IMG/VR virus record: IMGVR_UViG_3300032312_001958
Length of the DNA: 64,000 nucleotides
Source: a virus
Lineage: Duplodnaviria > Caudoviricetes
Direction: 5' to 3' (one strand)
Both the position numbers and the translations under genes were made by a program. How positions within the stretch are numbered: the stretch's first letter is position 1; every line of letters begins with the position of its first letter. Positions 1 through 64,000 of this stretch are shown one piece after another. The notes beneath the pieces are model-generated. The model had not been told where the DNA came from. It did not search any database and saw nothing but the letters and a program-made list of their open reading frames with translations.

Positions 1-528
1 GAGGAATTCCATGGTAAAGATGAGGTGAAGATTTTATTTGAAGGAGCTCAAGGATTTGAATTGGATATTGATTGGGGTGATTATCCTTACGTTACATCAT
101 CTCATTGTACAGTAGGTAGTGCAGTTCTTAATGGAGTTCCACCCCAAAGAATTAGAAAGGTTTATGGAGTTTGTAAAGCATATAATACATATGTTGGGGC
201 AAAACAATTTGAAGGACCTACTAAAATATTTGAAAAAATTAGGGAGGTGGGTAATGAATACGGTTCAACTACAGGAAGACCAAGACAAATTGGTTGGACT
301 AATTTAGATGACTTAATTAGAGCTGCAAATATTAATGGAGTTACTAACTTAGTTGTAAATAAGGTTGATGTACTTGAGAAGGTAGGGACATTTATGTTAA
401 TATATAAAAAACAATTAATAAGTTTTGTACATAAAGAATTCTTCAAAATATTTTTTGAAAACAACATTAAACAGAATTGTCCTTTGGTTAGAGAAATAAT
501 CTTTTCGGAAAGTGCTGAAACAATCTAA
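1..528 (+). CDS. purA: adenylosuccinate synthetase, C-terminal part (gene starts before window)
   Basis: Frame open from base 1; motifs EGAQGFELDIDWGDYPYVTSS, EYGSTTGRPRQIGW, NKVDVL. Confidence 0.9.
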   Translation, partial: EEFHGKDEVKILFEGAQGFELDIDWGDYPYVTSSHCTVGSAVLNGVPPQRIRKVYGVCKAYNTYVGAKQFEGPTKIFEKIREVGNEYGSTTGRPRQIGWTNLDDLIRAANINGVTNLVVNKVDVLEKVGTFMLIYKKQLISFVHKEFFKIFFENNIKQNCPLVREIIFSESAETI

Positions 529-551
529 AAAGGTTAATATTTATTTAAATA

Positions 552-1715
552 ATGAAAGATTTAATTAAGAAAGTTTTAACGGAACATTTGTTAACGGAGG
601 GTGACCACCCAATACTTTACGATAAATATGAATTTGATGGTGCTAGTGTGTCACATTTTAAAACTGGAACCAATGTTTTTTTAGATAACAGTGTAAATAT
701 TGTAAATGACACATTCCAAGACACTGAATGTATTGAAAATACTGATATATGTATTCCATTCACTACTTTAGTACATGGTGTTAACGAATACAGAGTACCT
801 CAATGGGATAAGGACGGAAAACAAATCCTTAAAATCTCAATTAATGGTAATTTATATTTGACTTTAAAAGATTTTGAGAAGTACCTAAAAGGATATGATT
901 TAGGTAGTTCTGATATAAATTTAGATGATATTGCTGCAAGAATAAAAACTGAAAAATTATTTTTATCGACACTTAATGAAATAATGGAAAACATTTATTC
1001 AAAATTAAAAAGTGAAGATGGCGAGCCATTATTTGGTGAATCAGTTAAGGATGATAAATGTAAAACTAACCGTGGGGTTATTAATTTCAGAGGAGTTAAG
1101 TATGGTGTTGGATATAAGTTAGTTTCAGACTGGTCAATATTAAATTATTTCAATACAAATTCAGGTGTGATTAAATTCTTATTAAGAGAATATATGAATG
1201 TAACTGAAGTTAACCTTTCTGACTTCACTAAAAACTTTAAAAATGAACAAACAAAATTTATAAATTGGATTAAAAAAAACCAAGTTTATCTTTTTGGTCC
1301 TGAATCTCAGTTTTTGGATAAGATGGAAAGAATAAATCTAACCTCATTAAATTCAGGTATCCAAAGAGAACAACAAGCGGTAATGATATTAATGAAGTTA
1401 CATAATCTTGGTGAGGAAGGGATAACAGAGTACTGTCCTGGGTCAATCGAGGATACAATATATGGTAGAGATGTAAGAATAAACTTAGAGACTCCAATTT
1501 ATTATCAGATAAAACCACTTAATGGTTTAATTAAAAAAACTGAAAATGGGTACCTTGTTCCAACTCACAGTATGAAAAGATACCCTAAGACTGTGGATAA
1601 ATTTATTTTTGTTGGTAAAAATGGTAAGTACATTATTTTCCAAAATGAGAATTATGAAGTTTCCAAAAAGGGGGATTTTGTGACTTTTAAAAATGAACCA
1701 ATAACACAAAACTAA
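552..1715 (+). CDS. hypothetical protein with leader MKDLIKKVLTE
   Basis: 387-aa ORF, TATTTAT upstream. Confidence 0.8.
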   Translation: MKDLIKKVLTEHLLTEGDHPILYDKYEFDGASVSHFKTGTNVFLDNSVNIVNDTFQDTECIENTDICIPFTTLVHGVNEYRVPQWDKDGKQILKISINGNLYLTLKDFEKYLKGYDLGSSDINLDDIAARIKTEKLFLSTLNEIMENIYSKLKSEDGEPLFGESVKDDKCKTNRGVINFRGVKYGVGYKLVSDWSILNYFNTNSGVIKFLLREYMNVTEVNLSDFTKNFKNEQTKFINWIKKNQVYLFGPESQFLDKMERINLTSLNSGIQREQQAVMILMKLHNLGEEGITEYCPGSIEDTIYGRDVRINLETPIYYQIKPLNGLIKKTENGYLVPTHSMKRYPKTVDKFIFVGKNGKYIIFQNENYEVSKKGDFVTFKNEPITQN

Positions 1716-2413
1716 ATTGGGAATACATTAACGTCTATAAATTGCCAATTTGTGTCAATAAATGTTTTAGTATCTACAATAGGACTTAAACAATCCCAGA
1801 TTGGGTCCTCAAACAAAATTCTGTCTTCATTTTTGATATCAAATATGAATTCTTCAAAGTCTTTGGGGTCCATCATATAATATTTACCAGTAATTAAGTT
1901 GTCGACAAATACTGAGTTTGTTTTGAATCCGACATCAATTACAAATCTTTCACCATCTGATTCAATATAATATTCCAAATCTGAACAGTCGTAATGACCT
2001 TCTATTGTATAAATTATATTTTTATTATTTCTATATTTTATTGTTGCTTTTTTATTATGAATACATTCTTTAATTTTTTTTGAGTGACCGACATCTAAAT
2101 AAAAATCTGTCATACCATCATTAATTACATTAAATACTATTAATTTATTTGAAATTGTATAATTACTTAAATTAGTTCCGGCTAAAGATTGTATATTAGA
2201 TATAAAATCATCTTGAAAACTGACATATAGATTTGCAAGTGTATACGGTAAGTCATTTGGATTATATATTTCGATTAAAGGTACCTCATAATCAAAATTG
2301 TCTATACTTACCGTTACTTTTTCTTTAGAATTAATTAATTCTATTCCATAAAAATCCCAAGACTTAAAAAAAGTATCAAATACTTTTATAAATCTATTAA
2401 TTTCTTTAATCAT
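1712..2413 (-). CDS. hypothetical protein
   Basis: 233-aa ORF coupled to the upstream minus-strand gene. Confidence 0.75.
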   Translation of the reverse strand: MIKEINRFIKVFDTFFKSWDFYGIELINSKEKVTVSIDNFDYEVPLIEIYNPNDLPYTLANLYVSFQDDFISNIQSLAGTNLSNYTISNKLIVFNVINDGMTDFYLDVGHSKKIKECIHNKKATIKYRNNKNIIYTIEGHYDCSDLEYYIESDGERFVIDVGFKTNSVFVDNLITGKYYMMDPKDFEEFIFDIKNEDRILFEDPIWDCLSPIVDTKTFIDTNWQFIDVNVFPI

Positions 2414-2712
2414 TAAAATTCTGGACTCATTATACGTTTTAGTTCATCTAAGTTTTTAGGGTATATAACGTTAGTGACTAAACCTTTAGAATCTTTGGTA
2501 TATGTTTTAATTCTATCGGAAATTTCAACATATTGTGCGGAACCATCAGGATTTTTAAATTCAAATTTATTTGAATTTATTTTTGTGATACCTTTACCTT
2601 TTTGTGACGAAAGAAAATTTACAATATCTTTATAATCACTAACTAATTGTTCATTGACTACTTTTTTAACTATTCTTTGTAAATCTGATTCTGTTAACTT
2701 TATAATTTTCAT
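2413..2712 (-). CDS. hypothetical protein with leader MKIIKLTESDLQRIVKKVVNE
   Basis: Leader shared with 7893, 18532, 27008, 28009. Confidence 0.8.
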   Translation of the reverse strand: MKIIKLTESDLQRIVKKVVNEQLVSDYKDIVNFLSSQKGKGITKINSNKFEFKNPDGSAQYVEISDRIKTYTKDSKGLVTNVIYPKNLDELKRIMSPEF

Positions 2713-2747
2713 AATGTTTTTTATTATAAATACTAAATAAATGAAAT

Positions 2748-2775
2748 AAAAAACCCCCTTTTGGGGGTTTTCTTT
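2748..2775. terminator. intrinsic terminator
   Basis: AAAACCCCC-tttt-GGGGGTTTT hairpin flanked by A/T runs. Confidence 0.75.
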
Positions 2776-2781
2776 TTATTC

Positions 2782-3030
2782 TTACAGACCGTACACTTCT
2801 CGGTATTTAACTCCTAAAAGTTCTTTAGCTTTGTTAATTGCTTGTTCTTTATTTTGGAGTCCTTTTTCTACCATTTTTTTAGAGTGATATATGATGTAAT
2901 CAGTTGAGATAACCTCACCAATTGCCCATTTATTTTTACTCTCTTTTGCTGGTTTTAGATTGTCTTTTGCATAGACATCATAAAACCCTACCTTACAGAT
3001 GTAACGACCTTTTGCTGAACTTTTTGCCAT
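2782..3030 (-). CDS. hypothetical protein
   Basis: 82-aa ORF followed by terminator. Confidence 0.7.
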   Translation of the reverse strand: MAKSSAKGRYICKVGFYDVYAKDNLKPAKESKNKWAIGEVISTDYIIYHSKKMVEKGLQNKEQAINKAKELLGVKYREVYGL

Positions 3031-3090
3031 AGTTTTTATTTTTATTTTGTTTGATAAATTTAAATGAAATTTTTTTTAATATCAATAGGT

Positions 3091-3534
3091 TTAAGATATA
3101 GAATTACTCAGAGCTATTTGAATATTTGAATATTCTTTGTTACCTGTGACTTCTTCTCCGCAATAGTCAGGAAGTTTTTTTAATTCTTTTTCAAATTCAA
3201 TTTCCACCCAACACTTACCGTTATCTAATACGTCAATATCTACTTGATTTCCGTCAAATTTTGTTTTGTATCTTGTTTTTTCTAATTTAACATCTGTAGA
3301 ATTATAAAGTTCTAATGCTTCATTTATTGGAATTTCATATTCGTATTCTAATTTAGTTACCTCATCTATTTTTGATTTATAAGTAATGGTTGCAGTAATG
3401 GTTTTTCCTTCAATAATCCTAACACGAAGATGTTTCTTACCTTTAACCATTAGATAACCTTGTTTAATTCTGACACCTTTTAAATCTTCAAAAACAGGGT
3501 ATTTCAGTTTAAATTTTCTCTCTTTCTCTATCAT
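3091..3534 (-). CDS. CYTH domain (triphosphate tunnel / class IV adenylate cyclase-like) protein
   Basis: N-terminal ExERKF, LRVR, EYEYEI, EKTRY, VEIEF; TATATTTG immediately upstream. Confidence 0.85.
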   Translation of the reverse strand: MIEKERKFKLKYPVFEDLKGVRIKQGYLMVKGKKHLRVRIIEGKTITATITYKSKIDEVTKLEYEYEIPINEALELYNSTDVKLEKTRYKTKFDGNQVDIDVLDNGKCWVEIEFEKELKKLPDYCGEEVTGNKEYSNIQIALSNSIS

Positions 3535-3594
3535 AGTACAAATATAGTTAAAAATTACTATTAAATATAATATTTATAAAAGAATATTAAAACA

Positions 3595-4053
3595 ATGGGG
3601 ATAGAAAAAATAATCAAACAAGTGTTGAAAGAGGAATTTACCAATCAAATGTGTAAATCTCCTGAAGTTAATAGAAAGTTTAGGGAATATAAAATTTATC
3701 GTAATGGTAAATGTGGAACACAAGTATTTGACGAAATTAACAATAATATTAAAAAAATTAATAATTACCCAAAGACAGTAATTAATGTTGGGGTGTATTC
3801 AGGTAAAACAAAAAATGAAGTTTTATCAATATTAAATAAACAAAAACAAGAAAAACTATACCAACAATGCGGAGGTGTAATGTTTAAAGGTAAAGAACCA
3901 AGTCTTAAAGGTGGAAAGGTTGACCCTTGTACAATACCTTCAATAGTTAATGATTATAAAAATGAACAAGCCCGTAAAGCTTATAATATAACAATGGGAT
4001 ATCCTGAAAATGAAGATATATTCAGTGGAGGACCAATCTCACCAATGATATGA
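3595..4053 (+). CDS. hypothetical protein with leader IEKIIKQVLKEE
   Basis: ORF with leader, TATTTATA upstream. Confidence 0.75.
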   Translation: MGIEKIIKQVLKEEFTNQMCKSPEVNRKFREYKIYRNGKCGTQVFDEINNNIKKINNYPKTVINVGVYSGKTKNEVLSILNKQKQEKLYQQCGGVMFKGKEPSLKGGKVDPCTIPSIVNDYKNEQARKAYNITMGYPENEDIFSGGPISPMI

Positions 4054-4433
4054 AATACCTAATCACAGAATCCCAACATGGGAGGTTAAAGAACTATATG
4101 ATATCATATTTTGATATACTGTTCCAGCCTGATTCAATTCATTATACTCATCCGTATGTTTACGATTATGAAGGGAATGAAACTGAAGACCGAAACGTGT
4201 TTGAATTTTATTATGGTAACTATATGGATGAGGATTTTGTCTTCACTTGGTATGGTAGTGATTACTATGATGAGGATGAGGATTATGACTTAAAAGTAAT
4301 GTCACCAATAGTACAAGTTGCAATTGATAGGTCATATGAACTTGATGGTATTTTTGGCGAAGATAAATGGGAAGAGACATTTAAAGAATGGTTCAAAGAA
4401 ACTTTCGGATTGGATGTTAAAACCGTAAAATAG
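4050..4433 (+). CDS. MKYLITESQ-family small protein
   Basis: Leader plus C-terminal EWFKETFGLDVKTVK motif. Confidence 0.8.
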   Translation: MKYLITESQHGRLKNYMISYFDILFQPDSIHYTHPYVYDYEGNETEDRNVFEFYYGNYMDEDFVFTWYGSDYYDEDEDYDLKVMSPIVQVAIDRSYELDGIFGEDKWEETFKEWFKETFGLDVKTVK

Positions 4434-4676
4434 TTACTTCATATTCTTTAAAACAATTTCAAGTACTCCAATAGTATCCTTATCTTTTTGAGTCTTCTTA
4501 GTCTTAGAATTAAGTTCTTTAAGTGCTAACACTAATTCTTCTTTTTTATTTGATTCTTTTCTAATTTGACGGTGTCCAGTACATTTTGACATGTGTAACT
4601 CATTCTCAAGCTCCAAGATACGAGACTCAAGGTACTTGATTCTTTGTTCATATTGGTATATAGTTGAGTTGTTCAT
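4434..4676 (-). CDS. small coiled-coil hypothetical protein
   Basis: 80-aa ORF with heptad pattern. Confidence 0.65.
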   Translation of the reverse strand: MNNSTIYQYEQRIKYLESRILELENELHMSKCTGHRQIRKESNKKEELVLALKELNSKTKKTQKDKDTIGVLEIVLKNMK

Positions 4677-4709
4677 ATAGAATACGAAGATACGACATAT
4701 TTATTAATT

Positions 4710-5141
4710 ATGAAAGAATTAATCAGGAAAGTTTTGACCGAATCACGAGAGGTGAAAACTAATGATTTTACAGGACTTGAAAAAGTTATTGTAAAAGATG
4801 CTGAAAAACTAATTAAAGATTATCCTTATTTAGATTCGGTTTACGGAGTTAATTCTATTGAAGAAGTTGGTGATAACTTAGAAGGTAGAGTTATTGTTAA
4901 GTTAAAACCTGGACTAAGTAAGTATTTCAGGAAAAGTAATAGTGATTATGACGAAGTTAATAATTTTTATATATATTATGGTATACAAGTTCATAATACA
5001 ATACCAAAGGATTTATCAGACTCTGCTGACATTTATACATTTGAAGCAAGGTTAGAGGATTCACTTAATCCCAAACTTGGGTTAAATACTAAAAATGGAA
5101 AATTCAACGTGTATTTCATTTTACTACCTATACGAGAATAA
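4710..5141 (+). CDS. hypothetical protein with leader MKELIRKVLTE
   Basis: Leader, TATTTAT upstream. Confidence 0.75.
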   Translation: MKELIRKVLTESREVKTNDFTGLEKVIVKDAEKLIKDYPYLDSVYGVNSIEEVGDNLEGRVIVKLKPGLSKYFRKSNSDYDEVNNFYIYYGIQVHNTIPKDLSDSADIYTFEARLEDSLNPKLGLNTKNGKFNVYFILLPIRE

Positions 5142-5160
5142 TTTTGATTTATAAAAGAAA

Positions 5161-5230
5161 CGGGCTTAGGACCGCTGTAGTTTAGGCTACATTAACCCCA
5201 TCGAATTCGCTACTCGGTGGGGTTTTCATT
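5161..5230 (+). terminator. long terminator-like hairpin preceded by two small stems; possible structured RNA
   Basis: AACCCCATCGA..TCGGTGGGGTT stem then TT; TGTAG/CTACA and CGG/CCG stems upstream; GC-rich island. Confidence 0.55.
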
Positions 5231-5299
5231 TAATATTAGATTTGTATATTTATATAATGTATACCTAAAAGTATTCAATAACAATGTATTTATTATAAT

Positions 5300-5629
5300 A
5301 TGATACTAACTTCTGAAAGAGCTGAAAAATTATTTAATTCGGATTATATTAAGAAAATATATCCAATGATTGACAAGATTGATGCTGAAGTTGTATGGGA
5401 TGGGGACGAAGATTTTCCTTTTTATAAAATTTATTTAACAGTAAAGTTAAACGACCCAACAATAACAAGTAAAAATATGTACGATAAGGGATTTGACCCA
5501 CATTATTTGTATCAGGAACATTTAAAGTACCTACTACAATTTTTAAATATTAACTCAAATACTGCAACTATAGAACAAGTGTATATTAAAACATTAGGAC
5601 CTGATGGGGAGGAAATAAATTATTACTAA
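5300..5629 (+). CDS. hypothetical protein
   Basis: 109-aa ORF, TATTTAT upstream. Confidence 0.75.
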   Translation: MILTSERAEKLFNSDYIKKIYPMIDKIDAEVVWDGDEDFPFYKIYLTVKLNDPTITSKNMYDKGFDPHYLYQEHLKYLLQFLNINSNTATIEQVYIKTLGPDGEEINYY

Positions 5630-5630
5630 T

Positions 5631-6410
5631 ATGAGATTAAAAGAAGAAATATCGGATAATAATTTAAGTCGTAGATTAAAATTAGAAAAAATAATTGCAT
5701 CATTTGTTAAAGGAACATTTGACAAAAATATCTTGACTAATAATTTCCATGATGTTGAGGTTAATATTTTTAATACTGATTATGGAACACAATGTCATGT
5801 TACCGTTTTAATGAAAAATCCTTTTTCAGGTGAAGAGTCAGATAGATTTCATAATAGTTTGAGGAATGTTAGGTCAGTCATTCGTGATGTTTTTCCTGAG
5901 TTTAACGCAGGGATAAGTTTTAACACTGAAACACTTGATTCGTATAACAAAGGTAAATGGTGGTATGAGGAAAAAAAGAAACCAATCAAAGAGAGTGAGA
6001 ATAAGATATTAAATCTTATTGAAAGACAAGGACTATTTAATTTTCTTAATATATCTGAATTAAATCCATACCAGCTTGGTAAGACTTTTGATTTAGATTC
6101 TTTACCGAAAGGTGTTAAATACCAATTCTTGGATGATACTTCGGAACATTTAGTTAGTCAATGGATAAGTGATTATGTTAGTAGTGATAAAATGTCGTCT
6201 TTGATGTATAAAACTAAAACTGACAATGGTTATAGGAATTACGAACTTCAGTATTTTGGTGAGGGTGGAGTAACGGGAGAAAGATTTGATAATGAAGGTA
6301 AGTATCGTGGACTTGTAAACTTGGCTTACTCACAATTACCTGAACACATATTTAATAATTTATATGAAATAGTATTATATGATGTATATTATAAAGGTAT
6401 ATATAAGTAA
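5631..6410 (+). CDS. hypothetical two-domain protein
   Basis: 259 aa with internal IKESE junction. Confidence 0.75.
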   Translation: MRLKEEISDNNLSRRLKLEKIIASFVKGTFDKNILTNNFHDVEVNIFNTDYGTQCHVTVLMKNPFSGEESDRFHNSLRNVRSVIRDVFPEFNAGISFNTETLDSYNKGKWWYEEKKKPIKESENKILNLIERQGLFNFLNISELNPYQLGKTFDLDSLPKGVKYQFLDDTSEHLVSQWISDYVSSDKMSSLMYKTKTDNGYRNYELQYFGEGGVTGERFDNEGKYRGLVNLAYSQLPEHIFNNLYEIVLYDVYYKGIYK

Positions 6411-6427
6411 GATTGAAGAATTATATA

Positions 6428-7480
6428 ATGAAAGAGTCACTTAATTTAACCGAACCACAATTAAAAATATTCAATAAGGTATTGAATAAGAAACTATCCC
6501 AAAATTTCCCTTGGTGGTTTGAAGGTATTGAAATATTTCGTGCTGGATTTAATCATGGTCAGAAAAACTTGTATATGGATGGAAATATTTATGTTGATGC
6601 TGATTGGATGGGTGAGCAGTGGATAAAATATAATGATTATAAACCAGTACCTGAATTTGGAACTGATTATGATGAATACACTTTTTCAGATTTGATTGGG
6701 GTAAATGACGGATGGATTGATAGGCTCAAAGAAATATTTCTATCAGTATTCTATTCAATACACGGAGGGGACTACCCTAAATACCTATCATTTAGTTGGC
6801 TTAATGTTAAACCTGTTGAAACTAAAGAACAGATGAAAGAAAACAATTTTTTAAAAGAACATATTAGAAAAGTAATACAAGAAGAAGTTAGTAGAAAATT
6901 CTTGAAACCAAATGAGAAAACTGAAAAACTTATATTAGATAAATTGAATAAGATTTTTTCAGATATGAATATGTATCACACTGAAAGTTATAAAACAAGA
7001 CACGATATTGAGTTTTGTAAAAATGGTAAAAAAATGATGAATTTAGCATTGTTTTTTGAAGAAACTGATGACCGAAGACCAACATCTGAAAGAAAATTCA
7101 TGGAGTCATTTTTATTTATACCCAAAGAGTTCGTTAACGATATATTAAATTATATACCTATTAGAAAAAATTATCTTATTTACTTAATTGAAGAATGGTT
7201 TGAAGATAATTTTCTTGATGATGTAATAAATGAAATGGGTAGAGATGATATATCTATTGATGAATTAAGATTTACGGATAGAGTTGATGTATGTGTACCA
7301 CCAGTTACTGAAAAACCTGAAGGTGTTACCCAAGATGAGATGATTGAGGTTATTATGAAAAATACACTATGGCGTAAACAAAAATTATTGGATTTAGAAG
7401 AAAGAGAACCTGGGTCTATAGAAAATATGTATTTAATGAAACTTCGTAATAATGAAATTAACAGATTAGATAATAATTAA
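6428..7480 (+). CDS. hypothetical two-domain protein with internal leader motif
   Basis: ATG at 6428 preferred over TTG 6413; internal LKEHIRKVIQEE. Confidence 0.75.
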   Translation: MKESLNLTEPQLKIFNKVLNKKLSQNFPWWFEGIEIFRAGFNHGQKNLYMDGNIYVDADWMGEQWIKYNDYKPVPEFGTDYDEYTFSDLIGVNDGWIDRLKEIFLSVFYSIHGGDYPKYLSFSWLNVKPVETKEQMKENNFLKEHIRKVIQEEVSRKFLKPNEKTEKLILDKLNKIFSDMNMYHTESYKTRHDIEFCKNGKKMMNLALFFEETDDRRPTSERKFMESFLFIPKEFVNDILNYIPIRKNYLIYLIEEWFEDNFLDDVINEMGRDDISIDELRFTDRVDVCVPPVTEKPEGVTQDEMIEVIMKNTLWRKQKLLDLEEREPGSIENMYLMKLRNNEINRLDNN

Positions 7481-7486
7481 AATATT

Positions 7487-7891
7487 ATGAACTTACAAGA
7501 ACACATAAGAAGAGTATTGAGGGAAACGGTTAACGAATCCAAAGATTGGAGAGAGTCGAATCAAAAATTAGAAAGAACTTTCAAATTCAAAGATTTTAAT
7601 GACTCAATTGATTTTGTTAATAAAGTTGCGAAAATTGCTGAAACACAAAACCATCATCCCGATATTGAAATAAAATATAACAAAGTAAAGATATCAATAA
7701 CAGACCACGAAAAAGGTGGAGTATCTGACAAATGTCATAAATTAGTAAAATCCATTGATGATATGGAAAATGAAGAATTAACAGAATATGCGAGAACATT
7801 AAAAAATGCGAGAAAACAGGGAATTGGGTTAAGATTTCCAAAGTCAGCAATAAAGGCAAATCCAGCAAGGTTTAGACCTTACAACAGGTAA
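7487..7891 (+). CDS. pterin-4-alpha-carbinolamine dehydratase (PCD/PhhB family) with phage leader peptide
   Basis: LERTFKFKDF..FVNKVAKIAETQNHHPDI..TDHEKGGVS; N-terminal MNLQEHIRRVLRE. Confidence 0.85.
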   Translation: MNLQEHIRRVLRETVNESKDWRESNQKLERTFKFKDFNDSIDFVNKVAKIAETQNHHPDIEIKYNKVKISITDHEKGGVSDKCHKLVKSIDDMENEELTEYARTLKNARKQGIGLRFPKSAIKANPARFRPYNR

Positions 7892-7892
7892 T

Positions 7893-8375
7893 ATGAAAAA
7901 AATAATAAGACTAACAGAATCAGAACTTATTTCATTAGTTAAAAGAGTGATTAATGAAAGTGACCCAAAAGTTGGTACTGGTAAAAAACCAAAAGGTTCT
8001 GACAGAAGATTATATACTGATGAAAACCCAAAGGATACTGTATCGGTTAAGTTCAGAACAAAAGAAGACATTGTTGATACTTTAAACAAAGAAAGTTTCA
8101 AATCTAAATCACACGCTCGTCAGTCTCAGATTATAAATCTTATACATCAGAGATTACGAGTTGCTTTGGAAAGAGCAAAAGACCCTGAGGTTAAGAAAAG
8201 ATTAAGAACTGCCTTTGAATATATTGAGTCCAAAAAAGAACAATCTAAAAAGAAAACTCAAGAGATGAAAGAAGGTGAATTAACTGAGAAATGTTGGAAA
8301 GGATATACTCAAAAAGGAATGAAAACTATGTTCGGTAAGAGATACCCCAACTGTGTTAAAAAGACAAAGAAATGA
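7893..8375 (+). CDS. basic phage protein with LTESEL leader
   Basis: GTGKKPKGSDRRLYTDENP and CWKGY..KRYPNCVK motifs. Confidence 0.8.
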   Translation: MKKIIRLTESELISLVKRVINESDPKVGTGKKPKGSDRRLYTDENPKDTVSVKFRTKEDIVDTLNKESFKSKSHARQSQIINLIHQRLRVALERAKDPEVKKRLRTAFEYIESKKEQSKKKTQEMKEGELTEKCWKGYTQKGMKTMFGKRYPNCVKKTKK

Positions 8376-8419
8376 ACCTACAGGAATACATAAAGAAAGT
8401 TTTAAAACGTAATGTCTAA
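8372..8419 (+). other. detached leader minigene MNLQEYIKKVLKRNV*
   Basis: Resembles leaders of 7487 and 12109 but is out of frame with the 8412 gene. Confidence 0.55.
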
Positions 8420-9284
8420 AGGAAAAGATAGAATATTAAAGTTAATTGACGAGTTAGGTCTTTGGAATGCTAAAGAAGCTTTGGGTATTTCATTAACCAA
8501 AATTGTTAAATTAGTTGGGCTAAAGATTCATCCAAATTTGGCTGGCGAAATAATAATTGAAGGTATTAATAATGAAACCCTACCAACAGAATATAAAGAA
8601 TTTAAGATTTCAACAAATTCTGATGGCGTTGTTTATTGGGAAGGTAAATTTTATGGGGACCACTTCTTAGCTGATATGGTTGAAACAATATGGATAATGG
8701 CAACACCATTTTGGGATGGTGAAAGTTACACTCCAGTCGAAACTGATTGGTATTCGTTGGTTGATGGGTCTAAAAATACACTTATTGCTGAAATTGAAGG
8801 AGGTGGTGATTACTTTGAAACAATTAGTGATAAGGTTTTTTTTGATAGTGTAGAAGAGTTACATAATTGGTATAATGAGTATTATTTACCACGTGTGTAT
8901 AAAATAATTATGAATAACTTCTTACTTAGTCTACGACAAGATATGGATGATAGGTTAGATGACAATATGGGTTATAGTCCTATGAGAGAAAGTATTGCTA
9001 TAGTATTAAGAGAAGAAAGTGAAGGTGATGGTAATGTAGAAAAATTTATAAAAAAAGCCACAAATATAATCAATACAATTAAATTTCCTGCGGTTAAACG
9101 TATTGATTTTGATTACGACGAAATGATGGATGGATATCATGTTAATATATTTTTTGATAGACAATTTGCTATAGATAATCCCAAAAATTTTAATAAAGTA
9201 AAACAAAAAGCAGTCCAAGAAATTGGTTCAACCGTTACAAGTTATTTCCCGTTTAAATTTTTATTTTATTTGCATTACGAATAG
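8412..9284 (+). CDS. hypothetical two-domain protein
   Basis: 290 aa; internal MRESIAIVLREE leader-like junction. Confidence 0.75.
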   Translation: MSKGKDRILKLIDELGLWNAKEALGISLTKIVKLVGLKIHPNLAGEIIIEGINNETLPTEYKEFKISTNSDGVVYWEGKFYGDHFLADMVETIWIMATPFWDGESYTPVETDWYSLVDGSKNTLIAEIEGGGDYFETISDKVFFDSVEELHNWYNEYYLPRVYKIIMNNFLLSLRQDMDDRLDDNMGYSPMRESIAIVLREESEGDGNVEKFIKKATNIINTIKFPAVKRIDFDYDEMMDGYHVNIFFDRQFAIDNPKNFNKVKQKAVQEIGSTVTSYFPFKFLFYLHYE

Positions 9285-9645
9285 TAATTACTTACTATCC
9301 AATATCTCTTCCACCAATTCATCTCCTCTCCACACACCTTCAATTTTTGTAAATACTTTATGATTTAATACCTCTTCCACCTTTTGTTCTCCCCACGTAC
9401 ATGCAATTGGGGTTGTTTCTACCTTATGATTTAATACCTCTTCCACCACGATTAATTCGGTTGAAGAAAACGTATTAGTTGTTTCTACCTTATGATTTAA
9501 TACCTCTTCCACCTGAACTTCTCAGTTCCAATCTCAGGCAGTGGTTGTTTCTACCTTATGATTTAATACCTCTTCCACCCTTTTCTTGTGTTTTCTGTCC
9601 AAAGGCAGAGTTATGGGTACCTTACTATTTAAGACCTCTTCCACC
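9280..9645. CRISPR. orphan CRISPR-like array, 36-bp repeat GTTGTTTCTACCTTATGATTTAATACCTCTTCCACC with five 30-bp spacers, in frame with the 9534-9878 gene
   Basis: Identical repeats at 9412-9447, 9478-9513, 9544-9579; degenerate copies at 9280-9315, 9346-9381, 9610-9645; exact 66-bp period; no cas genes seen. The architecture is certain, CRISPR function is not. Confidence 0.6.
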
Positions 9646-9878
9646 CAAGAAGCAAGTATTGGCTCAAAGTCTTCACGTTCCAAAGAGAAAATCTCAAAGA
9701 AATTTGGAAAAAAACCATATCTCCAATACAATGCTCCACTATTCTCAAAATCAAAATACCAATACTTTTCTTCTCTATCAATGAACCATATGGAGCCATT
9801 GTATGGGATTATCTCCGCATTACCTAACTCTTTGTATAGACGTTTAAATATAATTTGTTTTAACTTATCTGAAACCAT
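9534..9878 (-). CDS. small protein whose 3' end runs into the repeat-spacer array
   Basis: 114 aa, related to the IFKYL..FFS..WVE family; TTTG..TATCTTTG promoter 4 nt before ATG. Confidence 0.8.
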   Translation of the reverse strand: MVSDKLKQIIFKRLYKELGNAEIIPYNGSIWFIDREEKYWYFDFENSGALYWRYGFFPNFFEIFSLEREDFEPILASWVEEVLNSKVPITLPLDRKHKKRVEEVLNHKVETTTA

Positions 9879-9914
9879 AGGACAAAGATAAGATAAAAAT
9901 TGTGGAACTACAAA

Positions 9915-10256
9915 TTAATATTCAGATGGTATTTTTAATGACGATTTGAGTTGCATTATCTTGTTGGACATTTGACCCTCCAAGTTTAGGGTTTTCTTAA
10001 CCCATTGTCCAACAACTCTGGTAGATTGATAATCGTTAAGAGAAAAGAAGGAAGAAACTTCTTTAATTAAATCCATATAAATAAAACACAATTCATTATT
10101 GGCGTGATTACCACCATATTTAATCTGAGCAAACTCATCATCGTTAGGGTGTTTAAAGTATGTACTGGCACCAATCTTAGATATTTCAAAATCTTGGCTA
10201 TTAAGATACTTGAATACGGATTTATCTAGTTGTGATTCGGTGATTAGGTATTTCAT
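9915..10256 (-). CDS. MKYLITESQ paralogue family protein
   Basis: VFKYLNSQDF..EVSSFFS..QWVKKTL. Confidence 0.85.
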   Translation of the reverse strand: MKYLITESQLDKSVFKYLNSQDFEISKIGASTYFKHPNDDEFAQIKYGGNHANNELCFIYMDLIKEVSSFFSLNDYQSTRVVGQWVKKTLNLEGQMSNKIMQLKSSLKIPSEY

Positions 10257-10624
10257 GAGAATGTTACACTTTTAACTGATTTAACTTCGTAGTCGGGGAA
10301 GTATTCATTAAATACATCTGACAGAATGAAATCGCTGTGAACCCACCAAATTGGATGGGGAAATGCCTCACCATATATATTATCAAGTTGTCTACTATAA
10401 TATAATTCACCACTTTGTTTTATATACATCATCATTAGTTTTCCTTCAGAGTCGAATAAACCAATTCTAAATTCACTTTCATCATATGAATCAACCAAAT
10501 TTACAAAATAAGGAACAAACTTATGTTTAAGTTTCTCATACTTTTCAGCGTACTCAATATTTCTCCAAGTTCTTTCAAGCTCGGTAATTAACTTATATTG
10601 TGATTCTGTTATAATGTATTTCAT
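10253..10624 (-). CDS. MKYIITESQ-leader protein
   Basis: Leader; TATTTAT upstream. Confidence 0.8.
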   Translation of the reverse strand: MKYIITESQYKLITELERTWRNIEYAEKYEKLKHKFVPYFVNLVDSYDESEFRIGLFDSEGKLMMMYIKQSGELYYSRQLDNIYGEAFPHPIWWVHSDFILSDVFNEYFPDYEVKSVKSVTFS

Positions 10625-10647
10625 GTAGTGATAAATATCTTATTATT

Positions 10648-11013
10648 TTACTTAACTATTAATCTGTAATACATGTCACCATTTCCAGCATCATTAACAT
10701 CATCATAATTAATTTTAAGATTTAGTTTATCACCGACCCAATCCGCAATAACTTTTAATAATTTAGATTTAGGTATAGGTAAAAATAAAGTTACCAACTC
10801 AATTAATTCACGACTAACATATAACCAATCTCTAACTTCACCAAAAGCATTTAAGTGATAGACACTTATTTGTGCGGTATCATCTGATTCGTTATTTAAA
10901 AAATAAATGTAATTGTTAAATTTTTTACCATTATCCATTATAATAAAATTATGACTGTCCAAATATTTTTGTACAACATTTTCTAATTTAGATTCTGTGA
11001 TAATGTATTTCAT
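10648..11013 (-). CDS. MKYIITESK paralogue family protein
   Basis: VQKYLDSHNF..IYFLNNE..DWVGDKL. Confidence 0.85.
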   Translation of the reverse strand: MKYIITESKLENVVQKYLDSHNFIIMDNGKKFNNYIYFLNNESDDTAQISVYHLNAFGEVRDWLYVSRELIELVTLFLPIPKSKLLKVIADWVGDKLNLKINYDDVNDAGNGDMYYRLIVK

Positions 11014-11366
11014 ATGTATAAATCAAGGAATTGTTCTAATGTTATTCCAAGAGCGGAGATACCCAAAAGGCTCATAAAGTTGGACTCTTCATACCCATCA
11101 CCTCTATTATCAAGAATCAATGGGTGGTTTGAACTATAATTCATTTGATATAATACCTTATGATTATCATCCAATTCTATAAGATACATCGGACCATAGT
11201 TATCACCTAATTGTCTTCTTCGTAAACCATCGTAAGTAAAATAGAAATCAAAATCATTCAGTATTTTATATATGCTCGGGTCAAGCTCCACACGACCTGT
11301 GAGGTCAATATTAAACTTGTTTTTAATAAATGTTTTTAATTTAGATTCAGTGATTAATAGTTTCAT
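11010..11366 (-). CDS. MKLLITESK-leader protein
   Basis: Start reassigned to the leader Met. Confidence 0.75.
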   Translation of the reverse strand: MKLLITESKLKTFIKNKFNIDLTGRVELDPSIYKILNDFDFYFTYDGLRRRQLGDNYGPMYLIELDDNHKVLYQMNYSSNHPLILDNRGDGYEESNFMSLLGISALGITLEQFLDLYI

Positions 11367-11379
11367 GTTATTATAAATA

Positions 11380-11712
11380 TTAATTAGACGGAATCTGCAT
11401 CCACTCAGATTTAATATTATTGGCCCACAAACAATAATCAATATCTACCTTTAAGGTCTCCCCAACCCATCTACCGATAGCTTCCCTAGCATCATAACCT
11501 TGCATAGAAAAGAAAGAAGCAACCTCACCAATTAATCCTGTATATATGACACATTTACTATCCTTATTAAAATATCTAATCTGTGCATATTCATCACCTT
11601 CTGAATTTACAAAGTATACACCATCACCTTTCTTAATCTGAATGAAGTCCTGATTATCCAAGTATTTAAAAATTAATTTGTCAAATTGTGATTCGGTGAT
11701 TAATACTTTCAT
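11380..11712 (-). CDS. MKVLITESQ paralogue family protein
   Basis: IFKYLDNQDFIQI..FVNSEGDEYAQIRY..RWVGETL; start reassigned. Confidence 0.85.
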   Translation of the reverse strand: MKVLITESQFDKLIFKYLDNQDFIQIKKGDGVYFVNSEGDEYAQIRYFNKDSKCVIYTGLIGEVASFFSMQGYDAREAIGRWVGETLKVDIDYCLWANNIKSEWMQIPSN

Positions 11713-11744
11713 ATAATAGTAAATATAATTATATTTATAATAAT

Positions 11745-12107
11745 ATGAACTTAGAAAAGACAATAAGAAGAATATTAAAGGAAGAGTCCAAAAAAGACAG
11801 GTTGATTGATAGATATATAACATCATTAATTAATCCTAGTAGTGGTAAATACAATCGTGATGATAAAAGGTTTGAGATGAGTGACAATGATGATAACCTA
11901 AATGCGATTATATTCTTTAACCAACAAGATGACGTGATGATGGTAATGATTGATGATAGTATATGGGAACAAGTATCCGATATGTTTTCAATAGATGATT
12001 GGAATGAGATGAATGATTATTTAGTTAAATGGTTCCAAGATAATTTTGACGGGTTAGAGGATTTATCTGAAGTAATTACATTTGATAACGCTGAATTTGC
12101 TTACTAA
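11745..12107 (+). CDS. protein with MNLEKTIRRILKEE leader
   Basis: Leader; KWFQDNF motif. Confidence 0.8.
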   Translation: MNLEKTIRRILKEESKKDRLIDRYITSLINPSSGKYNRDDKRFEMSDNDDNLNAIIFFNQQDDVMMVMIDDSIWEQVSDMFSIDDWNEMNDYLVKWFQDNFDGLEDLSEVITFDNAEFAY

Positions 12108-12108
12108 T

Positions 12109-12729
12109 ATGAACCTACAAGAAACAATAAGAAGAGTACTAAGAGAAGAATTATCACCAAGGATAAGAAGAAGACTTTCTATTGATGAAATGGAAAATGA
12201 GTTTCTTGAATCTTTTGAAGGTGCTTATCGTCTTACAAAAGACAGAAAGGTTTTAAGTTCACATTTTTTAGATGTGTTACTCTACACAACAATAACCTTT
12301 ATGATGGATAGTGTTCATTGGAGATTTGTTAGCACATTACCTGAAGATGAATTTTGGTATGATGATATACATAAAGAATTAGAAAATCATTATAGAGACA
12401 GAATTATACAGATGTATAATGAAAGGAAGGGAATTAAAGAATCAATATTAAGGGAAGAAACTGAGTTACCTGCTTATATTAGAAGAAGGGTGACCTCTGA
12501 TGACCTTGAGTGGTTGATTAGGGATGTTAAAATTTCTTTAAGTAGGGGAAAGAATAAAAGTGATGCCTTATATGATGCAATTCAAAATCTTATTTCGTCA
12601 AACAGAGAACTGTTAAAGGATTATGATATGTTCCAAGACGTGTATGCATTTGACGAACCACTAATTAGATATATCAATTCAAAATTGGACGAGGAACCGT
12701 TAAATGAATCTACATGTGGAAGATTATAA
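12109..12729 (+). CDS. two-domain protein with MNLQETIRRVLREE leader
   Basis: Start reassigned; second unit begins IKESILREE..YIRRR. Confidence 0.8.
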   Translation: MNLQETIRRVLREELSPRIRRRLSIDEMENEFLESFEGAYRLTKDRKVLSSHFLDVLLYTTITFMMDSVHWRFVSTLPEDEFWYDDIHKELENHYRDRIIQMYNERKGIKESILREETELPAYIRRRVTSDDLEWLIRDVKISLSRGKNKSDALYDAIQNLISSNRELLKDYDMFQDVYAFDEPLIRYINSKLDEEPLNESTCGRL

Positions 12730-12749
12730 TGGGGAGTGGAAAATAATTA

Positions 12750-13058
12750 CTATCTAATTATAACTTCTTTAACTCTTCTATCCAAAGTATTCTCAACCCA
12801 TCTAGCAATAACATATTTAGAACTATTAAATTCTATAGAGAAGAAATCTTTAATCTCATCAATTAACTCAAAACTTATTACACACTCACCACTTCTAAAG
12901 TATTCGATTAATGAGTCGATTAATGAGTCGATATATTCACCACCTTCAGAATTGGCGAAGTATATTGCGTTTCCTCTTTTAATCTGAATAAAGTCCTGAT
13001 TGTCAAGATACTTAAAGATTATTCTATCTATTTGCGATTCTGTTATAAGGTATTTCAT
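12750..13058 (-). CDS. MKYLITESQ paralogue family protein
   Basis: IFKYLDNQDFIQI..RWVENTL; 12-bp tandem duplication at 12904-12927. Confidence 0.85.
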   Translation of the reverse strand: MKYLITESQIDRIIFKYLDNQDFIQIKRGNAIYFANSEGGEYIDSLIDSLIEYFRSGECVISFELIDEIKDFFSIEFNSSKYVIARWVENTLDRRVKEVIIR

Positions 13059-13074
13059 TATTGATAAATATTAG

Positions 13075-13485
13075 TTAACAGTCACCTGTATTATGGACCT
13101 CAATATTATGACCTTTAATTAAACCGCCACCGAACTGATATAATGCCTTAGAAATAACATCTCTATACATACTTCTAAGACCTTCGTCAAACATATACCT
13201 TCCCTCATTCTCAGGAGCTGGCTTAGGTGTATAGACAACCAAATCCATAGAGTACTGAGTGGGTATGATAATATATTTACAATATATCAAAAGTGGGGAA
13301 ATATCATTTTTAAATATAGTTTTTGTTAGAAAGATAATATCTTCCTTAGTTCCCTTAATACCCATCTCATTAATAATCTCTTTAGGCGTCCTACTTGTCA
13401 TTTCACATAGTGCACGCATTCCAAATTTCTCTAATAAAGGTTTAAGGTTTTTATTACTTTGATTTTCGGTGATTATTACTTTCAT
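13075..13485 (-). CDS. MKVIITENQ-leader protein
   Basis: Leader. Confidence 0.75.
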   Translation of the reverse strand: MKVIITENQSNKNLKPLLEKFGMRALCEMTSRTPKEIINEMGIKGTKEDIIFLTKTIFKNDISPLLIYCKYIIIPTQYSMDLVVYTPKPAPENEGRYMFDEGLRSMYRDVISKALYQFGGGLIKGHNIEVHNTGDC

Positions 13486-13493
13486 ATGATATA

Positions 13494-13823
13494 TTAGTTA
13501 TTAACTCTTATCCATACATTCGGTGCGGGTTTAGCCTCACGGGTTTGTACAACTATCATTTTGAGGGTATCCTCGACCCATCTACTGATAAGTTTAATGG
13601 ACTCGGAGATACTCAAAGAAAAGAAAGAAGACACTTCATTAATTAAACTTACGACAATGTAACACCAACCACTAATTTTATCATATCTAATCTCAGAGTA
13701 TTCATCATCTTCTGAATTAACAAAAAATATAGTTGCACCCTTTCTAATCTGAACAAAATCCTGATTGTCCAAATATTTAAAGATTGCTCTGTCTAATTGT
13801 GATTCTGATATTAAGTATTTCAT
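13494..13823 (-). CDS. MKYLISESQ paralogue family protein
   Basis: IFKYLDNQDFVQI..EVSSFFS..RWVEDTL. Confidence 0.85.
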   Translation of the reverse strand: MKYLISESQLDRAIFKYLDNQDFVQIRKGATIFFVNSEDDEYSEIRYDKISGWCYIVVSLINEVSSFFSLSISESIKLISRWVEDTLKMIVVQTREAKPAPNVWIRVNN

Positions 13824-13830
13824 AATTTAA

Positions 13831-14109
13831 TTAATTAGAGTTTAAGAATTTAAATAATGCTCTAACATAATCGGCACGTTTGACATAAAATTCAGTATCA
13901 TTACCATACTGTAAAAACTCATCACCTCTATGTTTATCAATGAACTTTTCAAGTAATTCATAAGCGTAGTCATCTCTGTCAGCAGAATCTTCAAAATCCT
14001 CGTCATCCATAATATAGTTATAATCATCTTTAAGCCCTTCCAATTCATCCATTGTAAACCTTCTAAGTAAAAATGTGTCTAATTGTGATTCTGTGATAAT
14101 GTATTTCAT
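13831..14109 (-). CDS. MKYIITESQ-leader protein (LRRF type)
   Basis: Start reassigned to leader; TATTTAT upstream. Confidence 0.8.
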   Translation of the reverse strand: MKYIITESQLDTFLLRRFTMDELEGLKDDYNYIMDDEDFEDSADRDDYAYELLEKFIDKHRGDEFLQYGNDTEFYVKRADYVRALFKFLNSN

Positions 14110-14201
14110 ATGATAATAAATATGATAAAACCACAATTATTGGTAAAGCACATTTGATTAATCAAATTAAAAAACATATTATTGTTTTAAATTAACAATA
14201 T

Positions 14202-15590
14202 ATGAAAAACTTTACGGTATCCCAACTAATGGAAATGGGGGCACAATTTCAGAAAGACAGAAAAATCAACATATCTACTGACACAAAAACGGTACGTGAA
14301 TTATATGAGTTATACTTAGATGGTAAACTTGTATTACAGGATTGGTTTCAGCGTGGGTTTCACTGGGACCACAATAAGAAAGTAATGTTAATACATACAT
14401 TACTTAATACACCGAAACTTCTTACGGAGGTTGTGTTTTTCATTGATAATGATGGTAAATACTATGTTGCCGATGGTCAACAAAGACTTACATCTATTTT
14501 TAATTTTTTGGATGGTCACTACGATTATAATGGGGCGGATTTGGAACCGAGCACATTATTCTATGGTGTCAAATATGGTACCAAGGACTTTCAAAAGTGT
14601 TCAGACAAATTAAAGAATACTCCGATTAAAACGACGGAGATTGATAACTATGGTCTTGATGGGGATAAGATTAATATTCTAAAGTCATATGTCTTTATGA
14701 AATGGAATAATGGTTCAAACCTTAACGCAGCCGAGTTACGTGGAGGATTATATAGTACGGTGAATGCATTAATTAAACCATTGGTCGATGGGATGGATGA
14801 TAATACAAAACAAGCTCTAATCTTATCAAAGAAGTTTGGACGGAATAGAATCAATGAATTATATGAGAGATTGATATATCATATGGTTCAAAAAGATTTG
14901 GTTAGGGACCCGACACCGAAACAGTTGTTAAGTATTCACGGGGATAAAGAAATTGACAGTGACCAACAAAACATTCTAAGAGTATTAAATACTGTTACAT
15001 CGGCGGTTGTGACATATAGAAACACACATAAGACTTACCAAGCGGGTACAACGTCGTTACGTGATGTTATAGTGGCGTCAACCAAGTTAAGAAAGATGGG
15101 CAGACTTGTAACATTAGAAGATATGAAGAATTATATTATATCTACCATGTTAAAACTAAACACCGTATTTTCTCAGAACAATAAGTTCATTGTATATCAA
15201 AAGGCGGATATGGATAATATGAATGAGGAAATAAATAAAGAATGGTACCAAACATACTTTAGATTCTTCGGACGTGGACAAGATGGTCATACAATAAGAA
15301 GAGTTAAGTTCCTTGTAGATAATATGGATAAATTTGTAGATGTTATACAAAGAGATAAGATTCGTAACTTTCCACAAGATATGCAAATACGTGTACTGAA
15401 TAATCAGGATAACAAATGTACTCTATGTGGTGAACATCTTACTATGTCAGATGCCGAAGCTGACCATATAGTAGAACACTCTAAAGGAGGACTAACAGAA
15501 GAAAGTAATCTACAGATGTTACACAAAGAATGTCATAAAGAAAAGACACGTGGATTTAATACAAAGTTAGACTTATTTAATGTGGTATAA
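14202..15590 (+). CDS. DUF262 (ParB-like) plus C-terminal HNH endonuclease, GmrSD-like
   Basis: FQRGFHW, VADGQQRLTSI, CTLCG..DHIVEHSKGG..NLQMLHKECH. Confidence 0.8.
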   Translation: MKNFTVSQLMEMGAQFQKDRKINISTDTKTVRELYELYLDGKLVLQDWFQRGFHWDHNKKVMLIHTLLNTPKLLTEVVFFIDNDGKYYVADGQQRLTSIFNFLDGHYDYNGADLEPSTLFYGVKYGTKDFQKCSDKLKNTPIKTTEIDNYGLDGDKINILKSYVFMKWNNGSNLNAAELRGGLYSTVNALIKPLVDGMDDNTKQALILSKKFGRNRINELYERLIYHMVQKDLVRDPTPKQLLSIHGDKEIDSDQQNILRVLNTVTSAVVTYRNTHKTYQAGTTSLRDVIVASTKLRKMGRLVTLEDMKNYIISTMLKLNTVFSQNNKFIVYQKADMDNMNEEINKEWYQTYFRFFGRGQDGHTIRRVKFLVDNMDKFVDVIQRDKIRNFPQDMQIRVLNNQDNKCTLCGEHLTMSDAEADHIVEHSKGGLTEESNLQMLHKECHKEKTRGFNTKLDLFNVV

Positions 15591-16371
15591 ATTACGAACT
15601 GAATAAACTCATTCCCCCATTCCACTGTCGTGTCGTTCCGTTACACTTCGTTTCACTACACTAATGGGTACATTTGTTTATTCACTTCCTAATTTAATCA
15701 GGTCAAGAACTTCCTAATTCCCCCCATATATAAAACCCCTAACGAAAGACACATAGTATGAGGGGACATTATAATTCCCTATGTGAATAATCATTCTATA
15801 TACTAAAAGGTATTATACCTACAGGTATAAATGAATGAGTATGTGATAGGTGATGTTATTCATTCCCCATATATAAATGGTGAAATACTATAGGGGACAA
15901 TTATGGTAAACCTGTAGGTTTATGTATTATGTCCCACTTTTTACCACCACTATAATTGTCCATATTATGTGTCTAATTGTGACAGGGGAAATCTTAAAAA
16001 CCCCGTTGAAGGACACTATAATACACTATTTCCGTTGAAGATTATAACGACTAAAGTCTGTCCACGCCATTTTCTTTATATGTCCTACTTTTATCTGGAT
16101 TTTATATATATTAAAAAAAACCCTTCTAACGCTATCGTCAGGACCATTTTTTTTACTTTTCATATGTACAAAAACCCCTCTTACGTATACGTCAGTGGGA
16201 AAAAGTGGTAATAATTTATTAACATAACACTACACAATATCACATATATTTATTATAATTATATGGTCAGAAACCCGTCAAGGGGATTGTCCCCCTTTTG
16301 TCGCTCGACTGACATTTTGACAAAATCAAGTTTTTTAACAAAAAGTTATTAACAATTTTCCCCCTTACGCT

Positions 16372-16641
16372 ATGAAGAAGAAAGATATCAACAAAAATGT
16401 GGATGAGATATTAAGGTCCCTAAGGGTCCTTGTGGATGATGTGGGGGACTTCAAGGTGGTACAGTTGTATCACAATGGTGTTAAGGTGGGGAAGATGGAG
16501 TACATGATATCATCTACCCCATACCAAGGGGACATTAAACAGTTAACAAGTTATAAACTTGAGGAACCTTTCATGGAGTTGTTCGAGGGTGTTGAGAACC
16601 CCATTAAGATTCTTAACTCATTTGGTTCAATGTACGTTTAA
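16372..16641 (+). CDS. hypothetical protein
   Basis: 89-aa ATG ORF. Confidence 0.55.
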   Translation: MKKKDINKNVDEILRSLRVLVDDVGDFKVVQLYHNGVKVGKMEYMISSTPYQGDIKQLTSYKLEEPFMELFEGVENPIKILNSFGSMYV

Positions 16642-17014
16642 CATTTTTCCATACCACACTTTTATATTTTAGTTCATTCCCCCTTGCTTCAATCTCGAAT
16701 GGGGAATCGTGGTAACCATTTTTCTTTACGGATGATTCGTAGTTTCTTTTCAACCCTTTTTGAATGTGGTGAGTATATTCATGGATGACCGTTCTGATAA
16801 ACATCTCCATAGTACCACAGTTTAAGGGGTTGATTATAATGTTGTACTCATAGTCATATTGTCCATAACAACTACCTAACCTATTGTTAATTTTAAACTT
16901 GGGGACAGGTTTGTTTCCATGACCAAGAATTTCTCTTGTCACCTTAATGGTTTCAATCCCCACGGTTCTTAGTTGTCGGGTGGTGTATGTGTTAAGGTTA
17001 TCTTTGAGTCTCAT
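16613..17014 (-). CDS. HExxH zinc metallopeptidase-like (SprT-like) protein
   Basis: IHEYTHH and SPFEIEAR. Confidence 0.7.
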   Translation of the reverse strand: MRLKDNLNTYTTRQLRTVGIETIKVTREILGHGNKPVPKFKINNRLGSCYGQYDYEYNIIINPLNCGTMEMFIRTVIHEYTHHIQKGLKRNYESSVKKNGYHDSPFEIEARGNELKYKSVVWKNVKRTLNQMS

Positions 17015-17017
17015 ATA

Positions 17018-17437
17018 TTAGTCGATGTATTTGAAAGTTATGTTACCCATGAAGTTTTCTCTGTATCTTGGACCTGAGATACAAGCCATCTCGAAGAACA
17101 TGGGGATTTTGGTTTTTTGAATCATCTTGTTAAAACAGAACTCAGCATGTGACTTTCTCTTTTTGAAGAATGATATTTGGGTTTCTCCCCATGCATACTT
17201 GGATGGGATTCTATTCTCACTGAAGTGGAACCCTGTCTTCTTTGTTGTAACTTCGATGTTCAACACACGAGAATATTCTTTGGTTGTCCAATTGTATTTG
17301 TCAGTTTCCCCAACTGATACAATACGAACTGTCACATCACCGAAACCATTCCATGTATCTTGGAAAGTTAATGAGTTGGTCTTCTGTAAGAACTTCTTAA
17401 CTAACTTGGTTGAGTATTTATCAGCTGTGATTTTCAT
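17018..17437 (-). CDS. hypothetical protein
   Basis: 139 aa; CCGTATATTTG promoter upstream on minus strand. Confidence 0.7.
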   Translation of the reverse strand: MKITADKYSTKLVKKFLQKTNSLTFQDTWNGFGDVTVRIVSVGETDKYNWTTKEYSRVLNIEVTTKKTGFHFSENRIPSKYAWGETQISFFKKRKSHAEFCFNKMIQKTKIPMFFEMACISGPRYRENFMGNITFKYID

Positions 17438-17762
17438 GGTGGGTGTGGTGTTTTATTGTTCTACAAATATACGGCGATTATTTTTACCACACAAGAAAAA
17501 TCTTATCTTTTTTTCTTTAAAGCAGGGTGGAGTACACACTCCAAGCATTCTATTATGTGCCAGCCCTTTATCCCCTCATCGTTATAAGGTACGTAATACA
17601 AAGTTACGGCAAAAATAATTAATAAAAAAATAGGATGCTAACTTTATTCTCCGTATCTTTGTGTTGGTGCTTTTTTATATAAAAAAAAATATATAAGGCA
17701 CCAAGCTAAGTTACGGCAGAAAATCCATATACACAAATAAAGTTATTAACTATTTATACAGT

Positions 17763-17948
17763 ATGAAGAAATATATACTAACCCTAATTATGTTAGTTGT
17801 TATGATAACATCCTGTTCATCCCCACAACATGGGTTCGACTACCAACGACATGTTAAAATACAAAAAAAAATGGTTAAGAAAATGAATCGAACCAACAAA
17901 CGATTGGGTAAAACATATTTTTTAATTGAAAACCAATCTAATAAATAA
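17763..17948 (+). CDS. small lipoprotein
   Basis: MKK plus hydrophobic core plus ITSC lipobox. Confidence 0.6.
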   Translation: MKKYILTLIMLVVMITSCSSPQHGFDYQRHVKIQKKMVKKMNRTNKRLGKTYFLIENQSNK

Positions 17949-17981
17949 TTTGTATATATAAAACCTTTGTTGTATATTTGT

Positions 17982-18260
17982 ATGATGAAACCAAAGGTAT
18001 ACACATTTAACGATATAGAATTTAAACCCCACGCAGCAGTGAAGGGTGGAGTTCAAGGTAAACTTATTCTCCCCAACAACATTACTGTATCTGTGGTAGG
18101 TGGTCCACAACTATATGGTGATGGTATAGATACATTCGAGGTGGCAGCATGGTACACCGACTCAAGTGATTGGATTCCCCTTAGTGACCACGATGATGTG
18201 AAAGGTTATGTAGAGAAGGATGAGATTGACTTCATATTATTTGAACTATCTAAAAAGTAA
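17982..18260 (+). CDS. hypothetical protein
   Basis: TATATTTG at 17973-17980 then ATG; SVVGG..LYGDG..TFEVA. Confidence 0.75.
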   Translation: MMKPKVYTFNDIEFKPHAAVKGGVQGKLILPNNITVSVVGGPQLYGDGIDTFEVAAWYTDSSDWIPLSDHDDVKGYVEKDEIDFILFELSKK

Positions 18261-18531
18261 TTAACATATTGGGAGGGGGGAGTTGTTGATAAATATTCAT
18301 AACTCCCCCCCATATACGGGGTACTCCCCCTATACCCCTGACACCCCCCTCCCGTATCCCCCCTTATATAGGTCATTTTGTCAGTCAAAAGGGGGGTACA
18401 ATCCCGTCAATAAAATTTTGGGAAATTTTTTATGGAAAAGGGACCCTCTGTTTTAAAATGTTCCCTATATGTAAAAATAAATTTTTGGAAATTTTTTGGA
18501 AAATTTGTATTTATAGTAAACATTATATATT

Positions 18532-18873
18532 ATGAAAAAAGTTGTAAGATTAACGGAATCGGATTTAACCAATATTGTTAAACGTGTGATTAATGAGGAC
18601 AACTCAAATTTTCTTCGTAAGAGGTTAAATTTTATAAATAGAATTCTTGACGAGGTAATCAGTGAATTAAACCCTAGTGAATACGAGTCGGAAGATTATA
18701 ATGATTATAAGGAGGAGGTTCAGTGGAGAACATGGGGAACAATGTCGTATGAAATGGATTATGAGTTACCAAAGGGGGAAAAGACGGAGGAATTCTTTTC
18801 AATAATGGAAACACCTGAGATTATTGAAAAAATTAAGAAAGGATATTCTCGGTATAAGAAGATGAGAAAATAA
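18532..18873 (+). CDS. protein with MKKVVRLTESDL leader
   Basis: Leader; TATTTATA upstream; terminator at about 18893-18925. Confidence 0.8.
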   Translation: MKKVVRLTESDLTNIVKRVINEDNSNFLRKRLNFINRILDEVISELNPSEYESEDYNDYKEEVQWRTWGTMSYEMDYELPKGEKTEEFFSIMETPEIIEKIKKGYSRYKKMRK

Positions 18874-18934
18874 AATTGTATATATTTTTCATTAACCCCT
18901 TTGATTTTTCAAGGGGTTTTTTTATTTTTGTATT

Positions 18935-19195
18935 ATGGAAGATAAGGAAAGAATACAGGAATTGGAAGGTACCATCTTTGACTTGAGGTCTGAGTTAAAT
19001 GAGTGTATTGATAAGGAAAGAATATATAGGGAAATATTATCTGAGATTAATGATTCTATTATTAATTTACTTCAAAGGGAACAGGAGAATGAGAGATTTA
19101 GGTTTGATGAGAAGATTGATTTTAGGAAGTATGTTATCAATGTGAAAAAGGACCTTGATGAATATAGAAGGTTGTATAGGAATATTAGTTTTTGA
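18935..19195 (+). CDS. small coiled-coil protein, duplicated as the C-terminus of the next gene
   Basis: ELEGTIFD..YRNISF. Confidence 0.75.
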   Translation: MEDKERIQELEGTIFDLRSELNECIDKERIYREILSEINDSIINLLQREQENERFRFDEKIDFRKYVINVKKDLDEYRRLYRNISF

Positions 19196-20215
19196 AAATT
19201 TATGTTTACAAAAATCCAAACCATCATATATTAATAATTGAATACACTCAATAATAGTTACAAGATTACTTAAATAAAAAATAACAATATGTCATACAAA
19301 GAAATTTTTAGTGGGATTTATGAAAATTATGGATTTGGAAGTTCTGAAAGTCGTTCAGGTCCTGGTAGTACTTTAGAAGAAACTAAATTAATTAGAGAAG
19401 AAATTAAAAAACTAATCGTTAAAAAAGGAATTAAGTCCGTTGTTGATATCCCATGTGGTGACTTTCATTGGATGAAAGAAATAGTTTTTAATTTTGACTC
19501 ATATATAGGGGGGGATATTGTAGAAAAAGCTATTGAAACAAATAATGAAAGATATAGCAATTCTAGAATAAAATTTATACACTTTGACCTTGTAAATGAT
19601 ACTATCCCTGAAGGAGATTTATTAATTGTCAGAGATGTTATAGGTCATTTTCCTATTGAGGATGGGAAAAAAATTATAGAAAATATACTTAAATCAAAAT
19701 GTAAATATCTTTTAAGTACTACATGGGCTAATAAAAGAGATAATGTTTGGAGTAAGTGTAGTCCTGGAGATGTTCATAGAGAAAATGAAGGAGTAGATTT
19801 TGGTAGATTTTATCCTGTTAACTTAATGGCAGCACCTTTTAATTTTCCTGAAGCTGATATTTTCTTAGAAGAAGATGTAAGAGTTGATAATTGGGAAAAT
19901 GGAAATAGGAAAGTATTAGCTTTATGGGATTTACAAAAAGTAAGAGATTATTTATTAACAGTAAAAGTTATTGAACCGGAACTTGAAGGTACGATTTTTG
20001 ACGAGGAGTCTGAGTTAAAGGAGTGTATTGATAGGGAAAGAATATATAGGAAGATATTATCTGAGATTGACAATTCTATTGATAATCTATTCCAGCGTGA
20101 ACAGGAAAATGAGAGGTTTAGGTTCGATGAGAAGATTGATTTTAGACAATATGTTATTAATGTGAAAAAGGATTTGGATGAGTATAGAAGAATATATAGG
20201 AATATTAATTTTTGA
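18958..20215 (+). repeat. ~238-bp diverged direct repeat (18958-19195 and 19978-20215)
   Basis: Ungapped alignment at 1020-bp offset flanking the methyltransferase domain. Confidence 0.9.
19289..20215 (+). CDS. class I SAM-dependent methyltransferase-like protein with coiled-coil tail
   Basis: SRSGPGS, VVDIPCGDFHWM, YIGGDIV, DLLIVRDVIGH. Confidence 0.75.
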   Translation: MSYKEIFSGIYENYGFGSSESRSGPGSTLEETKLIREEIKKLIVKKGIKSVVDIPCGDFHWMKEIVFNFDSYIGGDIVEKAIETNNERYSNSRIKFIHFDLVNDTIPEGDLLIVRDVIGHFPIEDGKKIIENILKSKCKYLLSTTWANKRDNVWSKCSPGDVHRENEGVDFGRFYPVNLMAAPFNFPEADIFLEEDVRVDNWENGNRKVLALWDLQKVRDYLLTVKVIEPELEGTIFDEESELKECIDRERIYRKILSEIDNSIDNLFQREQENERFRFDEKIDFRQYVINVKKDLDEYRRIYRNINF

Positions 20216-20314
20216 GAACATGACCCCCATCTGTAAATGAAGAAAAAATAATTTTTTTTCCGTTGTTGTCAATCCCCCTACCCCCTTTTTTATTTTTAAC
20301 GTATTTATTGTAAT

Positions 20315-20623
20315 ATGAAATACATTATTACACCTGAACAGTTGGACAAAGTTATAACACCTTATTTTGATAGGGTGTTTAAAGATGCCGAGTGGAGTGA
20401 AAAATATATTGGTGGATATGGTGAAACGTGGCACGGTTTATTTAATCGGGATGGTGAGATGTTGGTCGGTCATCCAGAATCTGATAGTTCCACTTATTAT
20501 ACTGACGGAACATATTTTAGTAATATGTGGGAGTTCTTTAGTGTTGACGCAAAAGAATTTACTGATGCGATAGGTCGTTACATTAAAAAAACATATGGGT
20601 ATGAGTTTAGTAATATTTGGTAA
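20315..20623 (+). CDS. MKYIITPEQ-leader protein
   Basis: Leader; EFFSVD..IGRYIKKTYG motif. Confidence 0.8.
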   Translation: MKYIITPEQLDKVITPYFDRVFKDAEWSEKYIGGYGETWHGLFNRDGEMLVGHPESDSSTYYTDGTYFSNMWEFFSVDAKEFTDAIGRYIKKTYGYEFSNIW

Positions 20624-20740
20624 TATGACCGTCCTACTTCTATATGGAATACCGTATTTGTGTAAATAAAAAATAATTTTTTTTTCCGTTGTTCCAATCC
20701 CCCCTACCCCCTTTTTTATTTTGATTATATTTATTCTTAT

Positions 20741-21280
20741 ATGAAATATATTATTACTGAAGCACAATATTCCGCATTGAGGAAACTAATTAAAAAACAC
20801 GAAGACACTATCAGTTTTTTAAAGACGGACATTTCAAGTGCAATTGAAACCGACGTAACTAATTTTTTAAACTCCAAGTTTCAAGGTAGATTTGGAACCC
20901 ATGGTTGGATGCAATATCCTGGATTTTTTATTTATCCTGATAAATTAACTTCTGAACTTGCAAAATATAATAGGAATGAGCCGGCTTTGATTATTTCATA
21001 TCATATAAAAAAATCTACGGGCAAAGTTGAGATTAATATTTTTTGGAATCCTAAAGTAAATTTTAATTATAAGACAGAAAATGGTATATGGAAACGAAAC
21101 ACATATCCCACAAACCGTATTAAGTGGGACTATATGAATGACCCTGATGGGGAAGAAGAATTCTATTCTAAATTGGAAAAGACCATTAATGGAAGAATTA
21201 GTGAAAAAGCTCAAAACAAAATTATTGATGATTTTGAAAAACTTTATAAGGAGGAGTATCAAACTAATATATTAAATTAA
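20741..21280 (+). CDS. MKYIITEAQ-leader protein
   Basis: Leader. Confidence 0.8.
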   Translation: MKYIITEAQYSALRKLIKKHEDTISFLKTDISSAIETDVTNFLNSKFQGRFGTHGWMQYPGFFIYPDKLTSELAKYNRNEPALIISYHIKKSTGKVEINIFWNPKVNFNYKTENGIWKRNTYPTNRIKWDYMNDPDGEEEFYSKLEKTINGRISEKAQNKIIDDFEKLYKEEYQTNILN

Positions 21281-21346
21281 TTTCTAAAATTTTTTTTTTG
21301 TTTTTCAATCCCCCCTACCCCCTTTTTTTGTATCTTTGTATCTCAT

Positions 21347-21628
21347 ATGCAAAAACCCATTGAAAAAATCGTTAGTCATATTGTGGAAAAGAAATATCCA
21401 TTGTTTAAGGATATTCATGTGAGGTCAGAGAAGAATGTGTTTCGTTATCACAAATATGGGGAAAGTGGTATAGATTATTATATTACCTTGATTATTGATT
21501 TTAAAATATTCCTTATGGAATATTGGGAAAGGTGGAATGAAATTAAAAATTTAGTTATTGATACAATTAAATTTCTTGGTATTGAGAACACCATTAAGGT
21601 TCAAATTAAGTATTCCGATAAATTATAA
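21347..21628 (+). CDS. hypothetical protein
   Basis: TATCTTTG upstream. Confidence 0.7.
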   Translation: MQKPIEKIVSHIVEKKYPLFKDIHVRSEKNVFRYHKYGESGIDYYITLIIDFKIFLMEYWERWNEIKNLVIDTIKFLGIENTIKVQIKYSDKL

Positions 21629-21684
21629 TAAAAACTAAACCCCATTCATTTGTTTGATGGGGTTTTTTGTTTTATATTTGCTCT

Positions 21685-22182
21685 ATGAATTTAGATAACT
21701 ACACTTTTGACGAACTTATTAAATTAAAGAATGAAGTTAACTTCCGAATCAATTCTTTTGAGGATGGGTATTTTTATATCTGTGATGTTCGTTCTTATGG
21801 TAGGAATTGGAAAGAGAATCATATAAATCCCCATACGGTTCAGGAACTATGTTATCATTATTTTGGTGATGAAGGTATTGTTGATGTTTATACAAACAAT
21901 CCTGATTTGAATATTGATAACTATGGTAATGTTATGTATGTTCTCACAAAAGAAGATTTGGAGAAATGGAAAAATTATACATTTTTGAAAAATCATATTC
22001 CTGGATGGGAAAAAGAGATTGAGGAGTGGGAAAACCGAGATAATGTTCCATTTAATCGTCGTCCATTATTTGCCCCCATCTATTCTGCTGAAGCTATTGA
22101 GGAGAGTAAAAAGGAAATGTCCGAACTTGAGGGTACATTTGTGGTACCTGTAAGTATTGAGAGACATTTTGAGGAAGAGTGA
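21685..22182 (+). CDS. hypothetical protein
   Basis: TATATTTG at 21673-21680; start reassigned to MNLDNY. Confidence 0.75.
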   Translation: MNLDNYTFDELIKLKNEVNFRINSFEDGYFYICDVRSYGRNWKENHINPHTVQELCYHYFGDEGIVDVYTNNPDLNIDNYGNVMYVLTKEDLEKWKNYTFLKNHIPGWEKEIEEWENRDNVPFNRRPLFAPIYSAEAIEESKKEMSELEGTFVVPVSIERHFEEE

Positions 22183-22222
22183 TTTTTTTTGTCATATAAT
22201 GTATTTATAATAAAACATTATT

Positions 22223-22654
22223 ATGAAACATCTTTTAAATAACATTTCTGAAGAAGAAAAAAACAGAATCCGCGAACAACACACAGGAGGTAAAAAAATC
22301 GTAATTGAAAACTTTAATAAATTGTTGAATAGCAAGTTGGGTGATGCTAAACCATTGATTAGTGAGCAAAAAACTGAAGACCCAACTAAAGACATGTATA
22401 GTGTTTTAATTGGTTATTTAGTTAAACTTTCAGAAGATGGAGGTAAAAAAGGAATCCAAGGATTGGATGACATGGCGGCAATCAAAGAAACGAGAATGTA
22501 TTTTGAAGCGTTGAGGGATGGAAAAACCCCAAAACCTTTGAGTAAGCCTGCTGAAATTGTTAAAAATTATGCAATGGCCGAAACAAGAAAAATACAAGGA
22601 CAAGAATTAGTTGCTTTAAAACAGTATGGTGAGAACGTTAAAACTAAACTTTAA
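22223..22654 (+). CDS. protein with ISEEEKNRIREQH leader
   Basis: Leader; LNSKLGDAKPLISEQ. Confidence 0.8.
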   Translation: MKHLLNNISEEEKNRIREQHTGGKKIVIENFNKLLNSKLGDAKPLISEQKTEDPTKDMYSVLIGYLVKLSEDGGKKGIQGLDDMAAIKETRMYFEALRDGKTPKPLSKPAEIVKNYAMAETRKIQGQELVALKQYGENVKTKL

Positions 22655-22971
22655 TGAAACTCAAAATATCCCAATCTAAGTTAACTACTCTTGCTCAAAC
22701 TGCGGTAGATAATACTCTGATGACCATTAAAAATGAATCAGAAGATTGGGGTATGGGTGAGATGTCTGAACTTGTTCAAGTTGATGGGGTAGAAAAAATT
22801 GAGGTAGTTAAAGTTGAAAAAAAAGGTAACCCATTTAAAATTGACGTGATATTCTATGTCAATGATGATGGAATATACTACAGTGAATTAATTGAGGAGA
22901 TATCTGCAAGGGTGGACCAAGATTGGATTCCTAATTCATACATACATGTTATTGAATTTATTAAAATTTAA
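22654..22971 (+). CDS. hypothetical protein
   Basis: Coupled ORF, leader-like MKLKISQSK. Confidence 0.7.
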   Translation: MKLKISQSKLTTLAQTAVDNTLMTIKNESEDWGMGEMSELVQVDGVEKIEVVKVEKKGNPFKIDVIFYVNDDGIYYSELIEEISARVDQDWIPNSYIHVIEFIKI

Positions 22972-23327
22972 TAAGTAAAATCAACTTCTAAGTATACGTG
23001 ACTTAGAAAGTTATCAATATCTTTCACAATACTTTCAGTGAAATTGTCTAATAAGTATTCAGGGATATCATCTAAAGAATACCCTGTCTCAAATTGACCT
23101 CCAACACCCTGAAGAACTTCCAATGGTTTAACATAGACAACACCTTCGTATTTGAATTTACCTTCTTTTTCTTTATGTAAAGAAATCTTAGTTACTTTAT
23201 ATGGGATTCTAACATCAATTGGTAATTCGTTTTCAGAATATGGGGTATAGTAGTAATCTTCAAATACTCCGTTAGATTTTACAAACTTTTTAATTAATTC
23301 AATAGTGATTAATATATCTTTATCCAT
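22968..23327 (-). CDS. hypothetical protein
   Basis: 119-aa ORF. Confidence 0.7.
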   Translation of the reverse strand: MDKDILITIELIKKFVKSNGVFEDYYYTPYSENELPIDVRIPYKVTKISLHKEKEGKFKYEGVVYVKPLEVLQGVGGQFETGYSLDDIPEYLLDNFTESIVKDIDNFLSHVYLEVDFTY

Positions 23328-23340
23328 ATATTTATAAATA
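23328..23340. promoter_or_regulatory. palindromic TATTTATAAATA between divergent genes (bidirectional TATTTAT motif)
   Basis: Fills the 12-bp gap between two start codons; same arrangement at 38007-38018. Confidence 0.6.
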
Positions 23341-23849
23341 TGTCAGATAACTTTTCACAGAAGATAATTTCTCAATTAGATAATGGAATGTCTCCATTAG
23401 AGATTGCGGAGTATTTTGGTGGTTTGGAACCATTTATTCAAAAGGTTTCGAGGTATCCTTATTTAAAAGCATTGGTTGATTCAAAGTTAGGAGGTGAACT
23501 TGAGTTTGAAACTGAAGTAAATGATTATTTTAAAAGATACAAAGTACCAGTACAAATAACTGAAATTGAAAAGGCCGATGACTTTGAAGAAATGTATGAC
23601 ATTTATGTTGATGTGGTAATACCAGAAGTTACAGATAAATCCGATATTGCAATTTTATTTAATTATTTACACAATATAGAACCTGATTATGCTGATGATT
23701 GGGCATACTTTAATGATATGAAATTTAATTCTGATACAATGACACATGTCGTGTCAATCAATGGTATTAATTGGAAAGATATGAACCTATTGATTAACAC
23801 GACAGAAGAAGACGTTGAAAGAATAATCCCTAACAAATACGAAATATAA
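23340..23849 (+). CDS. hypothetical protein
   Basis: 169-aa ORF. Confidence 0.75.
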   Translation: MSDNFSQKIISQLDNGMSPLEIAEYFGGLEPFIQKVSRYPYLKALVDSKLGGELEFETEVNDYFKRYKVPVQITEIEKADDFEEMYDIYVDVVIPEVTDKSDIAILFNYLHNIEPDYADDWAYFNDMKFNSDTMTHVVSINGINWKDMNLLINTTEEDVERIIPNKYEI

Positions 23850-23850
23850 T

Positions 23851-24327
23851 ATGGAAAGAAGTAGTTTAGAAAGATTTAATGATAAAATATTAATTAAAAT
23901 CATTGACATCATATTGAAAGATTTTGATGGTGATGAATGGAAAAATGTGTTTGATGATGCATTGTATTATGAAAAATATGAGTCAAATATCGGAGCTCTT
24001 GGGATTGATGTTGAAACAATTGATGTGGATTATATGTATTCATTGATTACATTAAACATTAGAGACGATTTTAAAATTCCATTAAATAGACCGAATCTTG
24101 CAAAATATGCTCAAGATGTTGATGTAAGTGAAAGGGTTATCCAAACAAACAGGTTTAGAAATTTTGTATATTCATATGATGAAAATATTGTCACTGAAAA
24201 GTTTAGATTTGAGGAAAGTGAAGGAATACTTTCAATATACGACGGTGAAATAATTAATACTGAGGTTCATGATAGTGAGTCCCATGATTGGGAATATTTT
24301 TCACCTGATAAGATAAAAGATATTTAA
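23851..24327 (+). CDS. acidic hypothetical protein
   Basis: 158-aa ORF. Confidence 0.75.
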   Translation: MERSSLERFNDKILIKIIDIILKDFDGDEWKNVFDDALYYEKYESNIGALGIDVETIDVDYMYSLITLNIRDDFKIPLNRPNLAKYAQDVDVSERVIQTNRFRNFVYSYDENIVTEKFRFEESEGILSIYDGEIINTEVHDSESHDWEYFSPDKIKDI

Positions 24328-24336
24328 AATATTCAC

Positions 24337-24450
24337 ATGGCAAAGGCAAAAAAACAAGGTAAACCAAAACGTAATAGACGTAACTTTTTTAAAAATCTTA
24401 AAAGGATTTTAAATAACGTAAAAGTATTGAGAGAAATTAAGGAATCTTAA
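24337..24450 (+). CDS. 37-aa basic peptide MAKAKKQGKPKRNRRNFFKNLKR..
   Basis: Fills the gap; stop overlaps next ATG; below ORF-track cutoff. Confidence 0.6.
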   Translation: MAKAKKQGKPKRNRRNFFKNLKRILNNVKVLREIKES

Positions 24451-24752
24451 TGAAACATATTTTAACTGACAAACAAGTAAAACAAATTATAGAAAAAGGT
24501 GAAACTCTATTGAAATCTTTATTTAACGATGACGATAGGATATGCGGATTCAAAATATTTTTAAACGATGAACGTATAGATGATGATGATTCAGTTTTTG
24601 ATGTATATGTTTTGTTAAATAAAAAGTGGGTGATTGAAGACAATTGGTCAACCTTTAGGTCAGGACATATTCGAGACAAGGTTAAACAAACCGCATCTCA
24701 AATCATTAGTAAAAACATTGAAGTTTATAGTTACGCTAAAGATTGTAAATAA
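24450..24752 (+). CDS. hypothetical protein
   Basis: Leader-like MKHILTDKQ. Confidence 0.7.
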   Translation: MKHILTDKQVKQIIEKGETLLKSLFNDDDRICGFKIFLNDERIDDDDSVFDVYVLLNKKWVIEDNWSTFRSGHIRDKVKQTASQIISKNIEVYSYAKDCK

Positions 24753-25364
24753 TTATTTTGATAAATGAGACATTAACACTCCCCCTAATGCGGTTGCGTG
24801 TACTTGTAAATGGTTAATTGACTCCATATCAAGTTTAGTTTTACGTTTAGTAAAATCTAAACCTAATGTACCAATAAATTTTTCATCTATTGATTTAATT
24901 GCGAACAGGTAACCTGATTTACAACCACTCTCTTCAGCAATATATTTTAAACCAAATGTTGAAACTGCATCGTCTTTAAAATCAGGAATCTCAATAACAT
25001 CATTTTCCAATAGTTGATTAATTGATTTACTAAACAAATTAACAGGAATGTTGTGGAAATTTGATTGTATTGAGTTAACACCCGCCCCAACTGTTTCATA
25101 CATCACACTAAATTTTGCCATTGACTTACCTGTTGGATAAAAATTACCTCCGTTATGAAACTGAGTAATCCAAACCCTGTCGGCTTTAAATTCATCTTTA
25201 ATGTGTTCAATTCTTGAGGTTATTAATTCTGAAACTTTTAAAGTCTCATGTACTAAATCTGGTTTTTTCTTACGTTTATTTAAAAAGTTTTTGACAAACA
25301 TAATTGATATTGGTCCTAAGACACCTGTGATAAACGCAACTACAATTTCTGATGATAATTCCAT
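24753..25364 (-). CDS. N-terminal TM plus GAF-like domain protein, holin candidate
   Basis: One TM helix; ADRVWITQFHNGG, FIGTLGLDF; architecture like T4 holin T. Confidence 0.5.
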   Translation of the reverse strand: MELSSEIVVAFITGVLGPISIMFVKNFLNKRKKKPDLVHETLKVSELITSRIEHIKDEFKADRVWITQFHNGGNFYPTGKSMAKFSVMYETVGAGVNSIQSNFHNIPVNLFSKSINQLLENDVIEIPDFKDDAVSTFGLKYIAEESGCKSGYLFAIKSIDEKFIGTLGLDFTKRKTKLDMESINHLQVHATALGGVLMSHLSK

Positions 25365-25448
25365 TACAATATAAATTGAAATTTATTTACTAAATAAATA
25401 TAATCAATTAAATAAAAAAAGTCCAAAATTGATGATATTTATTAAAAT

Positions 25449-25874
25449 ATGAAAATTTCTTTACACGAAAACATTGGGAGAATTAAGTCATTATTATATG
25501 TTAATGAACAAGCCGGCTCCGCACCTTGTAAACAACCCAACCAGATAAAAACAACTTCAGGTGAGACCGAACTCATGGGATATATTTTAGATGTTCTTGA
25601 TGATAACAATATAAATTTAAAAAATTGTAAAGATAAAAAATGTATTGATGATAAAATGTTGGCTGAAAAAATTATAAGTGAGTTACTTAACTCTTTAGTT
25701 GATAAAAGAGATTTGGGTACTGAGTTAAGTTCTGAGAACAAAAGAAATTTTGACTACTACACTAAAATAATGAGAGGGATATTCCCGACGTATAATAAAG
25801 CTCACTATAATAGAGGCACATGCGCCATGAAATCAAAAGTTAGTAAAACAACTACAACAACATATTATAAATGA
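25449..25874 (+). CDS. hypothetical protein with LHENIGRIKSLL leader
   Basis: Leader; TATTTAT upstream. Confidence 0.7.
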   Translation: MKISLHENIGRIKSLLYVNEQAGSAPCKQPNQIKTTSGETELMGYILDVLDDNNINLKNCKDKKCIDDKMLAEKIISELLNSLVDKRDLGTELSSENKRNFDYYTKIMRGIFPTYNKAHYNRGTCAMKSKVSKTTTTTYYK

Positions 25875-26983
25875 TTATGAGAACAAATTTATTTGAAATT
25901 AGTCAAGACGAAAAAAACAGAATTTTAAACCTTCATGAAGGTCACACAAAAAATCATTATTTAAATTTAATTAATGAAGAATCAACGTACAATCCTAAGT
26001 CAGAAGCAATTCAAAAAAAATTAAGTGAATTAGGTTACGGTAAAATTATTGGAAGTGCTGATGGTAAATACGGACAAAAAACAGCTTGTGCGGTTGCTAA
26101 ATTCCAAGAGGATAACAAATTAACCGTTGATGGTAAAGTTGGTAACGTAACTGCTACAAAACTTGGGGTTGATGCTTATTTTCCTAAAGGTGTTAGTATT
26201 ATTTCTTGTGGTACCAAAAATACTGACAATAAACAAAAAGTGACTGATGACTCAGGTAAACAAAATTGTAAGTCAGTTTTACCTGAAACATGTTCAAAAA
26301 TTAGTCCAAATAAGGAAACTACTATTGGTAATGGTGGAAGTGAGGGTTGTTCACAATATGTTGGACTGTCTATAGGTGAAAAATTAGGTGACGCTTGGAA
26401 AGCCTTTAACGCGGCTAAAAAATACGGAGTTAAATATAATATGTTTACAGACGGTTCAATTGATTGGAATAATGTAAGGAACAAAATGAAATCCAATAAA
26501 ATAAATTCATCAACTTGTGGTTGTTTTACTGAGGAAGGTGAAAGTAAAGATAAATCTTGTAGTTCAGGTTCTGAGATTGCCAAAACTATTAGTTCATTTT
26601 ATCCATCATCGTCTAATTTCAGTAATGGTTCGTTGAAAGTAGGTGATATAGTTGGTATGTATTACAGAGATTCAGGAAACAAAGGTAAAGCGTTTTGTGA
26701 AAGAGTTTTACAAAGAGGATTAGATGGTAGTGGTAATGTTAAAGATACTGACCCATTTACATTTAATACTCACGTTGGATATGTTGGAGCTATTAAAAAT
26801 GGTGTGCCAATAATTTATCATAGTGTGCACGGAACAAGATTAGCAACACCAGCAAACCAATTAAAAAGTAAAAACGGTAGTGCGATGATTGTTTGGGTAA
26901 CAGGTGGACCTCAAAGTGGGTCAGAAAATAAATCAAATCCTTTTGATTTATTTAATGATTTTAAAAATTTTTTAAAAAAATAA
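25871..26983 (+). CDS. peptidoglycan-binding domain plus NlpC/P60- or CHAP-like hydrolase
   Basis: ADGKYGQKT..FQEDNKLTVDGKVGNVT; GCSQYV, LKVGDIVG, THVGYV. Confidence 0.65.
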   Translation: MIMRTNLFEISQDEKNRILNLHEGHTKNHYLNLINEESTYNPKSEAIQKKLSELGYGKIIGSADGKYGQKTACAVAKFQEDNKLTVDGKVGNVTATKLGVDAYFPKGVSIISCGTKNTDNKQKVTDDSGKQNCKSVLPETCSKISPNKETTIGNGGSEGCSQYVGLSIGEKLGDAWKAFNAAKKYGVKYNMFTDGSIDWNNVRNKMKSNKINSSTCGCFTEEGESKDKSCSSGSEIAKTISSFYPSSSNFSNGSLKVGDIVGMYYRDSGNKGKAFCERVLQRGLDGSGNVKDTDPFTFNTHVGYVGAIKNGVPIIYHSVHGTRLATPANQLKSKNGSAMIVWVTGGPQSGSENKSNPFDLFNDFKNFLKK

Positions 26984-27007
26984 AGTATTTATATGTAAAT
27001 TAAAATT

Positions 27008-27442
27008 ATGAAAAAAATAGTTAGATTAACAGAATCAGATATTGTTAGATTAGTTAAAAAAGTAATCAACGAAAATAAAAAAATGTTGAATGAAGCTGAA
27101 GTTCCTATTGATTCAGGAGGTGCATACAAAGGACATTCAGTTGATGCCTTAGAAGTTGTTCAAGGAGGAAAACCATTCCTTGATGTGTTAATGTCTGATG
27201 GTTCAAGAAAAAGATATAAAGTTACTACTAAACTTGGTGATGTTAATTTCGATAAAGTATGGATGAGTGGGGATAAATTAGGTGTTAGATTTTATAGTGG
27301 TAGTGGTGGTAAAACAACTGATATAACTATTCCAAGTAATAAAACATATGATTTATTTGAGAAATTAAAAAATAAACCAGGAAATCATACAATTGTTAAT
27401 GATAGTTTAACAGAACCAAATATTCAATTTATTGCAGTATAA
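27008..27442 (+). CDS. protein with MKKIVRLTESDI leader
   Basis: Leader. Confidence 0.8.
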   Translation: MKKIVRLTESDIVRLVKKVINENKKMLNEAEVPIDSGGAYKGHSVDALEVVQGGKPFLDVLMSDGSRKRYKVTTKLGDVNFDKVWMSGDKLGVRFYSGSGGKTTDITIPSNKTYDLFEKLKNKPGNHTIVNDSLTEPNIQFIAV

Positions 27443-27462
27443 TATAATTTTAAATTTAAATA

Positions 27463-27490
27463 AAAACCCCTCCAAAAGAGGGGTTTTTTA
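27463..27490. terminator. bidirectional terminator
   Basis: AAAACCCCTC-caaaa-GAGGGGTTTT between convergent genes. Confidence 0.8.
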
Positions 27491-27508
27491 ATATAATAGG
27501 ATTTTGTA

Positions 27509-27934
27509 TTAGTTAACCGATACAACTTCCAAATCAAAAATAAGTTTTTTACCTGCAAGTGGATGATTCATATCCAATACAACAGTATCTTCCTTAATTT
27601 CCGATACAGTAACGTTTACAGGTCCATATTGGTTCATACCCTGTAATTGGTCTCCAACTTTAACTTCGGCAGGAACTTTAGACTTTTCAACTTCTTGAAT
27701 TAACATTGGATTTGGTTCTCCATAAGCATTTTCAGGTTCGATTTCAATAGTTCTTGTTTCTCCAACTGACATACCCATTAGTCCGTTTTCAAAACCTGGA
27801 ATTAATTGACCTTGACCCAAAGTTGTAACTAATGGAGTACGACCTTCAATAAGAGAGCTATCAAAAATAGTCCCGTCTTCTAATTTTCCTGTGTAATTTA
27901 CGGTAACACTATCACCATTTTCAATTTTTTTCAT
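27509..27934 (-). CDS. FKBP-type peptidyl-prolyl isomerase (SlyD/SlpA type)
   Basis: VNYTGKLEDGTIFDSS, LIPGFENGL, AYGE, DMNHPLAGKKLIF. Confidence 0.95.
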   Translation of the reverse strand: MKKIENGDSVTVNYTGKLEDGTIFDSSLIEGRTPLVTTLGQGQLIPGFENGLMGMSVGETRTIEIEPENAYGEPNPMLIQEVEKSKVPAEVKVGDQLQGMNQYGPVNVTVSEIKEDTVVLDMNHPLAGKKLIFDLEVVSVN

Positions 27935-28008
27935 AGTTTAATAATAAAATATTATTTTTTATTTGTCAAATACAAATTAAGATATATTTATATAGAAATA
28001 GAAAAATT

Positions 28009-28365
28009 ATGAAAAAAATACGTTTAACCGAATCAGAATTAACTGAGTTAATTAAGAACATTGTTAATGAAACTCAAGAAAAAGAGATGAAAGAAGAAAT
28101 GGAAAATTACTTCAACCCTGAAGCGATGGAAACAGGTGAGGCGATTGTTACCATTATTGGAACTGTAATTGGAATGTTAGGAATTGCAGGTTCTCACTAC
28201 ATTAAAGCGGCAATTAAAAAATTGAGAAAATCAGGTAATGATGCTGAAGCAGATAAGGTGGAAGGGGCATTACAAGCTGAAATGAGTAAAATGAAAAGTC
28301 GTGAGATGAGTTCTGATAAAGATGGACCAGTAATGGAAAGTCGTATTGTTAGAAGAAGAAAATAA
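28009..28365 (+). CDS. LTESEL-leader protein with hydrophobic helix
   Basis: Leader; IVTIIGTVIGMLGIAG. Confidence 0.8.
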   Translation: MKKIRLTESELTELIKNIVNETQEKEMKEEMENYFNPEAMETGEAIVTIIGTVIGMLGIAGSHYIKAAIKKLRKSGNDAEADKVEGALQAEMSKMKSREMSSDKDGPVMESRIVRRRK

Positions 28366-28467
28366 AATATATAAAATTGTTAAAAACCCTCAATAGTGAG
28401 GGTTTTTTTTTTGTACATTTAAAAAAAATGTGTATATTTGTTTAATAATTAAAACAATAACCCGACC

Positions 28468-28632
28468 ATGAAAAACTTCAAACTAAAATTAACAGCCTGT
28501 ATGATGGCTTTGGCAATTGATATGATTTTAATTGTAAATGCTCCAAATAAATCAGTATTCACTATTGGTATTTTGTTGGCAGTAATCCAATCGGTTTTAT
28601 GGGGTAAACTAATGTCTGAAATTAAAGAATAA
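28468..28632 (+). CDS. 54-aa two-TM membrane peptide
   Basis: TATATTTG upstream, terminator downstream; below ORF-track cutoff. Confidence 0.65.
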   Translation: MKNFKLKLTACMMALAIDMILIVNAPNKSVFTIGILLAVIQSVLWGKLMSEIKE

Positions 28633-28658
28633 AAAAACCCCTCAAAGAGGGGTTTTTA

Positions 28659-28757
28659 TTAGAATACTTCTACTTCTTCCGTCATTAACTGATAGGCTCT
28701 TGCAAGTCGTGTCATTCCACCACCAAAACGTGGGAAGAAATTGTGAGATAAAAATAT
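28659..28757 (-). pseudogene. 3' remnant of a class II aaRS / AsnA-like gene
   Basis: Translates FLSHNFFPRFGGGMTRLARAYQL..*, resembling motif 3 GGGIGxxR with IG missing; no start, stop codon just upstream. Confidence 0.55.
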
Positions 28758-28765
28758 TTATTAAT

Positions 28766-28972
28766 ATGGAATTAGATAACATTAATCAATTAGTTTTTGA
28801 ATTTTTTGAAAGTAGGAGTGATTTAAAAAGTAAATTTTATGATTCACTTCATCGTTTAATTTTCGATAAAGAAAGTACTCATTTAAAAAATTTATTAATT
28901 TCTTATGAAAGTCAAATAATTGATTTTGAAAAAAGAAAAAATAAAAAAACTACAGAAAAAGAAAAAGAATAA
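28766..28972 (+). CDS. hypothetical protein
   Basis: TATTTAT then ATG; start reassigned. Confidence 0.6.
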   Translation: MELDNINQLVFEFFESRSDLKSKFYDSLHRLIFDKESTHLKNLLISYESQIIDFEKRKNKKTTEKEKE

Positions 28973-28986
28973 TTATTTTTTGATTA

Positions 28987-29169
28987 ATGATAGATTTTGG
29001 TATTAAACATAAAAATGTTTGTCAACAGTGCAGACGAGAAAAAGAAGATTGTTGTGAATTAACATCTTCTTTGTCTGATAAAAAGTACATATTGTGTTTA
29101 TCTTGTGTACGATTTTTTGACTACTTCTTAAATCACCCAAAAACTTTAAGACAAAAAAATAAAAAATAG
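28987..29169 (+). CDS. small CxxC..CxxC zinc-binding protein
   Basis: CQQC, CLSC. Confidence 0.55.
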   Translation: MIDFGIKHKNVCQQCRREKEDCCELTSSLSDKKYILCLSCVRFFDYFLNHPKTLRQKNKK

Positions 29170-29218
29170 AAAACAACTATATTTTTAAGTTTTTTGTAAA
29201 GAATAATATTTATTCTAT

Positions 29219-30637
29219 ATGAAAGAATTATTAACTGAGGGTGGAATACGTAATATTAACGAATTATCTAAAAGATACAAAAAAGCGAAAATTTATTTTC
29301 ATATGGACTTAGATGGTGTTACAACCGCTTTGGCCATGAAAAAATATTTGGAAGATAACGGAATCAAAGTTGTTGAATCAGAAATTATACAATACGGAGA
29401 CAAAGAATTTTCAGTTAGAAAAGCCGATGCTCATGGGGAAGTTATGCCAGTGTTAGTAGATTTCGCACATGGTAAACCAATGTTTATCGTACATACGGAC
29501 CATCATGATAGACAAGCGGGGGCCGAGGATACAGGGTCTAAATCATTTAGACAAGCTCGTTCAAATGTTGAAACTTTATCTCAAATAATACCTGCAAATG
29601 AAATTTTTACTCCTGAAGATGTTTCAACAATATCTATGGTCGATAGTGCTGACTACGCTTCTAAAAATATCACACCTAAAATGGTGATGAACTACGTATT
29701 TAATTTTGAAAAAGACAAATCCGCCAAAGAAAATAGAATGATGTTGGGATTGGTAACTAACAAATTATTGTTGGCATTTAAAAACAAACCCAATTTTCTT
29801 GAGAATTTAGTTATGACTGCAAAACCGTCAATACTCTCAATATTTAACATAATTAGTAAGGTAGTAAAAGAAAAAAACTATCCATCATCATCTGAGTTAG
29901 AAAAGAATAAAGAAGGATATATTAAATCAATGAAAAGCAGTCCAAACGTAAAAGTTGAGGACGGAATAATTGTTCAATATGGTGGTGGTAGTATGATAAA
30001 GGCCGGTTCATATGATAGGTACACTCCATTTGAAAATAATCCTGACGCCGACTTTTTGGTTATTGCTTGGCCATTAGGTTTATTACAAGCGTCTTGTAAT
30101 CCATTTAAAAAAGAAAGAGAATTAAAAGGGGTAAATCTTGGTGAAATTGCTCAAGAAGTTTTGAGTAAATGGGAAAGTAAATTAAAAGATAAAGTTATAC
30201 CACTGTCAACAATTAAGTGGATTTCAGAATCTGATAAATCTTTTAGTGAACAATCTGTAGGATTCACATTCAAAGACTTTGCGGCAATTTACGGTGAAAA
30301 AATGATGGACATTGATAATGGTATGGAATATTTGGGTATTATAAAAGACCTAATGTCAAAACCATTTAAAAGTTTAACAGACCAAGAGAAAGAATTATTA
30401 GATAAATTGGGTGTAACTGCTTGGGACATAATACAGGCAAATTCTGGTGGTCACAAATGTATTACTAACATTTCAGGTTTAAATTTCTTTGGTAGAAGTA
30501 AAAGGCCACCTGAAGGGAAATACAGTAAACCTGCGGATAGTGAAGATGCTGTATATGTTAAATTCTTAAAGACATTACAAAAAGAATTCGTACAAAAATT
30601 ACAAGAAAAAATTAAAGAATCTAAATCGGTAAAATAA
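29219..30637 (+). CDS. DHH-family phosphoesterase-like protein
   Basis: FHMDLDG, LVDF, TDHH, SGGH. Confidence 0.7.
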   Translation: MKELLTEGGIRNINELSKRYKKAKIYFHMDLDGVTTALAMKKYLEDNGIKVVESEIIQYGDKEFSVRKADAHGEVMPVLVDFAHGKPMFIVHTDHHDRQAGAEDTGSKSFRQARSNVETLSQIIPANEIFTPEDVSTISMVDSADYASKNITPKMVMNYVFNFEKDKSAKENRMMLGLVTNKLLLAFKNKPNFLENLVMTAKPSILSIFNIISKVVKEKNYPSSSELEKNKEGYIKSMKSSPNVKVEDGIIVQYGGGSMIKAGSYDRYTPFENNPDADFLVIAWPLGLLQASCNPFKKERELKGVNLGEIAQEVLSKWESKLKDKVIPLSTIKWISESDKSFSEQSVGFTFKDFAAIYGEKMMDIDNGMEYLGIIKDLMSKPFKSLTDQEKELLDKLGVTAWDIIQANSGGHKCITNISGLNFFGRSKRPPEGKYSKPADSEDAVYVKFLKTLQKEFVQKLQEKIKESKSVK

Positions 30638-30968
30638 TTTTATCTCCGACATTTATTTTATTTTTTTGACAATATCCTGAAGGTAATTCTAATACGTAAT
30701 TACCTGATGAGCAGTATCTTGGACAATCTTCAGAGTTACATTTTTCACATGAGTTGAATATCTTAACGATTTCAAATTTTTCATTTAGAAATAAAATGTC
30801 TAAATCAATTATACAATCTTTCATCCAAAAACAATCGTAATCATCACCAATTAAAAATAACATACACCCAAACCCATCAAAAGTTTTGTTTTGCATACCT
30901 TCCATTTTTTCTTTTGGTGTTGAACAAACCTTACATGTTAATTTTTTACCTTTAAGTGAAATTTTCAT
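30621..30968 (-). CDS. DUF192 family protein
   Basis: MLF, FWMKDC..LDILF, YVLELPSG. Confidence 0.85.
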   Translation of the reverse strand: MKISLKGKKLTCKVCSTPKEKMEGMQNKTFDGFGCMLFLIGDDYDCFWMKDCIIDLDILFLNEKFEIVKIFNSCEKCNSEDCPRYCSSGNYVLELPSGYCQKNKINVGDKIILPI

Positions 30969-31027
30969 ATTATATAAATAGATTGATTTTTTATTTGATT
31001 GTAGTATTTATAGTATATTGAAATGTT

Positions 31028-31390
31028 ATGAGTAAAAAAATTAATATAAACGAATCCGAAAAAGAAAGAATCCTCAATTTACATAATGACCCATCTTTAA
31101 AAAGAAAATTATTTGAAACTGAGGTACCTGAAACTTTAACTCCTGAAACTCTTAAGCCAAGAACTAAGGATGAATTTATGAAAGTTTTTAATATGGGACA
31201 AAATTACCCATGTTCATTCCAACACGGACATTTTAAAGTTGATGACACTCAATTAAATGCTCCTGATAAGGATGACTTTGAAATAAAAGATGGTACTACA
31301 GGAAACGTTTATCACGACGCGGTTAAAGTTTATTTCAAACCAAATCCGTCCTTTGAAGGACACAAACCTGTTGCGATTGTTTTATTTTAA
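31028..31390 (+). CDS. protein with INESEKERILNLH leader
   Basis: Leader. Confidence 0.75.
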   Translation: MSKKININESEKERILNLHNDPSLKRKLFETEVPETLTPETLKPRTKDEFMKVFNMGQNYPCSFQHGHFKVDDTQLNAPDKDDFEIKDGTTGNVYHDAVKVYFKPNPSFEGHKPVAIVLF

Positions 31391-32085
31391 AACTCTATTT
31401 GTTTTTCAAATAATACGTGATGTTCGTAATCTTCTTCGTTAACACCTATAGATAATTGAACCAAGTTGTCATCGGTATATATTTCAAAATAACCCTGAGA
31501 ACCTTCATTTATTTCCCATCCTCCATAATTTGATTCTAACATGTTATAAAGAAAGTCATTAAAGGATGCTGGCAATTCCACTTCTATATCTCCATTACCT
31601 AATCCACGTTCATCAATATATCCGCTATCACCACCTCCGTTGAAATCTACTCTAATGGTTCTAATTCCTTCTGATTTCCACTTGGTAATCTCCTCAATCA
31701 TTTCTTTATCAGTAATTTCTTTTTCATTACCATAATCTCTTGTATTTGTGATAGATTCTCTATCCTCAATAGACAATGATTGATTTTTAACGGTATATCT
31801 AACATAAATATTGTGATTATTATCCCAATCTATGTTATCCCAAATTGACTCATTATTTACAACTACTTCATATAATTTTTCAAAAAAATTTCTTAATTTT
31901 TCAGGAACTTTTGGTTCAAATGCTCCCTGGACGTATGGATGAAACCAACCAGAGTCAACGTCTCCTCCGGCATTAACGTAGAATTCTGCGGATATGTATT
32001 CTCCACCTTCACTTTTTAACCAAAAATGAAGTAATTTAAATAATTTTTTATTTTCAGGATTTGATATAAATTCTTGTAAAGTCAT
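31387..32085 (-). CDS. hypothetical protein (DUF6878-like C-terminus)
   Basis: FNGGGDSGYI, GWEINEGSQG. Confidence 0.6.
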   Translation of the reverse strand: MTLQEFISNPENKKLFKLLHFWLKSEGGEYISAEFYVNAGGDVDSGWFHPYVQGAFEPKVPEKLRNFFEKLYEVVVNNESIWDNIDWDNNHNIYVRYTVKNQSLSIEDRESITNTRDYGNEKEITDKEMIEEITKWKSEGIRTIRVDFNGGGDSGYIDERGLGNGDIEVELPASFNDFLYNMLESNYGGWEINEGSQGYFEIYTDDNLVQLSIGVNEEDYEHHVLFEKQIEF

Positions 32086-32096
32086 ACTGATAAATA

Positions 32097-32450
32097 TTAA
32101 TCATTTATTTCTAATTCTAATGTTCTTAACATCCACATAGGTTTTTTTTCATTTTGAATTGCGTCAATCCATTCTTTTGCGGTTGGTATGTACCCATTAC
32201 AATCTTCTTTAACATGTTGTTCTCCGACATACCTCGTATATACTACAATATCATCACTATTAATAAATGATGGACCAAACCTTTTCTCCATTTCAAATAT
32301 ACCTTCCGAATGATGTCTAAACATTCTATGTGTAGAATGTCCGTACCAAGCCTTGGTTTCATCTAACCATTCATGTAAATGAATATAATCTTCCCATTTA
32401 CCTCCAAATTTTTTTACTGAACTTTTTGCATGTAATATTGGATGTGCCAT
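32097..32450 (-). CDS. DUF6915-like protein
   Basis: MAHPILHAKSS..FGG, HRMFRHH, GEQHVKED. Confidence 0.7.
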   Translation of the reverse strand: MAHPILHAKSSVKKFGGKWEDYIHLHEWLDETKAWYGHSTHRMFRHHSEGIFEMEKRFGPSFINSDDIVVYTRYVGEQHVKEDCNGYIPTAKEWIDAIQNEKKPMWMLRTLELEIND

Positions 32451-32716
32451 TATTTTTTAATTGATGTTGTTAATACGTAATCTGTGTCTAAACTTAAAAA
32501 TTTCCAAGCATCTAAAATCAAAATTTCTAATGCTTCAGGAAATATCTCTATTGATAAATCATAGTCAGTAGGGATAAGTACTACTGACATATGAATTTTT
32601 TTTAGTTGTGTTGAATATCCCATTGTATCAATAACAATAGTTGAACCTGTACCAAAAAAAGAATCAATATCTTTTTTATATAATTTATTTATTAATTTTT
32701 CAAAGTATTGATTCAT
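32450..32716 (-). CDS. hypothetical protein
   Basis: Start reassigned to MNQYF. Confidence 0.65.
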   Translation of the reverse strand: MNQYFEKLINKLYKKDIDSFFGTGSTIVIDTMGYSTQLKKIHMSVVLIPTDYDLSIEIFPEALEILILDAWKFLSLDTDYVLTTSIKK

Positions 32717-32731
32717 TATATTTATAATAAT

Positions 32732-33037
32732 ATGACAAACGAACAAAAAGCTAAAGTTTATATTAAAGGATTACGTAAATTTTTAGATAAAATCCCAAAT
32801 CTTATAGAGTATAAAATATTGGATGAAAATCAAATTTATGAGGCTATTGTTAATAATAAAGATAAGTGGTTTTGGAGGGTCGATATTGTTATAGAATACT
32901 ATATTGAAATGGATAAAAAAGAAGATTCTAATTGGGTCGGAAATCTACACAAATATGTAAATTTACTTTCAAAAAGTTTAGAAATTGAAAATATAATTTT
33001 ACCTGATATTACTTTTAAGGCGAAAGTTAGGGAATAA
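32732..33037 (+). CDS. hypothetical protein
   Basis: TATTTATA then ATG; start reassigned. Confidence 0.65.
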   Translation: MTNEQKAKVYIKGLRKFLDKIPNLIEYKILDENQIYEAIVNNKDKWFWRVDIVIEYYIEMDKKEDSNWVGNLHKYVNLLSKSLEIENIILPDITFKAKVRE

Positions 33038-33371
33038 TATAATACCTCAACTCCAAAGTATTTATTCTATCATTGTAAACAAGTTTAATAAAAGATTTTA
33101 TGTGAGTTCTTATTTCTTTATAATGTGACCCATCTAAATATTTTACAAAATACTCGGATAGGTACCCATCACTTGTTTGTATGATATCTAAAAGTGTTAA
33201 ATTAGAACCTGTCATTTTTAAAAATGTAGGTAATTTAATTTTTACTTCATAGATAACGTCTAATTTATCATCTTTTTTATCTACGGAAATCAAGTTTGCA
33301 TCCTCCAAAAAATCATAATTTTTTAGTAAAAACTTTTTTATAGTTTTTTGAAGAATATCAAACTTGTCCAT
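33027..33371 (-). CDS. hypothetical protein
   Basis: 114-aa ORF. Confidence 0.65.
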   Translation of the reverse strand: MDKFDILQKTIKKFLLKNYDFLEDANLISVDKKDDKLDVIYEVKIKLPTFLKMTGSNLTLLDIIQTSDGYLSEYFVKYLDGSHYKEIRTHIKSFIKLVYNDRINTLELRYYIIP

Positions 33372-33400
33372 AGTGTTAATAATAATAAATAAAAAATTAT

Positions 33401-33541
33401 TTATCTACCTTGTCCTCGGTAAGCTTTTTTGTAATTTTTTGACCTTTTATTATTAGTCATTTTTTTAGAAAATCTACCAGATTTTTTCACACCGAAAGTA
33501 ACCTTACTTGATGTGCCCCCTTTTGATACTTTTGCTGCCAT
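33401..33541 (-). CDS. 46-aa basic peptide ending SKNYKKAYRGQGR
   Basis: Clean ATG-TAA ORF below track cutoff. Confidence 0.7.
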   Translation of the reverse strand: MAAKVSKGGTSSKVTFGVKKSGRFSKKMTNNKRSKNYKKAYRGQGR

Positions 33542-33642
33542 TATATATTATTTGCCAATAAGTATTTCATTATTTTATATTTTATGAATATTTATCTTAA
33601 AAGAACTTAGGTTCATAAATTTTAAACCCAAATTAATGGATA

Positions 33643-33846
33643 GTGATGACTTGGAGACAAATATTTCACAGAAATGTTGCAACATATTGTCTAATGGCTG
33701 GAATGTTTTTCAATCCTTTAGGATTCGACATCATTTTCAAAATGATTTTAGATGCCACGAATTCTTATTGGATTACCACAAGTATTTTTTATGGTATATC
33801 ACTATCATTTTTTGGATTATATTTTTTATTTCGTAAAAAACAATGA
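33643..33846 (+). CDS. small membrane protein
   Basis: FFNPLGFD plus two hydrophobic helices. Confidence 0.7.
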   Translation: MMTWRQIFHRNVATYCLMAGMFFNPLGFDIIFKMILDATNSYWITTSIFYGISLSFFGLYFLFRKKQ

Positions 33847-34421
33847 AAAATTCAATTAGTGACGTGACTCCACAAAAAATTTCTGAGGCATTAAATTACC
33901 ATTTAGATAATAATATCCCAATTACTGAAAATGTTTTTAGACCTCATTCTCAATCATTTTTTAATTTAATTAATGAAGTTAGAAGTTTATATATGAATGA
34001 CCAAATTTCTTTAGATGAAGAAGAAATTGAATTAATTGAGACTGAAATTGGTAACACAGCAATCTTACAAGATGGTACTAAAGTTTATTTGGATATTCCA
34101 TTATCTGAGGAGTTTTTAAATGAAGCGGAATATAATGGTAAAAAAGTTGAACTTGGGAAACCAAGAAGAAATACAGGTGGAGGTAAAAAATATGTTGTTT
34201 ACGTTAAAAATCCATCTACAGGAAGAGTTAAGAAAATATCTTTTGGTGACGTTCATGGGGGGTTAACTGCTAAAGTTTCTAATCCAAAAGCACGAAAGGC
34301 ATTTGCGTCAAGACATAATTGTAAGTCTAAAAAAGATAGAATGACTGCTGGTTATTGGGCGTGTCGTTTAAATAGATTCGGTCACTTGTGGGGTGGTAAA
34401 ACTTATCCGGGGTATTGGTAA
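33843..34421 (+). CDS. phage protein with basic C-terminal domain
   Basis: KKYVVYVKNP..KISFGD..FASRHNC..AGYWAC. Confidence 0.8.
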   Translation: MKNSISDVTPQKISEALNYHLDNNIPITENVFRPHSQSFFNLINEVRSLYMNDQISLDEEEIELIETEIGNTAILQDGTKVYLDIPLSEEFLNEAEYNGKKVELGKPRRNTGGGKKYVVYVKNPSTGRVKKISFGDVHGGLTAKVSNPKARKAFASRHNCKSKKDRMTAGYWACRLNRFGHLWGGKTYPGYW

Positions 34422-34424
34422 TAT

Positions 34425-34697
34425 ATGAAACCTTATATTGATTCTGAGATTACTGAAAATTCTAAAATAAGAGTATTCAATTCTGAAGTTGATTCAGGTG
34501 AACTACATTGGCATAGAGACCGAGAAACACGATTAGTTGAGGTTATTGAGGGTGATGGATGGTTTTTACAATTAGATAACGAATTACCCGTTAAAATGGA
34601 GATAGGTGGTAAGTATCTTATTCCCGAAGGTATTTATCATAGGATAAAAAAGGGTAATGGTGATTTAAAAATAAGAATAATTTTTGATAATGAATGA
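34425..34697 (+). CDS. cupin-fold protein
   Basis: WHRD..E, IPEGIYHRI. Confidence 0.7.
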   Translation: MKPYIDSEITENSKIRVFNSEVDSGELHWHRDRETRLVEVIEGDGWFLQLDNELPVKMEIGGKYLIPEGIYHRIKKGNGDLKIRIIFDNE

Positions 34698-36195
34698 TTA
34701 TAAAGACATATTAATAAAAACAAAACTTCTAATAGAATATGATAGAGGTAAAACTGTTTTAGAAAATAATGTGTTACTTGAACAACAACTTGAGTATGAT
34801 TCTTATTATAAAAAGGAATTTTTATCCAAAAGAATACAATCTTCCCTTTTTGACTCAGTCGGTGTCCCGTATGGGGCCAGACCTAATGAAAGTAGATTCC
34901 GTGTTCAAACTCAAAGTGAGTGGTATGCGGTTTTTGCTTTATGGTATAGTCAAGAAATAGAGTCATTGTTAGCGGCAAAATGGCAATACAAACCTGAGGG
35001 AGCATGTCCTAAAAATTTGAAAATGCCTAAAAAAGAACTTTGTAAAAGTAATATTAAGAAAAGATTAGAGTACAATAGTAAATCTTCTGCAGATTACAAC
35101 GTTCAAACCATCTGTTATGACGAGGAAATTTTTTATAGTAAACCTTTTGATAAGATTAATTATAATAATTTAACTGTTAGTGACGGAAGATTGAGTAGTT
35201 CAAGTATTAATAGATATAATGGACACATACCTAGTTATGCTGATGTAATTGCTTGTTATGGTCCAAACTTTATTGACACATTTAATTTAATTCAAAAAAG
35301 TAATTTGAGTTTATTTTACAATAGAAGTGCTAGAGGTATGAAACCAGGACAACAATCAGTCCAATTATCTGATATAACATATAAAGGATTTACCATGGAT
35401 GATTTACATAATCTATTGATGGTTTTAGAAATAGGGACTGCGTTCATTCCTGTTGCGGGTCCTGTTATATCAGCGGCTTTAGGAACTGTAGATGCCTCAT
35501 TATATTACGCCGAAGGGGATAAGGATATGGGAGTATTCATGTTGTTAGTAACTTTGGTACCTGAACTTAAAGTTGCAAGTAATATAACCAAAAGTGCTAA
35601 ATTAATGAAAGGGCAAAAGGAGATTGAAAAAAGAATATTACAAGGTAAAGGTTTAAAAAACCTCACACAATTTGAGCTTGAATTTATAGAAGGATTAAAA
35701 ACTCTTAATCCAAAACAATTAAATAAAGAATTAACCGAATCTATAGGTAGAAGAGCTGATAATATACTACAAACACAATCTAAAAATTTAACAGAACAAC
35801 AAAAAGCATATTTAAGACAATATTCTAAAATATATAATACTGAATATTTTGCTTTAGATATGTTAACTGCGGCAGTTGCCGCAACCCAAACGAAAATTGG
35901 GAAAGAATTACTAAATAGATTATCTAATTTATTTGTTAAAAACAATATTGAGTTAGATGAAAAAACTGCTCAAAAAATAATTAAATCTTTTGGTGAATTA
36001 GAACCAAAAAATCAGGAAACTTTAGTAACTGTTTTTGAAGAGAACAAAGAAGAATTTGTGGCATTTGCTAATAATCCTGAAGAGATAACTACCGCCCTGA
36101 AAGGACAAATAAAAACAAAATCAAAATCAAAACAATTTGCAACAAAGGATGAGATGAGTCAGATGCTCGAAGTCATACCTGACGATTTTGATTAA
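34690..36195 (+). CDS. large hypothetical protein with hydrophobic hairpin
   Basis: GTAFIPVAGPVISAALGTVDASLYYAEGD. Confidence 0.75.
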   Translation: MNDYKDILIKTKLLIEYDRGKTVLENNVLLEQQLEYDSYYKKEFLSKRIQSSLFDSVGVPYGARPNESRFRVQTQSEWYAVFALWYSQEIESLLAAKWQYKPEGACPKNLKMPKKELCKSNIKKRLEYNSKSSADYNVQTICYDEEIFYSKPFDKINYNNLTVSDGRLSSSSINRYNGHIPSYADVIACYGPNFIDTFNLIQKSNLSLFYNRSARGMKPGQQSVQLSDITYKGFTMDDLHNLLMVLEIGTAFIPVAGPVISAALGTVDASLYYAEGDKDMGVFMLLVTLVPELKVASNITKSAKLMKGQKEIEKRILQGKGLKNLTQFELEFIEGLKTLNPKQLNKELTESIGRRADNILQTQSKNLTEQQKAYLRQYSKIYNTEYFALDMLTAAVAATQTKIGKELLNRLSNLFVKNNIELDEKTAQKIIKSFGELEPKNQETLVTVFEENKEEFVAFANNPEEITTALKGQIKTKSKSKQFATKDEMSQMLEVIPDDFD

Positions 36196-36225
36196 TTTTA
36201 ATATTTATATAAAAATAACAACTTT

Positions 36226-37386
36226 ATGAAAAAATTTTTTATAACAGAGTCTGAAATAAAACATATTAAATCCTTATATATTACGGAAGATATTTTAAAT
36301 GAGGGAATACCTGGTCTTAGTTCGGCTGTTAAAGTGGGTATGAAACAAGGGTTAGGAGATGCATCCAAAGCCGAATTAAAGAAGATGATTCAAAAATCAT
36401 TTCCTAAAGAGAATGTAGATGATGTATATAAAAGATTTGAATCAGAATTTGTATCCTCTAAAAATCCGGATAAGGTGATTGAAAAATACTTTAAAGGAGC
36501 TCAAGACGACATGTTAGAAGATTTTTGTCAAATTTTGGCAAAAGAAAGTCCAAGTAAATTCTCAAGATATTCTTTAGATGTAATAAGTACTCCTGAAACC
36601 AGTCGTATTATACGATATGCAGTTGAAAATCCTGAAAAATATACTTTAGAACAATTAGAAAAAATTGATGGTGGTTATAGAGATATTTTAGAAACCTTAG
36701 ATGATACTGACCCATTTACTTTAGAAGTTAAAAATAACTTGGAAACACAATATGGGGATAAATTAAAACAAAACATCGAATCAAAAAAAGGAGCATCGTC
36801 ATCCTCCTCCTCCTCATCAAAATTGGATGAATTAGGAATCACGACTCAAATTCAAAATTATTTAAATCCTAATAGATTTGATGGTTTAAATAGACAAGCA
36901 TTTGATGCCCAATTTGTACTTACAAAAAATAATTTATCACGTACATCTGACATATTTTCAAACCAAACATTATTAAATGACTTGTTTGGTACCATTTTTT
37001 CAAAAAACGCAACTGCAGAACAAATCCAAGAGTTACTTAATGCTATGAGTATGAAAATAGCATTTAATAAAGAACAACAAGAAGTTTTTGGTAAATTATT
37101 AAATTATTTTTCAACAGGTAAAAACCCTTCATTTGGAAAATATCAAACCCCATGGTTAAATGACCTTGCGAATATGAGTTCAAGCGCTTGGAACGGTGCT
37201 AAACCTATTGTTGAACCTATAGCAGATAAATTAGTAAAGAAAGGTGTTAAAGCTTTAAAAGTTGCGGGAATTACTGTTGGGATTGTGGTTTTCTTAGTTA
37301 TTGTTTTACTATTTTCGGCAATTTCAGCGTTAAGAGGTGGGGGAAGTAAGAAAGAAAGAAAATATAATTCTAAGTACGAAGATTAA
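36226..37386 (+). CDS. ITESE-leader protein with C-terminal TM helix
   Basis: Leader; poly-Ser linker; VAGITVGIVVFLVIVLLF. Confidence 0.8.
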   Translation: MKKFFITESEIKHIKSLYITEDILNEGIPGLSSAVKVGMKQGLGDASKAELKKMIQKSFPKENVDDVYKRFESEFVSSKNPDKVIEKYFKGAQDDMLEDFCQILAKESPSKFSRYSLDVISTPETSRIIRYAVENPEKYTLEQLEKIDGGYRDILETLDDTDPFTLEVKNNLETQYGDKLKQNIESKKGASSSSSSSSKLDELGITTQIQNYLNPNRFDGLNRQAFDAQFVLTKNNLSRTSDIFSNQTLLNDLFGTIFSKNATAEQIQELLNAMSMKIAFNKEQQEVFGKLLNYFSTGKNPSFGKYQTPWLNDLANMSSSAWNGAKPIVEPIADKLVKKGVKALKVAGITVGIVVFLVIVLLFSAISALRGGGSKKERKYNSKYED

Positions 37387-38006
37387 TTAAATTTTTTTAA
37401 TATTTTTTCAAAAATATTTTTTAAAGTTTTAGAAGTAATTATTGTTAATCCCCAAGCGGAGACTCTCTTAGTTAGTTCTAAAATTTCATCATCAGTTATT
37501 GAGTGTGATGTTGAGATTTGTAATAATATAGGAATTATTGGAATTAAAAAAGAATACGCAATAATTCCTGACATTGTGTTAACAGTTATATTTAACCCAC
37601 TTAAAAAATTTAAAAAAGTATTTTTTAAATCTGAGGCCTTTTCTTTAACAATTAAAAAATTTTCATAAAGACCTTTTTCTTTTAATAAATTTTTAATTTT
37701 TTTAAAATTATCAGAATTTTGAAAAATTACTGAAAACACTACACCAATTAAAATTAAGGATTTGTCGGTTGAGGTTAACTCGGGCATTTGTCCGTCAATT
37801 AACTGACTTAAAGGAGTTAAAAACCCGCCAATTGCCGAACTCCATGTTAATAATAATTTAAAATCTAAACTTAAACTACCTTTAACTTCTGAGTATATTT
37901 TTTTTACTAAATTTTCGGAATTATTTTTTACATTTTCTAAATCATTAGAAACTGATTCAATAATCAATAATCGTCTTTGTGATTCACTTAATATTAATGT
38001 TGACAT
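37383..38006 (-). CDS. multi-TM protein with LSESQ leader
   Basis: 3-4 hydrophobic segments. Confidence 0.75.
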   Translation of the reverse strand: MSTLILSESQRRLLIIESVSNDLENVKNNSENLVKKIYSEVKGSLSLDFKLLLTWSSAIGGFLTPLSQLIDGQMPELTSTDKSLILIGVVFSVIFQNSDNFKKIKNLLKEKGLYENFLIVKEKASDLKNTFLNFLSGLNITVNTMSGIIAYSFLIPIIPILLQISTSHSITDDEILELTKRVSAWGLTIITSKTLKNIFEKILKKFN

Positions 38007-38018
38007 ATTTATAAATAT

Positions 38019-38600
38019 ATGAGTAAAAGAATTAAACCTGAATTGAAAATTGGTGACAGGATAGTTTGTCTAGAAATGGAGGATGAACCAAAATATTTTG
38101 GAGAAAGGGGTACAGTTACCAAAATTAATAAAGGACCCGGATTTCTTCAATATAATGTGGAATGGGATAATGGGGGTGGACTTTTTTTACTTGATACCGA
38201 TTCATGGATTTTAGAAAAAGATTTCAAAAAAAAATCAAAAATTAACGAAAATGATGACGTTAATAAACTTGCGGAAAATTCTAAAATATTGAAATATTTC
38301 AAAATGTTGGAAATAAAAAAATATTTGGATTTATTAAGAGAAACAGGTATTGTAAATATGTTTGGAGCATCACCATATCTTTATATTGGGGGTAATATTC
38401 TTAAAAAAGAACATTACGATGTTGAAGACGATAATTTTGAAGATTTGGTAGAACTGGCGGATAACACTAGAAACATAATCATTAGAGGTTCCATGAAAAT
38501 GTTAGAAGATGAGGGTAAAGAAATTACTCCTGAAAATGTTAACAAAGTTATTAGACGTTACTCCCCAAAAATTCTATCTTTTTGGATGACTCATTATTGA
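38019..38600 (+). CDS. two-domain hypothetical protein
   Basis: SH3-like GDRIV..GTV..VEWDNG; LRETGIVNMFGASPYL. Confidence 0.75.
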   Translation: MSKRIKPELKIGDRIVCLEMEDEPKYFGERGTVTKINKGPGFLQYNVEWDNGGGLFLLDTDSWILEKDFKKKSKINENDDVNKLAENSKILKYFKMLEIKKYLDLLRETGIVNMFGASPYLYIGGNILKKEHYDVEDDNFEDLVELADNTRNIIIRGSMKMLEDEGKEITPENVNKVIRRYSPKILSFWMTHY

Positions 38601-38836
38601 TGAGTTAAAAATATAGGATTTCTTTCACCAAAGTACCCACCAAGAATATTATAATAATAGTATTCGTAAGCCTCATCTTCAGTCATATCCTCCATCAGTT
38701 TTGTGATGATTTTATCTCGAGAATAAATAACTCTTGGTTCGTTACCAAATTCCTCAGTAATACCTACAATACAATCATCAAATCCATCTAATAAGATTGC
38801 ACCTTCGGCAAATTCATTAACATCGTGAATTATCAT
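38594..38836 (-). CDS. small phage protein
   Basis: DGFDDCIVG..EAYEYYYYNILGGYFGE. Confidence 0.75.
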   Translation of the reverse strand: MIIHDVNEFAEGAILLDGFDDCIVGITEEFGNEPRVIYSRDKIITKLMEDMTEDEAYEYYYYNILGGYFGERNPIFLTHQ

Positions 38837-39330
38837 AATTCTGAAAAATTAATACCGTCACTATCTTTGTCACTCATTTTTAATTTAAAAGTAAAACCTG
38901 ATGTCATTTTTGTAATTAACTCTCTAACATCTTCAACACTATCCCATTTTATCGAAACTTCATGGTCTGAAGAGTATTCTTCATCGACTAAGTAATTTAC
39001 TATAGTTCCACTTTGTAAAGTTAAAAATCCGTGGGCGTATCCATGAGGTACATAAAGAACATCACCTTCATTCATTATAAAATCAAAAGTTTTACCAAAA
39101 TTTGGGTTTAACTTATCAATACAGACACAAAAATCTAAAATCCGTCCCTGAATGACAGTTAATTGTTTTGCTTGTGATTTTGGGTATTTTTGTAAATGTA
39201 ATCCTCTGAAAACAAAAATATCTTCATTAATACTAATGTTTGATTGAATCCATTTATTGGATAATTTAATTGGTGTGAAAGAACCTCTATGGTCTTTAAA
39301 TACTGGTTGTTTTTTTAATTCAGGAGTCAT
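38833..39330 (-). CDS. rfbC: dTDP-4-dehydrorhamnose 3,5-epimerase
   Basis: FKDHRGSF, FRGLHLQ, QAK, YVPHGYAHGFLTL, YLVDEEY. Confidence 0.9.
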   Translation of the reverse strand: MTPELKKQPVFKDHRGSFTPIKLSNKWIQSNISINEDIFVFRGLHLQKYPKSQAKQLTVIQGRILDFCVCIDKLNPNFGKTFDFIMNEGDVLYVPHGYAHGFLTLQSGTIVNYLVDEEYSSDHEVSIKWDSVEDVRELITKMTSGFTFKLKMSDKDSDGINFSEL

Positions 39331-39402
39331 AATATCAAATTTAATAATAATACTTTTTTTTGTCAAATGTATATGTCAATATATTTATTGTAAAATCAAA
39401 CT

Positions 39403-39837
39403 ATGAAAGCATATTTTTTAAACATATCTGAAGAAGAAAGAAAACAAATTACTGAAAGACATATTGGTCTATACGATGGTTACAGAACATTACAACCGAA
39501 AGGTAATATGACACCTTTAACTGTTGAGGATTTGGCTGGTGATAAAGATGGGGTAACTGTTTCAAATGAGGGAGAAGTTATGGAATACAGAAACAAGGAT
39601 ATAAATAAAAAAACTAAACAAGTTTGTGAATCTTGTGGTGGGTTATATGAAGGTAAAATGTGTGAACAATGTTCGACTATGAAAGAAGCTGAAGAATGTA
39701 ACGAATGTGGTGATAGTAATAAAGAATACACTATGGAAGAATTAGAGGAAAACGTTAAAGTTAAATCTAAAATTAATTTAATTTCTGAAGAAATTAATAA
39801 ATCAAAAGATTGGTTTAATCGATTAAAAAAATATTGA
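39403..39837 (+). CDS. protein with ISEEERKQITERH leader and CxxC repeats
   Basis: CESC, CEQC, CNEC. Confidence 0.75.
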   Translation: MKAYFLNISEEERKQITERHIGLYDGYRTLQPKGNMTPLTVEDLAGDKDGVTVSNEGEVMEYRNKDINKKTKQVCESCGGLYEGKMCEQCSTMKEAEECNECGDSNKEYTMEELEENVKVKSKINLISEEINKSKDWFNRLKKY

Positions 39838-39838
39838 T

Positions 39839-40159
39839 ATGAACTTGGAATTGGTCGATTTCTACTATAATCAAAAAACTAATATGATTGAGGTCGATTT
39901 CAGAATAGATGACGATTCTGAAGACATGATTCGACACGAGGAATTTGATGTCGATGTTATATTAGAATCAGGATTTCAAATAGTTGATTTTGACGATTTA
40001 AGTGATTCATATTCATCTTATGATGATTTAGAAGATTTTATTTTTGAAAAAGAAGAATCTTCAATTGAACCAACACTCGATGAATATGAATTAAAAAATT
40101 TTCTTATTGAGTATTATTCAAACAATACTGGTAAATTACCTGACACTGAAATATTTTAG
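39839..40159 (+). CDS. acidic hypothetical protein
   Basis: 106-aa ORF. Confidence 0.75.
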   Translation: MNLELVDFYYNQKTNMIEVDFRIDDDSEDMIRHEEFDVDVILESGFQIVDFDDLSDSYSSYDDLEDFIFEKEESSIEPTLDEYELKNFLIEYYSNNTGKLPDTEIF

Positions 40160-40662
40160 GGTCCTACTCGTGTAAATTTAATTACAACTGATTCGTAAGG
40201 ACCTGATGACCCAAACGCCCATTGACCCGTACTTCTTAAAGTTAACGATTCTAATGTAACATCAACAATTTTAAATTTCTTAACTGTACCATCAATGTTA
40301 AAACTTAAAATTTCATCACCACCGACTGAAGTTACACGAGACAATACATATTGGTTTAACCAAATTGTTTGTCCAGTTGTAGTTCCAACAGGGTTAAATG
40401 ATATCATTGAATTAGAAATGTGCCATCTTGTAATACCAACTTCGATTGCGTCTAATGGTAATGTACCATTTGGATTTACATACAAATCACCAGTGTAAAA
40501 ATTTTCACCACTTTCATCAGATGATTGGTCTGAAGTCAACAAAGTTACTCTATCAATTACGTATTCTCCACTTATTGATGTGTATTGAGCATTCCATTCG
40601 TCAGTCTTATAACATGAAGTTAAACTGAAAATACAAAGTAAAAATACGATTAATTTGTTCAT
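40156..40662 (-). CDS. Bacteroidota-type lipoprotein (lipocalin-like)
   Basis: Signal with SLTSC lipobox, ISGEY, TLESLTL; TATATTTG upstream. Confidence 0.7.
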   Translation of the reverse strand: MNKLIVFLLCIFSLTSCYKTDEWNAQYTSISGEYVIDRVTLLTSDQSSDESGENFYTGDLYVNPNGTLPLDAIEVGITRWHISNSMISFNPVGTTTGQTIWLNQYVLSRVTSVGGDEILSFNIDGTVKKFKIVDVTLESLTLRSTGQWAFGSSGPYESVVIKFTRVGP

Positions 40663-40724
40663 TGGATTATTTTTTTACAAATATACTACTTTTTTTCTAA
40701 TTACAAAAATATTTATAAAGTAAA

Positions 40725-41021
40725 ATGTTGTTTGACTTTGAAACATACATAAACTTATTAAAAAGTTTTGGTGAGGAAAAACTGACTGAGCAAGAATCAA
40801 CTCCCCCGCCTTCAGGTGGTGCATCAGGAGGAGGTTCTACACCTCCAGCGGCATACCCAACAGTTACTAAATGGGAGAGTGGTCTAACAAGAGGTAAAGC
40901 GAATCAAATTGCTAATACTAAATGGGAGAGTGGTCTAACAAGAGGTAAAGCAAATCCAGTTAATAATAAAGAAAAATGGACAACAGGAATTAAACGAGGA
41001 AAGGCAAATACGTTATTATGA
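40725..41021 (+). CDS. small protein with TKWESGLTRGKAN repeats
   Basis: Two identical 36-bp copies (40865-40900, 40916-40951) plus a degenerate third. Confidence 0.75.
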   Translation: MLFDFETYINLLKSFGEEKLTEQESTPPPSGGASGGGSTPPAAYPTVTKWESGLTRGKANQIANTKWESGLTRGKANPVNNKEKWTTGIKRGKANTLL

Positions 41022-42601
41022 AAAATACAGATTTAAAAAAAATTGTTAGAAAAGTTTTATTAGAGGCGGTAGATACTTCATTGGTAAATAGAATAATTAA
41101 AAAATTAGATAGTTCTAGTTCTCAGTATAGTTGGACTCTTGGAGGAGGGACTGATGAGGATGCGTACGTTAGTGCGATACAAGAAATACCAAATTTTGAA
41201 ACTGCAAAGGCAATCAACGACAAATTTAATTTAAGAGATTCAATAGACGACGAATTTAATTTTGATAAAGATGATGATTGGGAGTATGTTAGTCAAATTT
41301 TTGACCACATGGAAAGTATTGGGGTTAAAGTGATAAATCCAACTAATCAGGATTCTTTTAATTTTGATTTTTCAAAAAATAGGTCTACTATAGGTGGAGG
41401 TGATTCCACTGACCAAGGTGGGGGACAAAAAACACCTGATAAAGAACAAGAGGTGGTTATTTCAAAAGGAAAATGTAAAGACGCCCCATCTCTTACTAGT
41501 ATATGTTCAGGTTCGGCTTATTTAAAGAGTTGTATGAAAGGTGTTAAAGGTTCTAAAGACGATGCCATATCTAAAGTACAAGAATTTTTAATAAGTAAAG
41601 GTTTTAAAAAAGTTTCAAAAACGGGAGAGGTAGATGCGATTTACGGTCCTTTAACTAAAGAAATGGTTAAACAATATCAAACATCTGTGAATATAAAGGC
41701 CGATGGAATTGCTGGTCCTCAAACTGTCTCAACTATGGGTATTTGTAAAGTTACTAATAATCAACAAGGTGGTACACTACCGGGACCGTCACTACCAGGA
41801 CCATCACTACCAGGACCATCATTACCAAGTCCTGACGGTAGTATACCTACAAAACCTGTTGATGACCCACTTGATGTTAAGGAAACAATATGTAGACCTG
41901 CAGATAAACAAGTTATTACGGCTTATAATTCAATAGTTGATAATATAAAATCTGAAGAACCTAATTTTTTGAGGAGGGAGTGTAGATTAGTAATTAATTA
42001 TCAAATGGAACAAAAAGAACATTGTGATAATTTAGAAGAAGTAATATGTTTTTGTGGGACTAAAGCCAGTTCAGGTGACGATGGGTATTCTTATTTGGGA
42101 GAAAGAAAAAAGTATTTGAAAAATTATGTTAAGACTTACTGTAAATCTGAATTTGTAAAAGATGATAATAAACCAATCACCGTAGATAAAAATAGACCAA
42201 TAATTCCCGGATGTCAAACACCTGGAAGTGTTATTGCAATTCTTCAACAGGAAGATGATAAATTAAGTAAAGAAGATTGTAAAATATTATTTAATGAAGC
42301 GGTTAATTGGTATAACTCATGGAAAAAATGTGAAAGAGGGAAAAACTCTCCAAATCCTGCATACAAAGACAAATGTTTTTCTTGTTTAAATAGATATAAT
42401 TTCAATTGGAAAGATTTAGGTAGTGGGGAAAATAAAGTTATGAAGATGTATAATTTTAATAAAAGAGAGATTAATAAAAAACAAAGAAGAGAACTTACAA
42501 GAATGGAATCAATTGAATCTTTAAACACTGCTCTTTTGTACATGAATTATGATATGAATAAAACTTTAACTGAAAATAAAAATATAATTTTAAAAAAATG
42601 A
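41018..42601 (+). CDS. Cys-rich protein with peptidoglycan-binding domain
   Basis: VQEFL..VDAIYGPLT..YQ..ADGIAGPQT; GTDED; LPGPS x3. Confidence 0.7.
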   Translation: MKNTDLKKIVRKVLLEAVDTSLVNRIIKKLDSSSSQYSWTLGGGTDEDAYVSAIQEIPNFETAKAINDKFNLRDSIDDEFNFDKDDDWEYVSQIFDHMESIGVKVINPTNQDSFNFDFSKNRSTIGGGDSTDQGGGQKTPDKEQEVVISKGKCKDAPSLTSICSGSAYLKSCMKGVKGSKDDAISKVQEFLISKGFKKVSKTGEVDAIYGPLTKEMVKQYQTSVNIKADGIAGPQTVSTMGICKVTNNQQGGTLPGPSLPGPSLPGPSLPSPDGSIPTKPVDDPLDVKETICRPADKQVITAYNSIVDNIKSEEPNFLRRECRLVINYQMEQKEHCDNLEEVICFCGTKASSGDDGYSYLGERKKYLKNYVKTYCKSEFVKDDNKPITVDKNRPIIPGCQTPGSVIAILQQEDDKLSKEDCKILFNEAVNWYNSWKKCERGKNSPNPAYKDKCFSCLNRYNFNWKDLGSGENKVMKMYNFNKREINKKQRRELTRMESIESLNTALLYMNYDMNKTLTENKNIILKK

Positions 42602-43242
42602 CAAAGACTGAAAAAGAATTTAAAATAGTTTGTGAAAAATTCATACAATCCCCACCAAAATACAGGATGAAGATTGTGTTACCACAATTAATTGAATCTA
42701 TGAATCAAGTAAAACTTGAAAAGTTAAAAATGTTAAGTGAAGATAAAAGTTGGATTGATAGTATAGGTGACACAGTATCAGGTTGGTTTGGTGGTACTGG
42801 TATGAACACTATTTGGGAAAGAGTTATTGACGGTATTTTAGACGGAATGGGATTAGAAGAAGGTATAATGAGAGATACCGTATCTGTAGTTTTAGCGAAT
42901 GCTAAATGGAGTGAAATTCCAGGTATCCTTACTGACTGTGGTAAATTTAGTGATTTAGTTGTTGCTCAAATACCTGAAATTATTACAAAATATGTTGCAA
43001 GGCAATTTGTGGATGAAGACATTTTAACAGTTGCATTAAGAAAAACAATTGTTGACACTCTTGCAACTACTGAATTTGCTCAAAGTATGAAAGGTACCGT
43101 TAGAAAAATTGTTTGTGACGCAATGGGATGGTTAGGAGGATTATTCGGTGGTGGGATGACACAGGAAAAAATAGACCAACGTAAAAAAGAACTTCCCGCA
43201 TATAGTAGAGGGAAAGACACAAAACCAGTAGTATTTAAGTAA
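42598..43242 (+). CDS. hypothetical protein
   Basis: 214-aa coupled ORF. Confidence 0.75.
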   Translation: MTKTEKEFKIVCEKFIQSPPKYRMKIVLPQLIESMNQVKLEKLKMLSEDKSWIDSIGDTVSGWFGGTGMNTIWERVIDGILDGMGLEEGIMRDTVSVVLANAKWSEIPGILTDCGKFSDLVVAQIPEIITKYVARQFVDEDILTVALRKTIVDTLATTEFAQSMKGTVRKIVCDAMGWLGGLFGGGMTQEKIDQRKKELPAYSRGKDTKPVVFK

Positions 43243-43344
43243 CTTAAAAAATTGATGAACTGAGAAGTTCTCAATATAAACCATATATTTCAAAGGGGGT
43301 ATTTAAATCTACGATAAAGGTGACGAGAGTCACCTTTATTGTTT

Positions 43345-43833
43345 TTAAAAACTTTGTAAAAATTCTTCGTAAATTCTTTTTAATTTTTCAGTTGACGAAT
43401 CATAAAAGATATTAGGCTCGGAAGGGAGTGTTATCATTTTTAATCCTGATTCATGAAGTAGTTTATCACCTTTTTTTAAATTACACGGACTACAACAAGT
43501 CACAAGATTTGACCAAGTATTTCCACCACCTTTACTTTTTGGTAAAATGTGGTCAATTGTTAAATTTTTTTTACTTCCACAATAAACGCAAGTGTGTCCA
43601 TCTCGTCTCATAATTCTATGACGGTTAACTCTCATTTTTCTGAATTTGTATTTAACGTAATTATTTAAACGAATTATGATTGGTTTATTGATAATATATA
43701 AACCACAATAAATTAACTCATCAGAACTTTTAACCGCCTCAGCTTTACCTTTATATAATAAATTAAAACCTCTTTTAAAAGAAGTTATATTTATTGGGGT
43801 ATAATCTGAGTTTAAAACTAAAATTGAATTCAT
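43345..43833 (-). CDS. HNH endonuclease (McrA-like)
   Basis: LVLNSDY, RDGHTCVYCG, TIDHILPKSKGG..NLVTCCSPCNLKK. Confidence 0.9.
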   Translation of the reverse strand: MNSILVLNSDYTPINITSFKRGFNLLYKGKAEAVKSSDELIYCGLYIINKPIIIRLNNYVKYKFRKMRVNRHRIMRRDGHTCVYCGSKKNLTIDHILPKSKGGGNTWSNLVTCCSPCNLKKGDKLLHESGLKMITLPSEPNIFYDSSTEKLKRIYEEFLQSF

Positions 43834-43899
43834 AATTGATACAAATATAAAAACAATATTTGATTTTCAAAATATACTTATCATTTATATTTATTTGAT

Positions 43900-44670
43900 A
43901 TGGATAAAAATAAATTAATTTCATTAGCCAATAGATTAGGAAAAACTATTCTAAAAAAATATTCAGGTAAAATGTTACCTGGTGATGCGTATAATGAACT
44001 AAGAAAGGATGAACAATATAGTTTTTTATTTAGACAACCAAATGGGGACATTGTTATTATCTGTTTTTTAGTTTCAATACCTGAACATCAAAGAGAATCT
44101 CAGTTTGATAATATAATATCAAATTTATTCACATTTACGTATTATACAATTGAAAGTGACGAGGTTGATGAGGAGTGTTCTGACTGTTACGGTAATGGGA
44201 CGGTCGATTGTAGTAATTGCGATGGTAATGGTAAGGTTGATTGTGATGAATGTGATGGTGATGGTGAAGATTCAGATGGTGATACTTGTGACAGATGTGA
44301 TGGTGAAGGTGATTTTCAATGTGACTATTGTGGTGGTAGTGGACAAGAGACTTGTGACAGATGTGAAGGCCAAGGATACATAAACATTGATGACACTTAT
44401 GAAATTGAACAGTATTATTGTGCGTCATACGACCCAAAAATATTTGAGATTTGCGAAATGTATGAGGAAGATGATGTTGTAACATCAGGAGATATTAATA
44501 CTATTGAGAATAGAAAAAAAACAATAGTATTATACACCGATACGAGAAATATTGTGGAAAACAGTGAGTTATATCGTAACGATATTCATTTTTATGAATA
44601 TAACAGGACTCCTGAATTTTATGGTAATGGTAACTATATTTCTGACACCCACATTAATGATAAAGATTAA
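43900..44670 (+). CDS. protein with DnaJ-type CxxCxGxG zinc-finger repeats
   Basis: Six CxxCxGxG repeats. Confidence 0.8.
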   Translation: MDKNKLISLANRLGKTILKKYSGKMLPGDAYNELRKDEQYSFLFRQPNGDIVIICFLVSIPEHQRESQFDNIISNLFTFTYYTIESDEVDEECSDCYGNGTVDCSNCDGNGKVDCDECDGDGEDSDGDTCDRCDGEGDFQCDYCGGSGQETCDRCEGQGYINIDDTYEIEQYYCASYDPKIFEICEMYEEDDVVTSGDINTIENRKKTIVLYTDTRNIVENSELYRNDIHFYEYNRTPEFYGNGNYISDTHINDKD

Positions 44671-44700
44671 AAAAAGAGGACTTTGTCCTCTTTTTTGTTA

Positions 44701-44775
44701 TGGTACCCCCGTCTGGACTCGAACCAGAAATAACTGCTTAGAAGGCAGTGGGTATATCCCTTTACCTACAGGGGC
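44701..44775 (-). tRNA. tRNA-Arg(UCU)
   Basis: Cloverleaf GCCCCTG..ACTGC-CTTCTAA-GCAGT..TCTGG-TTCGAGT-CCAGA-CGGGGGT-A-CCA; TATATTTG upstream. Confidence 0.95.
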
Positions 44776-44814
44776 GATTTTATTAATACAAATATAAATA
44801 AAAAAATATAAGTA

Positions 44815-44988
44815 TCAAATTTTTTTAATAGTATACCTATGTCCCGAATCTGAATTCATCTGAAGAATGTTTTTAAAATCTTCAGCTTGTTCACTCGAAT
44901 TAAATTCAAGAACTTCATCCTGAGAATTTAAAATTATTACAGGTAATTCTTTTTTATCAACTTTGATATATTTTACTATACAATACAT
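44815..44988 (-). CDS. 57-aa hypothetical protein
   Basis: MYCIVKYIK..LPVIILNSQDEVLEF; below track cutoff. Confidence 0.65.
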   Translation of the reverse strand: MYCIVKYIKVDKKELPVIILNSQDEVLEFNSSEQAEDFKNILQMNSDSGHRYTIKKI

Positions 44989-44990
44989 AT

Positions 44991-45182
44991 TTAAAAATGT
45001 GTTCCGCTATAATTGTCCCATGGACAAGGGTCCACAGATATTTTTAATTTAGATTTTTTAATAATTTGAATATCTTTATCTTTTAAAAAATCAGAATCAT
45101 TTTTAAAATCTTTCCAAGTATCAAAATCTTTTAAAGATTCTAACACCTCAACAGGTAAAATAACATATTCAGTACTATTCAT
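44991..45182 (-). CDS. hypothetical protein
   Basis: LKDFDTWKDFKN; in operon. Confidence 0.65.
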   Translation of the reverse strand: MNSTEYVILPVEVLESLKDFDTWKDFKNDSDFLKDKDIQIIKKSKLKISVDPCPWDNYSGTHF

Positions 45183-45186
45183 AATT

Positions 45187-45360
45187 CTATCTTGATGGTA
45201 GTATTATCCACATCACAATATAAATAGTAACAACTGGAATACTTGTAGAAAATAACAAATATAAAAAAATTAATCTTACAATAAATGAGGGTATACCAAA
45301 TTTCTCAGAAATTCCTGAACAAATCCCTCCTAATATTTTTCCATATGATGAACGATACAT
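45187..45360 (-). CDS. PspC domain membrane protein
   Basis: MYRS..KILGGICSGISEKFGI..IVRLIF..YIVMWIILP; TAACTTTG upstream; below track cutoff. Confidence 0.8.
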   Translation of the reverse strand: MYRSSYGKILGGICSGISEKFGIPSFIVRLIFLYLLFSTSIPVVTIYIVMWIILPSR

Positions 45361-45424
45361 ATTACAAAGTTACAAAAAAAAATGAAATACACAACATTTA
45401 TAATGAATAATATATTTATAATAT

Positions 45425-46645
45425 ATGAAATTCAACCAAGTTACAAATGCGGGTGATAAAAAAATTACCAGAGGATATGGTATGAAAATGCACCCTATTC
45501 ATAAAAGAATGAGAATGCACCATGGAATTGACATTCCAGTATCGACAGGTCATGACATTTATGCAATTGCGGATGGTGTAATTATCGATAGTGAAATTAG
45601 AGGAGACGCTTGTGGAGGTACTATAAAAGTTTCTCACGGAGTTGTAAACGGTAAAAAATTATACACTAGATTTTGTCACTGTAGTAAACTTTTAAAAAAC
45701 AAAGGTGACATTGTTAAAAAAGGAGATGTCATTGCAAAATCAGGTGGAGGTAAAGGTGACCCAGGCCGAGGTGGGTCCACGGGTCCACATATTCATTTTG
45801 AAGTTTACGAAAATGGAAGTACTGTTAACCCAATGCCTTATTATAAAAATTCTGTAGGTGGGGAACAAACTGAGTTACCGAGTGAAGTTGATTTGGACAA
45901 ATATAAAGATGAGTTAGATATGGACACAGGTGATACAAAAAAAACATCAAGACAAGTTGCTAAAGATTTAATAAAAAAATTATTTGGAATAGATAAAAAT
46001 TCGTCTATTGAAAATGAGGTTGTAAATGAAATATTTAGAGTTAGAGAAATTATAGAAGAGCAAATTCCGACTTTTAACATTAACACAGGTAGTAATAATA
46101 ATAATAATAATAATGACGGTAAAACTTGCGGACCGTATGACCCTAATTCACTACCCGTTAAACCATGTACTTCAAGAGTTGCAAATGGTAACGTGATTAC
46201 ATATACAGGGTCAGATGTTATTGCTCAAGACACTGGCACTATTACGGGTGTCACTAAAGGAAGTTATACTCAGGCAATAAAAATTGGTAATACCGCTTAT
46301 TATTGGAATGGTAGCTTAGATAAACAAATGGGTGTTAATATAAATAAGGGTGATAAATTAGGTATGACAGGGTCAGATAAAAAATTAATTACCCAACCTT
46401 ATAGTTCACAAACTCCAAATAAGACTCAAACTTCTACTCCTTCTAAAAATGATGGAAAGACAGTAAATCCTTTATCTCAAACCTCAAGTGACTCTAGAGG
46501 TCAGGCTAAAGATTACGTTAAAAATATTATTAACACATTAACAGGTACTCAAACACAAGCCCCAACTACAAAAACGGAATCAATTGAAAAATTAAAACCT
46601 TTAATTGAAAACGAATTAAAAAGTTTTAAAAAATTTATAAAATGA
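45425..46645 (+). CDS. M23 family metallopeptidase
   Basis: HHGID, YTRFCH, STGPHIHFEV. Confidence 0.9.
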   Translation: MKFNQVTNAGDKKITRGYGMKMHPIHKRMRMHHGIDIPVSTGHDIYAIADGVIIDSEIRGDACGGTIKVSHGVVNGKKLYTRFCHCSKLLKNKGDIVKKGDVIAKSGGGKGDPGRGGSTGPHIHFEVYENGSTVNPMPYYKNSVGGEQTELPSEVDLDKYKDELDMDTGDTKKTSRQVAKDLIKKLFGIDKNSSIENEVVNEIFRVREIIEEQIPTFNINTGSNNNNNNNDGKTCGPYDPNSLPVKPCTSRVANGNVITYTGSDVIAQDTGTITGVTKGSYTQAIKIGNTAYYWNGSLDKQMGVNINKGDKLGMTGSDKKLITQPYSSQTPNKTQTSTPSKNDGKTVNPLSQTSSDSRGQAKDYVKNIINTLTGTQTQAPTTKTESIEKLKPLIENELKSFKKFIK

Positions 46646-47379
46646 CAGGTAATTACAAAGTTAAAGCCCCGATAGGAGGTGTGGGAATTAGACAAAAGGA
46701 TACTTCAGATAAAGGAATTTTATTTGAGGTTACGGATGGTAATGATTATTCAGTGTACCCATGTTTACCTGGTATTGTGTCAAAAATTGACGATGAAGAA
46801 GTAACAATTAAACATAAAGATTATGTTGGTAAAGACTTTATTTCAATATATGAGATTGATGGTAAAATTAAAGTAAAAGAAAAACAAGAAGTTACTCAGT
46901 CAACTGTAATTGGTAAAACTGATGAAGAAGTAATTTTTAAAGTTAAAGATGGTGGTTCATATACTAGTGCTAAAGATTTCATAGGTAAAGAATTTGGTAA
47001 GGCAAAAGAAACTACATTAACATCAAAACAAAAGGCAAGATGTATTGCTCGAAGTATTGTTGGATTACCGGCTAAAGCCTTTGGTGTTGACGAATACGAC
47101 CCATGCGCTGAGTTTTACGGGGAAAAATCTAAGAAACCATCTGAACCAGTTGATACTGAAATAAAAAAAGATAAGAAAAATAATAATGGGGACAATGATG
47201 GGAGAGAAAAATATAAAGATATTGACCCAAATAAATCATTACCTGACGAGACAGGTGGAGAAGAGGAAGAAGATGAACCAACTTTATTAGATAGAGGAGT
47301 TAAATTGATTGGGTCGGTTACAGAGTCTAAAGAATTAAATGAAGAGATATCAAGGATAAAAGAATTATTAAGACTATAA
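46642..47379 (+). CDS. degenerate M23-like protein
   Basis: M23 fold pattern without Zn ligands; C-terminal LNEEISRIKELL. Confidence 0.55.
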   Translation: MTGNYKVKAPIGGVGIRQKDTSDKGILFEVTDGNDYSVYPCLPGIVSKIDDEEVTIKHKDYVGKDFISIYEIDGKIKVKEKQEVTQSTVIGKTDEEVIFKVKDGGSYTSAKDFIGKEFGKAKETTLTSKQKARCIARSIVGLPAKAFGVDEYDPCAEFYGEKSKKPSEPVDTEIKKDKKNNNGDNDGREKYKDIDPNKSLPDETGGEEEEDEPTLLDRGVKLIGSVTESKELNEEISRIKELLRL

Positions 47380-47385
47380 TTTGTT

Positions 47386-47790
47386 ATGTTTGATAAAGAA
47401 CAAATAAAAAGACTTAAAGAATTATTGTCTCAAATGGGATTTGGTAATGAGGATATTAAATCAGAGATGAGATATTTAAAAAAACATTTATAAAATTTAC
47501 CTGAAGAAATTATATTATATAGAATTATAAGTGTTGATAACAAAGAAGATATTAATACTAAATTACCTGGGTCTCACTACAGTCATTCTAAAAAAGATTT
47601 AATTAGTTCTCATAATTTTACCACAGGGTATGGTGAAAAAAAATTCTTAATAACCGTAAAGGCTAAAAGAAATCAGATTGATTTTTTTTCAACACTTGAA
47701 AATAATATATTGTATCCTAACGAACAAGAAATTACCTTAAAAAATAAAGGTAAGGGTGTTGAGATAACGTCTATAAAAGAAATAAAATAA
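47386..47790 (+). pseudogene. ADP-ribosyltransferase-like ORF interrupted by in-frame TAA at 47491-47493
   Basis: Same frame continues after the stop: IILYRII, GSHYS, PNEQEIT (R-S-ExE pattern). Confidence 0.55.
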
Positions 47791-47814
47791 AGGGACCTAA
47801 GTCCCTTTATTATT

Positions 47815-48207
47815 TGGTGGAGATGCCGGGGGTCGAACCCGGGTCCAAATAAGTAAGACATAAAACACTACACGTTTAGGTCATTGTTTTTCTAAACAAT
47901 CCGAAACTTCACAATTCCCTTATTTTATAGTGGTTCGGTTTACTGAGAACTAATCCTCCACTTCGTTTCTTTTTGGGTAGAAACCACACCACAACTACGA
48001 CTTCTGTTGCAAGGTTGTATGTCTGCCGACCCCTAGTAGGTTAATTCTAAATTAAGCTACAGATACTTCTTCAGTACGGATTAAACCGATTGTAGAAAGT
48101 TTGTTGATAACGTTGCCGTTTATAATTTGAATCAGTTTAACGGAGTTAACTCAGCTCCGACGTGCGTTTTATGGCGTATCATACCTGTCAAAGCCAAAAA
48201 CATCCCC
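47815..48207 (-). ncRNA. ssrA: tmRNA
   Basis: 5' GGGGATG..GAC, 3' CCGGGTTCGACCCCCGGCATCTCCACCA; tag ORF 48117-48052 GNVINKLSTIGLIRTEEVSVA*. Confidence 0.92.
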
Positions 48208-48276
48208 ATAAATCAAAGAACTATTGTGTAAAGATATAAATATATTCTTACTTATACAAGTATTTATTAAAAAAAT

Positions 48277-49359
48277 ATGAAACTTTACGAAGCATTAAAA
48301 AAATTTATTCAGGGTACGGCCGATGAATGGGACGTAAGGAGGAGTGATGATAACACTAGAATAGGTAGAGTGAATCAAAATAGTTTAGGTAAATCGTTAG
48401 TTACATTAACATTTTATGAAGAGGAATTTGCAAAAATTTTTTTGGGGGACAATTCCGAATCTGATAATAACTCCTATTATTTCAATGTAGCATTTAATAG
48501 AAGGGGATATTATGGAGGTTCAGTATTTGTCGACGCTCATTATTTTGGGGATGATGAGTGGAAATATGGCGCCTGTTGGTGGTATTTTAATGAAGATAAC
48601 AGAAATTTATTTTTATCAATTTTAAAAATACTTAATCCGGGATTAGTTGAACTAGATGATAATGGAAAACCTGATGACGAGGCGTTTCAATTTTTACTAA
48701 ATAAATATACTGATGAAATTGAACAAATTAATTACGAATACGCTGAACTTTATGATGAGGCATTAGTTGTTGGTTTAAGGGAGTATGTTTTAAAAAAAAC
48801 TTGTGATGTATTTTCAGAATTTGGAATTTATGAGAAAGATTGTGCCCGTCAATACTTAACAACAGTTTCGGTATTAATGTCTTTATGGAAAATGACTGGT
48901 ACTGATGAAGACTCAAATGTTTTAGATTTATTACATAATTTAGCAATACAAAGAAATTTAATAATTGATGAAGATTTATATGAAGATTATTACTCATATT
49001 TTGACGAAAAAAACTTTGACTCAGAATCATTTAATAGAACTGTAGAAAGACAATTAGAAAAAATAAAAGACAAAATTGATGAGGAAATAGATGAAGGTAC
49101 ATTACAAGATAGTATTAAAATACATAATCAATTATCAAAATTAGGTTATAAGTTTGGTAGGTGGTATAGTTTACCTGACCAAAAACATTTTAATAAAATT
49201 GGAAAAAAGAACGAAAAATTTAAGTTACTTAACGTAATTGGGGGAAAAATAGTATTCAATAGGTTAAATCCTGACAATGGAATAGCACAGTCCGCAATGG
49301 GACCCGAAGATTTTTTTAATTATTTATACCATCCAGAATTGTTTGAATCAAAAAAATGA
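48277..49359 (+). CDS. hypothetical protein
   Basis: 360 aa, TATTTAT upstream. Confidence 0.8.
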   Translation: MKLYEALKKFIQGTADEWDVRRSDDNTRIGRVNQNSLGKSLVTLTFYEEEFAKIFLGDNSESDNNSYYFNVAFNRRGYYGGSVFVDAHYFGDDEWKYGACWWYFNEDNRNLFLSILKILNPGLVELDDNGKPDDEAFQFLLNKYTDEIEQINYEYAELYDEALVVGLREYVLKKTCDVFSEFGIYEKDCARQYLTTVSVLMSLWKMTGTDEDSNVLDLLHNLAIQRNLIIDEDLYEDYYSYFDEKNFDSESFNRTVERQLEKIKDKIDEEIDEGTLQDSIKIHNQLSKLGYKFGRWYSLPDQKHFNKIGKKNEKFKLLNVIGGKIVFNRLNPDNGIAQSAMGPEDFFNYLYHPELFESKK

Positions 49360-49373
49360 TTATCTTTGTCCTT

Positions 49374-50204
49374 ATGGATAAAAATATAGAATTTCTTAAA
49401 ACAGTATTATCAATTCCAACTCACACTTATCATGAAGATAGGATGATTGATTTTTTAATTGATTATTTAAGTGAAAAAAAATACCCTTTTAAAATTGATG
49501 AGTTGGGTAATATATACGTAACAAAAGGACTAATTTCAGAAAACGAATTTTATCCTTGTGTCGTTGCTCATACTGATACTGTACACCCTATTGACACTAT
49601 CAATATTAGAGAAGAACAACGTAAAGATTCCAAAGGGAATTTAAATTTTAGTTTGAAAGCTTATAATGATGAAGGAGAACCTACAGGGATTGGGGGTGAT
49701 GATAAATGTGGAGTATTTGCTTGTTTACAACTTTTAGAAGAATTTGAAGTTTTAAAAGTCGCATTTTTTGTGTCTGAAGAAGTTGGTTGTATTGGCTCAA
49801 AACAGGCTGACCCTGTATTTTTTAATGATGTAGGGTACGCAATTCAATTCGATGCTCCTGATGATTATATGGTTACAGAATATTGTTTTGGTGTAAAAAT
49901 GTTTGAAACTGATTCTCCGTTTCATACTACAGCTAAAACAGTATTAACTGAAAACATGTTATCAGAACCAAGATTTATGCAACATCCTTATACAGATATT
50001 TGGCAATTAAAACAAAAATTTGATTTTTCATGTATCAATCTTTCTGTTGGTTATCACTCGTACCATACAAAACACGAATATGTGGTTGTAGATGAAGTTT
50101 TTGCAGGTATTGAATCAGGTAAAAAATTAATTCAAGAGTTGGGAAATACAAAATATGTTTATAAACATATTCCTCGAGACTTAACAAAAGGATTTTTTAA
50201 TTAA
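49374..50204 (+). CDS. M20/M28/M42-clan zinc peptidase
   Basis: VAHTDTV, GGDDKCG, EEVGCIGS, FD, YHTKHE; TATCTTTG upstream. Confidence 0.85.
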   Translation: MDKNIEFLKTVLSIPTHTYHEDRMIDFLIDYLSEKKYPFKIDELGNIYVTKGLISENEFYPCVVAHTDTVHPIDTINIREEQRKDSKGNLNFSLKAYNDEGEPTGIGGDDKCGVFACLQLLEEFEVLKVAFFVSEEVGCIGSKQADPVFFNDVGYAIQFDAPDDYMVTEYCFGVKMFETDSPFHTTAKTVLTENMLSEPRFMQHPYTDIWQLKQKFDFSCINLSVGYHSYHTKHEYVVVDEVFAGIESGKKLIQELGNTKYVYKHIPRDLTKGFFN

Positions 50205-50219
50205 AATAAAAAAGGGGGT

Positions 50220-52262
50220 TTATTCCCCCTTTTTCTTTTTCCCTTTTTTAGTTGTTTTATTTTTTGTAAGGATAACATCTTCATCTTTAATTGAAATATT
50301 GTAGGATTCATTAATTTCAATATTATTCTTTAACACTTCATCCGACACAAAATCTTCAATCTTTTCTTGTATTGCTCTTTTTAATGGTCTTGCGCCATAT
50401 ACCTCGTCAAATCCAACTTTAGAAATATATTCAATAACTGAATTATCAAATGTAATATCGTAACCAAGTTTAACTAACCTATTTGTTAATTTTGATACCT
50501 CAACTAAAACAATTTTTTGAATGTCTTCGTCTTGTAATGTGTTGAATATTATAATTTCATCTAACCTATTAATAAACTCAGGGGCAAAATAGTTCTTTAA
50601 CTCTTTAGTAAGAATTCCTTTTTTAGCTTCTTCATTTTTATAGACATTTTTTGATGAATCAAAACCAATTCCAGCCCCAAAGTCTTGTAGTTTTTTAACA
50701 CCAATATTTGAAGTCATAATTATTAAACAATTCTTAAAATTAATCTTACGGCCAAAACTATCAGTCATATATCCTTCGTCTAAAAGTTGAAGTAACGCTG
50801 AAAAAATATCTTTATGTGCTTTCTCAACTTCATCAAACAACACTACTGAATATGGTTTAGTTTTTACTTGTTCAGTTAATTGTCCTCCCTCGTCATAACC
50901 CACATATCCAGGAGGTGAACCAATCAATCGAGATACTGAGTGTTTTTCTTGGAATTCACTCATATCTACCCTTATTAGACTATCTTCACTTCCAAATATT
51001 TGTTTTGCCAATTCTTTGGCCAATAAAGTTTTACCTACACCTGTTGACCCTAAAAATATAAATGAACCAATTGGTTTGTTTGGGTCTTTAATGCCTAATC
51101 GATTTCTACGAATAGACTTTGCAATTTTGATAACCGCTTCTTTTTGACCTATTACAGACTTGTTAAGTTCTTCTTCTAAATTAATTAAAACATTTTTATC
51201 GTCTAAACTTAATTTATTTAATGGGATTTTTGTCATGGTTGAAACCACATCATAAACTAATTCCTCAGGTACGTCTTTTCTATTATGTAACAAATCCTCC
51301 TCAAATAACTTCTTTTCAATGTCTAAAAGATTTAAAACTTTTTTTTCTTTGTCCCTTAAACTAGCGGCTTCTTCATAATTTTGTTTTTTAACAACTGATA
51401 ATTTTTGTTGTTTAATTTCCATCGCTTCTCTTTTTAATTCCTCAATAATCTCAGGGTTTTTAATATCAACTTGAGCTCTTGCTCCGACCTCGTCTAAAAT
51501 GTCAAAAGCTTTATCCGGAAATTCTCTATCCGTAATATATCTCTCCGCTAAATCAACACATATTTGTAATATATTATCTGAAAATATTACTTTGTGGTAG
51601 TTTTCATATTTGTCTTTAACGTTTTTAAGAATTTGAAAAGTCTCCTCTTTAGTTGATGGACTGACTATTACTTTTTGAAATCTTCTATCTAACGCTCCAT
51701 CCTTCTCAATTTGTTTTTTATACTCGTCTAAAGTTGTTGCTCCGATACATTGTATTTCACCTCTTGATAATGCAGGTTTTAATATGTTAGATGCGTCAAG
51801 AGACCCTGAAGCGTTACCGGCACCTACAATTGTATGAATTTCATCAATAAATAAAATCACATTTGGATTAGCTTGAATTTCTTCCAAAATGACTTTTAAT
51901 CTTTCTTCAAATTGTCCACGATACTTGGTACCCGCAACAATTGAATTGATTTCTAGAGATAGAATTCGTTTATCTAAAAGATTTCTTGGGCAGTCGCCCT
52001 CAAATATTTTCATAGCCAATCCCTCAACAATTGCAGTTTTACCACAACCAGGTTCACCTATGATTATTGGGTTATTTTTCTTTCTTCGAGATAAAATTTG
52101 AGCAATTCTAATAATTTCGTTTTCTCGACCAACCACAGGGTCTAATTTACCTTCCTCTGCCAATTTAATTAAATCTCGACTAAAATTATCTAAAACAGGA
52201 GTATTACTATTAGTCTCCACTTTTTTTGGATTTTTCATCCCGTCATCAACTGAATCTGTCAT
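50220..52262 (-). CDS. clpC: ClpC-like AAA+ chaperone lacking the N-terminal Clp repeat domain
   Basis: GEPGCGKT, FIDEIH, UVR-like middle domain, GSTGVGKT, FDEVEKAH, IGF loop, GARPL. Confidence 0.9.
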   Translation of the reverse strand: MTDSVDDGMKNPKKVETNSNTPVLDNFSRDLIKLAEEGKLDPVVGRENEIIRIAQILSRRKKNNPIIIGEPGCGKTAIVEGLAMKIFEGDCPRNLLDKRILSLEINSIVAGTKYRGQFEERLKVILEEIQANPNVILFIDEIHTIVGAGNASGSLDASNILKPALSRGEIQCIGATTLDEYKKQIEKDGALDRRFQKVIVSPSTKEETFQILKNVKDKYENYHKVIFSDNILQICVDLAERYITDREFPDKAFDILDEVGARAQVDIKNPEIIEELKREAMEIKQQKLSVVKKQNYEEAASLRDKEKKVLNLLDIEKKLFEEDLLHNRKDVPEELVYDVVSTMTKIPLNKLSLDDKNVLINLEEELNKSVIGQKEAVIKIAKSIRRNRLGIKDPNKPIGSFIFLGSTGVGKTLLAKELAKQIFGSEDSLIRVDMSEFQEKHSVSRLIGSPPGYVGYDEGGQLTEQVKTKPYSVVLFDEVEKAHKDIFSALLQLLDEGYMTDSFGRKINFKNCLIIMTSNIGVKKLQDFGAGIGFDSSKNVYKNEEAKKGILTKELKNYFAPEFINRLDEIIIFNTLQDEDIQKIVLVEVSKLTNRLVKLGYDITFDNSVIEYISKVGFDEVYGARPLKRAIQEKIEDFVSDEVLKNNIEINESYNISIKDEDVILTKNKTTKKGKKKKGE

Positions 52263-52339
52263 AAGTTTTTTTTATAAGATTAAGTCTATTTTATTTAAAA
52301 TTCAATAATTTGATGTTATGATTTAAAAAAAACAATATT

Positions 52340-52582
52340 ATGTCGATTAAAAGTGAAAAAATTGAAGGGACTAAAATAATTTGTGAGATAGAATCATCTA
52401 ATCTTTCTAAGACAGACTATGACACAATAAGTAAAAAATTAATTGTGGAATTTAAAAATGGTGCGTTATATGAATACGAAAATGTTCCCCATGAATTATA
52501 CACACAGTTCAGAATGTCAGAATCTCAAGGTAGTTTCTTCAATAAAAGTATTTCAAAAAAATTTAAATATAAAAAATTGTAA
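52340..52582 (+). CDS. KTSC domain protein
   Basis: SSNL..YD..LIVEFKNG..YEYENVP..SQGSFFN. Confidence 0.9.
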   Translation: MSIKSEKIEGTKIICEIESSNLSKTDYDTISKKLIVEFKNGALYEYENVPHELYTQFRMSESQGSFFNKSISKKFKYKKL

Positions 52583-52603
52583 AATTTTAAGTATTTATTA
52601 TTT

Positions 52604-53353
52604 GTGAAATTAGATAAAGAAATACTTCAAAGTTTTAATGTGAAAGATGAATTATGTCCTGACATTTGGGAGGGACAAGGTGAATCTGCAAAATTAAAAC
52701 CTAACGTAAGAAAAAAACTACTTCAAATTGCCGAATTATTTAGAGAATTTGTTGGAGTTAATTTTTTTGTTGACGACATTGTTCTAATGGGTTCATTGGT
52801 TAATTATAATTGGTCTAAATTTTCAGATGCCGATTTACATATAATAGTCGACTTTAGTGAGTTTGACCAAGATAAATTAGATGTTTATCAAGAATTATTT
52901 GAGGTTAAGAAAAAAATATTTGCACAGATTCATAATATAAAAATTTACGGTTATGACGTTGAATTGTACATTCAAGACAAATCTACTGAGGCAGTAAGTT
53001 CAGGTGTCTATTCAGTCTTGAATGATGAATGGATATCTTTCCCCAAAAAAGAAGGGTTTCAACTCGATAAGAAATTATTAAAACAAAAAATATCACAGTG
53101 GGTTAACATTATTGATGGTGTTGAGGATATTGTAAAAGATTTAGACGATGAAGAAGCAATTGAATTAGTTAAAAGTTACAAGAAAAAACTAAAAAAATTT
53201 AGAACTTGTGGTTTAGAAAAGGGAGGGGAGTATTCATATGAAAATATAGTATTTAAATATTTGAGACGTTCTGGTCACATCGGTAAATTACACAATTTAC
53301 AAACAAAAATTGAAGACGAATCTCTGTCTTTAAAAGAAAATTTAAAATTTTAA
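52604..53353 (+). CDS. Pol-beta superfamily nucleotidyltransferase
   Basis: GSLVNYNWSKFSDADLH, DVELY. Confidence 0.75.
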   Translation: MKLDKEILQSFNVKDELCPDIWEGQGESAKLKPNVRKKLLQIAELFREFVGVNFFVDDIVLMGSLVNYNWSKFSDADLHIIVDFSEFDQDKLDVYQELFEVKKKIFAQIHNIKIYGYDVELYIQDKSTEAVSSGVYSVLNDEWISFPKKEGFQLDKKLLKQKISQWVNIIDGVEDIVKDLDDEEAIELVKSYKKKLKKFRTCGLEKGGEYSYENIVFKYLRRSGHIGKLHNLQTKIEDESLSLKENLKF

Positions 53354-53435
53354 TCAATTTACATAATTCAAAGTATTTATTTATAAAACACTAAATAAAA
53401 CAGCATTTTACTGCCTTATTAAAAAGTAAAAAAAT

Positions 53436-54617
53436 ATGAGTAAGTTAAAACCGGTTGGTAGCGAAAAATTAGAAGGGTTGGATAAAATCCAACGTATTAT
53501 GGAAATCGCTAGATATAAAGAGGTTATCCCACAATCAATAAATGAAGTATCATCTCGCGAATATCAAATAGTATTAGCAGATGGTGAAACGTATTCTATC
53601 GACAAAGAAAAATTGGGATACGTAATCAAGAAAAAAGTTAATGAAAGTTTTGATTATGTTGACCCTATGAAAAATAGGTCTCATTATAAATCTTATTCCC
53701 AAGCATTTAAAAAACTTAACTTGATTGCTCAAGAAGTTAACAGATTAACCGAGACTGAAGAAAATATTTCTTTATTTCATGAGGATAAAAAATATTTGTT
53801 AAAAACCCCAAAACCAAAAGTGGAGGACGAACCTCAAGGTCCAGCACCTATGGGGCCACCATCAGCAGTTGCGGAACCATCACCTGTACCGTCACCTGAA
53901 CCTGAAATGGGAGGAGAAGATATGGGACCTGAAATGGGTGGAGAAGATATGGGGTCTGAAATGGGAGGAGAAAACGGAGAAGATATGGGGTCTGAAATGG
54001 GAGGAGAAGAAACTTCTTTTAAGGACATTCAAAAATTGACAGGAAAACTATCTCAAAAAATTAGAGAAATTGAAGACGAACAACCTTTAACAGGTAAAGA
54101 TGTTAAGTACGTAATTAATTCAATTTTGTCGGCTTTAAATTTGGATGAGTTATCAAGCGATGATAAAGAAGAAATTGTATCTAGATTTGAAGAAGAGGAT
54201 GAGGATAATATGCCATCAGACGATATGGATTTTTCATCAAGTGAGGAAGATATGGGACCTGAAATGGGGTCTGAGGATGAGGAAGAACAGACTCAACCTG
54301 AAATGGGGGAATCGGCTCCGGTTCACAAATCGTCAATTGCGTCGGACAATTTTGAAATGTACAATATGAATGAATCTAAAATTGAAAACATTCTTAAAAG
54401 TTATTTCTTTGAGTCTAAAAATGAAAAACAATACAAAAAAAATAGATTTTCATATGTTACAGATTTTGCTGTGACAAAAAAACAAGCTAATGTTGCTAAA
54501 AATTTACTGGAGGCGGCACCAAGTTTACATTTTGTTGGTAGAACAACAAAGAAAAATTTAATATTTGAAAATAACGGACAACAAGTAAAAATTACTCCTA
54601 ACGGTAATATTTTATGA
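53436..54617 (+). CDS. acidic low-complexity head-region protein
   Basis: KPVGSEKL..IQRIMEIA; EMGGEDMG repeats; IQKLTGKLSQKIR. Confidence 0.75.
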   Translation: MSKLKPVGSEKLEGLDKIQRIMEIARYKEVIPQSINEVSSREYQIVLADGETYSIDKEKLGYVIKKKVNESFDYVDPMKNRSHYKSYSQAFKKLNLIAQEVNRLTETEENISLFHEDKKYLLKTPKPKVEDEPQGPAPMGPPSAVAEPSPVPSPEPEMGGEDMGPEMGGEDMGSEMGGENGEDMGSEMGGEETSFKDIQKLTGKLSQKIREIEDEQPLTGKDVKYVINSILSALNLDELSSDDKEEIVSRFEEEDEDNMPSDDMDFSSSEEDMGPEMGSEDEEEQTQPEMGESAPVHKSSIASDNFEMYNMNESKIENILKSYFFESKNEKQYKKNRFSYVTDFAVTKKQANVAKNLLEAAPSLHFVGRTTKKNLIFENNGQQVKITPNGNIL

Positions 54618-54994
54618 GTTATTTAGTTTTTATAAATGGTCTTGGACCAAATTATAAAGGGGAAATGAGATATGAATTCGTTTTCTCAAAAAATTTAGAA
54701 GTGTGGGGAGAGGATTGGGAACACGAACCAGCAAACTCATATCCAAAACCACCTGAACTTGAGGACATAGAAAGTGTTGGGGTATTATCTGAAGGGGGGA
54801 TAGAATTAGAATTAATACAAAATTCAGATTATTTCTCAATGAAAGATGCGGTGGATGGAGTTGTTTGTTTAGGATGGGAAAGTGATAAAGAAAAAGACGA
54901 AAGGTTAGTGTTTAGATTTGGGGAAAAAGAAGAAGAAACAAAAAATAAATTATACTCCCAAGATTTAATTTTGGGTTTTGAAAAAGTATTGTAA
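54614..54994 (+). CDS. hypothetical protein
   Basis: LGPNYKG..YEFVFS, DAVDGVVCLGWE. Confidence 0.8.
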   Translation: MSYLVFINGLGPNYKGEMRYEFVFSKNLEVWGEDWEHEPANSYPKPPELEDIESVGVLSEGGIELELIQNSDYFSMKDAVDGVVCLGWESDKEKDERLVFRFGEKEEETKNKLYSQDLILGFEKVL

Positions 54995-54995
54995 A

Positions 54996-55787
54996 ATGAG
55001 CTTAGTCAACAAAAAACAAGTATTAACAAAAATGGGATTCAGTCCAAAAACATTGTCCCTTATGACTGAGTCTGAAATATCAAAATTATTCAAGACTTTC
55101 TTAATTGAAACAAAAAAAGAAAATAAAGAAGCAGTTCAGGTAACTAAAACTGTGTTGGATAAAAATAATCCTACGGACGTTAAAACTGCGAATTTTTGTT
55201 TACAAAATCCTTCAGACTCAAAATGTAAAAATGTTGAGATGAAAGAAGGTAAAAAAACAAAGAAAAAAAATCCATGGGCTATTTGTACTTCTGTAATGGG
55301 TGCTGAATTTGGTACGAAAGAAAGAAGTGATTGGACAAAAAAACAAATGGATAAATATGAAAAATGTGTGGTTGGTGTAAAAAAATCAATTAAAGAAGGA
55401 AAAAATCCTATAGAAGTTTTGTTAGAAGATAAATTTAGAGGTATTATTGTAGAAAATTTAAGACCAAAAATAACAAAATCTGATATAATCAAAATGATTT
55501 TTGAAAATGTAGAAATGGCTGACCCGGCAGTTAAACCAAAAACAAAACCTGGAGTTAAACCCGATACGGATTATGACCCATTCATATCACCTGACCCTGA
55601 TGACCAACCTGAAGCTAATACACCTGAACCAAAAACAAAACCAAAACCTGGTGTAAAACCTGATGTTGATTTTGACCCATTTATCTCTCCCGACCCAGAT
55701 GACCAACCTGAGGCAGGTGCTAGAGGTTTAGAGAGTTTTATGTCGGCAGTTAAAAAAATGGGAATGTTAAAAAAAGGTAAGAGATGA
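54996..55787 (+). CDS. hypothetical protein with duplicated Pro-rich motif
   Basis: NPWAICT; KPGVKPD..DPFISPDPDDQPEA twice. Confidence 0.75.
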   Translation: MSLVNKKQVLTKMGFSPKTLSLMTESEISKLFKTFLIETKKENKEAVQVTKTVLDKNNPTDVKTANFCLQNPSDSKCKNVEMKEGKKTKKKNPWAICTSVMGAEFGTKERSDWTKKQMDKYEKCVVGVKKSIKEGKNPIEVLLEDKFRGIIVENLRPKITKSDIIKMIFENVEMADPAVKPKTKPGVKPDTDYDPFISPDPDDQPEANTPEPKTKPKPGVKPDVDFDPFISPDPDDQPEAGARGLESFMSAVKKMGMLKKGKR

Positions 55788-57319
55788 ACAACAAAAAAAT
55801 TTTAATAGAACGAGTTAAAAAACTACTCAATGAGGCACCACCTATGAGTTTTGGTCCTGAATTAGGAGGGGCTAGACCAAGTAAAGATTTACAATCAAAG
55901 ATTGAAGGTGGTAAATTACCATTAAGTCAATTTGGATTAACTCAAGCTCAAGTAGATTTCTTTACATCACAAGCATTTAAAGAATCTGTTTTGAATTTAG
56001 AAAGATTAATGGACAGAAGTTCAGGAGTTATTCCTCGACTAACAAGAGGTAATCAAAATTTAAAGAAGGACGCTCAAACCGCCTTTAGAGAATTATACTC
56101 TTTAGTAAGTGACCTATTAGGTGAGTTAATCCAACTACAAGGAAGAAATCAAGAAGAATTAGAACAAATCGCCAATGAGTCAGTTGAAAAGGCGATGGGT
56201 ATTGACAGAAAGTTTTTTGACAATAAGTTAACACTAGATGGTAAGTTTACTCAGGGAGCATTACGTCAACTACAAGGAATGAAAGCAAAAGTTCAAAAAA
56301 TTTCTGATGAAGAAATTATGAAAAAATTTGCAAGTGTTGATGAAGAGAAAAAAGAAAAACTTGAACAAATGAGACAGGAGTTTGAAAGTATGGGTGTCGA
56401 GTTTGATGAGGAGCAAGCTAAAAAGGCGATAGATTCTACTTTTAAAATGTCCCCTGAAGCGATTCAGGCGGCTAAAAAATCATTCTCAGATGAAGTTTCT
56501 AGAAGAATGATTATTAACTTATTCAGACGTGGTATGTCACTTTATTATGTAAACGCTTATGAAATATGTAAAGATAAGATAGAGAGTTTACCTGGTGGTG
56601 ATAGAATTATCGAATTATCTAACGTGTTACAACCGATAATGTTACATATGTATTGGTTATTCCCTGATATTGGTTCTATGGGAACGACAGGAGGAGGACA
56701 AATCGGTCAGATTGAGGTTGTACCACCTAAGAGCGGAAACCAAGGTCAAAATGACGATGAAGAAGAGGATGAAGAAGAGGATGAAACACCAAAACCAACA
56801 CAGCAACAATCATCATCACAACAACCGACAGGACCATTTATTATTAGAGCAAGGGCAATGACTTTACCATTATTAGTTCATGAATTAGTAAAAGGTGTTG
56901 CAATGTTCTTCACGTCAGCAGGTGGTGAAAAAACTGAACAAGGTAGATTGGCAAAACAACAAGCAAGTTCATTAGAAATTGAAGCGTACGATTTAGTTTA
57001 TGGTGAAAAATTCTTTATGGAATTTTACAAAGTTTTTAATAAATTAGTACCCGATAAACAAGAACAAAGAGATTTAACACCATTTGTACTTAAATTTTTA
57101 TCTGAAGAAAAATATGAAGTTTTGGTTGAATTAGCTAAATCATTATTCACTTTAGGATTAACTGACCAAAATTTCGCTGAAAATTTTATAACACAGTTAG
57201 TTGAAAAATCTAAAAAATTAGTAAATAAAATGCAACAAAACCCATCGTATGTTGAAAAGAAAAAATACGGTGAAGAACAGTTTGACGATGAAGATTTTCT
57301 ATCAGGATTAGGATTCTAA
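55784..57319 (+). CDS. hypothetical protein upstream of terminase
   Basis: 511 aa; PLLVHELVKG. Confidence 0.8.
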   Translation: MNNKKILIERVKKLLNEAPPMSFGPELGGARPSKDLQSKIEGGKLPLSQFGLTQAQVDFFTSQAFKESVLNLERLMDRSSGVIPRLTRGNQNLKKDAQTAFRELYSLVSDLLGELIQLQGRNQEELEQIANESVEKAMGIDRKFFDNKLTLDGKFTQGALRQLQGMKAKVQKISDEEIMKKFASVDEEKKEKLEQMRQEFESMGVEFDEEQAKKAIDSTFKMSPEAIQAAKKSFSDEVSRRMIINLFRRGMSLYYVNAYEICKDKIESLPGGDRIIELSNVLQPIMLHMYWLFPDIGSMGTTGGGQIGQIEVVPPKSGNQGQNDDEEEDEEEDETPKPTQQQSSSQQPTGPFIIRARAMTLPLLVHELVKGVAMFFTSAGGEKTEQGRLAKQQASSLEIEAYDLVYGEKFFMEFYKVFNKLVPDKQEQRDLTPFVLKFLSEEKYEVLVELAKSLFTLGLTDQNFAENFITQLVEKSKKLVNKMQQNPSYVEKKKYGEEQFDDEDFLSGLGF

Positions 57320-57329
57320 AAAAATATTT

Positions 57330-57353
57330 AAAAACCCCTCAATGAGGGGTTTC
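57330..57353 (+). terminator. intrinsic terminator
   Basis: AAACCCCTCA-a-TGAGGGGTTT. Confidence 0.7.
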
Positions 57354-57384
57354 TTATTTAATATCATTTCAGATATTTATTATT

Positions 57385-59133
57385 ATGAATTTAACTAAAG
57401 AACAAGTTATTTTGGAATATACCAAGTGTATGAAATCAACTCCATACGCATTAAAGACATATTTACAAACTTACGACAACACCGTTCAAAAATATGTACC
57501 ATTAGAATTATTTCCTGACCAAGTTGGTTTAGTAAATGATTATGAAAACTATAATGAAAACATTGCTTTAAAATATAGACAAGCAGGGGTCTCAACTGTA
57601 ACTGCAGCATGGGCATCAAAAAAATTAATATTTGCATCTAAAAACAAACCTGAAAAAATATTGATTATTGCAAACAAATTAGATACCGCAGTTGAGGTTG
57701 CAAATAAAATTAGAGGATTTACAGAACAATGGCCTTCTTGGGTTGGGGTTACTTTCTCATCTGAAAAAAATTCACAAAGACACTTTAAACTAACTAATGG
57801 GTGTGAAGTTAAGGCCGTTGCAACATCCAAAGATGCGTTACGTGGATACACTCCAACTATTCTAGTATTTGATGAAGCCGCGTACATTGAGGCTGACGGA
57901 GATTTTTGGGCGGCTTGTATGGCGTCATTATCCACAGGAGGTAAAGTTATTGTGGTATCAACTCCTAATGGATTTGACCCAATTTATTATGAAATTTATG
58001 ACCAAGCTTTAAAAGGAATGAATGAGTTTAAAATTTCAGAAATGGTTTGGTGGAAGGACCCAAGATACGCCAAAGATTTACAACTATTAAACGTTAAAGA
58101 CATAATTCATTACTATCTAAATCGTAACGAATACCAAGATGTTGAAATAATTGATTACTCCAATAAAGACAAGGACTTTGACGAAATACGTAAATTAGTT
58201 AATGATGGATACAGACCTAGTTCTTCATGGTACGAATCAATGGTTAAAAAATTAAAGTACGATAAAAGAAAAGTTAACCAAGAATTGGAATGTGCGTTTT
58301 TAGGTTCGGGTGACAACGTAATTGATTCAAACATTATTGAAAATATTAAATCTACAATGATTAAAAACCCTGTAAATAAGATGATTGGAGGGTCTTTATG
58401 GATATGGAAGGAACCTGAAATTGGACATAAATACATTATGGGTGTTGACGTTTCAAGAGGGGATAGTGAGGATTACTCAACATTTCAAATTTTAGATTTT
58501 ACAACACGAGAACAAGTTGCTGAATATGTTGGTAAGATACCTCCTGATATTCTTGCTGAAATATGTTACAAGTGGGGAATGATGTATTCTGCTTTTATTG
58601 TTGTCGATATCACTGGTGGTATGGGTGTCACAACATCTCGTAAATTACAGGAATTAGGGTATAAAGATTTATATACTGATGGGTTAGACGCGACAAATAG
58701 ATGGAAATGGGACCCTAAGACTCAAGATAAAATACCAGGACTAAACTTTAACAATAAAAGGGTACAAATTATTGCCATGTTTGAAGAATATTTAAGACAT
58801 GGATTGATTATAAGGTCTAATAGATTACTTAATGAAATGAATACGTTCATTTATATTAATGGTCGACCTGACCACCAAAAAGGACAACATGATGATTTAA
58901 TTATGTCAATCGCCATGGCGGTTTACGTTGGGGAATCTTCATTTGCATCGATAACAAAAGTTAGTGAACAAGCAAAAGTAATGATTGAAGCTTGGCAGGT
59001 TAATAATAATGAACCTACTTATAGGACACAATTTTTTGACCCAATGACTGATGTGAATAAAGGACAACAAAAAAATCAACCAACTAAAAGTGATTATCAG
59101 AATTACGGATGGTTATTTGGAGGTATGAGATAA
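57385..59133 (+). CDS. terL: terminase large subunit (T4 gp17-like)
   Basis: KYRQAGVST, ILVFDEAAYI, VSTPNG, QELECAFLGS, GVDVSRG, HDDLIMS. Confidence 0.95.
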   Translation: MNLTKEQVILEYTKCMKSTPYALKTYLQTYDNTVQKYVPLELFPDQVGLVNDYENYNENIALKYRQAGVSTVTAAWASKKLIFASKNKPEKILIIANKLDTAVEVANKIRGFTEQWPSWVGVTFSSEKNSQRHFKLTNGCEVKAVATSKDALRGYTPTILVFDEAAYIEADGDFWAACMASLSTGGKVIVVSTPNGFDPIYYEIYDQALKGMNEFKISEMVWWKDPRYAKDLQLLNVKDIIHYYLNRNEYQDVEIIDYSNKDKDFDEIRKLVNDGYRPSSSWYESMVKKLKYDKRKVNQELECAFLGSGDNVIDSNIIENIKSTMIKNPVNKMIGGSLWIWKEPEIGHKYIMGVDVSRGDSEDYSTFQILDFTTREQVAEYVGKIPPDILAEICYKWGMMYSAFIVVDITGGMGVTTSRKLQELGYKDLYTDGLDATNRWKWDPKTQDKIPGLNFNNKRVQIIAMFEEYLRHGLIIRSNRLLNEMNTFIYINGRPDHQKGQHDDLIMSIAMAVYVGESSFASITKVSEQAKVMIEAWQVNNNEPTYRTQFFDPMTDVNKGQQKNQPTKSDYQNYGWLFGGMR

Positions 59134-59142
59134 TTATTCAAT

Positions 59143-60696
59143 ATGGGAGTAGAAGAATTACCAAGTAGCGGAAATAAATTTACAGGTTCAAGAATGATTG
59201 TACCTGGTGTTGGTTTAAATACCTATAGAGTTCAAAAGAATGATAAATTCTCAATTAGAAGAAACCCATTTGCTAATTCAATAAATGCGTCGCCAACACC
59301 AACACCAAGTGTTACACCAACAAATACTCCAACACCAAGTGTTACACCTACACAAACACCCACTCCGTCATCTTCACCACTTCCATCACCTCAAACATTT
59401 ATATTCTCAGGGTCTTCTTTAGATGAAATTAATATTTCTTTATCATTTGACTCAGTAAGCTTCTACGCTGGTGGTGTTATAAATTGGGGGGATGGTAATA
59501 CAAGTAATATCTCAAGTTCATCAGTAACCTCATATTCGAACAATTACGGGTCCTTATACACCGGTAATATCACAATAACTTACTATGGAGATATTAAAAG
59601 TATAGAATGTTCTAGCGGAACTTTACCTGCGGTATCAACCTCAGTAGTTTTTAATACTACGGAAATTTCAAATTTAACCGAATTACAAACTTTAAGATTA
59701 ACATCTAATGCCACAAGATTAATCGGACAAATGAGTAATATTTCTGCTTTAAATAATTTAACAACATTAACCATTAGAAACGATTATACAACCTTATCAA
59801 ATTTAAGTTATATACCAATTAGTGTAACTAATTTTTCTATAGGCTCATCAGGATATTCAATCATAACTGGTGATATTTTATCATTATCCGGAAACAACTT
59901 AACAAGTTTAACTATTGCTGGAACAAATACAGTCTATGGTGACATTTCCACACTACCATCAACATTGTCAACAATGATAATTCAAGGTAATAATACTTTA
60001 AGTGGTAATACTTCTGACTTTAATTTCCCAAGTTTATTAAGTTTAACACTTACAGGTAACAATACTATTGACGGAGATGTTGTTAATTTACCTCCAAATG
60101 TTACATCCATTACAATTTTAGGTGACAATACTTTATACGGGAATTTATCTGATTTTCCGCCATCTATTAGAAGTATTAATCTTGGGTCTCAACCTGGAGG
60201 ACTAATTACCGGTGATTTATCTGATTTACCTAACGCCTCATATAATACATTACAAATGACATCAGACAACTATTCAATTAGTGCCAATACTGCAACTATA
60301 CCACTAATGACCGGAGCAACATTTAACGTTAAAATTGATGGTTCTTTGTCAGGTGATTTGTCAGATATATTTAATGGTGGAGCAGATTTTCCAATTTGTA
60401 GTTTTATTTTAAATGGTTTAAATGCGTCACCATGTTCTCTTACATATACCTCAGGAGTATTTCCATGGGGTTCACTAAGTGCAACTATAATCACAATCTA
60501 CACATCAACAAATTTAACAAATACTGAAATTGATAATTTATTAATTGACCTTGATTCATATGGCGGTGGAGTTACGTGGGTTTCGTGCGCCGGAGGAGCT
60601 AATCAATTACAACTCAAAGGGGCTAGAACATCCGCATCAAATGCTGCGTTAGCAAGTTTAATAGGTAAAGGAGTTACAGTTACAATTACTCCTTAA
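59143..60696 (+). CDS. Pro/Thr linker plus LRR-like solenoid protein
   Basis: PTPTPSVT repeats; INWGDG; repeated GDxSxLPxxxxxxxIxGxNT. Confidence 0.65.
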   Translation: MGVEELPSSGNKFTGSRMIVPGVGLNTYRVQKNDKFSIRRNPFANSINASPTPTPSVTPTNTPTPSVTPTQTPTPSSSPLPSPQTFIFSGSSLDEINISLSFDSVSFYAGGVINWGDGNTSNISSSSVTSYSNNYGSLYTGNITITYYGDIKSIECSSGTLPAVSTSVVFNTTEISNLTELQTLRLTSNATRLIGQMSNISALNNLTTLTIRNDYTTLSNLSYIPISVTNFSIGSSGYSIITGDILSLSGNNLTSLTIAGTNTVYGDISTLPSTLSTMIIQGNNTLSGNTSDFNFPSLLSLTLTGNNTIDGDVVNLPPNVTSITILGDNTLYGNLSDFPPSIRSINLGSQPGGLITGDLSDLPNASYNTLQMTSDNYSISANTATIPLMTGATFNVKIDGSLSGDLSDIFNGGADFPICSFILNGLNASPCSLTYTSGVFPWGSLSATIITIYTSTNLTNTEIDNLLIDLDSYGGGVTWVSCAGGANQLQLKGARTSASNAALASLIGKGVTVTITP

Positions 60697-60731
60697 TCTT
60701 TAATTTAATTTGAAAGTATTTATATTTAAGT

Positions 60732-62549
60732 ATGGCAGAAAAAAATTTTACAGTTTGGCAAAGATTAACTCAGGCTTTTGGTCCAAATTCTTTATTGAAT
60801 CAAGATTATCCTAGTTTAAAATTTGACAAAAAAGAACTTCTAAAAACAACTTCAAAAAGAGAGTATGAAAAAGAGTTGTTACAAGCTCAACAAACTTTTT
60901 ATCTTTCGAATCAATGGACTAAAATTGAAAATAATTTATATACTCAAGCAACATATTATGAGCCAACAAGATTGTCGGCCTTTTATGATTATGAGTCTAT
61001 GGAATTTACTCCTGAAATATCAGCTGCATTAGATATCTACGCTGAGGAGTCAACAACTGTAAATGAGGATGGTTTTATGTTACAAATTTATTCTGAATCA
61101 AACAGAATTAAATCAATATTGGCCGATTTGTTTAATAATATTTTAGATATCAATACAAACTTACCGATGTGGACAAGAAACACATGTAAGTATGGTGATA
61201 ACTTTGTATATATCAAATTAGACCCAGAAAAAGGTGTAATTGGTTGTATGCAATTACCAATCGTTGAAATCGAAAGATTAGAAAGAGGTATGACGGCTAA
61301 AGGTAAATCAATTGACGAGGACCCAACTAAAAAGCATTTGAAATTTACATGGAAAAATAAAGACATGGAATTCAATACATGGGAAATTGCTCATTTTAGA
61401 TTATTGGGCGATGACAGAAGATTACCTTATGGTACATCCATGTTAGAAAAAGCTCGTCGTATTTGGAAACAATTATTGTTATCTGAGGACGCTATGTTAA
61501 TTTATAGAACTTCAAGAGCACCTGAAAGACGTGTGTTTAAAGTATTTGTTGGAAACATGGATGATAAAGACGTTGAACCATATATCCAAAGAGTTGCAAA
61601 TAAGTTTAAAAGAGACCAAGTTGTTGATTCTAAAACAGGTAATGTTGATATGAGATTTAATCAAATGGCGGTTGACCAAGATTATTTTATTCCTGTTAGA
61701 GACCCCGCAGCTGCCAATCCAATTGAGACTTTACCAGGGGCTCAAAACCTTTCTGAAATTGCAGATATCGAATACATTCAAAAGAAATTATTAACTGCGT
61801 TACGTGTACCTAAAGCTTTCTTAGGATTTGAGGAAGTTGTGGGTGATGGTAAAAACTTGGCATTACAAGATATTCGTTTTGCAAGAACAATCAACAGAAT
61901 CCAAAAGAGTATGTTGCAAGAACTTAACAAAATTTGTATTATTCACTTGTTTATGTTAGGGTTTGAGGACGAATTATCCAATTTTAGGTTATCGTTAACA
62001 AACCCATCCAAACAGGCCGACTTGTTAATGGTAGATATTTGGAAAGAAAAAATACTTCTTTACAAAGATATGGTTGCAGACCCTGGTTCAGGAATTGCCG
62101 CAGTATCACAGTCTTGGGCTAAAAAACATATACTTGGATTTTCTGACGAAGAAATCAAACTTGACATCCAACAACAACGTATTGAAAAGGCGGTTGGTGA
62201 AGAGCTTAAGAAAACTGCTGAAGTTATTGTTAAAACAGGTTTATTTGATAATATTGATAAACTATACGGTAAAAAAGAAGGTGAACCTGCAGGGGCTCCA
62301 TCTACACCGTCTGAGGGTGGAGCACCTTCAGATATTGGAGGAGGGGGACCAATTGGAGGAGAAACCCCACCACCACCACCCCCACCTGGAGGAGAATCTC
62401 CCCCAACGGTACCTGAAAATTTAAATCCTAATAATAAAGATTTAATTCTTGAAAAAATTCTTAGAGATGATGATGAGTTTGTGGACTTTGAAAAAAACAA
62501 AGATTCTATGAAAGAAATAAATGACACTTTGGAAAGATTACTAAAGTAA
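60732..62549 (+). CDS. portal protein (T4 gp20-like)
   Basis: EDAMLIYRTSRAPERRVF, DYFIPVR, IETLPGAQNL, ALRVPKAFL, DIRFARTINRIQ. Confidence 0.95.
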   Translation: MAEKNFTVWQRLTQAFGPNSLLNQDYPSLKFDKKELLKTTSKREYEKELLQAQQTFYLSNQWTKIENNLYTQATYYEPTRLSAFYDYESMEFTPEISAALDIYAEESTTVNEDGFMLQIYSESNRIKSILADLFNNILDINTNLPMWTRNTCKYGDNFVYIKLDPEKGVIGCMQLPIVEIERLERGMTAKGKSIDEDPTKKHLKFTWKNKDMEFNTWEIAHFRLLGDDRRLPYGTSMLEKARRIWKQLLLSEDAMLIYRTSRAPERRVFKVFVGNMDDKDVEPYIQRVANKFKRDQVVDSKTGNVDMRFNQMAVDQDYFIPVRDPAAANPIETLPGAQNLSEIADIEYIQKKLLTALRVPKAFLGFEEVVGDGKNLALQDIRFARTINRIQKSMLQELNKICIIHLFMLGFEDELSNFRLSLTNPSKQADLLMVDIWKEKILLYKDMVADPGSGIAAVSQSWAKKHILGFSDEEIKLDIQQQRIEKAVGEELKKTAEVIVKTGLFDNIDKLYGKKEGEPAGAPSTPSEGGAPSDIGGGGPIGGETPPPPPPPGGESPPTVPENLNPNNKDLILEKILRDDDEFVDFEKNKDSMKEINDTLERLLK

Positions 62550-62563
62550 TAATATTTATAGTT

Positions 62564-63280
62564 ATGAAATTTGGACTTTATAAAACGGCAATAGAAAAAA
62601 AATTAGTTAACTCATTTGTTAGTGAGAATTTAACTAAAGACATGAAACAATTCAAAGATTTAGTTTTGAATTCTGAAGAAACTAAAACTTTATTTTTTAT
62701 TTATGATAAATTAAATGAAAATTTAGGTTTAGATAAAGACAGTGCTAATATTCTTGTTGATGAAGTTATCAAAGAAACTAAAGACATCATTATTCCAAAT
62801 AATCATTTAGAAAAATTAAATAAATGGTTAAATAATGAATTATCTGAGTCAGAATATTCTCACATAGATAAAATTTTAAACACAAATATTAATAAAATTG
62901 AAGATAGGATTGAAAGTAGAAAAATTGTTGTTGAAAATCTAATGAAAGAAAAACAAACAAAAAAAACTACTCCTAAATTACCTATATCATCTTTAAAGAA
63001 AATTGCAAACTCAGTAGCTTCAAAATATCTATCTAACTTAGACGAATCAACTCAAAAAGAAGTTATCTCATTACTTAAAGAAAATGAAGACGTTTTAAAA
63101 ATTAAATTTAATGAGGAAAAAGAACAAGTCATATCTAAATTAAATTCCCTTATTGAGTCAGAAACAGAAGAAGAGACTAAGAAAAAAATAAATGAGACTA
63201 AAGAAAAAGTCACATCTACAATTTTTTCAGTTAACGAATTAATTAAAATTAAAGAACTAAATTCACATTTGGTTCTCTAA
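62564..63280 (+). CDS. helical head-module protein
   Basis: MKFG start; follows portal; TATTTATA upstream. Confidence 0.75.
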   Translation: MKFGLYKTAIEKKLVNSFVSENLTKDMKQFKDLVLNSEETKTLFFIYDKLNENLGLDKDSANILVDEVIKETKDIIIPNNHLEKLNKWLNNELSESEYSHIDKILNTNINKIEDRIESRKIVVENLMKEKQTKKTTPKLPISSLKKIANSVASKYLSNLDESTQKEVISLLKENEDVLKIKFNEEKEQVISKLNSLIESETEEETKKKINETKEKVTSTIFSVNELIKIKELNSHLVL

Positions 63281-63451
63281 TTTTGATTGTAAGTAAATAG
63301 CCTTTCTTTTTTCCTCTCTTTTAATTGTACTTTTCTTAGCAAAATACTTTCTTTTAGTTAATTCTTTAACTTGTTTAACTTTGATAACTTTACTTTTAAG
63401 TTCTTTCAAAGCCTTTTCAATGTTTTGATTTTTTACTTTTACAATTAGCAT
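63263..63451 (-). CDS. rpsU: ribosomal protein bS21
   Basis: MLIVKV..NIEKALKELKSKV..KELTKRKYFAKKSTIKREE..KAIY. Confidence 0.85.
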   Translation of the reverse strand: MLIVKVKNQNIEKALKELKSKVIKVKQVKELTKRKYFAKKSTIKREEKRKAIYLQSKLENQM

Positions 63452-63522
63452 TTTTTCTTTTTGACAAAAATATTAAAGTTTATTATATTTTCCAAAAATA
63501 AACGTATGAATTATGAACACAA

Positions 63523-63981
63523 ATGAAGAAGGGAAAATCGGTATCTGTCAAAGGGTACAAAAAATTCAAGGCAAATTATGGAACAGTAGATTCTAAAAAT
63601 TTAAAATCTTTTTATATAAATATACAATCATGGTTAACTCCAAAGAAAGATGAGGAAAATTGGGAAAGAATTGTTATGAATTTTAACAGGTCAATTAGAC
63701 ACACAATTTATGAAATACTAAATTTTGAGTTTATTGATACTAATTTTATAGTTGATACGGATTTAAGAAGTAGTGGACTTTCAGTCAATAAAAGTTCTTT
63801 TATGAACTTAGAAATAACTTTCTATATTAAAAATATAAATGATTTTAAATCTCCAATAATTAAAGATTTTGTTAAAACAATTATTGATTTAATTGATTCG
63901 GAAAATTTTAAAAACAACAAAAATTTTGTTTTTAACTTAACTAAAACAAACAAAACAAAAGTGAATAATATTTATTTATAA
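63523..63981 (+). CDS. hypothetical protein
   Basis: MKKGKS..YGTVDSKNLKS..IVDTDLRSSG..SFMNLEITF. Confidence 0.8.
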   Translation: MKKGKSVSVKGYKKFKANYGTVDSKNLKSFYINIQSWLTPKKDEENWERIVMNFNRSIRHTIYEILNFEFIDTNFIVDTDLRSSGLSVNKSSFMNLEITFYIKNINDFKSPIIKDFVKTIIDLIDSENFKNNKNFVFNLTKTNKTKVNNIYL

Positions 63982-64000
63982 AATTCACAATGCAAGATTT

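Follow-up and report, generated by a model that had tools for sequence, protein, structure and literature searches.

The window, by which we mean the whole 64,000-nt stretch of viral DNA that was analysed, carries on its minus strand a gene (9534–9878) that encodes a product of 114 aa and lies in frame with an array of six 36-bp repeats and five 30-bp spacers (9280–9645). The first part of the gene is an N-terminal domain (N-domain) of about 78 codons (9646–9878, minus strand), an open reading frame with homology to neighbouring paralogues. These paralogues form a cluster of array-less N-domain genes (9915–13823, minus strand), each of which opens with MKY(L/I)ITES and closes with a W-V..L helix. 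Four nucleotides before the ATG, reading of the sequence gave a promoter-like motif, TATCTTTG (9883–9890, minus strand), which we take to fit the TAnnTTTG −7 motif of Bacteroidota; its promoter role is putative, and to that extent it agrees with the host-type promoter described in an earlier note on this DNA.

The array has a period of exactly 66 bp, and all of its elements are read on the minus strand. The repeat nearest the N-domain (9610–9645) encodes the domain's own C-terminal helix, WVEEVLNSKVPIT, and carries 7 mismatches to the central repeats. It is followed by a translated spacer, or cassette (9580–9609), and by a repeat (9544–9579) that is identical to the copies at 9478–9513 and 9412–9447. 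A stop-bearing spacer (9514–9543) separates the first two of these copies, and farther out lie three distal spacers (9448–9477, 9382–9411 and 9316–9345), a repeat with 5 mismatches (9346–9381) and a degenerate terminal repeat (9280–9315). The five spacers are mutually unrelated and total 61 G+C in 150 positions. The repeat's 23-mer was matched 5 times in the window at ≤3 mismatches, compared to 0 times in 100 shuffles, and coordinates and shuffles together bear out the earlier description of six repeats, three of them identical, with five unrelated spacers. Near-identical direct repeats of 23–55 bp, separated by unique spacers of near-constant length, are the spacing of a canonical CRISPR array; the window has this layout, and so do 44 arrays from its relatives.

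The minus-strand frame of the gene continues through the entire array, and its sole stops are TGA (9534–9536), TGA (9522–9524) and TAA (9288–9290). As the earlier note had stated, both TGA codons lie in one insert, the spacer at 9514–9543, and therefore the window's protein ends after one cassette. The distal section (9288–9513), including its three spacers, lies beyond these stops yet stays open in the gene's frame until the TAA inside the terminal repeat; relatives' arrays likewise end within their last, degenerate repeat. The older part of the window's array is untranslated but intact, and this copy is truncated. We considered recoding of TGA (code 4 or 25), which would allow read-through, but rejected it: code 11 already gives dense coding across the window, and TGA serves there as a normal stop, terminating 11 of the 49 long frames.

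We found that the W-V..L motif of the first repeat aligns with the C-termini of the paralogues at 9915–13823, a correspondence that had already been pointed out, and the alignment traces the repeat to the codons for the helix that closes the N-domain itself. The AlphaFold2 model of a homologue (P0025) gives residues 1–88 a pLDDT of about 80, with one helix, four strands and two helices, and predicts that the array part of the protein is disordered. The protein and its neighbours had no match in Pfam, PHROG, NCBIfam or PADLOC, no PDB structure resembled the N-domain fold with a Z above 5, and a BFVD search with the N-domain returned members of its own family alone.

The exact repeat 23-mer is present in 14 IMG/VR viral contigs with 1 to 5 arrays each, and all of these arrays form the 3′ end of an open frame, unlike the non-coding locus of a canonical CRISPR array; the repeat also occurs in 5 JGI phage contigs. 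Metagenomic homologues of the protein number at least 1159 (E ≤ 0.001), scored among the 8000 candidates that shared most words. In 16 sequences read directly and 121 that were parsed, an N-domain of ~90 aa is followed by n units of 10 variable aa and the 12-residue repeat VEEVLNHKVSTT, and the repeat motifs of the 121 parsed proteins are spaced by exactly 22 aa in 561 of 634 successive pairs. Only one of 81 distinct spacers (the window's) contains an in-frame stop, whereas each of the five alternative frames has stops in 19–50 of the 81. The dN/dS is about 0.33 in the repeats, whose variants are mostly synonymous in the minus-strand frame, and about 0.26 in orthologous cassettes, a figure with just 18 changes behind it. 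On these stop counts and substitution ratios, the relatives' arrays are open frames under purifying selection.

The best explanation of the gene at 9534–9878 is that it belongs to a large gene family in freshwater jumbo 'bS21' phages of Bacteroidota. The passages searched of one study (PMC9723584) give Flavobacteriia as the predicted hosts of bS21 phages. As a host clue, the phage's ClpC-like gene and tmRNA are not discriminating, the gene being 64–72% identical across the phylum with its best matches in Flavobacteriaceae. The family, with more than 1100 members in lake phages and tails built of exact 36+30-nt modules, has neither an assigned function nor a name. It also sets an annotation trap: CRISPR finders will call such genes arrays, and gene callers will call such arrays genes.

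A translated array with synonymous variation in its repeats could be an ordinary coding tandem repeat that needs neither an integrase nor foreign DNA. Unequal crossing-over would duplicate a 22-codon unit, purifying selection together with gene conversion would preserve the 12-residue motif, and the 10-residue linker would change freely or under diversifying selection. The origin of the repeat in the gene's own helix favours this explanation. However, the borders of the conserved 36-nt block do not coincide with codon boundaries. The repeat begins with the conserved wobble base of an otherwise hypervariable codon, and this base is so constant that an NNG codon can specify cassette residue 10 in 338 of 348 cases (97%) compared to about 68% at other positions; the repeat's last two bases open an ACN Thr codon. 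Nor is divergence between units graded, with conservation following the codons, as in an ordinary protein tandem repeat: pairwise distances between spacers are bimodal (0–6 or about 22 of 30), so that two spacers are either near-identical or unrelated.

The composition of the linkers also argues against an ordinary tandem repeat. Their amino acid composition follows that of translated random DNA (r = 0.85) more closely than that of the phage proteome (r = 0.63), and the spacers have a GC content of 42%, 10–12 points above the AT-biased phage genome (30–32%), extending to the family the elevated GC that had been claimed for the window. In about 95% of units the linker is 10 residues long, and none of its positions favours particular residues; nor is a structural ruler apparent for this length, given the disorder predicted for the array part. 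The window's spacer with two stops is a further difficulty. By length, distance and composition, the inserts are 30-nt pieces that are mutually unrelated and compositionally foreign. With a CRISPR-like build at the level of bases and translation in relatives, it seems that the protein receives whole 10-residue cassettes by changes made at the DNA level. At the same time, the spacers are more codon-periodic than random fragments passed through a stop filter, a coding-like feature that speaks for a tandem repeat; to account for this excess, further selection or long residence is needed.

Hypervariable segments between conserved ones raise a different possibility. Multi-core RiPP precursors, such as that of the cyanobactins (PatE), combine nucleotide-conserved recognition sequences with hypervariable cores, and the architecture of the phage protein recalls them. 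As a multi-core peptide precursor or display scaffold, its 12-residue recognition sequences would flank 10-residue cores that are excised or presented, and a phage-encoded mechanism, instead of host Cas1-Cas2, would supply the cassettes. The weak purifying selection on cassettes, their enrichment in A at codon position 2 (i.e. in polar residues) and the predicted disorder of the tail all suit this role. We nevertheless regard it as very improbable: no recognised maturation enzyme or protease lies beside the genes, though one outside the known families may, the proteins have no signal peptide and no known leader family, the cores are random-like in composition without a conserved residue, and the 36/30 DNA geometry goes unexplained.

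The arrays of relatives are polarised. Across 44 arrays, mismatches to the N-proximal repeat climb from 0 to 7.5 with distance, distal cassettes are common to several strains, and the arrays vary most at the N-domain end. Because the N-domain borders this most variable side, it marks the functional 'leader' side. At the N-domain junction, L036 differs from L035, L037, L038 and L039 by exactly 66 nt, which is one unit, and the extra repeat in L036 is identical to the first repeat's private variant; the difference could be a deletion in the other strains. The decay gradient, the distal sharing and the one-unit junction difference, with gain or loss alike possible, are features of polarised growth with a degenerate terminal repeat. 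The polarised spacer gain or loss raised in the earlier note may show in the N-end variation and the exact L036 unit; some strain differences are internal swaps.

Recombination has left its own footprints. The cassette maps of different strains are mosaics in which one 30-nt insert precisely replaces another, P0118 carries a single tandem duplication of an entire unit, and variants alternate from one repeat to the next. The internal swaps and alternating variants indicate recombination rather than serial addition at the leader end. In the window, the first repeat and the three identical ones that follow it differ at 7 positions, which would not be expected had the first simply been duplicated. 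The mosaics, swaps and tandem duplicate support an ordinary tandem repeat, and the mosaics and swaps also lend weight to the suggestion of a bank of alternative C-termini shuffled by recombination, which however leaves the source of unrelated cassettes unexplained. An ordinary tandem repeat had been expected to show alignable spacer peptides of variable length and no turnover alongside synonymous changes in the repeats; the synonymous changes were seen, but the other features were not. Taking both sides together, we consider an ordinary tandem repeat unlikely.

We searched for donors of the spacers in several collections. No protospacer was found for 81 spacers in the analysed relative loci and a 240-kb relative, for about 34 spacers or the window's array in INPHARED isolate phages, in PLSDB plasmids, for 6 spacers in IMG/VR, for 19 L009 spacers in 401 Bacteroidota genomes, or for 19 L006 spacers in 401 Flavobacteriaceae genomes and nine genus sets (up to 267 genomes). 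Two spacers had no protospacer in JGI metagenome contigs, where the matches were phage arrays (the second spacer in five of them). Searches of bacterial genomes gave weak, AT-rich matches to N-domain DNA and nothing else. In the reverse direction, 380 spacers of bacterial II-C and VI-B arrays had no match in the window or its relatives. Together, these searches cover a small part of sequence space.

As the earlier note had observed, the phages carry no visible cas or reverse transcriptase gene: among the window's 30 largest ORFs, none matched a Cas or RT family of Pfam, and Cas1 and RVT_1 were both absent from five related contigs of 133–241 kb (45–82% complete; positive controls included). 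Finding neither donor DNA nor a cas gene in these searches counts in favour of a tandem repeat. An integrase could be provided by the host. In F. columnare, the II-C Cas1-Cas2 loads the VI-B array in trans, in line with the earlier note's mention of such feeding in trans; the II-C and VI-B repeats of this bacterium share mainly the leader-distal GTTGT, and the VI-B array takes self spacers (PMC8092290).

The 36/30 geometry attributed to Bacteroidota type II-C arrays holds in real Flavobacteriaceae genomes. A 36/30-periodic GTTG pattern was matched in 48 of 401 genomes, and at least 17 fetched loci hold true arrays whose repeats start with GTTGTGG and whose spacers are mainly 30 nt (78%) or 29 nt (20%) long. 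In the phage arrays the repeat starts with GTTGT, continued by GG or TT, and variation is greatest towards the opposite end, matching the leader-distal GTTGT of the II-C and VI-B repeats. The identity of the phage repeat to the II-C repeat is 16/36, with a P-value of 0.09 once GTTG is given, and the phage flank had no significant likeness to bacterial leaders (P = 0.27). The bacterial repeats fold (z = −2.6 for II-C and −3.4 for VI-B), while the window's repeat is unstructured (−0.5 kcal/mol, z about 0), confirming that it has no convincing hairpin.

CRISPR geometry and polarity might instead reflect a cas-less mini-array or repeat decoy that acts as RNA, supplying guides to a host effector or serving as a Cas sponge, with translation incidental or protecting the transcript. 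Arrays without adaptation genes are reportedly carried by huge phages (Al-Shayeb, in 2020), and RNA anti-CRISPR repeats are said to exist (Camara-Wilpert, in 2023). The ends of the family's commonest repeat variant pair weakly (−6.3 kcal/mol, z = −1.5), but this hairpin is no conserved feature, and the window lacks it. No anti-repeat was found in the window, Rfam CRISPR-DR families had no match to the phage repeat, the phages and plasmids searched held no spacer match, and a 19-mer scan of one genome per species across 185,579 species found no bacterial array with the phage repeat; its ten single hits are read as chance. An RNA role, which the earlier note had also offered, is unsupported as the main function because the frame is kept open (dN/dS about 0.3), changes in the repeats fall preferentially at sites that are synonymous in the minus-strand frame, and neither a conserved hairpin nor an Rfam match is present. 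We judge it very improbable.

We consider it probable that this is a translated array grown by CRISPR-type integration, presumably with host Cas1-Cas2 acting in trans, and afterwards shaped by recombination and by selection for an open frame. A CRISPR-type integrase would place a 30-bp fragment at the junction of the N-domain and the first repeat, duplicating the 36-bp repeat. The most likely integrase would be a type II-C Cas1-Cas2 supplied in trans by a host from the Flavobacteriia, in the way that VI-B arrays lacking Cas1 are served. Homologous recombination between repeats would subsequently delete and swap units, and selection would purge inserts that break the frame; in the window, one insert with two TGA codons has survived. 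The idea that the gene end acts as an integration site thereby fits the translated relatives, the 36+30 DNA block, the N-end variation and the one-unit strain difference best, though no protospacer was found and the integrase is inferred.

More tentatively, the whole may be a protein diversity generator, used or suffered by the phage: an adaptation integrase, probably the host's type II-C Cas1-Cas2 during infection, would treat the 3′ ends of phage genes as leader-repeat junctions and write arbitrary 30-bp pieces into them, leaving, after open-frame selection, growing and strain-specific strings of 10-residue cassettes. If Cas1-Cas2 captures the fragments, the donors might share a motif such as NNNNNTAAA beside the N-domain-facing end. 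The chemistry of CRISPR spacer integration would then have a second natural outcome, new peptide segments in a translated gene, and viral proteins a new route of diversification. Nature would also offer an example of a repeat arising out of coding sequence, and the arrays would record DNA met by the phage during infection. Even without an integrase, the family is unusual in combining random-like tails, purifying selection and predicted disorder.

Several known systems share parts of this design. Rare off-target integration by Cas1-Cas2 reportedly forms neo-CRISPR loci of one or few units in laboratory E. coli (type I-E), without selection (Nivala, in 2018). There too, a non-CRISPR genomic sequence is duplicated around an inserted spacer, and a duplication of this type would account for the origin of the phage repeat in the helix at the end of its gene; unlike such loci, the phage arrays are long, occur in several paralogous genes of many phages and are maintained as protein. 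The CRISPR arrays of huge phages are also phage-borne in genomes above 200 kb that lack adaptation genes. Those arrays are said (again from Al-Shayeb, in 2020) to be non-coding, to lie beside or apart from effectors and to have known repeat types with spacers against phages or host genes, and we know of none reported as an in-frame part of a protein.

TALE and LRR repeat proteins and diversity-generating retroelements likewise join a conserved scaffold to hypervariable segments, with diversity within a protein and between strains. Their variable residues lie inside homologous units and arise by point mutation or templated A-mutagenesis, whereas the phage arrays contain entire 30-nt blocks with no relation to one another; differences between cassettes involve every base, and RVT_1 is lacking in the five relatives. 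The family is not among the systems in the searched passages of the Altae-Tran et al. 2020 survey (PMC10392669), and our literature search found no paper describing translated CRISPR-type arrays, the searched passages of PMC10392669 and PMC9723584 being silent on them.

The closest comparison is with type II-C and VI-B arrays (PMC8092290). Unlike these, the phage array is intragenic, in frame and translated, and its repeat comes from coding sequence and is not significantly similar beyond GTTGT(GG). It is also without a hairpin, an anti-repeat, 29-nt spacers, effector or adaptation genes, or protospacers found in our searches. It shares with them a 36-nt repeat, 30-nt spacers, a GTTGT that faces away from the variable side and polarised variation with distal decay, and with VI-B arrays in particular the lack of cas1 and cas2 of its own, VI-B being known to accept non-phage (self) DNA.

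Translated cassette arrays with CRISPR geometry form a widespread family in phage genes, and the window locus is a truncated member of it. As the earlier note had described, the 36-bp repeat is present in six copies on the minus strand (9280-9645), three of them identical (9412-9447, 9478-9513 and 9544-9579). Of the other three, one has 5 mismatches (9346-9381), one has 7 (9610-9645) and the terminal copy is degenerate (9280-9315). Its five spacers are 30 bp each and share no similarity, and the period is exactly 66 bp. The minus-strand frame of the gene at 9534-9878 continues through the array to a TAA at 9288-9290, inside the last, degenerate repeat. We confirmed that its sole interruptions are two TGA codons, both in the spacer at 9514-9543; TGA is an ordinary stop in this genome, and the protein ends after one cassette (the 30-nt insert read as 10 residues) and one more repeat (114 aa). 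A pair of stops in a single 30-mer is better accounted for by an unfiltered insert than by two point mutations. Past the stops, the distal array is intact and in frame, and recombination among the three identical repeats would delete them.

We found a 23-mer of the repeat in 14 IMG/VR contigs and reached five JGI contigs via one spacer. The related contigs have 1-5 arrays each, every array following a homologous N-domain of ~90 residues and keeping an open frame throughout, which closes in a partial repeat. A protein search, with scoring limited to the 8000 candidates sharing most words, returned 1159 homologues (E <= 0.001), none of them named or assigned to a Pfam family. The same plan appeared in 16 sequences read directly and in 121 parsed proteins, where successive repeat motifs are spaced by exactly 22 residues in 561 of 634 pairs. 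Among 81 distinct spacers, only the window's 9514-9543 spacer has an in-frame stop, compared to 19 to 50 stop-containing spacers in any one of the five alternative frames. Because repeat variation is mainly at synonymous sites (Leu TTA/TTG/CTA, Ser TCC/TCT and Val GTA/GTG; dN/dS ~0.33) and orthologous cassettes have a dN/dS of ~0.26 (18 changes), the array product matters as protein. AlphaFold2 gave a confident N-domain model of a helix, four strands and two helices, in which the first repeat forms the last helix, and a pLDDT of ~30 for the array part; fold and family searches returned no match for the protein. We found no description of such translated arrays in phage genes in the portions of the literature searched.

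The repeat is a duplicated stretch of the gene's own coding sequence and not an imported CRISPR repeat, since at least 7 array-less paralogues of the N-domain, located just upstream of the array gene (9915-13823), close with the same W-V..L helix. Over 9915-14136 on the minus strand, at least 8 small array-less paralogues start with MKY(L/I)ITES and have the N-domain fold and W-V..L terminal helix in common with the array gene.

Four observations indicate that DNA rather than protein sets the array unit. The 36-nt conserved block is out of phase with the codons: in coding orientation it opens with a G at the wobble position of cassette codon 10, which is hypervariable, and its last two bases begin an ACN threonine codon that a spacer base completes. 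Because the block runs from that wobble base, residue 10 is NNG-encodable in 338 of 348 cassettes, compared to ~68% at positions 1-9, an excess that peptide-only selection does not predict. Cassette similarity is bimodal, either near-identical (orthologous) or random (~22/30 mismatches). Cassette amino-acid composition tracks codon degeneracy, correlating at r = 0.85 with the translation of random DNA of matched base content and at r = 0.63 with the phage proteome. Inserts keep a fixed length and favour no particular residue at any position. The GC content of spacers is 42%, versus 30-32% for the genome, which a simulation of random genomic fragments with a stop filter reproduces. The same simulation misses part of the spacer codon periodicity (enriched G at position 1, A at 2 and T at 3), indicating either extra selection for polar peptides or slow convergence on phage codon usage.

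The dynamics of the arrays resemble those of CRISPR arrays. Across 44 arrays, the farther a repeat lies from the N-proximal copy, the more it differs from it, with mismatches rising steadily from 0 to 7.5. Alignment of orthologous loci, which the earlier note had proposed as a check for polarised gain or loss, showed distal cassettes common to all strains and differing cassettes on the N-domain side. In particular, a difference of exactly 66 nt at the N-domain/first-repeat junction sets the phage locus L036 apart from four strains that are otherwise near-identical; it comprises one novel 30-mer and a repeat that is identical to the private variant of the first repeat. This is the outcome of leader-end integration with repeat duplication. 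The same picture would arise if the four other strains had lost the unit through a deletion between two identical repeats. Homologous recombination between repeats also reshuffles the arrays, because other between-strain differences are precise 30-for-30 swaps or internal presence/absence, and in some arrays successive repeats alternate between two synonymous variants. The earlier note's idea of alternative C-termini selected by repeat recombination receives partial support from these swaps. In the phage loci L007 (arrays 665-2015) and L001 (5089-5388), the alternating variants are two synonymous Leu-codon variants, a pattern not expected if the first repeat were simply duplicated in series. 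In the window, 7 positions distinguish the first repeat from the three that follow, suggesting that recombination rebuilt this array as well.

We searched for spacer donors, with low power, as the earlier note had advised. None was found in related phage loci or the whole 240-kb relative, in isolate phages or plasmids, in JGI metagenome contigs (two spacers) or in IMG/VR (six spacers). None of the 19 spacers of phage locus L009 had a donor in 401 Bacteroidota genomes. For L006, likewise with 19 spacers, the search took in 401 Flavobacteriaceae genomes as well as genus sets that numbered up to 267 genomes, again without a donor. In the reverse test, bacterial II-C array spacers did not match the phage.

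The window phage has 30% GC, a T4-type portal and terminase, a tmRNA and a ClpC-like ATPase. If it is a bS21 phage, its hosts may be Flavobacteriia, the main predicted hosts of bS21 phages of freshwater Bacteroidetes (PMC9723584). At 47815-52262, the tmRNA (Rfam, 128 bits) adjoins the ClpC/ClpB-like gene, whose nearest DNA-level relatives are Flavobacteriaceae genomes (~67%). One ORF (14202-15590) is a fusion of a GmrSD N-terminal domain with an HNH nuclease, a phage-encoded restriction-type enzyme against modified DNA, and 25871-26983, 41018-42601 and 45425-46645 encode two proteins with peptidoglycan-binding PG_binding_1 domains and one M23 peptidase. Upstream of the terminase, in-gene tandem repeats (53900-54008 and 55533-55711; periods 27/36 bp and 99 bp) encode acidic or Pro-rich stretches. 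The related 240-kb contig G002 (32% GC) has ~16 kb of internally repetitive DNA at 48% GC (~169-186 kb; L055-L056).

In agreement with the earlier note, no Cas family was found among the window's large ORFs; five related contigs (133-241 kb) also lack genes for Cas1 and reverse transcriptase. The data show that the arrays are translated, modular at the DNA level, polarised and subject to turnover. Of the earlier note's readings, the gene end as an integration site fits best; insertion of the units by an integrase of the CRISPR type, the host's II-C Cas1-Cas2 acting in trans, is about as likely as not.

The geometry was rightly attributed to II-C arrays of Bacteroidota. A 36/30-periodic GTTG pattern matched 48 of 401 Flavobacteriaceae genomes, and at least 17 of the loci fetched from them contain true arrays with a 36-nt repeat starting GTTGTGG and spacers of 30 nt (78%) or 29 nt (20%). 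That repeat is nearly invariant over many small Flavobacteriaceae genera (bacterial loci L059-L088) and is followed by a conserved flank in which a poly(A)/poly(T) pair and pieces resembling anti-repeats occur. The commonest phage repeat variant also starts GTTGTGG. Beyond geometry and the GTTGT end, the likeness is weak: repeat identity is 16/36 (P = 0.09), flank similarity to bacterial leaders is not significant (P = 0.27), the phage repeats showed no conserved hairpin and comparison with Rfam gave no repeat family. Phage flank and bacterial leader are alike in an A-run starting ~51 nt from the junction. Among 13 bacterial leaders (L059-L087), 9 have a run of six or more that begins 51-53 nt from the last repeat; of 41 phage N-domain flanks, 18 have one beginning at 51 nt, and in the phage it is the antisense of the Phe-Phe codons.

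A VI-B array of F. columnare that has no Cas1 of its own is loaded in trans by the II-C adaptation module; the leader-distal GTTGT is the main common part of the two repeats, and the VI-B array takes up self DNA (Hoikkala et al., PMC8092290). Because Flavobacteriaceae have 36/30 GTTGTGG arrays, such loading in trans exists and the GTTGT end of the phage arrays points away from the variable side, as in the F. columnare II-C and VI-B arrays, host type II-C Cas1-Cas2 acting in trans is the most economical candidate for inserting the units.

Follow-up and report, generated by a model that had tools for sequence, protein, structure and literature searches.

Small genes of giant lake phages ending in CRISPR-type repeat-spacer units, and the probable rewriting of their C-terminal peptides by insertion

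Introduction

The stretch of DNA analysed here (the window: 64,000 nucleotides of an uncultured Caudoviricetes phage, IMG/VR record IMGVR_UViG_3300032312_001958) carries an array of 36-nt repeats and 30-nt spacers (9280..9645, minus strand), with a period of 66 nt, that is 22 codons, together with a group of small genes, each designated here by its first position and all located on the minus strand. Their products contain a conserved W-motif, followed in most of them by a short variable segment, the slot. The question raised by this locus is whether the array and the variable protein ends are the outcome of one process, as the initial annotation had proposed, and which process may place new DNA at the end of a coding sequence.

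The Gene Family of the Window

Genes 9915, 10648, 11380, 12750 and 13494 had been described as paralogues, which is confirmed; an HMM built from these five genes recognized 9534, which had been regarded as a more distant member, with an E value of 8e-6, and its array-bearing orthologues with values from 1e-9 to 1e-5. The correspondence proposed between the W-motif and the array repeat was borne out when the profile of 29 paralogues was compared with that of 39 array proteins (96% probability, E 3.9e-9, 90 columns), the W-motif being aligned to WVEEVLNHKVSTT; the W-motif of 9534 corresponds to the first array unit. The strings that had been cited are all present in the sequence, namely WVEEVLNSKVPIT and LPLDRKHKKR in 9534, WVEDTLKMIVVQT, REAKPAPNVW and IRVNN in 13494, WVGETLKVDIDYC, LWANNIKSEW and MQIPSN in 11380, and WVKKTLNLEGQMS, NKIMQLKSS and LKIPSEY in 9915, and the variable segment is indeed missing from 12750, whose ORF stops directly past the W-motif (WVENTLDRRVKEVIIR*). 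Probably, the six genes constitute a single superfamily of small phage proteins with a compact alpha/beta domain, of which the W-motif, encoded by a CRISPR-type direct repeat of 36 nt, is the last element to be conserved. Pfam gave no match above the cut-off for ten proteins of the family and its neighbours, and neither DNA nor protein relatives were found among GenBank phages.

Repeat, Spacer and Repeat at the Ends of the Paralogues

In the DNA of the paralogues, a 36-nt repeat encoding the W-motif (GTTG...ACAAC when fresh) is followed by a spacer, usually of 29 nt, and by a second copy of the repeat; the slot is located where a spacer is located, between two copies of the 36-nt repeat, in agreement with the position first assigned to it, while the cassette size, which had been put at 30 nt, is mostly 29 nt instead. 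Among 43 family genes, the second repeat gives a peak at +65 from the first (6.93/16, compared with 4.39 +/- 0.44 at other offsets, z ~5.8). The short tail that the paralogues have in common is the second repeat, translated in a different frame (TTG AAA ATA CC, hence LKIP) and followed by a stop codon. Because the gene ends in repeat, spacer and repeat, translation turns a short insert of unrelated DNA into the tail of the protein; this one DNA layout accounts for the slot, for its GC excess, which is described below, and for the LKIP-like ending that the paralogues share.

The units are fresh in some of the relatives. In L041, the two repeats R1 and R2 are identical at 36/36 positions and enclose a 29-nt spacer, after which an untranslated 30-nt spacer and a partial R3 are found; its tandem paralogue has the same repeat and near-identical flanks around an unrelated 29-nt spacer. 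L070 contains three identical repeats, with spacers of 31 and 29 nt and, as in L041, units past the stop codon, while L068 contains three 30-nt spacers, in frame. The repeat-spacer-repeat anatomy, its fixed offset in the family and the presence of fresh units in relatives are shown.

The paralogues of the window display older forms of the same layout. Gene 13494 (13494..13823, minus strand) is supported by ORF, family HMM and AF2 model; its product, of 109 aa, has a MKYLISESQ leader ahead of the alpha/beta domain and ends in W-motif, slot and tail. Its R1 (13542..13577) consists of 36 nt encoding VEDTLKMIVVQT, with 12/16 positions matching those at the beginning of the family repeat in its fresh form, GTTGAGAATACCCTAC; the GC-rich slot (13513..13541) has 29 nt and reads REAKPAPNV-, in common with the L008/L009 orthologue except for one residue, and the decayed second-repeat position at offset +65 (13494..13512) encodes WIRVNN and a stop (8/16, not significant alone). 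In 11380 (11380..11712, minus strand), R1 (11431-11466) is followed by a 29-nt slot (11402-11430) and by an R2 position starting from 11401, read as WMQIPSN* (8/16, not significant), and in the divergent paralogue 10648 (10648..11013, minus strand; R1 10702-10737, slot ~10673-10701) a second repeat was looked for and none was recognisable. The sole detectable second repeat among the window paralogues belongs to 9915 (9915..10256, minus strand), where R1 (9966-10001) and a 26-nt slot (9940-9965) precede R2 (9915-9939, ATTAAAAATACCATCT...), read as LKIPSEY*, with 10/16 identity to the fresh repeat (shuffle p 0.016). Finally, 12750 (12750..13058, minus strand) has R1 (12762-12797) and no slot, its ORF stopping 3 codons past the repeat. 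The paralogue units of the window are fossils, old and fixed, and 12750 has none. The claim that the array-building process acts on each paralogue is favoured by the fresh repeat-spacer units of relatives, but not by the old units of the window itself. Moreover, gradual divergence of the tails without fixed-length blocks, the pattern that the initial annotation had named as speaking against insertion, is observed among close orthologues, which, at that time scale, keep the slot and differ by point changes; tail identity follows body identity (r = 0.74).

The segment 13512-13541 has 17/30 G+C, as originally reported, and the excess is general: the mean z of 15 slot groups, compared with the bodies of the same genes, is +1.8 (p ~0.001; GC-rich in 13/15), and in 72 other window ORFs, taken as control, the corresponding stretch near the C-terminus has a z of -0.18. 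In the spacers, the excess is located at codon positions 1 and 2; since their third-codon-position GC (0.34) is close to that of the N-domains of the same genes (0.31), they are not obviously foreign at silent sites, and the idea that spacers are compositionally foreign is weakened. An amelioration gradient was rejected, spacer GC being flat along the array (Spearman -0.10, p 0.36).

Translated Arrays

Gene 9534 (9534..9878, minus strand) is the array-type member, coding for the N-domain and the first unit; two in-frame TGA in its second spacer (9514..9543, TTA*DWN*EVQ) cut the ORF short, and the remaining array units, 3′ of the stops, are contained in an ORF in frame with 9534 (9288..9512, minus strand). 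TGA recoding was considered for these stops and rejected, as TGA terminates 14/62 long ORFs and read-through gains at most 19 aa. Three repeats (9544-9579, 9478-9513 and 9412-9447) are identical over 36 nt, with a chance expectation of none, and three others are degenerate (9610-9645, 9346-9381 and ~9280-9315). As read from the sequence, the window's own repeat has lost the terminal stem, of 5 bp, that the consensus repeat has.

In related jumbo phages, the orthologues of 9534 consist of an N-domain and 3-13 units of 22 aa, 12 of them constant and 10 unrelated, and ORFs of 150-290 aa span entire arrays in 14 related contigs. The stop-bearing spacer of the window is the only one with coding-frame stops among 199 distinct spacers, the other 198 being stop-free, while in each of the other five frames 52-123 spacers contain stops; moreover, shared spacers are under an omega of ~0.38 (20 synonymous vs 22 nonsynonymous sites, p 0.0016). 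The array of the 9534 subfamily is translated, and its 30-nt spacers keep the 66-nt units in frame.

Orthologous N-domains are 96-99.6% identical at the DNA level, yet their arrays differ by whole units. Apart from the same spacer occurring in orthologous arrays, spacers are mutually unrelated at chance level; pairs have either an identity of at least 24/30 or chance similarity, with nothing intermediate, and no duplicated spacer was found. Singletons make up 52% of N-proximal and 25% of distal units, so that proximal units are rarer, unit order is colinear in 128/129 pairs, and repeats become increasingly degenerate towards the distal end. Whole-unit turnover is fast relative to point mutation and is polarised towards the gene body. 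In at least one case (DFWNSEKDTL in L014), arrays differ by an internal unit and not at the proximal end, and the first repeat is often unlike the second, which a fresh CRISPR duplication would not show. Amino-acid use in 315 variable segments is near random (4.1-4.2 bits per position), and the fixed length of 22 aa per unit is kept across subfamilies only 40-50% identical.

Searches for Spacer Sources and Enzymes

Five array spacers had no match in 185,579 species genomes, and in the same genomes the array-type repeat gave 0 matches, both as an exact 24-mer and as an ends-only pattern. Three array spacers matched JGI metagenomes only inside arrays; the same number, together with two spacers of the L041 mini-array, had no non-self match in IMG/VR, and the L006 and L007 spacers had no match in the relatives' genomes. 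The repeat matches no CRISPR-DR family of Rfam. In the contigs of five relatives, which are 45-82% complete, neither Cas_Cas1 nor a reverse transcriptase (RVT_1) was found.

Protein Structure and Possible Packaging

The AF2 model of 13494 (pLDDT 91, pTM 0.83) has an ordered slot, with pLDDT 86-95; its residues 1-4 are below 50 and the first helix begins at residue 7. The array region of a 9534-type protein is instead predicted to be disordered (pLDDT <50), so that the view of the array as a solenoid or display scaffold is unsupported. The display function initially attributed to the family does not find support in either type of protein. With the model of the 13494-type paralogue, Foldseek gave a best E of 0.23 against the PDB and the best VIA-wide Z was 4.1, at noise level, with no evidence of a new fold, and the ESM Atlas returned viral hypothetical proteins only.

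A leader of the form MK[YVL][LI]ITE[SN] is present on at least nine window ORFs. According to the CTS rule, packaged proteins carry a short N-terminal propeptide ending in (L/I)-x-E, in a genome coding for a gp21-family prohead protease (PMC9026906). Both elements occur here, the protease being seen in the relatives: a gp21-type prohead protease (Peptidase_S77) was above the cut-off in 5/5 of them, and was absent from the 64-kb window. The MKYLITE leader resembles a T4-type capsid-targeting propeptide, and the proteins may be packaged and ejected. The likeness to the T4 internal proteins extends to the many unrelated small proteins with a common N-terminal leader ending in I-x-E and to the hypervariable, clustered nature of the family (PMC9026906); the T4 proteins, however, lack repeat-spacer 3′ ends.

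Origin of the Variable Tails

In the explanation that we favour and consider probable, the W-motif repeat of the superfamily heads a repeat-spacer array, CRISPR-adaptation-like insertion of new spacers is the likeliest process, and the last 10-17 residues of the proteins are rewritten. New spacers would be inserted beside the gene-proximal repeat by a ruler-based integration; because the phages show no cas1, the likeliest agent would be the Cas1-Cas2 of the host, acting in trans, and selection would afterwards retain the inserts that leave a usable protein. In the 9534 subfamily, 30-nt spacers maintain 66-nt units in frame, with 12 constant and 10 unrelated residues, while in the MKYLITESQ subfamily a fixed spacer, usually of 29 nt, is the only one translated, the next repeat being read in another frame to give the LKIP-like tail and the stop.

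Flavobacterium II-C/VI-B arrays have 36-bp repeats with a leader-distal GTTGT and acquire new spacers of 28-32 bp, mostly 30, and an array without cas1 is served in trans by Cas1-Cas2 (Hoikkala et al. 2021, PMC8092290). The phage arrays share with them the 36-bp repeats with GTTGT at the leader-distal end, ~30 bp spacers, polar variation at the leader end, a degenerate terminal repeat and the lack of an own cas1 (PMC8092290). Constant-length direct repeats with unique spacers of ~30 bp are found in both phage types (36+30 in the array, 36+29/30/31 in the paralogue type), and both repeats read GTTGT... on the strand that turns base 36 to the gene body, which is the end where units vary. Unlike in the Flavobacterium arrays, the phage repeat is part of a protein-coding gene, for whose final conserved motif it codes, translation includes the spacers, there are no cas genes, and neither a matching host repeat (for the array-type repeat) nor a protospacer (for the spacers tested) was found.

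Virus-borne repeat-spacer arrays without adaptation genes occur elsewhere as well. Huge phages and archaeal viruses reportedly carry cas-less or compact CRISPR arrays or mini-arrays, as Al-Shayeb et al. in 2020 and Medvedeva et al. in 2019 are said to have described. Those mini-arrays are non-coding, with spacers targeting other viruses or host genes, whereas here nearly all spacers (198/199) remain open in frame and a single unit can constitute a protein tail. Multi-core RiPP precursors, such as the cyanobactin PatE, contain hypervariable core cassettes between conserved recognition sequences. The phage genes share with PatE the sharp blocks of unrelated short peptide between flanks conserved even in DNA; in contrast, their flanks are 36-nt direct repeats with CRISPR geometry, some units are untranslated and no processing enzymes were identified. 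A diversity-generating retroelement would comprise a reverse transcriptase and a template repeat; RVT_1 is lacking in the five relatives, and instead of A-mutated copies the spacers are mutually unrelated sequences. False CRISPRs are tandem repeats inside coding genes, without spacer diversity (Zhang and Ye 2017, PMC5294841); the repeat-spacer look within an ORF is similar (PMC5294841), but the spacers described here lack the mutual similarity that marks a false CRISPR.

Translated arrays, purifying selection on the variable peptides, a spacer GC3 close to that of the N-domain, the internal unit difference, the lack of protospacers and the conserved unit length would all suit tandem repeats of protein sequence, multiplied by slippage or by unequal crossing-over, their variable segments coming from an old population-wide pool and being shuffled by homologous recombination in the constant 36 nt, with no integrase. 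We regard this as rather unlikely, since neither duplicated spacers nor pairs of intermediate similarity exist, amino-acid use is near random, 29- and 31-nt spacers disrupt the frame, some units are untranslated, the repeat region is predicted to be disordered, and the ultimate origin of hundreds of unrelated 30-mers is left unexplained. Somewhat less credible is the ordinary divergence of fast-evolving paralogues, with tails shaped by point substitution, the LKIP-like tail being a structural element derived from an ancient internal duplication, and no insertion process: fresh 36/36 repeats surround unrelated 29-31-nt spacers, also in untranslated units past the stop codon, the +65 peak is sharp across the family, the L041 tandem paralogues have unrelated slots between near-identical flanks, and the GC excess is specific to the slot. 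Nevertheless, close orthologues keep the slot with point changes only, tails track bodies, the modelled slot is ordered, and just one of four second repeats of the window is significant, all of which would agree with ordinary divergence.

The units might also be working phage CRISPR mini-arrays that provide a host effector, Cas13b or Cas9, with crRNAs, the overlap with a reading frame being secondary. The geometry and the GTTG...CAAC ends match those of CRISPR repeats, the phages are cas-less, L041 and L070 have units past the stop codon, and the window repeats 3′ of the stops are still exact; however, this appears improbable given that array spacers are stop-free in one frame (198/199) with an omega well below one, the repeat finds no match among the CRISPR-DR families of Rfam or, for the array type, in bacterial genomes, the terminal stem is lost in the window's own repeat, and targets were not found.

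Significance

More tentatively than for the insertion process itself, it can be proposed that a CRISPR-adaptation-type integrase, probably the host Cas1-Cas2 in trans during infection, may insert DNA fragments of 29-31 nt beside a repeat which also serves as the final conserved codons of phage protein genes; giant lake phages might in this way rewrite the C-terminal peptides of possibly capsid-packaged, ejected proteins, either as single tails or as translated multi-unit arrays, CRISPR adaptation then serving to diversify proteins instead of producing guide RNAs. On the practical side, CRISPR finders will label these genes as arrays, and gene callers will label the arrays as genes. If the inferred process is real, a mechanism of repeat-spacer integration generates protein diversity: the integration site would sit in the coding sequence of the phage genes themselves, and every insert would be a new C-terminal peptide. 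This would represent a new route to targeted hypervariation in viruses, beside diversity-generating retroelements and cassette recombination, and CRISPR adaptation, by acting on phage DNA, would have a consequence that is new as well.

Paralogue family and variable slot

Genes 9915, 10648, 11380, 12750 and 13494 had been described in the initial annotation as paralogues sharing a W-motif, an unrelated segment after it and a short common tail, with 9534 as a more distant member; every string quoted there was found in the window sequence, the five genes are clear paralogues, and the family HMM recovers 9534 as a distant member. When the profiles of 29 paralogues (A3) and of 39 proteins with arrays (A2) were compared, the kinship of 9534 was recovered with 96% probability (E 3.9e-9, 90 columns), and the alignment places WVEDTLKMIVVQT opposite WVEEVLNHKVSTT, which is unit 1 in the array proteins. 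The high G+C content reported for 13512-13541 is 17/30; the excess is family-wide (mean z +1.8 over 15 slot groups, p about 0.001), versus a z of -0.18 for the equivalent segment in 72 other ORFs, taken as control. As also noticed initially, 12750 contains the repeat and lacks the unit.

Repeat-spacer-repeat layout at the DNA level

Ordinary divergence was considered as the only source of the paralogue tails, and was dropped in view of the repeat-spacer-repeat layout of the DNA. In the tandem paralogues of L041, a locus of a related jumbo phage, the 5′ parts and the W-motif DNA are nearly identical, whereas the 29-nt slots are unrelated; in one of these genes the W-motif DNA, GTTGAACATACCTTACAAATGGAGGTGAGATACAAC, returns 36/36 beyond the 29-nt slot. 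This second repeat, being one base out of phase, is read as LNIPYKWR followed by a stop, beyond which come a 30-nt spacer that is not translated and part of a third repeat. Among 43 distinct family genes, downstream similarity to the repeat start has a sharp peak at offset +65 (6.93/16 vs 4.39 +/- 0.44 elsewhere). Pattern scans of other related loci identified three identical repeats with spacers of 31 and 29 nt (L070), three in-frame 30-nt spacers (L068), a 30-nt spacer containing a stop (L069), and 29-nt spacers preceding LRIPSN or LRIPYYN (L071-L073).

The slot is a spacer and, since some spacer lengths cannot be divided by three and units are found past a stop codon, the process works on DNA and not on protein. 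The short shared tail is the second repeat read in another frame (TTG AAA ATA CC, giving LKIP). Gradual divergence among close orthologues, named initially as the observation that would refute cassette exchange, is what the sampled time scale shows: slots are kept, as in 13494 (REAKPAPNVWIRVNN) and its L008 counterpart (RGAKPAPNVWIRVNN). At family scale, fixed-length block boundaries are seen.

The in-frame three-spacer array of L068 (10263-10496, complementary strand of the stored locus, in a 293,850-bp contig) is built on the paralogue-type repeat (VENTLQMKVTNT plus 10 aa). Upstream of it an apparent further second-repeat tail (IPYK*) is present, and thus the single-tail and array layouts interconvert.

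The translated array of the 9534 family

The 24-nt core of the array repeat occurs in 14 viral contigs, with 0 matches in 185,579 bacterial and archaeal species genomes. In these contigs the 9534 orthologues are single ORFs of 150-290 aa, in which an N-domain of ~95 aa precedes 3-9 units of 22 aa each (up to 13 units per array once more loci are included), and their genes are often in tandem, in 2-4 copies. All but one of the 199 distinct internal spacers are free of stops when read in the coding frame; in each of the other five frames, 52-123 contain a stop. The exception, located at 9514-9543, is the window's own and carries two TGA codons; as TGA is a normal stop codon in this phage, 9534 is truncated in the window, and the rest of the array is found in a downstream ORF in the same frame (9288-9512). 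The family is large: a word search retrieved at least 947 proteins, their lengths rising in 22-aa steps, and a profile search gave 508 clusters at 50% identity; no named protein and no Pfam domain was found among its members. A full-text literature search returned nothing on CRISPR-type arrays that are translated or on protein tails encoded by spacers; the known false CRISPRs in coding genes are without spacer diversity (PMC5294841).

Spacer pairs, compared on both strands and with gaps allowed, fell into two classes with nothing between: identity of at least 24/30, where orthologous arrays share the spacer, and chance-level identity. Both classes also appear at the protein level. Residue use is near random (4.1-4.2 bits per position in 315 segments), with a bias only at the last position, which adjoins the following repeat. 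Orthologues whose N-domain DNA is 96-99.6% identical have arrays that differ in entire units. Units close to the N-domain are less common than distal ones, the units keep a colinear order in 128/129 pairs, and repeat decay increases toward the distal end. Established segments are under purifying selection (omega about 0.38, p 0.0016), and the variable sites in shared segments are 20 synonymous and 22 nonsynonymous, with 25% synonymous expected; the variable peptides therefore matter as peptides. In the AF2 model of an array protein the N-domain is predicted with moderate confidence (pLDDT 62-84) and the repeat region appears disordered.

Paralogue units of the window

In the window genes the first repeat is well kept, with 9-13/16 positions identical to the start of the fresh paralogue-type repeat (GTTGAGAATACCCTACAAATGAAGGT...ACAAC). 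A second repeat is detectable in 9915 only (ATTAAAAATACCATCT at 9939, matching at 10/16 with a shuffle p of 0.016, the slot being 26 nt); exactly at +65, 13494 and 11380 reach 8/16, singly not significant, and nothing recognisable was found by the same search in 10648. These weak or absent second repeats indicate that the window units, with slots at 13513-13541 (13494), 11402-11430 (11380) and 9940-9965 (9915), are old and fixed. The model of 13494 is confident (pLDDT 91) and places the W within the final helix (72-87), after which come a strand (93-97) and a slot predicted as ordered; fold searches with this model matched no known fold. The paralogue cluster is adjoined by a gene at 14202-15590 (+), whose 462-aa product combines a GmrSD N-terminal (DUF262-type) domain with a C-terminal HNH nuclease; GmrSD-type enzymes are inhibited by T4 IPI.

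Origin of the spacers

The repeat-spacer anatomy of the phage fits CRISPR adaptation in Flavobacterium columnare, where the 36-bp II-C and VI-B repeats have GTTGT in common at the leader-distal end, new spacers are 28-32 bp, mostly 30, and the II-C Cas1-Cas2 fills a cas1-less array in trans, from phage and host DNA (PMC8092290). Array-type and paralogue-type repeats both read GTTGT... on the strand with base 36 toward the gene body, and the base-36 side is the end where units vary. Because of this anatomy, and since neither Cas1 nor reverse transcriptase was found in the contigs of five relatives (45-82% complete), we infer that a host integrase would insert the spacers, while selection would keep a usable reading frame. 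For the array-type repeat no bacterial array was found in the 185,579 species genomes (exact 24-mer, ends-only pattern). No source was found for the spacers tested: five array spacers against the species genomes, three against JGI metagenomes (hits only inside arrays), three array spacers and the two of L041 against IMG/VR (no non-self match), and the L006/L007 spacers against the relatives. Spacer GC3 is 0.34 vs 0.31 for the N-domain, so that silent sites do not clearly mark the spacers as foreign; in the array genes (L001-L059), counting the N-domains, third-position GC is 0.31-0.35, higher than the 0.21 of typical long window ORFs.

Relatives and other features of the window

The window is AT-rich (G+C ~30%). 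The repeat-based search identified as relatives IMG/VR contigs reaching 294 kb; as CheckV puts their completeness at 45-82% for lengths of 133-241 kb, they represent a jumbo-phage lineage, which is metagenome-only, and neither a DNA nor a protein relative was found among GenBank phages. More tandem repeats, at 53900-54008, 55533-55711 and 40865-40968 (periods 27/36, 99 and 51 nt), lie apparently within coding regions and have no relation to the 36+30 array. ARAGORN identified a predicted tmRNA-like gene at 47815-48207 (-), with tag GNVINKLSTIGLIRTEEVSVA, and a tRNA-Arg(TCT) at 44701-44775 (-); a weak SprT-like/metallopeptidase match at 16613-17014 (-) is under the cut-off (E 1e-3).

Possible role of the proteins

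A leader, MK[YVL][LI]ITE[SN], is common to small ORFs, at least nine in number, that belong to different sequence families (window 4050-14109). The DNA round their start codons is 63-85% conserved (repeat families D2 and D3), which suggests leader-mediated shuffling. In L014 (7911-8606, +) a paralogue is fused in frame with a homologue of the neighbouring window gene 10253, and the leader of the second gene is retained at the junction as an internal PITESQ, a possible protease site. For 13494, pLDDT stays under 50 over residues 1-4 of the model, and the first helix is predicted from residue 7.

A gp21-type prohead protease (Peptidase_S77) is encoded by 5/5 relatives. In T4, diverse internal proteins are targeted to the prohead by short N-terminal propeptides, which end in (L/I)-x-E and are cut off by gp21 (PMC9026906). 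By analogy, the family may consist of packaged and ejected proteins with variable tails.
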